DNA of 54,019 bases, counting the filler, from Catajapyx aquilonaris (Eukaryota): NCBI GenBank assembly GCA_000934665.2. It is 2 parts of 2 records of this genome, joined end to end, with 100 filler letters (N's around TTAATTAATTAA, not from the genome) between each part and the next. Parts side by side here need not be neighbours in the genome. Positions count along the whole stretch, not along the records: positions 23,440 to 54,019 come from KZ539401.1; 1 more part is not named here. The stretch is one strand, 5' to 3'. Shown piece after piece: positions 1 to 54,019 of this stretch (position 1 is the first letter of the stretch; every line of letters starts with the position of its first letter). The notes beneath the pieces were generated by a model. The model saw only the letters and a list, made by a program, of their open reading frames with translations, made no database searches and was not told the origin of the DNA. Made by a program: the position numbers and the translations under genes.

Positions 1-303
1 AAAAAAATGAAAACTTATTTTTTAGTGGGTTTAAATTTTTTGCGGCGTTTTGAAGAGGAATTAAGTAAAAGTGTAAATGGTAGGAAATCAAGTCACGGCG
101 GTGGGGATCTGTGTTCAAAATTTGGAAGCTCTACCTACAGCAGAACTTGAGTTAGGGCGAATTAAAAAAATGTAATAACAACAACAAGTAGGAAAAATTC
201 ATTGTTGAAACGCTATGCTACGGTCTTACTTAAGGGCTATCGCCCTTAAAATATTAAAGGGGAAACTGAATCCTTAAATGTTCTCACCAGGGACCATTGC
301 TAG

Positions 304-2274
304 TTACTCAGTAAATTCTGGACTGGACCTAGGCTTCACCGTCCCCCCAGCGTCATACCCTTCGTGAGATACAGAAACCATTTCACTCTCTGTATGCGAC
401 GGCCCGTTAACCGGCCGTCTAAATCTCTGCCAAGGTTGGTATTTAACACAAGAGAAGAACACAATACCAATGATAAAAATAATAAGTATAGTAATAATAG
501 AGGGCACAAAAACAACCGGTTGTTGCCAGTGAGGCGTAATATTATCCGAACCAGAGTTAAACTGAGGAATTTCCTGTAAGGAATCCACCGTGTCTTTTAA
601 AGCCTCCAGTGAAACTGTCGACTCAGCCTTAATGAAACGCAGCCGGTTCACAACAGAAGTTAAAAGGCTCGCGTTGGAGCCGATGCTTGTCAACCAACCC
701 CGCTCCGCCAAGGACAAGACACTCATGACACGTGGCAAAACAACCGTTTGCGGAATAGGGAATTGCATATGAGAAGAACCGTGGAAGCTAGTTGCCAATT
801 TGAAACCGGAGAGGAACGCTGTACATCCGGGAGGAATTAACAGCTGTCCCTTTCCTTCGATATTCACTACGTTACTGCTCTCTGCCAACAAGCATTTTAC
901 TGTTACGTCGTAAGGACGTGGCAGATTATATGCCCAGTGGCCTGAAGTGTCCAAGGGCACAAAAAGGGGGCGGGGATCAAATACCGCCACTTTTCTACAA
1001 ATATCGGAAGTAAAACGATAACCAGTGAGTAATGCAAATGAACAACTGGTATCGGGTCTGGCCCTCACGGGCGCTTTAGGACTGCACAAATTCGGGGGTT
1101 TACCGAGGCAAGGCAAGACATCATCCAAGGCTAGTTCCATAAAAAACTGTAGGTCTTTAGAAACAGCCAGGTATGGACTATCTGGATGAATTTCTACGGA
1201 TAGGCTAGATGAGGAAAAGGTAGGCCAAGGATAGGACCTCAATAAATCAAAGGTGTTAGCCTCAGCTTGTAATGGCACAGAGATAAAAAGTCTAATATGA
1301 TCCTTCCAAATTGTCATCTGCACGTGGCACTGCCTATATAGTTCGCGACGCTCTGCAGGTGTGTCAGGCACAACGAAGGACAGCCCCTTAGGCAAAACAG
1401 TGGAAATTTTGCGCATAACTTCAGAAAGTAAACTAGGTGGTACGATAGCTGGATGTAGTACACCCAAACTGGCCTGATGGACCGCAGGAGTAAGTAGTCC
1501 TAGAGAATGCCTCAACTGGCCCAAAACGGAATGGAGCATTCTAGTGCACTTAGAAAGACCCACATTCGTCAGGGTAGTCGACACAAACTGATGGGCTAGA
1601 TGTTGAAAAACATCTTTAATATGAGTTGTCAACTCGGCAAGTTGGTTGGCAACAATGTTGAGTGCCTGTGTGTTATTTGCTACTTGTGAATTTAGTTGGT
1701 TAAGAACGGTCAGTTGCAATTTTTGCGCGTGAATTAATTTGTTAGTGGTCTGACGCAAAGTATCGACCTTCCCATTTATCTGGTTCAAATCAGCGGTGGT
1801 GGCTGTGCCAAAGACGAATTTCAGAATTTCACCGCCCAAATCGATAAGAGAACGTTTAGAACGAGTAACAACTTGATCGTGCCCCAAAAACTTCTCTAAC
1901 TGCAAAAATTCCATTTTGACTGCTTTTAATTCTTCCGCCAAAAATGTGAATTCTTCCAGATACTGACAACGTACTAATTGTAGCCACTCTGGTCGCCATG
2001 CTACTAGAAAGGCGATCTCCGGTAAGGAATCATTACACCCCTGCCCGGAAGGGACCAACAAATTATTCAGCTGAGCAATCTGAGCTGTTACATTTTGCAA
2101 CTGAAGTTTAAGTGGCGAAAAGTCCAAATCCAACACCACATCCCAACTGTTATCAGTATTTATAAATTCACACAGCTTAACAAACAGCACTCCAGAATCT
2201 GGGGAATTTTCCGGCACAGGTTCCTGCGCACGCGCAAGAACAAGTACAGAGGTCATCCAAATGCCCATCAACAT
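304..2274 (-). CDS. env: Envelope fusion glycoprotein, baculovirus F / errantivirus Env-like; uninterrupted ORF
   Basis: N-terminal hydrophobic segment MLMGIWMTSVLVLARA. Furin site RSKR (1863-1852) is followed by a fusion-peptide-like SLIDLGGEILKFVFGTAT, then heptad-like repeats, a Cys-rich region and a C-terminal TM segment VVFVPSIITILIIFIIGIVFFSCV. First ATG at 2274 (the ORF track starts at GTG 2301). Confidence 0.9.
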   Translation of the reverse strand: MLMGIWMTSVLVLARAQEPVPENSPDSGVLFVKLCEFINTDNSWDVVLDLDFSPLKLQLQNVTAQIAQLNNLLVPSGQGCNDSLPEIAFLVAWRPEWLQLVRCQYLEEFTFLAEELKAVKMEFLQLEKFLGHDQVVTRSKRSLIDLGGEILKFVFGTATTADLNQINGKVDTLRQTTNKLIHAQKLQLTVLNQLNSQVANNTQALNIVANQLAELTTHIKDVFQHLAHQFVSTTLTNVGLSKCTRMLHSVLGQLRHSLGLLTPAVHQASLGVLHPAIVPPSLLSEVMRKISTVLPKGLSFVVPDTPAERRELYRQCHVQMTIWKDHIRLFISVPLQAEANTFDLLRSYPWPTFSSSSLSVEIHPDSPYLAVSKDLQFFMELALDDVLPCLGKPPNLCSPKAPVRARPDTSCSFALLTGYRFTSDICRKVAVFDPRPLFVPLDTSGHWAYNLPRPYDVTVKCLLAESSNVVNIEGKGQLLIPPGCTAFLSGFKLATSFHGSSHMQFPIPQTVVLPRVMSVLSLAERGWLTSIGSNASLLTSVVNRLRFIKAESTVSLEALKDTVDSLQEIPQFNSGSDNITPHWQQPVVFVPSIITILIIFIIGIVFFSCVKYQPWQRFRRPVNGPSHTESEMVSVSHEGYDAGGTVKPRSSPEFTE

Positions 2275-2511
2275 GTTTGCTGTATCTGAAATAGAACACA
2301 CTTACTCTAATATATATTATCATCCCACCCTTATCAGGGAAGCACAAACCTCCCTGCTAGAAATTACGTTCGACTTAATCACTGTGTCAGCACGTCAGGA
2401 AATACATTACACCATAAGGGAGGCAACGTTGCAACATCCCTATGCGGACGTAAGCACCTTGACCCTCTCACACTACAGCTTATCATGTAGCCGACAAAAT
2501 GGACGTGCAGG

Positions 2512-5407
2512 TCAACATCGACCACCGGACGGGGTCCCACCATCATTCTTTTTATGATTCTGACAGCACCAGCGGTCCACTTGTTTGCGAGTGCGTTCGC
2601 TTCTACGGAGCACGACCTCCGTATCGGACGGAGTGCCTGATCGTGTCAATAAGCGACCACGAGAATGAGGTGGCGGCGGTGTAAAAAAAGGACTACGAGG
2701 ACTCTTTGATTCGGACCGGTGTCGCCCGGCTCCTCTAGGAGGACTCGGAGAATGGGAATCGGCCTGGAAAATGGGGGGGGCTCCGTCGATGCTGGCTGCT
2801 GTGAGTGAATCACGATTTCTTCATCGGGATCCCCACATTCAGAGTGACTTTCGGCAGGCCGAACCTCCGGTACAGCGTCATCAGATGGCGCTAAACAGGG
2901 TGCCTCTACCTCATCCCACACGGGCTCCGGAAAAACATCCCTCTCTACACGCTGTTTCAATCTATTGGTATTCACAATTTGGTTGCTTTTACTTCCAAAA
3001 AGGGGCCTAATTTCCACCGTGACTGGACCGATTATTCGGATAATACGAAAAGGACCTCTCCAAAAATGGGTGAATTTCTTCGCTCGGCCAGATTTAATAA
3101 CCGGCATAAAAAGCATAACCACATCTGACACGCGAAAATCCCTCCTTTTGGCCTTTTTATCATAAGCCCTTTTGCTCTTAGCATGACTTTCTTGTAGCTG
3201 TTCATGAATGCGATCATATATGTGTGGCATGCGAGACGCAAGATCCTCTTTATAATTTTCAAAATCCCGATATACGCACTGTTTTGGGTGAATCCTGGCA
3301 GCCAATGGCATATTTAATTACCTTGCGAAGAGTGCAAAGTACGGGGTTTCACCTGTAGAAGAATGAACCGCCGCACGTAAACCCATAAGGGTCAAAGGTA
3401 AAAGAGTATCCCAATTTGATTGTTCCGCATCAACATGGTTCGAAAGGGCGCGTGATATGCTTTGATTCAACCTCTCTAGGGCCCCATTCGATTTTGGATT
3501 ATACGGGGTGGTGAAAATCGAGGAAGTCCCGAATAGTTTACAAACACCCTGCATCAATTTTGATAGAAAATTTGCGGCACAATCAGAAAGCAATTTCTCA
3601 CAAACTCCATACCTGCAAAATATATTTTCTACTAATATTTTCGCAACAGTGTCGGCTGACTGATCGGGGACAGGGAATGCTTCAGGAAACCGTGTAAGCA
3701 AATCAGTAATTACTAATATGTGCCGGTATCCACGTTCTGTTAGAGGCAGAGGACCAACGAAATCCATACTTACATACTGAAATGGGTATGAAGGCATCAA
3801 TACCTTTTCCAAGGGAGCCCTTCGGTTCCTGACGTCCTTTTTCATTTGACATTTTTCACAGCTTTTGCAAAAATGAGTAATATCGGTTCTGATGGTCGGC
3901 CAAAAATATTGCCGCCTCACTCTTTCCAGCGTTTTGTCTTGGGAAAAATGAGGAGAAAGCAATGCCTCGTGAAATGTTTCCATTATGTATTTTCTCATAG
4001 TGCCGGGCACATATAATTGGTACAGTGGCCGAATTACCCGTTGATTTCGATCCAGGGTTATTTTACGAAACAACATGTCATGTTCTATAAAATATCCCGG
4101 GCTCGCAGAATTGGTTTCCACTGCCTGTCTTATTTTACAAATCTCCGGATCTTTCCGTTGTTCCGTAATTATTCTCTGTCGATCCCAAATTATGGGTTCG
4201 TCCTCAGCTTCCACCACTTGTCTGCGCGGCGCGGTTGCAAAGCATTCTGTTTGAATCGGTGGTGGTCCTACCTTAATGCGTGATAATGCATCTGCGTTCT
4301 CATGGTTACGGCCTGCGCGGTGCAAAACCTCGAAATCAAATTCCTGCAAGCTCCACAACCACCTGGCGACCTTGGCCTTGGCCTCAGTCTGTTTGAAAAT
4401 CCACGAGATGGCAGAGCAGTCCGTAACTATGGTGAACTTTCTACCCCACAAGTAAACCCGAAAATAGCGTGTGGCCCAGACCGCCGCTAAAACTTCGCGT
4501 TCCAAATTGCTCAAATTCACGTCATGACAATTCAACATGCGACTGGCAAAAGCGACAGGCTTCTCATCGTCGCCATCCATTTGATATAGGATGCTGCCTA
4601 AGGCAAACCCTGACGAATCACAGGCTAAATAAAATTTTTTTGTGTAATCGGGGAAACTTAGGACAGGCGGATGGGTGAGCGAATGTTTCAAAAATTTGAA
4701 CGCGTCTTCACATTGGTTGTCCCAGATGAAAGGAACGTTTTTCTTAGTAAGATGTGTCAAAGATCGAGCGTGTTCCGCATAGGATGGAATAAACTTCCTA
4801 TAAAACCCGCTCAGACCGAGAATACCTTTGACTTCTCGCGTATTCGCGGGGCGTGGAAAATCTACCACTGCTTTAATTTTTTCCGGATTGGGGCTTATCC
4901 CCTCACGAGAAATGATATGCCCCAAGTATTTCAACTCCGGACGCGCAAACTTACATTTTGACAGTTTGGCCTTTAAGTTCACTTGCCTCAATTTATTTAA
5001 AAGCGTCTGGATATGTTTTAAATGGGACTGAAAATCTCCAGAACACAGAACCAAGTCGTCCAAATATAATAAAAAGTTCTCTGGAGGCAAATCACTCATT
5101 ACCAATGAGGTCATCATACTGGCAAACACGCTCGGGCTGGTGGACATTCCGAACGGGACTCTTTTGAACTCATAATTTCCGAGGTGAGTTGAGAAACCCG
5201 TGTAACGGTAACTGTCCGGATCTAAAGAAATTTGAGTAAAAGCCGAGTACAAATCAATTGAAGTTAAATACTCCACCTTCCCTACAGAATATATCAAATC
5301 TGAAATATTCGGGATTGGAAATATAGCCGCTGGAGCCAGCTGCTTGTTTAAACGACGATAATCTGTCACTAGCCTAAATTTTCCTGAATTTCCTTTTGGT
5401 ATTATTG
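2512..5407 (-). pseudogene. pol: Disrupted pol (RT-RNaseH-integrase), lacking protease and RT N-terminus
   Basis: RT: GKFRLVTDYRRLN, VPFGM, YLDD. RNaseH: CDSSG, EREVLA, TDCSA, NADALSR. IN: HHCC (FHEALLSPH...CKSCEKC), MDFVGP, SDCAANF, ERLN, GPF module. In-frame TAA at 3320-3318. A shift at the G8 run (2773-2780) restores a tail containing LRRSERTRKQVDR that ends at TGA 2514-2512. Confidence 0.93.
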
Positions 5408-6670
5408 TGCTGGTTGGGCGACATTTTGACCGGGTCTATTCTGAGAAGCATGTTGCGGTGCCCTGTAATTATCCCGCCTGCCTTGGCCACCTTGTGGTGT
5501 ACCATTTCTATTTAATGGACACTCGCGTCTCCAGTGCCAATCGCCACACTGATGACACGGACTTGGAGGCAAGGATTTTACTGGGCCTGGGGGCAAGTCA
5601 TTTGCTGGCCTTGGGGACACGTTTTTTACGGGGCATCCCGCTATTAAGTGTTGGTCACTATTACACTGGAAACACCTCAAAGGTGGTCTCGGAGGCGTTC
5701 CCGGCGCAAAGTTTACTCCCCCAGCTCTTGGATTTCGGAAGGTAGGCGGAGGATATGGAAATGCAGGTGGAGGTTGATTAACCGCGGCCCTAGCCTCTTC
5801 CACGCTTCTCTCCATTTCGAGTTGATATCTCGTCAATTGATGAGCCAAAGAGGCTACCTTGTCAGCTAAATTTGCGGTCACATCATCCTCAGGATGCGTA
5901 ACCAAAACCCCATGTTTGGTCTTTTTGTCACGATAGAAATTTCCAGCCTCGCGGCTTTCCTCCTCCTGAGCCAATTTCAAAGCTTCATCTAGCGTTTTTG
6001 GCTTCAAGATGGCCAAATTCTTTTTAACTCCATTCGAATAGAGTCCTGATTTGAACTGAGATAATGTTAGTTGGTCCGCGATTGGCTGTTGCTGTTCGGG
6101 GGTTTGTATATCAGCCATAATGTCATACTTCAAACGCCTAAGTCGAGTTACAAAATCCTGCACGCTTTCGGTGTCTTTCTGATAGACACTTTGTAGTTCC
6201 CCAATTAACTCACAGTAATTACGAGCACTACCGAAACGTGCGAGGAACTGTTTTTTAAAGTTTTCCCAGTTCACTACGTTCTGGAACTCGGGTGACAATA
6301 AAATTTGTGTTGAGGCTGGATCTCGCAATTTCAACTTTAGGCAGTTGATTTTTTCTAAGTCGGACCACTGGGACATCTGACCGGCCATCTCTATGTGGTG
6401 TATGAATTGTAAAGCGGATTCGTTCGCACGGCCCTCAAAATACGGGATCGTCATTAGAAGACCACTATTAAACCGGACCACCTGCTCCGGGACAGCGGTA
6501 CTAGCACTCGGAGTCACTTTTGTTTCTGTGCCCGTCATGGTTGCTATTAGCTGAGAGGACAACTCACACTCACGTTCTAACAAGGATGCCAACACTATCA
6601 CCTTCTCCTTATACTGTCCTAATATACTTTCAGTGGTTTTTAATGCGCTATCCCCCTCACTGTCTGACAT
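5402..6670 (-). CDS. gag: Gag (capsid-like region plus two zinc knuckles)
   Basis: 422-aa ORF downstream of the PBS. Capsid-like IPYFEG...YQKDTESVQDFVTRL; knuckles CFQCNSDQHLIAGC (CX2CX4HX4C) and CHQCGDWHWRREC (CX2CX3HX4C). Confidence 0.92.
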   Translation of the reverse strand: MSDSEGDSALKTTESILGQYKEKVIVLASLLERECELSSQLIATMTGTETKVTPSASTAVPEQVVRFNSGLLMTIPYFEGRANESALQFIHHIEMAGQMSQWSDLEKINCLKLKLRDPASTQILLSPEFQNVVNWENFKKQFLARFGSARNYCELIGELQSVYQKDTESVQDFVTRLRRLKYDIMADIQTPEQQQPIADQLTLSQFKSGLYSNGVKKNLAILKPKTLDEALKLAQEEESREAGNFYRDKKTKHGVLVTHPEDDVTANLADKVASLAHQLTRYQLEMERSVEEARAAVNQPPPAFPYPPPTFRNPRAGGVNFAPGTPPRPPLRCFQCNSDQHLIAGCPVKNVSPRPANDLPPGPVKSLPPSPCHQCGDWHWRRECPLNRNGTPQGGQGRRDNYRAPQHASQNRPGQNVAQPAQ

Positions 6671-6797
6671 AAAATTACCACAGTGTCGAACTAGAAATAA
6701 TTAACACTAATACTATGCGTATACAACTTCTCTCGCCTAGGGCTGGTCTCGGAAAACGTTTTATGAGTTAATCACTATTAAAGTTAATCACAATTAA

Positions 6798-6815
6798 ATC
6801 CTGGTCACGGCACCA
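6798..6815 (-). promoter_or_regulatory. Primer-binding site complementary to the 3' end of tRNA-His(GUG)
   Basis: Minus strand TGGTGCCGTGACCAGGAT directly follows the LTR end (...TGACA). The plus strand ATCCTGGTCACGGCACCA matches the invertebrate tRNA-His 3' end plus CCA as I recall it. Confidence 0.88.
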
Positions 6816-7379
6816 TGTCATCAACTTAAATATGATTAGCCCAGGTTTCTAGTTGATGTTCAAGTTTTCCGATTAGCAGACCCAGAGAGTAAGTGAAGCA
6901 CAGGTATAACAGTAATATGACATTTATTGGTCAAGTCACTAGACATTGGTTAAAATAGGATAATAAGAAATTGACATTTTTTGATACAGTTACTAAGAAT
7001 AAGATATAATAATGAGTACTTACATAGCGTTGAGTACACACTGGTGTCCGTTCTGGATAGAGACTGAGGAGATGGGAAACGGCGAGCCGTTTTATAGTGG
7101 CCAATGGAGCTTTTAACGCGCAGAATTATAGTTAAAACTTGCGACATTATGGTGCAAAAAGTGTAGGTGCGGAGGGTGGCGCAACGCCTCTTTCGCAACT
7201 GCACTCTGCAGCATAAGGAAAAATTGTTCCTTGTCAGCGACTTAATACTGATCAACTGCGCAACATCCCGATGACTAAGTGTCAGGTGTTTAAAAGGATA
7301 TTGCACAACGGGCGAAATTACGTAGCATAAGCTTGATCTATATCGCGTATGTAAATGGTATAGGCCTCGCTGGGTGACA
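6816..7379 (-). repeat. 5' LTR (564 bp)
   Basis: TGTCA/TGACA inverted termini, abutting the PBS. Minus-strand TATAAA at 7096-7091 and AATAAA at 6928-6923. Host GR-like coding sequence starts at 7380. No second LTR is in the window to confirm the ends. Confidence 0.85.
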
Positions 7380-8135
7380 CACCATATTACAGACATCAAG
7401 TAAATAATCATGATGGACACTCCGTATGTTGTTATTGATGCTGTCCACCAGTAGATACGTTTCGTAAAGTTGTTTAGAAGAAGAGCTCATTTTGTCAATG
7501 ATCACATTGTTGTCGAAATGGCAAAATAATCCTTTAAGATCAACCGCACAACTTCGGCCAAGAATATGGCTTGAACAGGCACAGAGTAACAGCAAGAACA
7601 CAGCCTGCCCATTCATCAGCATGCGCAGGATATGATCCTGCGGAAAAGGTTTTCCTAGGAAATAATGAAAAATATATTGCTGATGATGATTAAGTGAAGA
7701 AAGTCAAATGACTAATTTCACGGAGCATTTTTGCAACATCTTCTTGTGTCTGATCAGATCCAGAGGAGAGAATCGGTGCAGAAGAATACAAATATAGGTT
7801 ACTCTGGTCTGGATCCAAATGTAGTTAATCCAGGGACCAACCAGAACGACCGCTCAACTGGTGATGCCCTCAACCTTGTTAGTTGGAAAGATTTTGTTGA
7901 CCCACTCTTCTGCTGCAAAGCAGACTGAAAGTGTTATGCAACTGGCCAGAATCAAAAAGTGCACCATTGTGTACCACGTCCATTGTGGACTTTGTCTTTG
8001 AGAAGGACAGCAAGGTGAGATCCCTGCCACCATTGCCACGATGGCCAGGGGTCTGAACGCAATCCAAAACGCGTCTCTATCCTTCGCAGCATCCTCTGAT
8101 TCCACTTCAATCACGCTAGACATTCTGAATGGCAT
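7380..8135 (-). pseudogene. Gustatory-receptor-like (7TM) pseudogene, 5' part, interrupted by the retrotransposon
   Basis: N-terminus AFRPLAIVAMVAGISPC..., several hydrophobic segments and LVDSINN/YGVSIMIIYL (GR TM5-type 'IN..F/YG'). In-frame stops (e.g. 7856-7854) and frameshifts. Confidence 0.7.
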
Positions 8136-8211
8136 CGCTGAACGAATGATTTTTGAACGTCGAAATGGTTTCCAAAAGTCCACTGCGTACGGTATATCTT
8201 GTAATGAGGTT

Positions 8212-8515
8212 CTCACAAGGGAAGGTCACAGGGTGATAATGACAGATCTTGATGATATTTAGCATGCTAATACAGGACAATATATGATACCCAAAAATGA
8301 AATATTTCATGCGGAGGCCCATATTTGCAAAAGTTATGACGTCTTAAAGTTCCAAAAATACCATTTTCATTGAGTTCATAATGGTATTACATTGGCGACC
8401 GCATATAAGACCACATTGAAGTGTGTAATCAGTTTCTATACTACTACACTCATCTGTCTCATCGGAAAAAAGTCCTACATAACGGCTCTGTATCACTTAC
8501 GGTTTAGGCCTTGGT
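8212..8515. repeat. Interspersed repeat family A, copy 1 (~300 bp)
   Basis: Aligns by eye with 19633-19931 (same orientation) and 20088-20348 (inverted). Confidence 0.9.
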
Positions 8516-8518
8516 AAC

Positions 8519-10705
8519 TCTCATAGTACAGTGTTTTAGTATTATTTTGTAACCATAGTAGCATAGGGTCACTTGAAAGCGGATGGCAGCTGCAGATCAA
8601 ACGAGAATATGAATTTTTTCCCTGAAAAGTAGGAAAAAATCCATTATTTATAATATATATGGTTTTGCCTTGACGCCCCGGGGAGAAACACCCGGGGGGA
8701 AACACGTAAAAATATAAACAGTTACGACAATCCTTTTGAGCGTCATAACTACGTATTTATTCCTGCGGTCATATTTTTTCCGTATCAAGTAAAGGTTCTA
8801 AAACCGAATTTTTAAATTAAGGGATCAATTTTTAAATCATTCCAAATTTTCACATGGAACAAAATTTTCAAAAAAGTCAAATTCCGCATTTGTTTAAATT
8901 TTTAAGGAAGATTGGGCTGCCGAATCCTATCAAATCGAGCGGTCCGTGCTACGTCTCTATCTATCTAATAAATCAAATAAAGTGGGATAATAATTATTGT
9001 GAAAATAATAATCGGACAGAGAGTAATGGTGTGAAATTCGATATGAAGGTCAGAGGCAAGTCGAACCACCTGGGGCCAAAGGGGTTAATTAACAGAATTA
9101 GAAATTTTTCACTCGTCAATCCACCTTGATGTAAGGATGCTGTGAATGAATGTCTCTTAATATTATTTCCATCCAGCAATCCATAGAACAGCTCTAGTTA
9201 AAGCTGGTTAATCTTGCCAGGCTTGTTGCTTCAGGTGTTTGGGTGACATTGGATAATACATATTAGAGAACCTGTCCTCTCCAGCCATACTACTCCTTAC
9301 CCTAGAGTTCGGCATAGGCAAGCAGTTTTTTATGTAAATTCGAATGTAAGTCATCGAATGCTCTTTGGTAAGGTCATGCAACATGTCAAAACGTATGACT
9401 CCATTATTTTCTTAAAGTACTGTACATCTGAAGGTCATCTGATGTACAGTATTTTGAAGTCGTAATGACAGGGCTTGTTCTTAATCCAACATCATAGACA
9501 CAAACAAAAATGCTGATGACCATCAATCTACTGATCAACATTTATGTAAGTGTACCGCCAACCATACCGACCGAGACCGGAAGACATCGACCCCCAGAAT
9601 GTCGTCATCCTAAGTGTCACGCAGCCCTTCATGCAGGACAGACATAGGTGTAGCTCTGAATAGTCAGGATAACCGAGTTCGACGGCTTATTGAAAGTTCG
9701 TGTCAGAATAGATTATACAGTATATTTATCCACGTGGAGTAATTCTAGGGTTTGAGCCACCCCCAAACGTTTCGGGTAAATTTTGTACTGTCACGCAATT
9801 TTTTAAAGAGGGAGTATGTGAACAGTAGTATTATGAAATCTTATAGGAAAAACTATTTCACTTGGCTGCCCGAATACAGTCTGTTAAATGATAGGACGCT
9901 CTGACGTCACAGAAATCGAATTTTCTGAGTATGTGTATGAAGCGAGGAGAGTCTGGGGGTGCTAAATAATTGCATCAATGGCTTCTCGGGTCTCAGGAGG
10001 ATAAGCGCAAACATTTCTTGGAGAAAGAGAAAGGAGACTGTAGAAAACTCTCCATATATCTAGGTTTTACAAATAAGTAAGTGCGTGACAATCGAAGTAG
10101 TTTGTAGGCATTTCAACGACACAGCTACGTAGTGCACGTATGAAATATGTATCCTACAATGAAGTGCACATAGGTTAAGTGAGCAATTTCTTGCCATGCA
10201 AAGTCGGAAGGGAAAACATCATTATCCTGCAATTTATCCTGTCAATGTCAGCAATTGTAACTCACAAATGGACGGATATAATCGTGCATCACATATTTTA
10301 ATATTCTGCAACCGGAAAATCCGCAACATTGTATCTTAATACGGTCCTGTTAGTGGTAATTAGTTTCGGAGCACAGGAAAGGGCAGGCAACGTGTGTATT
10401 TGTGCAAATATAATTTCTGGATGAGTTAGATGGGGACTTGGCAAGGGTGGCAAAATATATTGACAGCTAAATATTTCGGGCAATTGATATAAAAGTTCGG
10501 GGAATCAATAGGAGGAACTCAGTTACACCATGGAAGCGATGCGTGTAGCAGTTGTTGCTCTCTGTGCAGTGGCCTCTCTTGCATACGCTCAAGTCCGCAT
10601 GTCATCTTCATCTGTTGGGTCGGAAGAGGATGAGCTGGTGGCCTCCCTGGTGGAAGACGTCCGTGGTTCGAGACCCGAGTGTCTCCTGGTGTTGTGCGGC
10701 GACTG
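8519..10705 (+). repeat. Local duplication, copy 1 (IR upstream region and IR 5' end)
   Basis: Collinear and highly similar to 20738-23339. Confidence 0.93.
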
Positions 10706-12489
10706 GTTGGTGTTCCCCTCTTCGTTTAACCGGCTGATCAACAATGGATCGGAGGAAGTGGCGGTGGTGAGGTGGGACGGGACACCAGTGGACGCCAGTG
10801 GACAGTACTGGTTCTCCTGGCTGCACAGACCGGAGGCCAGGAGACTGGACCCCTGCGCCACCTTCCTCTTCGCCTTCGAGACACTGGACACCTTGTCTCC
10901 TCTGGTGGTCCACGCGGCCACTCTTCACCTCATGGACACCGGAAGGGACAGGTTCCTCTTCTGGCCCAGGGACGGAGGTCTGGACACAGTCTTGATGCAT
11001 CCCATCGCCCAACTCATGCTCTTTCAGGTCGGGATCCAGTTCGACCAGGACTCCAGCTCGCTCAAGGTGATGGCGAACTGTCACTATTGCGATCACGGTA
11101 ATTCCAAGGTGGTGCATGTCGCTCAATACACGCGGGGAAGTGCCTTACCCGAATTGTGCCCAGATTATTCCACCAATCTGCACGGTAAGGTAATCAACGG
11201 CACTGGCCCGATTGACATATCCAAAAGGGAGTTGCAGTACATGTTGGACAATTCATTGCCAATGTTTGGAGTACTTATGTTTCTGCTTTTGATTAGTGAC
11301 GCACTGAATTTTGATCTGGTATCTGGAAGAAGCGCAATTAGATGACGGTGAGATTCCTGAGACATTGTTGCCCGATGGTAATTATACTGGTCAAACTGGT
11401 ACCATTATCCGGAGAAGGTCGGAGATAGCCCTCCTACCCTCAGTCCCGATAAATTCTGTTGTGCAAGTAATTCTCCCTGTTTATTACATGCAGGTAACAT
11501 TTTCCACCAGGGCATCAAGGCCAAGTTACTCGTGAAATTCTGTCTTGATGCCATACACTCCTGAAATGTGGGTTTTCATATTTTTGGCCACTCTTGTTGG
11601 CAGCTTTGTCCTTTTCGCCCTGCTAAGAATAGAGAGCACTTTCCGCAACCCTTTTCCAGACAAGGGTCCGTCCTATTCCCTCTTCCTCTACTCGGCCAGA
11701 TACCTGTTTTCCACCCTGATCGAGGAAAACCCCAACACCATCCCCCGAGGTGACCCCTCCAGACTCTTCATCTCCTTCTGGTGGATCTATTCCCTTGTCA
11801 TAATCATCGGATACGAAGCCTTGTACTTTGGCTTCTTAGCATCTCCACTGCAGGAGGATTTGCCAAACTCGTATCAAGAGCTGAATATTAGGCGTCAAAA
11901 ATGGCAATGGGGAACTATGGAAGCGGTTAAGCCTTATTTAGCAGGTATTTTCTCCGACAATGATTTAGAATTCTTTAAACCCATTGCTCGGGACTTGATA
12001 GATCTACCCGACTTCAGTACATGTGTTCGCAAATCAATAGACGAGAATTTTGCCTGCATAGCTCCATCGGATATATTGCTCGCAATCGGGGCGCAATACA
12101 TCGACAAAGCGGGAAATATTCCAGTGGCCATCCGTAATCATGCTGGTTTATTATTGTTCGTTGGATATACATTGGACAAACACAGCAGGTTTGGTCCAAT
12201 TATTGACAGAATGGCATTTTATTACTTAGATTCAGGACTTATGGCTTATCATGGCAAGTACTTGGAGTTTACATGCCGTCTAATAGGACTCAAGGATGCG
12301 AGGAAGTTGGATCGATCTTACCAGCACTCAATGGCTTTGAAATTTGATCAACTGAGAGGTGTGATGCTTTTTCTTGCCATCTGTTGTTGGGGTTGTGGTA
12401 TGCTCTTGCTCATTAGTGAAGTATTGTATGTAAGAAATAATATGCAAAATGTATTACAGAATAACAATAATAATAGCGTAACGTCGTAA
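10530..12489 (+). pseudogene. Divergent intronless ionotropic receptor (IR, iGluR-like) with one frameshift and one premature stop
   Basis: Signal peptide; S1-like DGNYTGQTGTIIRRRSEIA; MPYTPEMW before M1; SRLFISFWWIYSLVIIIGYEALYFGFLASP (M2/M3); S2 ENFACI and YYLDSGL; M4 LKFDQLRGVMLFL. Frameshift near 11320 and TGA at 11533-11535 (probably from TGG). Confidence 0.88.
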
Positions 12490-13649
12490 AAGAGATAATC
12501 TATTACATTTATATAACTTATACGTATGCATTGTACTGTGTGTAATGTGTATGGATTGTATTCCCATGTCATAAATACTTACAATAGAGAATATTGTCCG
12601 AGGAATTGTTACATTATTTCTTTCGGAAATTCTATAGAGTATCATTTATACTTATCGTAGCCTACATTCTACAATATCTACATGTAATAAAAATTATTAC
12701 GTGCAGAAATCATCATCATCACCATCAAGTACACTACGGGTACGGGTACATGATTTAGTAAGATTTTGGGAAGCATAAATTTATAAATTTTAAATGACCG
12801 GAATTGACAAGAATATACTTTCCGTTTATATTAAAATGACCTTAAAATGCTTTTTCTCCTCCGACTACTTTTGCCTGGAGCTTGTCCAATGGGGGCTGCA
12901 TTGTTTGGAGTATTTCCATGTACATAATCATGGAACAGGCCCAAGAATCTGTAAATAGAGATCAGACCACTTATTGGTAAGCTCCAAGGAAGGACTGGAG
13001 GATGGAATCCAGATGGAATTAGTTGGAATACAATTCATGGTGAGACAGACCATTCTCACCATTCATTGCTTTCAAACATGTCGGAATGATTACCCGTAGC
13101 ACTATGCGATCCTAGAAAGCAATATAAATGCAATTTTCCAGTAGATTAAAGAAAAGTAGAAACGTGGTTCAAATAATATGATGAAGGTTGTTACCTGACC
13201 TACAGCAGCACAATAGTTATGGAGATTCTGAGAATTTCTAACCGGTCGATACGTTCACAGGATGTAAAAAAGAGCTACTTCGGTTGCAATCAAAGGGTGA
13301 TGTCATAGTAATATCATAGATGACCTCGGAGATGACATGGGAAGGCTCGGAAAGAGTGAATTCGTTAGAAAATCCTTCATGTCATCGGAATTCAAGATGT
13401 CGCTGTGAAAAGGTTTGGAATATTCTCTAACGCTTCCTCTCGAGACGCAGGCAAGATCAACATGCACAAATTAGTTCAGGAAGCACGTCCTTAACCTTCA
13501 GGGTATAAATCATGAATCATTAAAAATTGCTACTGACTTTCACTTTGTCATTCATATTGTAATACAAATCACAATTTCATTTTAGATACGCAGTGAATGA
13601 AACAACAAACCTAGATTCCTGGAACTGATCTCTTTACAGGTGATAAAAG

Positions 13650-13650
13650 C

Positions 13651-13708
<58 letters not shown>

Positions 13709-13709
13709 C
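13650..13709 (+). repeat. (AAC)n microsatellite
   Basis: Direct read. Confidence 0.97.
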
Positions 13710-13755
13710 AATCACGACATTTCCCTATAAAGGGGTAGTCAGCGATGAGTCGCCT

Positions 13756-13951
13756 GCCTGACAGCCAAAAACTTTTACCGCCATCACACATTTTCCTTTG
13801 CCGCCAATTCCCCTGACAACCAATTCCTTTTACAGCAAAAACCCCTGACAGCCAAAATCTTTTGCCGCCAATTCCGTGACAGCTAAGAGCCCTGACAGCC
13901 AAATTCGTTTGCCGCCATTTCCCCGACAGCCAAAAGTCCTGACAGCCAAAA
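13756..13951 (+). repeat. Degenerate minisatellite-like array
   Basis: Recurring CCTGACAGCCAAAA and TTTGCCGCCAATTCC modules. Confidence 0.75.
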
Positions 13952-15489
13952 TATTAATCACGGCTGTTGGAATTTATTTATAAATTTCTTTTAAGTGAAA
14001 CCTTATATTTGGAGAAAAAAACAGTAAAAAGAAAGCGATGATATCTTCATCATTTCATTCTGTCATCACCATCATCGTCGTCATTTAATTGCAAACTTTA
14101 TAGCATATAGCATTTACATATTGGAAGACTAATTTGATGGACCAGCCCCACAATCTGCGAAGACCTCCTAATACTGTCTCCTAGAAAAGTAGGCTACAAC
14201 ATTGCTCACTTTGAGGCCATAGGATCCGCTTCGCGCATGCGCACTTGACTAAACTTGTTACCAAAAATAACATGTGTAATCATTATTACCGAAAAATGAG
14301 TAATTAATTATTAGGCTGTGCCCGCATATGGACCCTTTCTCGTCATAGCTCCAATGAAGATGCATTCATGAAGGTGGGCGCACGCGTCATCTTCATGCGC
14401 CCCCTAGAAGACAGGGCTGGTAGTCGCTGGTACCGAACTTGACTTGCCCCTCTTTCGGATACTCTCCTGCACATTTTGTGCCTAAATTTGTACTGTTCTG
14501 GGGTGTTCTCTTCGTAGCCCTCAATTCATTCTTAAAATGACACCTAAGGACATCATTGCGTATGGCCTCGGTCTAAGTACTAAATGTAAAAGTAATGTAA
14601 GTGATTTGATGCCCATTGTGCACTAATTGATATGCGTCTTCATATGGTATGACAGTATCTGATATTATTTTATTCCTCACATAATTGATGATGGACGTCA
14701 AGCCTATAAAAACCAACAGGCAAAAATGTAGGAGATTCCGCTAAGATCCACAGGTTCAGTATCGAATCATTTACCCTTACATGGCCTGGAAATAATTAAT
14801 GTTCCGCGTTGGTGCCGGTTGATGCCGGACTCATTGATGGCCTGTTGGCATTGTTGTAGCCTATTCTGCTGGTGATTTTAATAAACTAGCCTCCAGCCAA
14901 TAAAATAAGGCAAGAGTGACCTGCAACACAGCAAGAAAAATTATTTAAAACTATAAGTGAGGAAAGGGATGCTCCTCATTGCGTATAGGCAAAAGTAGTG
15001 GTGCTGGTGATGGTGGGGGGGGGGGGGGGNNGTCACATCCTATTTTATTGTGGCGAGTGGGATGCTTTAGCCATGTTGGAATTCTCTGGAGATGTTCACA
15101 AGGGTTACCCTTACCCGGATAAAAATTACGGGCTCCGTAACTGCCACGCATGAGTGTTGGTAAACAGGTATGCTGTGTCAATAATTGTGGCAGGCGGCGA
15201 AATCCTTAGAAACCACAATGTGCATCGAAAGTGGCCCCGGGGCAGCCTCCAAACCCCAGTTCGCCCCTGGCCACACTCGACACTATTGCAATGCATTCAA
15301 TTGCACCCTGTGTATATCGTTTTGCCGGGCGCTCCGCCTAGAATTGGCAGGGGACCATGAAAAAAGATAATAATAGCTGTTATTAGGCTCAATCCGCTGA
15401 TAATCATAATCATAAGCTACTATATCCGGATCCAAAGTGGCGGAATCGTTAGAAAGTGGGGCTTAAAGTAGCATGACGACTATTTCCAT

Positions 15490-15570
15490 AACTGATGCGA
15501 TCTGAGCCCGAGAATATTCAGAAAGCTGTCACAGCTTTCTGAATATTCTCGGGCTCAGATCGCATCAGTT
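15490..15570. repeat. Perfect 81-bp palindrome (40-bp arms, 1-nt centre) inside a larger imperfect inverted repeat (~15429-15629)
   Basis: AACTGATGCGATCTGAGCCCGAGAATATTCAGAAAGCTGT-C-ACAGCTTTCTGAATATTCTCGGGCTCAGATCGCATCAGTT. Confidence 0.95.
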
Positions 15571-15647
15571 GGCAACCAGTGAAGATTCACATTTCTCTCT
15601 TACCCCGCAATGAGGCGCCACTTTAGATCTAGCCCTCCGTATAGGTG

Positions 15648-16446
15648 CTGCCACCTTTTCGGTACACTCGAAACTCTATCGACTAGACAATATTGGAAAT
15701 ACGTCGTTTTCCTTTGAATTATTTACTGGACTGCTCAACCCGATTCAGTTGACAAGCCAGCCACACACTCTGGGCGTATTATGGGCCAATCTCTTCGCTC
15801 CATCGTCACGCAATATTGCGTGCGGATAATGGCTCGTCTCTAAAGCTTAAATGTTGGAAGGGCTAGGGAAGAGATTGGTTCATTAGAGTACAAAAATATC
15901 AGGCAATCTGAAAATGATGGGTTGTAGTAAGAACTTTTGCAGGGATTAGTAGATCTTTCCTATGAGGCTTGCTATCAATAAAAAGGTATGTCAAGAAAGG
16001 CAAGAATCTTTTAAATTGATATGAATTATGACGAAGGTTTGTGACAAATTACGTTCGAAACAGCAGTCAAAGACGCATGCAAGATTTTTTCGTTTCATTT
16101 ATGCAAGTTTCTTTAGTGAATTCAAAGCTTATATGATGCTCTTGGTCTTGGCATCTAGTATGTCATGTGACAGCTGACAATGATGTCCATTATGTCTTCA
16201 TGTCCTTGCTATCGATTTCATTGTTTAAAAATGTGGCTTTTTCCGACCCTTCCTACACTTTTACATGACCAGCGTGTTATGGAATGGCGGAACATTGTTG
16301 TTCATAAAATATTCATGGATGTGTCGGTAAATAGCCTACTTCAAGAGAAATCAATATCAAGCTCTGTAATTTTTCTCCGACAAGTATCTCACATGCGTTT
16401 GTAAAAATACTTTAAGCAGCGTTTACATGATTGTGAGCGATTTGAT
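15648..16446 (+). repeat. Repeat family B, copy 1 (~800 bp)
   Basis: Direct repeat of 17856-18661. Confidence 0.92.
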
Positions 16447-17855
16447 TGCACGATGTCATCGCCTATCACCTTCTCGTAATAATTATAATGCTTCCTGGTA
16501 TATAGCACATAGACACTGTACATTGGTCGATAGAGATTAAGGTTGCTGTCCGATGATATAAAGCAGCCCTGGCGAAATTACGAAGTCCGGGACACTCCAT
16601 AATTAGAGCTTGCCCAATTGCGGATCGAATCGCGCAAATTCTTAGGGGCCAATGTGTCAGTTGCAATGTTGTTATTTATTATATTAATATTATTTATTTA
16701 TTTATTTATTTATTGTTATTATTACGTATGGAAAAATTAGCCATCAAGCAAGTGAATGTGATATCATGGTTACATAATGCACTGTAGACACGTGTATGAC
16801 TGTTTGCCGTTCAGAAGGCCAAGGTGAAGGTTGCCAAGGAAAAGTGGTCGATTTCAATGAATTTTATACTCATAAAATGTAAGGTCCACATTGAATATCA
16901 TACACTCCAAATCAAGGCCAGTGTAAAGCAATATATCCCGTCACAGCTTATTCCGATGGCATGCATTAGTAAGTAGGCAGACCCGTCGCTAGCTCGCCCA
17001 GCATCACTCGCTCCATGTGAACAGTGGCAACAATAAAAACTAAGTGACCTCCACGTAATGATGTCTGAACACGACCTCGACGGCGGGGTTGCCAGGTAAC
17101 GCCAACGTCGTTGTTTTCATTAAGGGTATGAATGTCCGGTAGTGTACAGTACCACCGGAGACGTTACATCTGCGATATTTTTTCCAGTGGTTATTGTGGG
17201 CCAACAAGCTATTTATACAAACAGAACAGCTTATCACAATCACATGTCAGGAATAACTCTGAATATCCCAAAAGTGGTGAAGTGTTTCCTTATATCACCA
17301 GCAGCACTGATTGCAATGTCACAATTTATTAATAAAAAATGAAAATGACTTGTAGGATATTCTTACCTCCGATGCAATCTCTCATTCATAAGTATTTTTT
17401 TGTCTGTCCAATTCCAAGCAAACCCTAACAATGTACCTCATGAAGCCTCTTTTTCTTAGACATGAGGTTAACTTGTCGGTAACAATATTATGTCTACGTG
17501 ACTCTTTGTCCGTCATACGCGTATGAATGGCATAGTTCTTTCAGATTGATAACCTTAACAACACCTGTTTGACTGTTTCTGTAACAGGCCCACTTGCCTA
17601 TGTCATGTGACTTTTCTCCCTACCTACTCCCAGCATCCCTTGTGTTTTTGAGACTATATAGAAACATGGGGACGTGAAATAGGGGCCAGTCTCTAGGACA
17701 AAATCCCGGAGCTGGTCAGGGCTAGACAGCCTTCCTCCCCTCTTATTTCCTTTCCTATCTCCTGACTCTAAATTGTGGTGATTAAAAGTTGTCTGACAGA
17801 ACTCTGTTGTGGCGTACCTTTTTATGGTCCCAAATTGTGCCATTCGGGGGTAACA

Positions 17856-18661
17856 CTGCCACCTTTTCGGTACATTCGAAACTCTATCGACTAGACAATT
17901 ATTGGGAATACTTCGCCGGTTTTCCTTTGAATTATTTACTGGACTGCTCAACCCTATTCAATTGACAAGCCAGCCACACATTCTAGGCGTATCATGGGCC
18001 AATCTCTTCGCTCCATCGCATCGTCACGCAATATTGCGCGCGGATAATGGCTCGTCTCTAAAGCTCAAATGTTGGAAGGGCTAGGGAAGAGACAGGTTTT
18101 GTAGAGTACGGTACAAAAAAAATCAGGCAATCGGAAAATAATGGGTTGTAGTAAGAAGTTTTGTAGGGATTAGTAGATCTTTCCTATGAGGATTGCTATC
18201 AATAAAAAGGTATGTCAAGAAAGGCAGGAATCTTTTAAATTGATATGTATTATGTCAAAGGTTTCTGACAAATCACGTTCGAAACAGAAATCAAAGACGC
18301 ATGCAAGATTTTTTCGTTTCATTTATGCAAGTTTCTTTAGTGAATTCAAAGCCTCTTGCATCTACTGTAGTATGTCATGTGACATGTGACAATGTGCATT
18401 ATGTCTTCATTTCATTTCCTTGCTATCGATTTCATTGTTTGAAAATGTGGGTTTTTCCGACCCTTCCTACTCTTTTGCATGACCAGCATGTTATGGAATG
18501 GCGGATATTGTTGTTCATAAAATATTCACGAATGTGTCGGCAAATAGCCTACGTCCGTCAGGAGGAATCAATATCAAGGTCTGTCATTTTTTCGACAAGT
18601 ATCTCACATGCGTTTGTAAAAATACTTTAGGCTGCGTTTACAATCATGTGAGCGATTTGAT
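17856..18661 (+). repeat. Repeat family B, copy 2
   Basis: Direct repeat of 15648-16446 with scattered substitutions and indels. Confidence 0.92.
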
Positions 18662-19518
18662 CACTCACACATGACACTTCTCGGAGGCCAAAAAATCACT
18701 CCCATAAACCCTGGATAGTGCAAATCTTTGTCTATCAAATAATATATTTGAAACTTAGAAATCGCCATTTGTGTAATCATAATTAAGTTAATTGCACACC
18801 TCAGTTATCTCGGCCGTTGCTCATCCTAATTACTTCGCGAATGTATCGACGACCCAGAATAAAATTACACCGTGCTCTATTACACTGAAATTTTAAACGC
18901 ATTTAAAAGGATCGCCTTATTTTCCAGCCAGAAAGCGGTCTGGATACATGTATATTAAACTTACTAAAACAATAATTTTAAGTGTAATAAAGCAAGGTTT
19001 AATATTTTATCATGCACATTTCTGGCATATTTAAAAAAATTGGATAGTAGTTGGCTCAACTAGAAATCAACAATGCTATCCAATTAGCCTACCTATTGTT
19101 CCGGACTTGTGGGACACCTTTTTTGTGTGACCGACTTTTTTTCAAGGTGAACCCTATGGACTTTTCTGGACCTCTGGTGACTCGTATGACCTATCCCGAT
19201 TTTTAAATATAATTTTCAATTACCAAAATGTTCAAATCGGTACATTACATAATTATGTATAGATTTGATGTGAATTCCCCCCCCCCCCTTCCCCGAGGTC
19301 TTCAATTGATTAAAGCTGGTTTACTCCTTTATTCAAGATTGGGTGAATATGAATATTTTGTGTCAAATATTAGTACTTTCATATTGCCTACACGCGAACA
19401 GGTGCATGATGATGGCATTATTTTCAGCCCTAACAGTATTTTGAGGAAAGTTACTTGAAAGCTGTTGTCACGAAGAGAAATACTGATGACATATGCATAC
19501 TAAATAGATTGAACATAC

Positions 19519-19632
19519 TCAGTGTACTCCAGCACAGTCTGTCGTAAAAGTGGTCGCAATATTATCATCTGCTTTTTCGGCACCCTTGAACTGTGCCAGG
19601 ACTATCAAGTATGTCGTTACAGCTCCAGCTAC
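19519..19632 (-). CDS. Terminal exon of a gustatory receptor (upstream exons not found)
   Basis: cag|VAGAVTTYLIVLAQF...stop carries the GR TM7 signature TYhhhhhQF after a phase-0 acceptor, the usual position of the last GR intron. Confidence 0.85.
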   Translation of the reverse strand, partial: VAGAVTTYLIVLAQFKGAEKADDNIATTFTTDCAGVH

Positions 19633-20348
19633 CTGACAAGGGAGGGTCACAGGGTGATAACGACGGATCTTGATGATATTTAACATGCTAATACAGGACG
19701 ATATATGATACCCAAGAATGAAATATTTCATGCGGAGGCCCATATTTGCAATAGTTATGAAGTCTTAAAGTTCCAAAAATAATACATTTTAATTGTGTTC
19801 ATAATGGGATTACATTAGCGACCGCATATAAGACCACATTGAAGTGTGTCATCAGTTTCTATTCTACACTTTGTCTCATCGGAAAAAAGTCCTACATAAC
19901 GGCTCTGTATCTCTTACGGTTTAGGCCTTGATACCTGTCCACAGACGGACGGACGGAAGACTTGATGACCAGATGACCAGATGACCAGCAGTTGACGTGA
20001 TGCCCTAATTTTTTGCTTTATTTGTTATAATATTGAGTGTACTGGCTAAAGAGCTATAACGGCTAGGTTAGTCAATAAACTCGTATTAGAGCCGTTCTGT
20101 AGGACTTTTTCCGATGAGAAAAAGTGTAGAAACTGATTACACACTTCAATGTCATTATATGTTGTCGCTAATGTAATCCCATTATGAATGAAAATGTATT
20201 ATTTTTGGGACTTTAAGACGTCATAACTTTTGCAAATATGGGCCTCCGCACGAAATATTTCATTTTTGGGTATCATATATTGTCCTGTATTAGCATGTTA
20301 AGTTTCATCAAGTTCCGTCATTATCACCCCGTGACCTTCCCTTGTCAG
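19633..20348. repeat. Two inverted copies of repeat A (19633-19931, 20088-20348) around a spacer with GACG and GATGACCA micro-repeats
   Basis: Starts CTGACAAGGGAGGGTCAC and ends GTGACCTTCCCTTGTCAG. No TSD seen. Confidence 0.85.
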
Positions 20349-20878
20349 ATTTCAGAACTGTGGAAATTTAAAGCTGCACGTGAACTTTGTCCTGCACTGA
20401 CCAGTCATTCTGAAGGCACTGGGGCTCATATAGCCTCACACAATTACGTACTATCGAAAACCGTCAAAATGACAAAATGGGGTTGGGTGAGGTGGAGTGG
20501 TGTCCATTAAATTAATGTGACTTTCCTATGGGCGTCGTTCTCTGCCAATATCACTATTAGTTCTAGTTCAGGTTTTAGGTAAGGGTGGAGCTTGACGTAC
20601 ATTACCTCGCATAAATCTAGCAGCTTAAAAAGAAATTCCACCAACCTGCAGGTGATATATTAATAGGCCTACTTTAGAAATGTTTTGTCCTTGGATTTGC
20701 GTACTTGGATCACGTAAGAAGCGATCCTCATAGTATGTCTCATAGTACAGTGGTTTAGTATTATTTTGTAACCATAGTAAGCATGGTTGATAGGGTCACT
20801 TGAAACCGGATGGCAGCAGATCAAACGAGAATATTATTTTTTCCCTGAGAAGTTGGAAAAAATGCATTATTTATAATA

Positions 20879-21077
20879 AGATGAAGTGGGGTAAGTGCAC
20901 ACACGGGGTAAGTGCATACACGGGGCCGCCATATTGGAATGAAAATGGCTGACGACACCAAAACGGGTCAGGCACTCTTTTGTGTAGCTGCACATAACAT
21001 CCCACGCGTTTTGGTGTCGTCAGCCATTTTCATTCCAATATGGACCGCCCCGTGTATGCACTTACCCCACTTCACCT
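20879..21077. mobile_element. MITE with ~70-bp TIRs and TA target duplication (Tc1/mariner-type)
   Basis: ta|AGATGAAGTGGGGTAAGTGCA...TGCACTTACCCCACTTCACCT|ta; absent at the paralogous site (~8655). Confidence 0.9.
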
Positions 21078-21514
21078 TATATGGTTTTGCCTTGACGCCC
21101 CGGGGGAGAAACATCCGGGGGGAACCACGTAAAAACATAAACAGTTATGACAATCTTTTTGAGCGTCGTAGTACGTATTTATTCCTGCGGTCATATTTTT
21201 TCTGTGTCAAGTAAAGGTTCTAAAACAGAATTTTTAAATTAGGAGATCAATTTTTAAAACATTCCAAATTTTCAAAATGGAACAAAATTTTCAAAAAAGT
21301 CAAATTCCGCATTTTTAAATTTTTTTAGGAAGATTGGGCTGTCGAATCCTATCAAATCGAGCGGTCAGTGCTACGTCTCTATCTATCTAATAAATCAAAT
21401 AAAGTTGGATAATAATTATTGTGAAAATAATAATCGGACAGAGAGTAATGGTGTGAAATTAGATATGAATCAGAGGCAAGTCGAACCACCTGGAGCCAAA
21501 GGGGTTAATTAACT

Positions 21515-21763
21515 GAAGGGGTTAGTGCCATAACGTGCTAAGCCACACTTTTGTGTTTTTTGAGCTTGCACGTGTCTGAAAGTCCCACCATCGTGCTTCA
21601 CAAGTGGGCATCACGTAGTTAGAAAAATTCCCCATAGATCACGAGAAAATCACAAATAATGTTCCTTGTTTTGTATGATTTGCCATATTAAGCCAAACTT
21701 TTGAAAGCCCATATCTCAGAATGAAGGTTTTGTGGCTTAGCACGTTATGGCACTAACCCATTC
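21515..21763. mobile_element. MITE with ~33-bp TIRs and apparent 4-bp TSD (AACT)
   Basis: aact|GAAGGGGTTAGTGCCATAACGTGCTAAGCCACA...TGTGGCTTAGCACGTTATGGCACTAACCCATTC|aact; absent at the paralogous site (~9093). Confidence 0.87.
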
Positions 21764-23163
21764 AACTGTAAACGTTTACAAATTTTTTCGCTCGTCATCC
21801 ACGTTGATGTATGGATGCTGTGAATGAATGTCTCTTAATATTATTTTCCTCCAGCATTCCATAGAACAGCGCTAGTTAAAGCTGGTTAATCTTGCCAGGC
21901 TTGTTGCTTCAACCATAACCAGTCCTCTCCAGCCATCTTACTCCTTATTATCCTAAAGTTCGGCACAGGCAAGCAGTTTTTTTATGTAAATTCGAATGTA
22001 AGTCATCGAATGCTCTTTGGTGTAAGGTCATGCAACATGTAAAAACGTATGACTCCATTAATTTCTTAAAGTACTGTACATCTGAAGGTCATCTGATGTG
22101 CAGTATTTTGAAGTCGTAATGACAGGGCTTGTTCTTAATCCAACATCATAGACACAAACAAAAATGCTGTTGACCATCAATCTACTGATCATAAGTGTAC
22201 CGCCAACCATACCAACACCGGAAGACATCGACCCCCAGAATGTCGTCATCCTGAGTGTCACGCAGCCCTTCACGCAGGAGAGACATAGGTGTAGCTCTGA
22301 ATAGTCAGGATAACAGAGTTCGACGGCTTATTGAAAGTTCGTGTCCGAATCGATTATACAGTATATTTATCCACGCGGAGTAATTCTAGGGTTTGAGCCA
22401 CCCCCAAACGTTTCGGGTAAATGTACTGTCACGCAATTTTTTAAAGAGGGAGTATGTGAACAGTAGTATTATAAAATCTTATAGGAAAAACCAATTCACT
22501 TGGCTGCGCGAATACAGTCCGTTAAATGAAAGGACGCTCTGACGTCACAAAAATAGAATTTTCTGAGTATGTGTATGAAGCGAGGAGAGTCTGGGGGTGC
22601 TAAATAATTGCATCAATGGCTTCTCGGGTCTCAGGAGGATAAGCGCAAACATTTCTTGGAGAAAGAGAAAGGAGACTCTAGAAAACTCTCCATATATCTA
22701 GGTTTTACAAACCAGTAAGTGCGTGACAATCGAAGTAGTTTGTAGGCATTTCAAAGACACTGCTGCGTAGTGCATGTATAAAAAATTTATCCCACAATGA
22801 CGTATATGTACGTTAAGTGAGCAATTTCTTGCAGAAAAGTCGGAAGGGAAAATATCATTGTCTTGTCAATGCCAGCCATTGTAACTCACAAATAGACGGC
22901 GTTAACAACCCCTAATCGTGTATCACATAATTTAATATTCTGCAACCTGAAAATCCGTAACATTGCATCTTAATACGACCCTGTTAGTGGTAATTAGTTT
23001 CGGAGCACAGGAAAGGGCAGGCAACGTGTGTATTTGTCCAAATATAATTTCTGAATGAGTTTGATGGGGACTTGGCAATGGTGGCAAAATATATTGACAG
23101 CGAAATGTTTCGGGCAATTGATATAAAAGTTCGGGGAATCAATAGGAGAAGCTCAGTTACACC

Positions 23164-23339
23164 ATGGAAGCAATGCGTGTAGCAGTTGTTGCTCTCTGTG
23201 CAGTGGCCTCTCTAGCATACGCTCAAGTCCACATGTCATCTCCATCTGTTGGGTCGGAAGAGGAAGAGCTGGTGGCCTCCCTGGTGGAAGATGTCCGTGG
23301 TTCGAGACCCGAGTGTCTCCTGGTGTTGTGCGGCGACTG
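23164..23339 (+). CDS. 5' end of a second IR paralog, truncated by the assembly gap
   Basis: MEAMRVAVVALCAVASLAYAQV..., near-identical to the ORF at 10530. Confidence 0.88.
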
Positions 23340-23439
23340 NNNNNNNNNNNNNNNNNNNNNNNNNNNNNNNNNNNNNNNNNNNNTTAATTAATTAANNNNN
23401 NNNNNNNNNNNNNNNNNNNNNNNNNNNNNNNNNNNNNNN
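23340..23439. other. Assembly gap containing an artificial TTAATTAATTAA spacer (23384-23395)
   Basis: 100-nt N block with an embedded 12-mer that gives stops in all six frames. Confidence 0.9.
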
Positions 23440-24362
23440 ACTGGTCTAGCCCCTGAAGAAAAGCTGGCAAAGCGCTCTCATGCGGTCACCTCCTGGCTCC
23501 CGCCTGACCTTGAGCCTCGTGGTATTTGCGATTTACGAATTCCTGGGCACTTTTTCCAAAAAGCAAAAGTCTATTGCAAATATAGAACACGCAGGCTAAA
23601 TTGTGAGGCCACTCCCAACTCTGTAGGCCGTACATAGCGGGAGAAATCATCATCACAGCAGGGTATTAATAATGTAGATACCAGCTGCCAGTTTGCTTCA
23701 TTTTACAGCGGTAACAATTCTGGGAAGCCCTCCCCAGAGATATACCTGATAGTTTCTCGTGTATCATCCTGCAATGGATTACTTGTGGGTGAGATTAGGT
23801 GGTTTCGAGATGGTCATTTCCATCATTACCTTTCCAAAAACATCCTGACAAACTAATGTGCTAGGCATAAGTGATGTTTGTGAGGAATACAGCTACAGTG
23901 ACATTCACGTCCGTAACCTTTCACAAAACCTGTAATGATATGATCTGTTTAAAATTGGTTTATTGCCATTTGCATGCCTTATTATACATATATTATTATA
24001 TTATAATATGTATATTCAGACTACTAATACATTATTATTTTTAAACTTCCAACAGGCCTCGAATAACAGGATCAAAGGGACCAATATATTCTGAAACATA
24101 TCAATGAGACTTGAAAAAAATTCCCCTAGTGTTGCAGTCTGACATAGCATCCATTACATATCATTTTTGTGAAATTGATTTGTTATAGCTAACTGTATGC
24201 AGGTTTCATGGACTTACCAGGAAGTGACCAATGTTCATGTTAAAAATTAATGTGAGGAATTGGGAATGAAATTAGGAAATAGTGATATGTAATAAAGTGA
24301 GAGACTATTTAATCACAGGCATGTAGTGACTACACATATCACATGTAAATACTTTTATCTGC

Positions 24363-26059
24363 TCAGAGTTCAATATTGACTTCAACAGATCCATCATAAC
24401 CATTATCTTCAATCTTTTCTAGCCAAGCCACATAATCATCAGGAAGACCATTTTCCCTGGCCCCCTTAAGGATGACCTGTTTATACACAGCTGATGGCCG
24501 GTTGTCTTGATCCTGCCCTTGGTCCTTCACCAGCATCTTGTATGTCCTGGCAATAATCCCTTCCCCACTGGCTGTCTCCAGCTCCACTTCCAGAGGCTGG
24601 TAGATTCCTTTATGCACACCCTCCTGATTGTCCAGACATGGAAGGTCAGTGAAGCTCAGCTTCCAGACCACTCCCCACACGTCGGATCCTATCTGGGGAC
24701 GTATGGTGGCTACTGCACCCCTCCAACGGTTACCTGCATGACCAAAGTCCAGAATGTGGTCCTGGAAGCAGATTTGTGGTGAATGAATTGGAAATATGCA
24801 AGATTTCAAGCAGGTGCTTGTGGTATTCAAAGTAGTCAGAATAAATGATGATAAAATTAAATTATCTTATTTTCATCACTCTTTTTCATTTAGTAGTTCC
24901 TTTGTAGATTTTAAAAACTCGTTAGACCAAAGCAGCCCCCTGACACATCCAGCTTAGCCGTGTGTTGATGGTAGTTCAATATAAAAGCCTCTGCGGGGAA
25001 TTTGGCACTACAGCCCACCCACAGGAATCTACTGGGTGGTGGGTTCGGGTTGCCGCTTTCGCAACCAACCCAAACCGTCCTTTCCTCGGAGGACATTTGC
25101 AGGCTCGGTTTTGGATGGCTGGGAGGGCCAAATTCCCCGCATGGGGGATACTTGTATATTAAACAACGGTGTTGTATGTGTGTCGGGGCTGGATCAAAGT
25201 GTTGTAATGAGATGCTTTCTTTTAAATAAAAGAATCTTGCTGTTTAGTGCCTGAAACTGTAGCATTTAAACCACAATATTTTATGAGGTAATTCACCTTC
25301 TTAGTAATAGTAAGAGTTGTGTTATTCTTTTTCTTGGAATACATATGAAGATATCTACACAAGAATTATAGTGATTAGTGGAAACAGCAACACTAAAACT
25401 AGGTATATTAAGTTGTTGTTTTCCTAGTAATGAATGTTTAATGTTACCTTCTGAAAAGCTTTTTTTAATGGAGGCTGTAACTAATGGTGTTAGGGTAAAC
25501 ATGACGCATTTTTTCCCTACTTATAGCAGGACATGTGAAAATATAGGTTTGAAAACTGTGATTTCGCAATTTTTAAAAGCGGCACGAAACAGTTGCAATG
25601 TGCGGAGAGTTTCATTTTCATTTTTACAAAAAAAAATGCTAAGTAGCACTATTCGTAATAATATTGGGGGGCCTTGGGCGCACACTTGGTGTTTTGTTAT
25701 GATAATTTAGAGCGCGAAAAATATCCTTTAAAATACTTGGCAAGTCTGTGTAAAATTCAAGGCCAAATTCTGCTTCAATATTGCTTTCTGCCCACACAAT
25801 TGATTTTGATCTTTGTGGTTGAAGTTTATGAACGACTTTTTTTTTTTTAATGTAAGCAAAACTGACGTGGTCTGCTGCATTACAATTATTATTCCTCGAT
25901 ACCCTCAAGGACAAGTTTAATTCCTACCTTGAGTTTGGCCACCTTGTGCACGACGGCAGTGGGATTGTTGATGTGTATCCTGGAGGACAGCAGGTTGCTT
26001 CCGTATGCGAAGTAGAGGAAGGTGTCGCCGGCTCTCTTCATGGCCGATGACGGCTCCAT
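24363..26059 (-). CDS. GGCT: Gamma-glutamylcyclotransferase; exons 26059 (or 26041)-25928 and 24761-24363
   Basis: Exon 1 FLYFAYGSNL...INNPTA; phase-0 GT-AG intron; exon 2 WRGAVATI...VWGVVW...LDNQEGV...PSAVYKQVILKGARENGLP..Y. Confidence 0.92.
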
Positions 26060-27071
26060 TCACGGCGGAGGAAAGACCTGATCTGGAAGTGGATCTTGCC
26101 AGAAGGACAAGAATGGTCCAAGTGCATGCGATACGGTTGCTGTGTGATCAGCTGGGATAGCGAATGAACAGGGTTTGGAGGATTGGAGGATGGACGCCAT
26201 TTTGGATCCAGATGCTTGTGACAATACTGACAAACATACGGACAGTTCGGCTGATATATAGCTACCACCCTAATTAGTGTGGAAACCTAGCATGTCGTCC
26301 TAGTTCATGCTCTGGCTCGATAAAGAGCTCTATGTTTGTTGTGCATAGGCCTGATATTATTGTTTTGAACCAAGGATATCCTCATGAGGTCGTCCGCATT
26401 AGGAGGATGTGGCATACACATCCGCAAATTACATAGCTACTGAGTCCATACTTAATGTGTTGAGATGTTGCCAAAGATTTATACACTGCAGATAATTGCA
26501 CAGCGTAATATAAAAGCTGGCAACGAAATGACGTGTTTTCATATATAGCTGGATGTGGCCTGTTGATTCCAGATGTTTTCTCTGCTTCGTTTTGCAATCA
26601 GTGCACCTTATATCATACTTGTATACGCCACATGTCATTTTAAAATGTACAGCATATAGTATGCTTGTCCGACACAACAATATCAAAATGCTGGCGATTT
26701 TACATCATAATTATAAGTCGTGGATCAGTGTCTCTTGCGGCAAGATGCACTTTGTAATTCAGAAATATTCTGATTAGGTGACATCAACCACTCGTGCAAT
26801 AAACATAACTCACCGTATGGCGTATGACAGTATACTGACAGCACTACTGGCCGTACGTAGGAGCAGCAGGTTTTATTGCATCAAAGCACAACTAAGTGTA
26901 CATTACGAGCTACAATAGTTCCGGTGGCGCATGCTTATCACGTTACAAGCGCGACAGTAGTTCTAAGGAGGAGAAAAAGTGACAGTCTTTTTTTTTTTTT
27001 GGAGAGAGTCCAATAATACCCTGTGAGGTGACATGATTCCTGATGATGGATCGGGTGCAAACTTCTTGGCA

Positions 27072-30000
27072 CTAGGCTTCTTCTCTTGCTTCCTCATAAA
27101 CGTCTGAATCCGTGTCGGAATTTTGGGCTGTGGTTGGGGACGACGACGATTTTTTTAGTGGGTCTGACACCGTCGAGGACTTTGAGGATGGCACGTCAGC
27201 ACTTGAAGACACCACATCCTGAGACCATAAAAGGAGAAGTCAAGACGTGTCATATCAGAGGCAATAAAAGAACTCTCACCTCCTCCGGATGTAGGGTGAG
27301 AGAATCATTGATTCTGTCAACAGGCGGTTTAGGAGCAGGCCTCTTCTTCCGTCTGTTTCTTGGTATGGTCAAGAAGGCCAGTTCTCTAGCCCTCTCCTTG
27401 CTGGTGTCTTCTTCGTCCAGGCTGTCTGTGAAATCAGTTCACTAATTATCTCCACCCCATATTGGGATATTAAAATGTTTACCAGAGATATGATGAGTGT
27501 TTCCTTCGTCGAGAGCTGGCAGAGTAGGCGTAAGAGGCCTGCTTCCGGCCGACTTCTTCCTGATCATGGGCAGACGTAAGGAGTGCAGACCTGCCCAGCT
27601 TCCGTCGGCGCGTCTTCTCAGAGCCATCATTTGACTCTCTGATCTCCGCCTCATGGAGCTGAATTGGGCCAAGGCGGAAGATAACATCCGGGACACAGAT
27701 ATACCTCCTGAAGGGGCAGACAGGGATCTCTCCTTATTGCTGTCAAGAAAGAAAAAAAAAGAAAAGAAATAGACGGGGGAGTAGTCGTGTCGCGACGCAG
27801 TTACAGTGCCACTTCTTTCAATCATTCCTTCAATTGAATGACCTGGGAGATTGGGTGAAGCAATACCTCTCACGGTGGGTCCGAGGAAAAGCATATACGA
27901 TTATCTCAATGGCTGCATTCAGTGGCGTAATATAAGCACTTGTGGGAGAAATGGTTATTGCAATGTGCAGTTAATTATGCAGTATCGCGTGCGTCATAAG
28001 TTATAAGCATAAAAATGTGCAAGGTGTTACTTTCTTCCTATAGCTAACTGTAAGGAGCCATAAACTATTCTTTCCACGTAGCCGCCGTAATATTGCACGG
28101 CGTTAAAAAGGAAGAAGCGTGTCATGAGGGAGAAGTGTGGTTCCGTCAGCAGGCATTTAAAAATGTATAATGTTTTATCAATAAGTGGTCTTACATAACT
28201 CTTGCTTACAACCGAGTGGAATATTTGCCAGGAAAAATCATTTACCTGATAACAAACTATATACTGGTATAGCATTGTATTCAAATGTGTGTGGCGGTGT
28301 AAATTTAATTCAGGTAATGAACTACATAAAATAATATTCATATATGTTCATATAGAGGCCTGCATATAGTTACAGAAAATTCATGAAACACAATGTTAAG
28401 AAATTCCCGACCAAATAACTTTCTTTCGTAATATCGGATCATGTAAACAAAACACTCGTTGCAACTTGGGACGATGGCATGCGTTGTAAACAAGAGTAGT
28501 TATGTAAGAAGCGATTGGCAAAGCATATATGGAATTTTTGAAGTTCCTTCTAACGGAATCACACATTCCCTTCATTACGCGGGTCTGCCCTTTTAATGGT
28601 ATGCAATTCCGGAGGCATGTAGAAGGCATGTGTCGAAAGCCCCGAGTGCTGCCCCAGGAATTGACCGAGTAATTAATGAATTGCTCTCGGGGATTTGCAC
28701 CCTTCTGGAGCGCCGGAAGATATATTGGTCTCCAAGACGCGATACGTAAATTCCTGTGTTGTGCCCACCATGGACTTGGAGGGGGTGGGGAAGGGAGAAG
28801 AACAACGAATGGGCCTTGGCTCGATGAGGTATTTACTCAATTGGACCAACGAAGTTTAAGTGACACCGAGGCATCTCTGTGAGGTTTCAAAATGTACGGA
28901 AAGTGTGCCAATTGTATGCGAGAGAGAAGGTCACGTAGGATTGTGGGCTGTTGACGAAACGACCTTGTGTCGTCGACAATCAGCAACCTCCCAACGAGAT
29001 GATGTGACGTACGTAATTTTGCAGTGCCCACCTGCATTATTACTCTACGTAGAGTACTTGCAAAATGTACCAATAATAATTATTTAGGAACCTGCGTATT
29101 GTGTATAACTAAGATTCTGGATCCATTTTAAATGGCATCAGTAAAATATAAAGTGCTGATTAGATGTTTTCTTAGTAATAATTATTGCAGTAATATTGAT
29201 TGCAAAAATTTGTGAAAAATTTATATGAATTTGAGATTTTTAGAATGCAAAATGTGCGCATGAAAAAGGCCAACTGGCTTGTCTTTGGCGAGGAAAAATT
29301 TCAAATGATAAAAATATCACTAATAAATGCAATATGGTAAATCTGTCTAAGTCCCACGATCAAGTGGATGGTAAGGGGGCAAAGTTATGCATTGTTTACC
29401 TCATCAACCGCTTCGATCAGAACAGTAACCATTACTACAAGTGAATGTGGTTATGATTGTTAATTGCTTTCAATGAGATGCTTCTCTTATTGTCACTTTT
29501 CCACCTTAAACTGAAGAAAAATGGATCATATGGCACATATGTGCATTTTTGGCCTCCCAAGAGAAAGGATCTCATCTGGTTCATAAAAAAACTTTTTCGA
29601 TCATATTTTAAAGAACTTTGACAAGATTTTTGGCTGATTTTTTGTTGCAAAAGGAAACTCGATACTCATAATATTTAATCACTGTAGTCTACTGCAATAC
29701 ATTATTATTTTGTATGCACAACTATAGTATATACAAGCATGTAATTGGAAATTCAGTTCTTATTATGAAAAATACAGTCAAAATAATTATTGTCTTCTTA
29801 TTCTGTATAAGAAGCAGATCAAATAATGTCACTATATTCAGAATGCAATATTTGCATAGGGGTAGCCCTACATAAAATGAAGGCAGCAAACTCTCCCTGT
29901 TGTATTGTGTCCGGTCCATTGCCATCACAGGTCTATCTCTATGTAGCGTACAGTAATGCATGAATCAGCAGTGGATATCCTGTGGGTTTTTTTCGATGCT

Positions 30001-31463
30001 CTATTCAAGCATGTAATTATTATGTTCCCCTTACACCACCAAGCGAACATTGTCGATTGAAGCAAAATAATGCTAAAAGAGTGATACGAAAGAGAGATAC
30101 GAATCACTGCACTGTTTCAAAAGTAAAGCGCGATTTTTTTCTCAAATTAATGCATCATTATTATTACCTGCACGACATTCATCACCATTCATTTCGATTA
30201 TTCAAAGTAGTCTACGTTAATCCAATTTCAGATGACTCATGTATTTTACTCTGTAATATTAATGCGAATTTTGTTAGAAATGGTAAAATATTATTTATGT
30301 TTACGCGCCCGCCGAGTCATTCCCAGCAGTTGCAAGTACTGTACTGGTAGTACATGATGTATGGTGTAAAAGGAAGACCCCTTGGTGTATGTGGCAGAAA
30401 TGACTAATATTCTTGTGGTTTTACGCCCAAAATACTGAAAACAATAGGAACTGACTTGTTTTTGCCATGGATGGAATTTATGCTTACTTATGTCTGCCAC
30501 TGCTCAAAATCATACCTTACAATACATTGCTTGAATTTTGGCCCAGGGAGAGTGCAATCAATCTATTTCCGTTTACCTTGCACGTCATGCCATTGAAAGA
30601 GACATCCCCTTCCCTTTAATATTAAATTAAAGATCTGAAACGACCAACAATCAGAATCACGCACAAGGAATGATTTAGAGATATGAGGGATTGAAGTTTG
30701 AAATCTGCATTACCCCTTTAGTATGGAATTGCCTCGGGAATTGGAAACATTTGCCATTACCCATGCAGAAAAAAAGAGTCGATCATCATTCATCATAATG
30801 ATTGTATAGGCTACTGTCTAAAGCTCTAGCCCAATTCTGACCAAGGTGTGACAGTTAATTCTGCTCTACCTTCATTTGTGTTATGCAGATTGGTTCTGCT
30901 ATCTATTGCAGATTGCACAAGTGACGTTACCATGCGAAAGAAACTCACCTTCGTGCTGTCCCATTGCTTTCCGTCCGAAATTTCAATTTCCCTTCACCCT
31001 GGAAAGGATTCAGGTGTTCCGGGTAGTCGTGGATGGACACTCTCCTCCGGGGTGGCACAGGAGGCGCCTGCTGTGCCTGTGTCTCGATCGGTGACTGCAC
31101 TGGCGACTGTGCAGGCGACGTCACTGTCTCTGAAATCAACAACGGAGGCCTCCTTCTAGGCCTGGGCAGCGGCTGCGGCTGCTTCTGGAAGCCGTCATCC
31201 ACGCACGAAACAGTGGACAAGTCATCCTTGGCGCCCATGTTAAAGTTGTTGATGTTGATGTAGAAGACGGTTCTTGGGGGCCTCCGGGGATGAGGCTGCG
31301 GTGGCGGCAACGTCGGAAGCACCACGAAGTTCTTCTTGCACTCGTGGGCAGGGTCCATCACAAGAGAAGCGCCGGCGCTGTCCATTGTCGCGGAGGCGGA
31401 GGAAGAGGAGGGGGATGATGATGCAGATGAAGGATGTGGAGAAGGAACGTAGAAGAGCGACAT
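27072..31463 (-). CDS. Uncharacterised low-complexity protein (~354 aa); exons 31463-30949, 27739-27483, 27425-27280, 27218-27072
   Basis: GT-AG introns with compatible phases (2, 1, 0) give one open frame. Motifs PPVPPRRR, YPEHLNPF, RKKRPAPKPP and C-terminal SDTDSDVYEEAREEA. Start codon uncertain. Confidence 0.7.
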
Positions 31464-31506
31464 CGGCTTCTTATCACGCCCCAGTGTGTAATGTGTGTGT
31501 GTGATG

Positions 31507-31530
31507 TGACGTCACCGCAGCCGGAAGTGG
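31507..31530. promoter_or_regulatory. CRE palindrome GTGACGTCAC and ETS-type CCGGAAGTG just upstream of the minus-strand gene
   Basis: Consensus matches about 45-65 bp upstream of ATG 31463. Confidence 0.45.
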
Positions 31531-33454
31531 GTCTCAGGCTTATTCTCCACCCTTTCCTTCCCATTCCAGTCTGGTGCTGTGGTGGCCTTCACCCTCATGA
31601 TGTTAGCTTCAAAAATATTACGCGTTTTGATAACTGGGACGTCTGCACTATGAATTGTAATCGTCCTTAAGGAGGTTATTGGGCATCAGTGCTGCGGAAC
31701 ATTTAAAATAATAATGAGCAGTCGCGTAACATGGTAATGGACACTGGTCCCACGATTGCTGACACCTACGTACACCCACCTTCTTTCCTGCTCTTCCATC
31801 CGCTGCCCCCACATACAACCAGCTGAATGTCGCGAAGCACGTTGGGACACTGTCCCTTTTTACAGTCGGCTCCCAGCTGATCCCCCTCCCATGTTCCCAG
31901 GATAATAACAGCTTGCCCGGGCTTCACTCTTATTGGTTGACTCACAGGCAACCGAGGTGATCATGTCTGATTCTCCTAACCCATCCATCCCTCATCTGAA
32001 CTTGTTATGATACCGGTACCCTGGATCTCTCAGTAGGAGAGTGAACATGCGTTGATCTATGTCAGGTCTTCAAAGTCAGGACTTCTTATCAGTGAACAGG
32101 GAACGCACTCTATAGCTTTAAATTGTGGAAATATAGATTTCAAATTTGAGTTCAGTTGACACAATCTGTTGGCATCAGTTGACAAATCTCATGTAGAAAA
32201 TTTAGTGAAACCTATATTCATACAATTCTAAATATTTTTCCGGTGTAGGGGTTTGTCCTAGTTAACCTAAATCTCTGGTGCGAAATTTTTGCTGAACGAG
32301 TGTTTCCGCTATAGGCAGATTTTGCTGTGTCATAAAATTTTTACGTAGCACTCCAAACAGGTCGTCTATTTTGCGTTAGTAGAAACATGACAATTCTTAT
32401 CTTGGAAAGTTGATACTCTCTAATTTTTTTTATTTCTATGAACCGTGTTGCATGATAAATATCAATTAAAGAGCGGATGAGTCCCTCTCTGGTGGGATCT
32501 TCCTCTTCCTCCTTTGCACCGTAATAATTCAATGAGAATGGGAGAGACGGTCAGCCTCTATTCAGGACCAATTTACCATCTTCCTGTTGAGCTTTAATAA
32601 GTGGGCAACGGCAACCCCTCCGCCAGCAGGATTCAGCCGCTGTCCAACTCAGCCTCTGCACAATATTATGGGCAACACACGCAATATTTTTCTTCTCTTC
32701 TAGGATGCCTCGTTAGTTATTCAGTTGAACTACGGTAAATAGTTAATTGCATATCTGGTGTTTTCCAAGATTGTTTTGGCGGCTTGTAGAAATGCCTGCA
32801 CAGTAATGGGATAATAAGATGCTTTAGATTTATGGAACTTGCGCACCAGTTCAATGTACAGCGGCATGGTATTATGCATGCTTCATGTTTACTCGTGCAG
32901 ACGGTTGACGTGCTCTAGAATATTAAATTGAGCATGCCAGGGTTAAAGTGCACCGCAGGCAATTTATCTTTAACCTGGAGCACACTTTTGAGTGCAGTGC
33001 CCCGCAATCTCGAGCCCTGCGCCCAGAGACAACGGTGACGTCCATGGACGTGAACATATATCTCCCTGAGAGTCCAATGTCAAAGCACTTAAGCAATCAA
33101 GTTCCAGCGCAAGCCAGCGGTTTCTTTTTTTTTTTCTTTCCTATTATTCAACTCCCTTTCCCACCCCCTATAACTTCGGCGGCCCTTTTGCTCCGGCTAG
33201 AGGGTGGTACATGGCTACCATATACAAGTTGGAGGTGTTACAACTTGTTACACCGTCATTCATTAAGTCGTTGGCATCACGCATCGGTGTGCGAAGCTTC
33301 CTGCTCTTTCTCCTTTTTACATGCCCATTATGTCAATTGATCACATGATGCAGCTTGTGTCCTCCCACACCTTTGTTGTGTTGCAGCAGGTTACGTATAC
33401 GTTACTCGAATGGAAAAGAGCAGTCAAGGAGAAACTCTTTATTGCAAGCGGTGA

Positions 33455-36184
33455 CTACCCTGATGGACCATATCTACGGATGTTTCCACTTCGCAGCCGG
33501 GCAGCCAAAAGAGAAGCAGGGACAGTGATGATCCCACTGTCCTCTAGTTCTAAGTCTTCCTGGGTGGCTTTGAAGGTCCACAGGAGATACCGGTTCGCCA
33601 CGTCTTCAGCTGCAAAGGATAGCTAATGTATTGAAAGTCACACGGGTTCGGAATGAAATTACTGCTGGAACAGAGTGTTTCATAGTGATTTTAGACAAAC
33701 TCCTATATGCACTGGTTGTGGGGAAGTGTAGATGGCCGAGATGGTAACGTCTCGGCTTGCTGAGTGAAAGGCCCCAGGTTCGATCCCCACCTGGGGAACT
33801 TTCCTTTCACCTGCGTCAGGAGGGTCTCTGACCTGCACCAAGGAGGTGTCTGGCAACCTAACCTCCTGGGGAACAGCACGTGACCCATAGCTACGACATT
33901 GCACCTTGCACCCATGTTCCCTCCCCAAAAATCCCTATCCTTTCCCATTGTCCCTGTTTCCTTGCACCGGAGAATGAAGTGAAAATATATACAGAAAACT
34001 TATGGTGGTATGCCACCCCCCTATAGCACCCGTAAGGGTCATCACGGGGTAAACTAAATAAAAAATAAATAAAATAACTGGTTGTGAGACCTAATGACAT
34101 CTCTGCGTTAGTGATCCTCTGGCGCACAGTCGTTATAAATTATTATTACTAATTATCATAAAGAACTCCCATATACAGGATGGCACACTGTCCAAGTTCC
34201 TATGATTCAGGTGGCGTGAAGGAGGAAAGACTGTGGGTTGCTTACTCTAGCAACAATTTTAATGATTAGTAGTAATAGGCCTACTTGTAGCAACAACAGG
34301 GCAACATTTACCCACCGTGACCGTGAGAGTTTGGGGAAGACAACAACGAAAACGACGAAAACTTAAGGATACCCAGAGACCCATGCTATATTATTTTGTG
34401 CTTACGTATGTAAGGATCCACAGTCATCAAGGCGTTTCTCAGGTCTGACATGCCTACATTGGTGTCATCACTACCTTCTTCTGCGCTCTTCTGTTCTTCT
34501 GTGCCAGCCTTTGGAGGAGTTCCCTCTGAGACACCCATGGCCATGAAGAGTTCTCGAACATAGGAGTTTTGTTCGTCCCTTGCCTGCTGAGTCAGCTCCA
34601 TGAAGAATAAACCCATGTAACCTTCTTCTGTCGGATGGAACACCTTCTTCACCTGCATTTCTCCGCTTTCCCTTATGTTCAGATCACTGTCAAAGAATGA
34701 GTCAGTAATATATACTGAACACTACACTCGTGCTACACTCATTACTGTAAATAGACCATGTCGCTGAATACACAACAAACTGCTAACGAACCATCTGGCA
34801 GCATCCATTAAGGCCTGGATGGCGGGCTGCTTCTTCAGCTGGAACACCCTGGAGATGATCTGTTGCACCACGTCTTGCGTCAGGGTATAGCCTTCGTCGG
34901 GATGGTATATGCCCATTTCCGTAGCCTTTTTACGACAGGCTTCGTCAATCATGGCCATGTCGTCGAAGAGTGCGTGCACCACACCTTCCTCCAGGTGTCC
35001 GGTCAAGATCCCTCCGAACATGGCCAGCCTCTCGTCGTACCCCATCCTCTCGCTTGCCTCGGTCAAGCTGTAGGCCCACTCGGCTCGGATTCCAGCGATC
35101 GGGAACCTGCTGTTGAGGTACAGCTGCAAGAATTCGTCCAGAGGCTGTACCGGCTGGTTGTCGACGAACGACTCTCGTCGGCGCCTCCATATGTCATAGA
35201 CGGTGGTGGCCGCTTCCTTGCGGCTCAGGCGGCGGTTCTTCACATCACCGTCGTAGCGGAGGTACGGTGGAACACTTTCATCTGTGCCCTTGCCCCGGAA
35301 CTTGTCCGGACCCTGCTCGAACGAGGATCCGGTCAGCTCCTTGACCAGCAGGCCGACCTTTTGCTCGCTGTTCTTGCCTCGAGCCATTTGCAGCCAGTAA
35401 GCCATGCCGCCCTTAATAACTTCAGAGCATCTGTGGACAGTTGTCAGAAGCATCATCTTGCATTAATATAATAATGTATACGTAGTATTATTTTGTCTAT
35501 ATATAGATAACCACCAATGCATTGTTCTCCAATAAATGTGCACAGACCTGAGCCAATCCGGACGAGGTGTCGAGCTTCCTCGTAATGCTTTATTCTCCTT
35601 CTGTACTTCATACAACTCTTCCTGCAAGCACTCGCATTTCCCTGAAACCAATGTTACGAGCTCAGCATATTATGTTGCAGTGAGTTACAAAAGAGAAAAT
35701 ATTGGTGGCCAAATAAATCATCGGCCCAAGCATACCTATCACCTCTCTGAACTCTGTGTTCATTTTTTCGAACCTGTCGTCCACACTCGCGAAATCAGCT
35801 TTCAGTTGCTCCAGTTTAAGATTGGCAATGTCGAATTCTCGTCTAGGAATCACGTCGGTGTAAGTGGCTTTCATGAGAGCGAGCTCTTTTTGAAGTTCTT
35901 GCAGTTGGGTTCTGGAGAATTCAGACAAAATATGCTTCTGATGATATGTTTACAACTGATTACAACAGATTAAATTACCCAAGGTTGTATGTCAAAGAGA
36001 GCTAAAATAATTATTAGAATAAATTGGCCACAAGTCACATGTTGAAATCATTCTATTGTGACTATACAGTATACACTATCGTTCTATAATAATTGAGTGT
36101 TGATAATTTTGTAAATTATAAATCTAAGAACCTCACCCGCCCCCCCCCCCTAAAAGGGCTCTGTTCCCTCTAATGGGGTAAAGC

Positions 36185-36243
<59 letters not shown>

Positions 36244-37253
36244 TAATAATAATAATAAATATATATAAATAACTTAAATAAATCTAAGAACCAGGGAAGC
36301 AAGTGGACACAGAGTAATCGGCCGTAATCGGGTCTCACTTGGCTTTGTTCAACTGCATCCTTAGCAACACTGGATCTTCTTGCACTTCTCCAGATTCCGT
36401 CTTTGCCATAGTCTGCTTGGTCAGAGAACGCACTTGGCTTTTCAAGTCATTAACATCAACGATTAGTAATCGACGGGCGTCCTCTTCATCACGGAACTTG
36501 CCGTGTTCTTTGGATAACTCTCCTTGCACCTAAAACACATTGCTGCAGTGAATTTTTACTACATAATGACAGACTGTCTCCGCATGATATTGTAGAAGCC
36601 CTTTTTATGCAGGAGTTCAATAATCGACACAATTGCTCTCAACTGTCAGTCATCTGTACTGAATCCCAAAATAAAATCTAATTCATACAACCCTCACTGC
36701 GAGGCGTTATTATAGTTCATATACTTCACGGAATATACTACCTTTGCCAACGCCGCTTTTAGCACATCCTTTTCTTCATTAGTGGTGTCGAGCCTTCTCA
36801 GAAGTGTGAATTTTTCCATTTCAAGTTGAGTTATCATCGCAGCATCTGATCGGCGCAGTGTCCTGCACTTATTGTCAAATTCTTCTTCGGCTGCAGCGAG
36901 TAATCTCTGGCAATGGAGTTTAACAGTTACACTTGTGTCGATTTACACTTCAGTTGTACATCACTCATAATACAGTACACTGATTGTGAGTGTTTGTGGT
37001 GGTGGTAAAATGCATTTACCTTATTGGCCTCCAACGCTTTGATCCTCACATCTCGAAAATTAATCATTTCATCATAGTGCCTTTTGATGCCAGACAAAAG
37101 TGTCCGATACTCGGGACACTGGCGAATTATAGCTGAGAAGACTTCATTGACCACCTGTAAAAAAATTCATATTTCTAAATGTAACTAGTCCAGTCAGTAG
37201 GTACATGCAAAACGGGGGTTGCTTTGCAAAAGGTGATTGGGTAGAAGATTTTT

Positions 37254-37339
<86 letters not shown>

Positions 37340-39954
37340 NNNNNNNNNNNNNNNNNNNNNNNNNNNNNNNNNNNNNNNNNNNNNNNNNNNNNNNNNNNNN
37401 NNCCCCCCCCCCCCCCGAAATATCACAGAAGCGGCCCACTTTAGCGACTCTTCCACTATATAAAGTTTTAAAGATGTTTAAATGTCCTACAATTTTCATT
37501 CCCACACCGTTTTTGTAGTACGAATAGTAAACGCGCTACAGCTTCTTGATAATATTATATTGACAATTTTTCTCAACTGTGAGTGAATAACGCACATTCA
37601 TCTTGAACGTTTGATTGCAACCTTTATTTTCAGAAGGTTTCCCAACTTTTTATGTTCCCCCTACCCCCTCCCCTCCTTCCCACCAAACTCCTTTACCCCC
37701 TCCCGCCCTGGCTGAGTAAGTGTAACTGACTGAAATGATACCTTTTATCTTCTTCGAAGTCGTTTAGACGGTAGAAGATTTGCAGAAGCATCAGATTGCG
37801 AATGAATTAGTACATTGACCACCAATGTACGTAGTATGGCTTTACAGTAAATGGATACAAGATCAAAGTGTTCCTGGATGGAATGGATTCATGGAACAGG
37901 TGACAGCCTATGAGGAATATGACCGGATAATCTGCCTTCCATTCCTCAACAATCCTGCGTCTCAGTTCGACACCGTATACAATATTATAGGCTACACATC
38001 ACTTGTAATGGCATCAGAAAAATGCAAACAACTATAGGTAAACATACTCGTATGTGTTTCCTGACATTGATCAGCCGTTGTATCTGAAAGCAAGGGATAT
38101 TGTTGACAATGGCTATCCTGAGTTGAATAACGTCACTGTGAGACTTGGAGGTTTTCACCTTGCAATGTTACTCATGGGAGCCATTGGCACAATAATGGCT
38201 GACAGTGGTTTACGGCAACTGTTATGTACTGTATTATCAAAGCAGAGAACCGTGTAGAGAAAATTATGACCTGATACGCATACTCTCGAGCTGCGCGAGC
38301 ACATTACCGTATATTGATGCATTCCGTCTTAGCTTCTCTGGTGTGCGATACAGTTGAGGTTACTGATGGTGAGCGTTCTGAACTGGGCAACTGGTTGATT
38401 TGATTAACAATTATTGTGATCGAGCCATAATACCAAGATAATACTCACTACTCACAGCATACGCCAATAATGCCTGTCTGACGGGTATTGCTGCATTTAG
38501 ACAAGCCTTGCGCGTGCTCGAATGTAAGGGACCCACTGCAAAATTATGGGTTCAATACTTTCGTATGATAACACTCCTGGAACAGTTCATCGAGGCTGAG
38601 CGTACAGGCAACTGGAAGCTCTATCTTGACTCGAGCGTTACAGAAAAGCGTTACAGTCTATTATAACCGAGTCTGCTATAACCGACCGTATGTTACCTGT
38701 TCATTACGCTCTGCATGCCCCCGCCATGGGGCCCTTGGCGGGGCCCTGACTGTAGTGTAATCAGCAGGTAACATACTGTCGGTTATAGCGGACTCGGTTA
38801 TAATAGACTGTAGCGCTTTTCTGTAACGCTCGAGTTAGCCCCCCCATGGGGATCCGATTTTAGCCCTGTAACCCTGACTGTAACGGTTTTCCGTAACGCT
38901 CGAGTTAGCCTGCATCGCATGCCCCCTCATCGGATTTTAAAGACGTATCCACGTCAAAATAATACTGTATGTGGGACGCTTCTGATGCAAGAAATGAACA
39001 GCTAATGCCTGTGAAAGTGAAACATATCTATGCTAATCATTACATAATATGAATACAGTGTTAATCGTTATAACCTGCAATCTGTTGTCCAGCAGATGTT
39101 CTCTATGTACATCACCGGCGGCAGACTCAGGAGCGCATTTTAAGATCTCCCTTTCCATGTACATTTCTAACTCTTGCAGGAAAAAAGGTTTATGCTGCAG
39201 AAAACAAAGAATTAGGTAAGGCTACCATGGTTTACTATTAAGGGTTACAAGTTGGAGCCTTTCAGCTGTATCACCTGAGATAAAAACACTGATTGGTCCC
39301 TCCACAAAGGCTGGTTTTTTTCTGTAACAAATATGTCGAAAGGTTTTGCTGGAGTATATCTTTGTTCTTTGGCCTCCTCTGAAAGATTCACATGACATTG
39401 TCAACCATGAAAAAAGGACTATAGAAGTGAGGCTATAGGACTGGATAAACCATGGTGTTCAGTCCTACCTGCGGCAGTCTCAGCCAAATCTGCCTTTCTC
39501 CTGTCTAGTTTGGGCGTGGTGATGTGATATTTGACCGAACCAGTTGTCGAAGATGATAATTTGAGCATCACAGCACTGAAAATATAAATAACAACCACGT
39601 GATTTAGTCCCTGATTGTGGGTCATTTACAATACTCGGTTAATTTACTCGACAGCCATGCACAAGCGTTTGAGTGAGTGAAGAATGAAAAAAACTTCAAT
39701 TTAATTTGCTGGAATCTATATACTTCGTACCCACTTCAGTGCCGAATTTAGACCCATGAGAGTGAGCACTCACACAGGTTTTATCCATCCTTTTCTCAGT
39801 GAGCTGCAACCCCCCCCCCCCCTGCATAGGCACACTGAGATGATGTTGGTACTGTATAAGGTTAGATTGGAGATATTTACTTGTCACCACTAAATTGCGT
39901 GGCTTCTTCAGCTATGACTCCCTTCCCTAGAATTTTTTTCAGCTTTCTCGACAT
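33455..39954 (-). CDS. TSNAXIP1: Translin-associated factor X-interacting protein 1-like, multi-exon (about 11 exons; 5' exons tentative)
   Basis: Exon 37154-37020 VFSAIIRQCPEYRTLLSGIKRHYDEMI; coiled-coil exons at ~36.8, 36.4 and 35.8 kb; TPRPDW at ~35560; FRGKGTDESVPPYLRYDGDVKNRRLSRKE...IW; last exon 33609-33455 ends RLRSGNIRRYGPSG*. Putative start MSRKLKK at 39954. Confidence 0.85.
33715..33955 (+). mobile_element. tRNA-derived SINE in a TSNAXIP1 intron
   Basis: Pol III A box TGGCCGAGATGG (33733) and B box GGTTCGATCC (33777), followed by a tRNA-unrelated body. Ends approximate. Confidence 0.7.
36133..36277 (+). mobile_element. 5'-truncated non-LTR retroposon end with (TAA)n tail and 15-bp TSD
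   Basis: ATAAATCTAAGAACC at 36118-36132 and 36278-36292. The core CCCCTAAAAGGGCTCTG recurs at ~46310. Confidence 0.8.
37254..37339 (+). repeat. (TAG)n microsatellite running into an N gap
   Basis: Direct read. Confidence 0.97.
37825..38630 (+). pseudogene. Decayed DNA-transposon transposase fragment, Academ-like
   Basis: Across frames: GWNGFM, DQPLYLKA, VRLGGFH, DSGL, YSRAARAH, PTAKLWVQY...FIEAERTGNWKL. Several stops and shifts. Superfamily assigned from memory of the motifs. Confidence 0.62.
38629..38835. mobile_element. Foldback/MITE with ~80-bp TIRs; a second copy of the right end at ~38880-38910
   Basis: ACTCGAGCGTTACAGAAAAGCG...CGCTTTTCTGTAACGCTCGAGT. Confidence 0.85.
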
Positions 39955-41063
39955 AATGGCGAACGTCTTAGCGGACTCTCTGGCTACAAGACGGTCCCGT
40001 GCCTCGTTTCTGCAAATAGCAAAGACATTATAATCATTTATGGGGAATGTTGAAGTACAGCACTCCCTCTATACACCTTGAGCACTATACTAACCTTACT
40101 AACGATGTATATTAGCCAGATAGCCTTAGTTGCTCTTGCTTCTTAATAAACCTAAACTAACTGTGTATGACCATAATATAGGTCTGCAGTATTATTAATT
40201 TGCCGATCTTTAGTTTTTAAATGGATTCAGCTAAGCATAATATTTCTAAAAATATGCGAGGATGGTTTTTCCAGACCTTGCGAAAATTGGTCAAAATACG
40301 GTTTGCCAAGAATATTTACAGTTCAAATTGTAGCAATCATCACGAGTTACCAAGAGAATCACTGGTCTTACTAATGTATATTTTAATGGACATAATCTAG
40401 TACAATAAGAGTATTAAGAGATTTGCTTTTCATGAGTTGATGCAATATGCTGTGGTCTAAGTCTATAGCCCCTCACGTTAACACGTTGTTAAATACACTC
40501 ACTTCTGACGTGCCGTCGACATTTTTGCTGACAGTGGAACGTATCCTTGGGTAAAAGACGAGGGCTTGAAGAGGGCTGTAAATGTGTCCTAAAATTGAGT
40601 CGCTACACCGTTCCAACTTCTTCCAAGCCTCGGACTGTTTACATTTTTTTATTTTTTATTGTTGAATTAGTTGCACTGGTTGCACTGTTGCAGGTTTTAA
40701 TTTCGTCAGTCGATTGTTTACGTTATATATTCGCCAGCTAGCTGTGTCTAGTCTACCACTTGTCGTGGGTCTAACTACCACTATGCCAACAAATTACATG
40801 AGGTTAACAATTCATAAGCCCAGACCAGATTTTGCGCACGTCTCACTCGGTACGATTGGCATTAGACGTCAAGAGCCGAGCCCACTATTTTCAGGCCATA
40901 CCCCCAGCAGAGGTCAAGAAGGATGCTGTTCATTCAACCTAATAGTTGAAGTCATTGTTAGAAGTTCTCAATAATAAGCAGCCACTGCCAGAATATCGAT
41001 GCCAATTACTACGTCTTGACGATATTAATTAATAAATTCACTGAATCATGACATTTCACTATA

Positions 41064-41145
41064 CAGGGTGTTCCAACTTTCTGCTGTTTTTGGAATTTCT
41101 CTCAACTCTGTTATTTTTGTTTTATTACGAAATAGGAACACCCTG
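41064..41145. mobile_element. Minimal Tc1/mariner-type MITE remnant
   Basis: ta|CAGGGTGTTCC...GGAACACCCTG|tg; 11-bp TIR. Confidence 0.55.
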
Positions 41146-41428
41146 TGATGTTCAAAATTGGCGCCGATTGAAACACCTGCCATCAACAATGTTCCCTGAG
41201 GCGCCATCTGTGTTCCGCAAGTCCAATCTCCTGTTGGCGCCACTGTCCAAACTCTCTTCTCCTCCTCTCCCCTGCGCCCCCTGCCTCTCCCTTCCAATCC
41301 CTCCCGCTGACGTCATCATCCGGGTGCCTCTGCTGTTTCCACCTCCCCCTTTTTTCACCCCCCCCCCNCCCCCCCCCTCCTTCCATTCCCTTCCCTCCCC
41401 TCCTCCTGCTTCTGCTCCTCAGTTAAAA

Positions 41429-41624
41429 ATGGCCGTCGCCAATGGTGGTGGTAGTGCAGCGATGGAGTGTCCGAGCCCAGGCCCAAGCCAGGCCTCGGAC
41501 CGACTCAAGCTGCTCTACCCTATGGTCAACGAGGTGGAGACCCCGCTGCCTAGGTGCTGGAGCTCCAAGGACAAGTACAATTTCATCGGACTCTCGCAGA
41601 ATAATCTACGAGTCCACTACAAAG
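41429..41624 (+). CDS. RANBP9/10: Exon 1 of Ran-binding protein 9/10 (RanBPM, CTLH/GID complex); later exons not found in the window
   Basis: [43 protein letters not shown] followed by the donor AAAG|GTACAG (phase 1). Matches the conserved pre-SPRY segment of RanBP9/10. Confidence 0.93.
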
Positions 41625-44010
41625 GTACAGTGGAAAAAAAAGAGGGGCTGCATTGGGACGAGAGAGAAAGGGGAGGGGAGGTGGGAGGTAGTATGGGAGG
41701 GGTGTGCTGTAGAGAGAGGTGATGTGGGGTGAGGGAGGGGGGGGGGGGAAGGAGGATTTCTTTCAAGGCCAGTCCTTTGTCATCAGCTGATTTCTACACC
41801 CGTGGGCCGACCTGGGGTCACTCTAACCTAATGTGATGAGACAAAGGGAATGGGGCCAAGACGCAATTTTTTGGTGGGAGGGGGGCAGGAGGAGCATTGT
41901 TGTCATGCAACGCAGGGTCAAAGGGCAGCGGTGGTCATCACCGCATAATTGATCAGTCCGAAGGGATGTGTTACTCCGCTGCCAGTTGCGCCATTCAATA
42001 ATGTCATCCTGCGTCAAAAAGCGGGATTTAAGATGTGCCTAATAAGCTGTGCGATGTTGTCGTTTTAATTTTGAAAGCACAGACTGCGTAGCACTTGGCA
42101 GGAAAAGTTCTGAATTCTTTAGCCCCCATGATATTATCCTTTGGCAAAATGCAGTGCAAATGGATGCAGAGGAAGTTTGGCAAAACAGTTTCATTCCTAC
42201 CAGATGATTTTCAGTTCGTACGTGTTCGGTACGGAATTTGTTCATGGAACTCTGTGACTCCCATATAGACAGGTTTTACTGTGCTGGTATAAAACAGTTG
42301 ATATCATTCAAATGAGTGAAATGGTGTTAGATTTAGGAGTGAAGCGCTGACAACAAGGAACACCTGATCATGAATTCTGCACAAAGTGAAATTATCGTGA
42401 GCCTGTCATGCAATCGTTGCTTGCAGTGTTGCAAGGTGATTGGCAAGTGTTCATGCCATCAATTTTGGAAGAGGTGTAACACCAAGTAGAAAGTGAATAA
42501 TGACATGTTGGGGGGACAAAATGGCCACCATTTTAAATAGCAAGGAAGTCTTGTCATGTGTGCAGTAAGCCATATTCCACCTAGGACATGAATTTGAGCT
42601 GGAAGGGGGGGGGGGGNGGGGGGGTGGATTTCAGTATATATGTAGGAGCTAAACATTCCCTTTGACCTTATGTGGTCCACATTACTTTGAGATTGAAAAT
42701 ACATCACTATTTCAAGCCACAAATGCAAGTTATTTGAGCTGTTTGTCTTTGAGGCCATTCATTGCTAAAGAAGTTATCAGGAACTTGATGCAGATGCACA
42801 TTCCTTGGTGCCAGTTTCAATAAAAATATACTTGGAATTTGGTGCGATATTTTCCACGAAGTGGAGTCATGCTCCCACCAGCACCTTTGTCTAGGCAGAC
42901 AGCATGACACATCACAGCTGGAGATAATGAGGACAAAGCCCTTGTTTGTAATGAAAGAGTTGCAGCAACAGTGTAATTATGAGTCTATACCCTGCCCTTT
43001 TGCTTCAAGCAGACAAATACTCATCATGCAATCATATTTAAAGTTGACTTCTAGATGATTACTGCATCATGTGACTCCGGATAATAATATGTGGCTATCA
43101 GAAAATTATGCGTGGCATGCAATGTTTGGGTATGAACACAGATGTAGAATGTGCTTATTTCAACTGCACAACATTGCTGTGTACTTGGTTGTGCAACAGT
43201 GCACTGATGAACATACACATTCTGAGTGCAATGGAAAGATCGGTTAAGTGCATAGCAACAATGTGTTGTAACATAAGTTCAATAATTGTTAACATGGTCA
43301 TGTTATTGGATGAGTTTTTCTATGCAAATGCACAAACGTTGGCAATTTGGATTGTGAGCAATGAATTATCACCAAACTGTGACTCAAAATCTACATTTTG
43401 TGAGTAAGCTTGTACTCATTTTCAATCATGTCAACATAGCAATGTTGTGTTACAGTAAGAGCTTCAAACATGCTCATTGCTGAGAGCTGCTTCTATTACT
43501 CCACGTAAGGAACTATGCCAGGATAGATTATGTAAATTCTCCAGGGTATTAAGGTTTGTCAAGGTGCAGGAAGGGACTAATAATAACTAGCATTAATGCT
43601 GAAATCATGTGACATTAAAATATCATTTGGTGAGTGAGGGATGAGAAATATAATAAGTGTTGAGTTGGTGGAATGGCCTTTAGAAGAACAAAGAGGTTGG
43701 AAATGCACATGCCATGTGTGGGCCTACATGCAGCATGTAGGCGGCCCAGCCTGTTTGGAAGGACATAGTAGAGAGGTCATAAGTAAACAATGCGTAGTAG
43801 GGCTGAAGGGCTTGAAATATGGCAGGTTATTGTGGAAAAAGTGTTTGCAGTGGTTATGAAGTGTTCAAGTGTGTAGCTGTAATGTCGGAAACAGTTTAAT
43901 TACTTGTCACTGTGGGTGGATGTCACACCAGGGGTTCACCTGCAGTGGTCTTGTACTACAGTTTACCTTCAATGATACATGCATTTTTACGTTGATGAAT
44001 TTATGATATA

Positions 44011-44040
44011 CTAGCAGGTTACCCGGTGTTGCCCGGGTAT
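44011..44040 (-). mobile_element. Helitron-type 3' terminus
   Basis: Minus strand ACCCGGGCAACACCGGGT hairpin, short spacer, then CTAG|T. 5' end not located. Confidence 0.6.
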
Positions 44041-47000
44041 GTTATGGTGGTAGGCCTATATACATTAGTAACAATGTAGTTATGATGGAGATGTCATATA
44101 ACCCAGCTAGGCAGTAGTGCAAAAATTGGAATTGTAGAAGTTAGACACCGGTACATGTACAACTGGGGTCTTATATTACTTGCAAGCATTAATGCATAGC
44201 AACTGGTTGTGATGTAATGATTATAAAGTGAACAAAGAGAGAGAGTGGAGGGATTATGGTGCTTTTTTCTCTTCTTGTCCTGCTGTGACTTGTCCCCAGC
44301 CCAAAATCAATAAGAGAACCTGACACTACTACTTAACTGCATACAAGTTGTATTTGGAGCTTAGATATTGTGAGCATTTTGGCAAGCCCAGCAGTACTTG
44401 AAAGGACATTGAGGAGTTAAGAGAGCTGAAACCTAATGGTTGGAGCAGAATTGTGCACTTTGATCCAAGGCTGTAGATGTATAATCATGATATACTGAGT
44501 GGATCTTGGAAGGTGAAGCTGATGTATGCATCCAGTTGCATCACATTTGTGGAAACAGGATAATCTATATCATGATGGTGGCCTGACTCAATATTCATGT
44601 CCCTTCAGGTCACTGCAATGACCAAAGTACTAAATGGTATGTGAAAATGATTGACACTGGTATGAACTAGTGGGATCTATCATACTAACATTTTCCTTGA
44701 GGAAGTTCATTGCTTGAGGCAGGAAAAGTTAGATGAAATATTGAAATGTTGCTAGCAATTGGTGAAGTCATGTAACTTGAAAAACTGGGTGTGGCTTCCA
44801 GAAGCTTTAATATATTAATCTGGAACATGTTTAGCAGATTGAGTCAAATCCTAGGAGTTGCTAATAACTAAAATTATTACAGTAATGTACTTCAGGTAGA
44901 ATAATATGCTCTGTAGTTACTGTACTATGTGTTGCTGTGCCCAAGTTATAGTTAGAAGAGAGAGGAAGGGGGAAAGTTGATTGATTAGTTATTCATGTGC
45001 TGAAGTTGAACTCCAGTCCAATCTTGACACAAGGTTAGGGTCTTTGCATATGCACAACACATATGCACAGCATGGGAAGTGCACTATTCTCTCCTGTTCC
45101 TTAGTTTGGATCATGAACTTGGATATAGAGAAAAACTCTGTCTAGTTGCTTTCACATGAGTGTCATGTCACAGATACCACCAGAAAATATTTTGCCTTGT
45201 GGTATTGAATTTTTTATTTATTTTAGAAGAGCTGTTCACACAAGAAGACTACTATCTGTGTAGCATATTGTTATTCCAAACTCATGACAGTAATGTTGTG
45301 GTGAAAGTAGACTGACTTGTGAGAGACCAAGAGATGGCCACTAGAATCATATAGGTTACTTCTGCAGAGTTTCAATATCAAGTCACCACTGACAGGAGAA
45401 GTTTTTCAGTTACATTTACATACACTCAATGTTGAATAAAAAGTAACAACATTTATGCAATGCCATTAGTACGTGCTCATTAGTACTTGATAAGTATCTG
45501 TTGTATGAGTAACTCTCCAGATTAACGACCAAGTGATTGAGGAGAGATAATTTCAAAGCTACAACTGACACAACTGGAGCGTGTCTAATTTATGTGGCCT
45601 GTAGTATCATTCTGATCACTGGAAAAGCAGGAGCATGACTCTCATCCATCAATATTAATTCACATTGACATTGTACGTCCCAAGTTGATACATGGGCCTT
45701 TTGGCCTGTATTGATCACTCTTTCCCCATAGCTTTAGGATGTAGTAATGATAATGTTAGTTGTGTTAGGGGTGGGGAAAGGAATGGGAGTAGGGGGCAGA
45801 AGAAGTGAGATGTGGTGCACATTTAGAAAATGATTTTTCTCATCTTATGAATAATTGGTATTGTATATCCCAAAAGCCAGCTCATATTTGCATGAGATCA
45901 ATGCCACAGTATAACGTCTTGACTCAAGTGGATGTCTAGGATAAGAGTCATGAAAATTGCATCCACACATGTGCAGTCCACCTCACTTTTGACTCGAGAT
46001 GCCACCTTCAAAAAGGTGCTATGCATTGTTTCTCCTTATAAGAGTATGAAATGAATTTCAAGGCATGCAACACACTGCAATGAGCAGTGTGTACTGCAAT
46101 AATGCACTGAGGAAGGAGTGGTGGTGAGAAAGAGGACAGATGTTGACCATCCAAGTATAATGGTATATAATACTTTCCGCTTTTCACCTGACATGCCGGG
46201 GCAGAATTGCACTCCCTACTCTGCCCAGGGCCAGGAGAAAATGTCTGGTGTATTTAAGAAAGTCAGAAATGACTCTCATTAGTGTCCTTTCTGGGAACCT
46301 CCCCCTTCCCCCCTAAAAGGGCTCTGCCCTATCACAGGGTAAAATATGTTTTGTTTTTTTTTAAATTTAAAAAAGGTGTATAATACAGAAATGATCCCTT
46401 CCAGGACGTTTCTTCTTGCATCTTATTTTCTAGTGATGGTTTGTTCCTAATAGTAACATAAAAATGTGGAGCCTCCTTTTGTTTCTATTTCTATTGACAG
46501 TCTGTTTCATGAAAATTTTGGTTTGTAAATTGTAATTGTTGCCATTTTCCCAACTCTCAGGTTTTCACCAGTAATATACAGGGTGTGTTAAAAAAATTCT
46601 ATGACCATGGCAGATAGTGCCAAATTATTATTATTATTATTTTGGGAGTGGGGAGTGGGGGGGGGGGGGNGGGGGCATATTATTCACTAAGGGCCCTTTG
46701 TAATTTGTATCACTTCAAATTATGAGAATCTTTGGTTGTATGTTGTGAAATCCTACATGTAATAAGAGATGTTCCCGAAATCATCATTCATACCACCTGC
46801 CCTCTTAAACCATTAATGTAATGATGATTGCACACACATGGTTGTAAATGTATTATTACTTCAAATCCTCATAATTATGCAAAATAGAGTGGACAAGTAC
46901 ATATATTTATCACGTTTTTGAATTGCCAAAGCAGCCGTTGTTGACAACCAAGAACCAACCACATGTTGTTACCGCACGCTACCTATTGGCCCCCGGTCAT

Positions 47001-47266
47001 TGTTCCCTGGATGTATTGTTACCATGACGCCTCCGATTGGCCCCTATTCCGAGCATACGCAATGGGTGGAAGAACGCCACAGTGGCTTGCTGGACGTCAA
47101 CGAGGACACATAGCCTGTGGAGTCGGTCCACAGAGCAATACTTTTAGGGTCAGGTTCGGGCGGACACTTTTCTGAACCAACCTAAACAATCCCACCATCC
47201 TTTCCAATGCAGCTGGGTCAGTAGAGTAATTTCCAGAGCCCAACACTGGTGTGGCAAAGTTTAGTG

Positions 47267-47529
47267 CAGTGGTTCCCAACCTGTGGGTCGTTGCAACCCC
47301 GTTGGGCCTTGGGGGTAGCAAAGCGTTTTCCGGGGGGTCGGGCGGTGGTTGTGGTAATTTTTACTTGCAATAAATTTTATAGGAAATTTCACCACAAAGG
47401 TTTTTAAATGTTTTAATATGCGTACAATACATTAATCTTATAATTCTCGGGGTGAGGGGGGTTGGGGTCGCAGGTCACTTGACTTCCATAAAAGGGTTGT
47501 CGTGACCCGAAAATGGTTGGGAACCACTG
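47267..47529. mobile_element. hAT (Charlie-like) MITE
   Basis: 15-bp TIR CAGTGGTTCCCAACC and perfect 8-bp TSD GTTTAGTG (47259-47266, 47530-47537). Confidence 0.93.
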
Positions 47530-50500
47530 GTTTAGTGCTTCAAATGGGTGGCTGGAAAGTTTTCGCAACAGGCACATAATTTCATGGGAAATAGTGCGTG
47601 GCTATGCAAGTGTCATGAATCTCTAAGTAGAATATTGAAAGAAGCTGCTGGAAAGCATTTGTTTGGGGTATTCCAAAGAGAACATTTTCAACTGCAAATG
47701 AAACTGCCTCCCTTATTTTTAAGATGTGCTGTATACCAGATAAAACCGTAGGCTATAGGGCAAAACATACCCACAAAAATGCTACTGTATGGACTGGTTT
47801 TGCACCATTTTGAGGTCAGGTGCTTATTTTTTCTCCCCATTTTCCTCTCTTTCTCATCAGCAAAAAATATCAGTAGGCCTAATGTCCTTCATCTGATAAT
47901 AAAGAGGAAACCTATCCATTACGGAAAAACTTTAGGGTCCCGTGCGAGTCTGCAATGCACAGGTTTCACTGCATATGCGTTGATTCCTCTAACCAAGGCA
48001 TTATTGGTCTCCTCAGAGGTAATGGAAAAACTTTTGCTTATTGTTTTCAAATTCTACACACAGGCCTACTACACAATGTCCCATTTGCATATGGACGAAG
48101 TTTATAAAGTGTATTTCATTCTTGCATACCATACCTCTACCACCACAACTCACCCGGGCAACACAGGGTTACTTGCAAGTTATTGTGGCTTTGCCAAGCT
48201 TCAATCGTATGCAAGTGTCACTCCATCCCAACGACCGCAGCAAACTGCGGCGAATGGAATATGCAATGGGGGCGAATATTGTCTGGGAGCGAAAGCTCCG
48301 AGAGGCATACTGCATATTATGCAGGTGGTAGAAACCTCTCTCTAATATATGAAACCCTGTGTGAAGAAGGGGTCCCCTGCTAGTGGATGTTAAATCTGAA
48401 ACGTAGTGTGATTACAGCATTTTCATAAATTATTGGTTTAAGTGAGAAATATGCTACTTTGAAAATTTTGGGCATTACTTGCCACCGATTAACGTTATTC
48501 CTAAGTTTTGCTTTTGATGCCCATACTATTATAGGAACAACCTCCACTAAAAATTACTGAGATGCTACAGTAAATCGAACCTGAATGGCTCCTTCACTAT
48601 AATATCGCTACTCGTGTTGCAAATCATATTCTCCTGTAAATTGATAAAACTGCATATGCTCATTTAGGTTGATATACTGGAGATTTGCATGTGCTGTATT
48701 ATTGAAAAATCCACATGATGGGCAGTCTAATGGTGTGTAAAATCCATATAAATCTCCAAATGCATATTGTAGTAGGTATTTACCATGAGAGGATTATTTA
48801 AATTGTTAATATTATACAGTACAGTTTAGATTCGCCCAACTCAGGCTGGATTATACAAGATGGAGATCTAAAAAGTTCTCATACTTTTGCTGAAATAATG
48901 TATTCTTCGCTCTTAATTCTAAGCAACTTTTCATGAGGAGAAAAAACTTGATTGATTGCCCAGCTATGACATGTTTATATAGTGTAGTAATACATTGTTA
49001 AAGCTGTTGCACAGGGTTCGGAGTACAGGGGTGTTATATCTTATGATATAGTTTTTGCGATTGTGTCTGTAGTCTGGACTGATCAGGATATTCTAATACT
49101 TTGGCAATATGTGATACACAAGGGATGCATATGGTCAAGGTAAATATAGGGTTTGCGACGGTGAAGTGAAATACTTAATTTGTTTTATCTCATGAACTTT
49201 CGCAGGTGGCTATTACATACAGTATTTAGGCAGATATGATTTATTTTCTGTGGCTCCTGTCACAGTCATTGGTATGAAATGGCCAGTGAAAGCATGGCAG
49301 GGTCAACCAGATTGCTTTCACAAGGCCTCGGATTCAGCTCACTCTATGGGCCTTGCTGGAGTGGGCCTTGCTGATTAGTACTTGAAAATTAACATCTTGC
49401 GAGACAATGCGTTAATTCCATTGGAAACCATCCTCACGCTTTCAGAGAACTTGGGCAGTAGCCAAGAAATTCCTTGGAATTCTTCTGATCAAGTTCCGAG
49501 AGAGGAAGTTGAGGGTAGTGTAACAAAGAGTGTGTTTCATGCAGAGCTGGGGAGTACACTGTAAGCATAATTAGATGGTCACGAGTGGTTTCTGCACTCT
49601 CAAGAACAATGGGTGATATTGCGACCTCAAAGGAGATGTATAAATTTTTAGAGGGAGATTTGTAGTATCGCGTGAATTGTTTGTCACATCTCCGTAAAGC
49701 TGAAGTGTACGGCTTTCTTCGCGCTACAGAGTACCTCTGCACTTGGTGTCATCACCATCAGGTGGAATGTCACCGCTGGTTTTTTAGTGCCAGACTGTTC
49801 TAATTAGAGATTAGGTAATGGAGACAGCGCCACGCCAACTGTAGTATATGAACGCTGACTTCTGCCATGCCCATTTCATTGAAATGTCATTCCCACTTTC
49901 TCCTGAAAGGACGTTTGTTTGTTTTTCACTTTCGTGATGACCTTACCTCCTGGCGAAGGAGGATTTTTGGAGTCATTTGCCAGGGTTGTCCTAAGTGGAA
50001 CAAATGAGAGGGGCGGTCCAGGGACAGGATGGTCCGGACTCGTCCGGAATGCATCTTCGATTTTATTCCGGGGCACAGGGAAGTCTTTACAGTGCATTGA
50101 GAGGGTGGGGTCAGGGAACTTGTCCAGGAAAATTAAGCTGAAATGTGCAATTCCATGAATCGTTAGGGATGAGACAGATTAACCATTGATATTTTACTTG
50201 CGTGTTTTTTGAGGAGGTAGTACAGCTCAATTTTAAATGTCGCCATACTCAAAGTGACAATTTTATCCTTCGTGGAAAGATGCAAGAAATGAGAAAAGAA
50301 ACGCAGCAGGCACGTGCTTATTATAGGGGGTGGGGTTAAAATGGGTGAGGGAGGTTGGGCCAGGCCCTCGACTATTAATAGTATGAGAGTTTAGTGTTCA
50401 GTCACTTGAGCAAGAGTGAGCTTTCGACATTGGAGGCTGCTTTTTTCTCGCTTTGAGCGGCTTGTTATCCAGCCTTCAATGAGGCCACAACGATCGTATT

Positions 50501-53111
50501 ATTAGTTGCAGCAGCATGCTCTCTCAAACGTTGTAAATATAAGTATTTTACTATAGGGGGGACCATTCATAATGCAATTACATGTTACGTCGACAGTTAT
50601 CTCAGCTTCCAAAGCTTGGGGGAAAAAATGTACGCCAATGCACGTCAGAGTTGGGAGGAGATTCTGCGAAACCCAGCATGAACAAAGGTGTTTTCGGAGG
50701 GCCGGGGTAATTGGCGGGCAAGTAACTCGTGCAATTTGGGGTGGTCACACGCCAATGACGTATTTTGGGAAACAAATATCGCATGAAAATTTCGCGTAGA
50801 ATGATGTTTGTGCTATTTGTCTGGCGGAGTTTCAAGTGCGTCAATGGGAGCAGGAGGGGTCAAGGGACTTGGGCTTGTTGGGAGGGTGGGGGGAATGGGG
50901 GTGGCTATAATTGCGTAATAATGTACTAGTCGAGACAGGGCTGGGTCAAAAGTAAGGCTTTCACATAGGGCAACATATGGCGTGTGACGTCCAGCACGAC
51001 AAGGGGCCTGTCGCTTCTGTTGCGCAAGGGAGTAATAATATTTAAGAGTCTTCTCACTCTACCTGAGTTATATGTATGCTATTAAACATAGGACGATATG
51101 TCAGCGTCCGTTACCCGTGTGGAGATGAATGACCCTTGCGCGTCAATAACAGCATGCAGCTGCAGTAGGTATTGTAGGTGAAATCGTGACCGGGTTATAG
51201 TTTTTACAAGACGGCAGACTTTTCACTCATTTCATGAAAAGTATGGGCACCGTTACAGTGCAAGGGTCAGACATCTGAATTATTAACGATTATACCGCCA
51301 GGCAATTTTTAATCGTCCAATCTGATGCTGTTGTCACGTAAATGGGCGGAGCATCCTGCTATAGATCCAGGTGGTGTGTTGCTAGAACATTTCTGCAATG
51401 TGCGCCGTATTGACAAACCCAGTTGAACGATTTTACACGGAGAAGATAAGATTGTGGGTTTAGTGTCCCAGAGGTCACGAGTGCTGCTCACTTATGCTCG
51501 TTTTACGCCGAAGTAAATAGAACCATAAATCTCGAATCAACCGGTTTCCAGAGTGGTACGAGTTGACGTGTTCATCGAGGCATCGTGGGGACATGGGAGG
51601 GCGACCGTCGTCGTTCCAAAAAGGAAATGGGGACCTGCACACCGCAGGGGATCTTGAGCTTAGCCTGCAATTTGCAGGATAATAAAGGTGCTTTATTTTT
51701 GGGTGTATTGGGAGGCCAGCACCTGCACTGGCCTTCCGTGGTTTGGTCCACCCACTGGCGAATGCAACGTGCGAATCGACTGGGAACGGGGCTCACCTCT
51801 AGCCAGACCTTGGGTGCACCAGCCACGGGGTTTTAAAAAACAACAACAAAAAATTAGAATGTGTAGTAAACACGGTAATGTGAAAATGCGGTTCGGGTCT
51901 GCAGTTTTCATTTTCCTTTTTGGAGGATGGAAAGCGATTGCGGAGAATGCGCAGAATGCAGTTTCATAACGTCCATCCGAGTGTGGCGGAGGGGTGTTTA
52001 GGTCCACTCTCTCTTTTTGCTCAAGTGCAGCCTTCACGCAATATTGGCCCCTCTGCAGCACAAAGTTTGCATCCGTTGATACGGGGAGGAAATGAACCTT
52101 GATCGCATTCGGGGCGTCATTGGCTGGATTGCGTGTGGCCGGGTTCTCACGGACCACATTCTTTTTATTTCTGGCTCCGGGTGGGCCACAAGTCAAAACT
52201 TTCCAGTGGCAGTTTTGGGAAATGGCAATCACAGGTTGACCAATATGGTGAACGTTGGGGCTGGTCACGGGGAGTCTGAAACTAGCGTTACGCCCGACAG
52301 AGTGCAGGAAGTGGTTATAAAACACATTTATTATACGTTAGGCTAACGAAAGCGGTAACCTATGCTGACTGAAAAATTTACATTATTATTACGTCACTGG
52401 TAATATCCGTCCTGTCTGCCTTCATCCGTGGTGCACCGTAGATGTATCTGTGGGGAAACGACTTGCAAATATTATTTCGTGTCGGGCAGGACTTGTTGCA
52501 ACAAGGTGTTCCTGTATGAGAGATCCGAGAGTTGTATTTTTACGAAAGTTATGCGAAAGTCATATGTAATGCCTTGGTGCATTTTCCTGGGGCATCTACT
52601 GCACCTTGTATATGACGTCACGCCCATTTTCGGATTTTTGTTGAACCTACTCTTTGCGTCAGTTTCCCCAAGTATACTGTACACCCTGTCTATACGTTGC
52701 AACGGGCAACAAATACTATTACATTGTGGTTCGGTGGTGTAGTGATAATAATCAGAATGATTACAGTTGGGCGTCGAAGAAATCCCCCACAAGGCCACAT
52801 CATAGGCCTACCACAGGTTATCCATTCATCAATGACTACCAACAATGAAAGCAGCAATTAAATCGTCAGCACCATTCGCTGGCTGACACAATAATATGGC
52901 CGTAACATTGGTAGGAGTATGATGTCAGAGTAACGGATTACAACGTGGCAAAGGGGGTGGTGGCGGGGGTGGTGTTTGGCTGATCACGTCACTCTCAAAT
53001 TTAGTAATGAATTCCAGGTACTCGAATATTTGTGACAACTTTAGTTTTAAATTTGATTGCGTGCCAGGGTAGACCCTTCCCCTGTAACCAAATTCGTAGA
53101 AAACTCAATTT

Positions 53112-53113
<2 letters not shown>

Positions 53114-53162
<49 letters not shown>
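53114..53162 (+). repeat. (GT)n microsatellite
   Basis: Direct read. Confidence 0.97.
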
Positions 53163-53163
<1 letters not shown>

Positions 53164-54019
53164 ATGGGAAAGGGGTGTGGGGTGTTCTGGCCCAGCGTGC
53201 ATGTGAGTGACGTGAGAGCAGAGGAGCCCCAAAACATGGTGACGTATTTAATGTTTACTGACCACTATCCAAAATTTTGATGTCGACGTGGCCAGGGCTT
53301 TCCCTCTGTCATGCAGCCTACCAAACCTTGAGCGTGATGCCAGAGTGGACCTGCCATACCTGTATGTCACGGTCTGTCACACCAAACTGCAAAACACGTG
53401 ACGTCAGTGGGATTCGCAGCAGCTGATCTGACATTTCCACAGATCCAGTCACGCCCAACCAAATGCAGGAAGGAGGATATGCAACCGAAAATAGCAACCA
53501 TTATATCCACGCTTTCTTCTCAGCGGATGATTCGCTGCGGAATACCACGCGGACAAGTGCCGTTTTGTTCGCAAGGTGCGATCAGCTGACCAAAGAGCCT
53601 TGCATTATTTGAAGCACGTGACCCGCCTGCAGTGCGGTTGTCGACCCTCCCAAGGCACGCAAATATAGCGGCCCCTGCAAACGGAGAGGACTGGGGAGAA
53701 GGGGGTATGGGAGAGGGAGAGAGAGGGAGAGAGAGAGAGAGACTACGGTTACAGCTCTGGTTGGGTTCATCACCCCGAGGGTCGCCTCGTTCGCCGATTT
53801 TCTTCCCTACACGCCATATTTGCCAAAATCTCTTTTTTCCCTCTCCACTAGACTCCCACCGTTTTTTGAGGGGGAGCCCCCGTCAATAGCACGTCAATAC
53901 AAGGGTGTCCAGTTGTCCCAGGTGTATAGGTGATGGGTCATTTGCTGCGATGATGTCACTGCAATTTGGGTCATACACATGTGTGTTTGTAGGATTGTAG
54001 TTATTGTTTTTTTGGAGCG

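Follow-up and report, generated by a model that had tools for sequence, protein, structure and literature searches.

In Catajapyx aquilonaris, TSNAXIP1 and the single RanBP9/10 (RanBPM) gene lie head-to-head, and comparisons with other animals indicate that this arrangement is probably ancestral to protostomes and deuterostomes. We consider it reasonably likely that they form an inherited pair, composed of TSNAXIP1 and the pre-duplication RanBP9/10 gene, with back-to-back promoters that follow separate programmes. This reading builds on the orthology of both genes, their layouts in Catajapyx and in vertebrates, their adjacency in a clam and their divergent layout in further invertebrate contigs; the two promoters would share one short open region yet follow separate programmes. 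The features of the locus, in a 54,019-nt stretch of DNA hereafter called the window, are collected in Table 1.

Table 1. Features of the Catajapyx TSNAXIP1-RanBP9/10 locus (positions in the window)
Feature	Position	Strand	Remarks
TSNAXIP1 orthologue	33455..39954	-	12 predicted coding exons, 746 aa; start ATG 39954, stop codon end 33455
TSNAXIP1 exons	39954-39881, 39575-39469, 39378-39275, 39194-39075, 37154-37020, 36906-36742, 36529-36339, 35911-35736, 35641-35548, 35430-34792, 34686-34406, 33609-33455	-	sequence-based exon model
Intergenic region, divergent	39955..41428		1,474 nt, both 5' ends inside
Dispersed repeat, ~50 nt	40108..40160		28 other genomic matches, 81-93% identity
Inverted repeat	41063..41146		17-nt arms 50 nt apart
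Composite element: CRE (TGACGTCA) then ATCCGGG	41308..41324	+	RanBP9/10-proximal
RanBP9/10 (RanBPM) coding exon 1	41429..41624	+	65 codons, phase-1 GT donor; ATG 41429
RanBP9/10 intron 1	41625..54019, on into contig C9481	+	~15.1 kb; strong CpG depletion 42.5-47 kb

Identification of the two genes

The predicted minus-strand gene has 12 exons in a model in which all 11 introns are GT-AG and the 746 codons form an intact single frame. Exon 5 harbours the Pfam TSNAXIP1_N signature (PF15739; 31.1 bits for a cut-off of 27), which has a single match across the 286-Mb genome. TSNAXIP1 of the clam Tegillarca aligns collinearly with residues 97-743 of the predicted protein (BLASTP E 8e-94), and a vertebrate TSNAXIP1 (Geotrypetes) used as a query has the minus-strand gene as its only genomic match, the match being reciprocal. 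In FastTree analyses, the predicted protein groups with all named animal sequences (47 rows, SH-like support 100) and with the named insects and crustaceans (12 rows, support 95), on a long branch of 1.2-1.3 changes per column, with identities of 24-30%. A HMMER search with the large TSNAXIP1 exon collected 317 proteins, whereas a word-indexed search with the same exon gave no match; a search of the ESM Atlas returned protist clusters only, and an alignment search aimed at insect TSNAXIP1 yielded 16 proteins, all from crustaceans.

On the plus strand, the exon 1 product gave 318 matches to RanBP9/10 proteins, and exon 1 has one match in the genome, indicating a single-copy gene. Vertebrates carry two RanBP9/10 paralogues (PMC3797097). 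The downstream SPRY (PF00622) and CTLH/CRA (PF10607) exons were found on contigs C9481 and C3743, which are joined on the basis of protein order. Contig C9481 overlaps the end of the window over 279 nt at 99.3%, which gives intron 1 its length of approximately 15.1 kb. The RanBP9/10 tree includes one 17-residue piece of the Catajapyx gene translated in the wrong frame.

The first-pass annotation had named both genes from the sequence and placed their divergent starts about 1.5 kb apart, at 39954 and 41429; the domain signatures, reciprocal searches and phylogeny agree with these identities, and the two ATGs are 1,475 nt apart. The genes are adjacent and non-paralogous, with no gene found between them, within the limit of four intervening genes set for conserved ancestral microsyntenic pairs (Irimia 2012).

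Distribution and age of the pair

The same annotation had stated that human RANBP10 and TSNAXIP1 are divergent neighbours, and the table of PMC1487180 indeed lists them head-to-head, with a TSS distance of 422; it also lists the mouse pair head-to-head (TSS distance 394) and the chicken genes as 'H2H Orthologs'. Zebrafish RANBP10 and TSNAXIP1 are likewise head-to-head in the tabulated data of PMC2871058, and the published tables with the head-to-head pair in these two sources cover human, mouse, chicken and zebrafish only. Catajapyx resembles the vertebrates in the gene families involved, their divergence and the lack of a gene between them. However, TSNAXIP1 is paired with RANBP10 in vertebrates and with the one RanBP9/10 gene of an invertebrate in Catajapyx, where the ATGs are 1,475 nt apart, compared with mammalian TSS distances of 394-455 nt.

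In Tegillarca, the two genes have consecutive locus tags (KUTeg_018888 and KUTeg_018889, for KAJ8302492.1 and KAJ8302493.1), an adjacency irrespective of orientation, judged by these tags and a parent sequence of the same length. Among 23 informative groups of animal metagenome sequences, 4 have the divergent layout, 7 have another upstream neighbour of RanBP9/10 and 12 are callable neither way. One of the four is well supported (L049): its 11 TSNAXIP1 exons lie on the strand opposite to RanBP9/10, with ATGs 417 nt apart, and its TSNAXIP1 is 61% identical to that of Tegillarca, the nearest sequences being from molluscs and flatworms. The other three calls (L024, L039 and L059) come from a TSNAXIP1-type exon 1 of 14-16 codons, with the intron at the identical nucleotide and ATG distances of 625, 673 and 766 nt. 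Alternative head-to-head partners of RanBP9/10 include RTRAF, ThiF-family, CCDC90 and CLPTM1 genes. In the decapods Eriocheir, Scylla and Procambarus, the two genes are found on separate sequences of differing length, and in Oratosquilla both are on one 61.8-Mb sequence with accessions 528 apart; this crustacean comparison sets aside Cherax, Portunus, Petrolisthes and Penaeus japonicus, whose sequences came from differing assemblies or species or from small scaffolds.

Conserved ancestral microsyntenic pairs are defined by linkage in at least four major lineages; here, linkage is firm in vertebrates, Catajapyx and a bivalve, the four metagenome loci being additional loci without an assigned group. 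The pair has been lost many times in separate lineages. The vertebrate layout, together with Catajapyx, Tegillarca and the metagenome loci, suggests that the pair very probably dates to the protostome-deuterostome ancestor, in support of the bilaterian microsynteny proposed in the first-pass annotation.

The Tegillarca adjacency and the divergent layout in 4 of the 23 metagenome groups are new here. We found no paper on gene-order evolution of TSNAXIP1/RANBP10, as judged by titles and abstract openings, nothing on TSNAXIP1 synteny and nothing relevant on RanBPM/RanBP10 synteny and evolution. The pair has no mention in the passages and two supplement files available for PMC13508932 or in 12 supplement files of PMC5560861, and its gene names are absent from the main text of PMC3514665. 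About 600 conserved ancestral microsyntenic pairs (595; CAMPs) are known from the latter source, and the pair is a probable member of this class, either new or possibly already tabulated. Like CAMPs, it consists of unrelated neighbours held across bilaterian lineages in 5'-5' orientation with a short gap and repeated lineage-specific losses, but the strong co-expression described there for HSPE1-HSPD1 is not seen for TSNAXIP1-RanBP9/10 (PMC3514665). As neither gene is a developmental regulator, the pair is not a regulatory block.

Elements between the two starts

No Pfam family was detected in any of the seven frames scanned in the intergenic region, nor any Rfam match within 33000-54019. Alignment of the intergenic regions of Catajapyx, L049 and L059 gave nothing above shuffles. 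The inverted repeat, of which no other copies were found, resembles a small transposon remnant.

The CRE that had been spotted between the genes at 41308 is present, as the octamer TGACGTCA at 41308-41315. With 6 copies in the whole window for 0.51 expected, the octamer by itself is unremarkable, and it lies far closer to the ATG of RanBP9/10 (121 nt) than to that of TSNAXIP1 (approximately 1.35 kb). Given those copies, and as none of 52 other RanBP9/10 upstream regions contains the full CRE, we rejected it as a mark of the gene pair. It survives solely as part of the RanBP9/10-side composite element, which appears to be conserved in termites and one more insect-like locus. TGACGT-N4-ATCCGG occurs with equal spacing in the termite-like loci L021, L022, L023 and L026 and in L035, and the 17-nt composite pattern has 4 occurrences in 286 Mb. 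In the 250 nt preceding the RanBP9/10 match, ATCCGG occurs on the same strand in 12 of 56 loci and on the opposite strand in none, for a background of 0.033 per 250 nt. We take the CCGGAT core of the Catajapyx element to be a putative ETS site. An overlapping ETS-CRE promoter motif is reportedly bound by GABPa and CREB; the Catajapyx element is similar in that its CRE and a CCGGA-type core keep a constant spacing within a proximal promoter, but the core of the motif is CCGGAA rather than CCGGAT, and the length of the spacing also differs.

Mouse Tsnaxip1 is a direct target of RFX1-3 (PMC7498320). As in such RFX/X-box ciliary promoters, X-box-like sites are found between the starts in all four metagenome pair loci (L049, L024, L039 and L059), with scores of 10.6-13.9 bits, only close to the background 95th percentile of 10.7 (median 5.0), for a matrix derived from the same loci with each locus's own sites left out. 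In contrast, no X-box rises above background between the Catajapyx genes, where the best score is 5.3 bits, about the background median; a relaxed pattern matches at 40006-40020, but there are 35 such matches in the window. High-scoring sites also lie on the RanBP side in L024 and L059, and L091 and L075, in which no TSNAXIP1 was found upstream, reach 13.4 and 10.0. In the termite-like loci and L035, the RanBP9/10 start is preceded, at approximately 95 nt, by a perfect X-box. No TSNAXIP1 match was found within 10 kb in the termite-like loci, which fits poorly with a purely TSNAXIP1-directed X-box.

The CpG observed/expected ratio is 0.17 in the RanBP9/10 intron (42501-47000) versus 0.77 in the exons and 0.65 in the introns of TSNAXIP1. 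CpG depletion thus marks RanBP9/10 and not TSNAXIP1, giving the gene bodies differing profiles, although it is an indirect proxy and patchy over RanBP9/10 (0.17-0.91).

Why the pair persists

In the reading that we favour, TSNAXIP1 and a single RanBP9/10 gene would already have been divergent in the protostome-deuterostome ancestor. Broad expression of RanBP9/10 would come from a housekeeping-type module on its side (oriented ATCCGGG, joined in insect-like loci by a full or half CRE). TSNAXIP1, for its part, would be directed to sperm and ciliated cells by an RFX X-box in most relatives. Mouse testis expression of Tsnaxip1 is described in PMC10304756. The pair would persist because the starts are only a few hundred bases apart, so that most breaks there would hit a promoter, and tissue-specific TSNAXIP1 may rely on the open chromatin of constitutive RanBP9/10. 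It would disappear when TSNAXIP1 relocates or is lost. With a gap widened to 1.47 kb, a repeat and no X-box, linkage in Catajapyx looks looser than in vertebrates. A TSS distance below 1 kb, the usual criterion for a bidirectional promoter, applies in human and mouse; whether it does in Catajapyx depends on UTR lengths.

The first-pass annotation had proposed a bidirectional promoter coupling the two genes, of which the ancient back-to-back pair stands and the shared promoter is only partly supported. True co-regulation would entail one bidirectional promoter (CREB/ETS-type plus RFX) kept by selection for joint expression of TSNAXIP1 and the CTLH scaffold in sperm or ciliated cells, which we regard as unlikely. 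We hold equally doubtful its more explicit form, in which the promoter layout (X-box, then oriented ATCCGGG before the RanBP9/10 start) would have been kept since early bilaterians, with RFX acting both ways to raise both genes in sperm and ciliated cells; if true, the X-box beside RanBP9/10 in termite-like loci would be what remains of a direct control of the ligase by RFX. Studies have reportedly linked GID/CTLH to cilia and RanBPM to spermatogenesis, and both count in favour of co-regulation, as do the small distances between ATGs or TSSs in vertebrates and the four metagenome loci, the perfect X-box of termite-like loci and L035, and the RanBP-side sites of L024 and L059. However, the Catajapyx locus lacks an X-box, the full CRE is not shared by the 52 other RanBP9/10 upstream regions, intergenic regions align no better than shuffles, CpG profiles contrast and the pair was repeatedly lost. 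In addition, human expression of the two genes is not significantly correlated in one array data set (r = -0.17, p = 0.17), with co-function tabulated as 'No' (PMC1487180).

Somewhat less probable still is passive survival of an ancestral but unconstrained pair, kept in slowly rearranging genomes since a sub-kilobase gap is a small breakpoint target. The patchy distribution of the pair, the frequent other head-to-head partners of RanBP9/10 and the insertions tolerated in the Catajapyx gap agree with it, but orientation and short spacing are retained wherever visible, and PMC3514665 reports that, in pairwise comparisons, human shares only ~1-5% microsynteny with other lineages and that pairs in four lineages have a false discovery rate <0.0002. 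Chance juxtaposition, arising separately in vertebrates and the arthropod, or wrong orthology, to which the long branch and low identity of Catajapyx TSNAXIP1 might point, is very improbable in view of the reciprocal single-copy matches, two introns with identical positions and five additional invertebrate cases.

An inherited pair with separate programmes extends a pair tabulated, among the readable tables, only in vertebrates back to the protostome-deuterostome ancestor. With about 600 pairs of this pattern already on record, the value of the finding lies in its usefulness more than in any surprise. The loci form a natural series (a tight pair with an X-box; a widened one lacking it; an X-box whose partner is not detectable; a new partner), which can be used to ask whether co-expression, or only the interlocking of promoters, maintains ancient head-to-head pairs.

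Regarding the description of the animal as IR/GR-bearing in the first-pass annotation, no GR was detected in the window frames scanned, whereas the window holds an ionotropic-receptor-like frame (PF00060, 11536-12486) and the genome at least 107 PF08395 matches.

TSNAXIP1 and RanBP9/10 form a divergent pair

The minus-strand gene is a TSNAXIP1 orthologue, as the first-pass annotation had proposed. GT-AG boundaries are found at 11/11 introns of the model, and the exons join into a single open frame. Exon 5 scores 31.1 bits with Pfam TSNAXIP1_N, the sole match genome-wide, and the largest exon matched 317 proteins, the best 10 of which include 8 named TSNAXIP1 or its domain and 2 without an informative name. 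The model aligns with TSNAXIP1 of Tegillarca granosa across residues 97-743 (E 8e-94). Orthology was upheld by reciprocal search, vertebrate TSNAXIP1 finding only this gene in the genome, and by phylogeny: a FastTree analysis of a 47-row set unites the protein with every named animal sequence (support 100), and in a 12-row set it joins named insects and crustaceans (support 95), on a long branch.

Exon 1 of RanBP9/10 has one match genome-wide. Intron 1 leaves the window and continues on another contig, C9481, which shares 279 nt with the end of the window (99.3%); the SPRY and CTLH exons are on C9481 and on a further contig, C3743. Because vertebrates hold two paralogues, RanBP9 and RanBP10 (PMC3797097), the window gene corresponds to both. 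The TSNAXIP1 and RanBP9/10 trees both place the organism among arthropods. The description of the host as an IR/GR-bearing invertebrate also stands, given the PF00060 gene and at least 107 GR matches in the genome; the odorant-receptor family appears to be absent, the one weak match overlapping a GR.

Introns 4 and 5 of TSNAXIP1 occupy identical positions in the window and in L049, a metagenome locus anchored on RanBP9/10. Introns 6-9 are shifted 9, 9, 11 and 15 nt downstream relative to L049, the sole comparator, possibly through intron sliding. Intron 4 contains broken transposon-like reading frames, with no Pfam match in the 3 frames scanned, and a self-complementary 209-nt stretch. In Bombyx mandarina, a TSNAXIP1 model (P0277) is joined to homocysteine S-methyltransferase, which suggests a same-strand neighbour of this type in silk moths.

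Features of the window
Feature	Position	Strand	Basis or remark
Candidate gypsy-like retroelement	304-6700	-	long open frames like gag, pol and envelope-type protein; assigned by eye
Segmental duplication, copy 1	8211-10705		~90% identity between copies
Segmental duplication, copy 2	19633-23339		terminates near contig boundary
Divergent ionotropic-receptor-like gene	10512-12489	+	two long frames, PF00060
Gamma-glutamylcyclotransferase (AIG2-like) exon	24363-24866	-	within CpG-depleted patch
Proline-rich frame	30945-31511	-	188 aa, NPF motif; no Pfam match
TSNAXIP1	ATG 39954 to stop ending 33455	-	12 exons, 746 codons, sequence-only model
TSNAXIP1 introns 6-9	36741-35431	-	shifted relative to L049
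TSNAXIP1 intron 4	37800-38950	-	broken transposon-like frames within part of the intron
Self-complementary stretch	38629-38835		within TSNAXIP1 intron 4
GGCGCC cluster	41160-41245		3 of the window's 7
Composite element	41308-41324		CRE + ATCCGGG
RanBP9/10 first exon	41429-41624	+	protein matches

Distribution and age of the pair

The human arrangement described in the first-pass annotation is borne out: on chromosome 16, TSNAXIP1 (+) and RANBP10 (-) have TSSs 422 nt apart, the mouse distance being 394 nt and the chicken pair being entered as 'H2H Orthologs' (PMC1487180). In a survey of 64 eukaryotes, the row for this pair is confined to zebrafish, chicken, human and mouse (PMC2871058).

Among invertebrates, the two genes of T. 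granosa have consecutive locus tags and accessions and equal sequence length, indicating adjacency alone, not orientation. In Oratosquilla they share one chromosome-size sequence; in Eriocheir, Scylla and Procambarus they are on sequences of unequal length, for which different assemblies could account. TSNAXIP1 is also present in cnidarians.

Metagenomes were scanned with RanBP9/10 exon 1 as anchor, giving 335 candidate stretches, of which 92 were confirmed and 80 kept. At 88% identity these form 43 groups, and in 23 groups the upstream sequence reaches 800 nt or more. Over all 80 loci, a TSNAXIP1 profile matched convincingly in L049 only, where an 11-exon gene, 61% identical to that of Tegillarca, lies on the strand opposite RanBP9/10 with the ATGs 417 nt apart. 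A first-exon pattern (Met, up to 16 residues, LPP[LIV], GT nearby) matched the minus strand of L024, L039, L049 and L059, and the donor falls at an identical nucleotide in all of them. As controls, the plus strand of these 170,842 upstream bases gave one match, and 197,896 downstream bases gave one. The divergent pair is thus found in 4/23 groups, in three of them by the first-exon match. When the 120 longest upstream frames from 15 loci were compared with Pfam, another neighbour was identified in 7/23 groups (RTRAF, ThiF-family twice, CCDC90, CLPTM1, eIF3I and a C2H2 gene). The remaining 12 received no neighbour call; among them are termite-like loci and one group of 23 loci, both devoid of a TSNAXIP1 match in 10 kb. 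In L066 (7590-9954), the CCDC90/MCUR1-like gene is head-to-head with RanBP9/10. Since human RANBP9 and MCUR1 lie inside one 200-kb region of 6p23 (PMC11960549), CCDC90/MCUR1 is possibly a second ancient neighbour.

The divergent orthologous pair exists in several bilaterian lines. As vertebrates, an arthropod and a mollusc share it, the simplest history, and very probably the correct one, is that the protostome-deuterostome ancestor already had the pair and that later lineages lost it repeatedly. The microsynteny proposed initially is supported by the vertebrates, the arthropod, the Tegillarca adjacency and 4/23 groups, but 7/23 groups have a different neighbour. In a study of 595 ancestral pairs of such kind, 5'-5' orientation predominated and losses in individual lineages were frequent (PMC3514665). 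Literature on TSNAXIP1 with synteny or with RANBP10, and two further supplements, yielded no invertebrate record of this pair. It is real and possibly new, or may already be among those 595 pairs.

Promoter elements and expression

We regard the conserved promoter elements as the part of the finding most deserving follow-up. The CRE noted between the genes is real and lies in the gap, 121 nt from the RanBP9/10 ATG, but the octamer occurs six times in the window (0.51 expected) and the full CRE is absent from 52/52 other RanBP9/10 upstream regions. Two of the six fall in the segmental duplication copies and one (31507) at the proline-rich frame. The CRE nevertheless forms part of a composite, TGACGT-N4-ATCCGG, which recurs with equal spacing in L035 and four termite-like loci, and has only four occurrences in the window's genome. 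ATCCGG, which may be an ETS-type site, precedes the RanBP9/10 match by no more than 250 nt and in the same orientation in 12/56 loci (4 of these 12 being related termite-like loci); on the opposite strand it was found in 0/56, and the background in more distal upstream sequence is 0.033 per 250 nt. Each of the four loci with TSNAXIP1 has it. The GGCGCC cluster lies just upstream of the composite element; one of its words resembles a CTCF-type site, and L035 and termite-like loci carry comparable words in the corresponding position.

All four loci with TSNAXIP1 also harbour an X-box-like site between the starts, scoring 10.6-13.9 bits with each locus's own sites excluded from the matrix (background 95th percentile, 10.7). 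Two loci without detected TSNAXIP1 scored 13.4 and 10.0, and the best score in the window gap was only 5.3 bits. Perfect 14-nt X-boxes occur upstream of RanBP9/10 at L021:3590, L022:9906, L023:6929, L026:251, L035:587 and L067:225, the last in a presumably fish RANBP10-like locus. In the termite-like loci and L035 they lie ~95 nt before the RanBP9/10 start. None of these six loci has a TSNAXIP1 match within up to 10 kb. Mouse Tsnaxip1 is reported as a direct RFX1-3 target (PMC7498320), expressed in testis and required for sperm head shape (PMC10304756).

CpG observed/expected is 0.17 in the RanBP9/10 intron (42501-47000; 0.17-0.91 over the whole-gene span), and in TSNAXIP1 0.77 for exons and 0.65 for introns, or 0.46 minus the two largest. 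In invertebrates, CpG depletion is the usual mark of broadly expressed, body-methylated genes. Its occurrence in RanBP9/10 and not in TSNAXIP1 points to different expression regimes.

With moderate confidence, we consider the most likely mechanism to be two promoters placed back-to-back within the gap, with separate modules: a housekeeping module would serve the CTLH scaffold on the RanBP9/10 side, and an RFX module the sperm/cilia gene on the other. What holds the pair together would be a short gap dense in required sites, not a need for joint product synthesis; in the window arthropod, the gap is wider and the X-box absent. True co-regulation, as in the bidirectional promoter first envisaged, is consistent with the divergent layout but unlikely in view of the CpG contrast, of gaps that align among the window, L049 and L059 no better than shuffles, and of human expression (one data set with r = -0.17, p = 0.17, and two blank), the human co-function entry being 'No' (PMC1487180). 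Passive survival of the pair appears unlikely as well. Two repeats, one dispersed and one inverted, lie in the window gap.

Other features of the window

The ionotropic-receptor-like gene begins inside the segmental duplication. The proline-rich frame is, to our eye, reminiscent of EHBP1/MICAL-like proteins.
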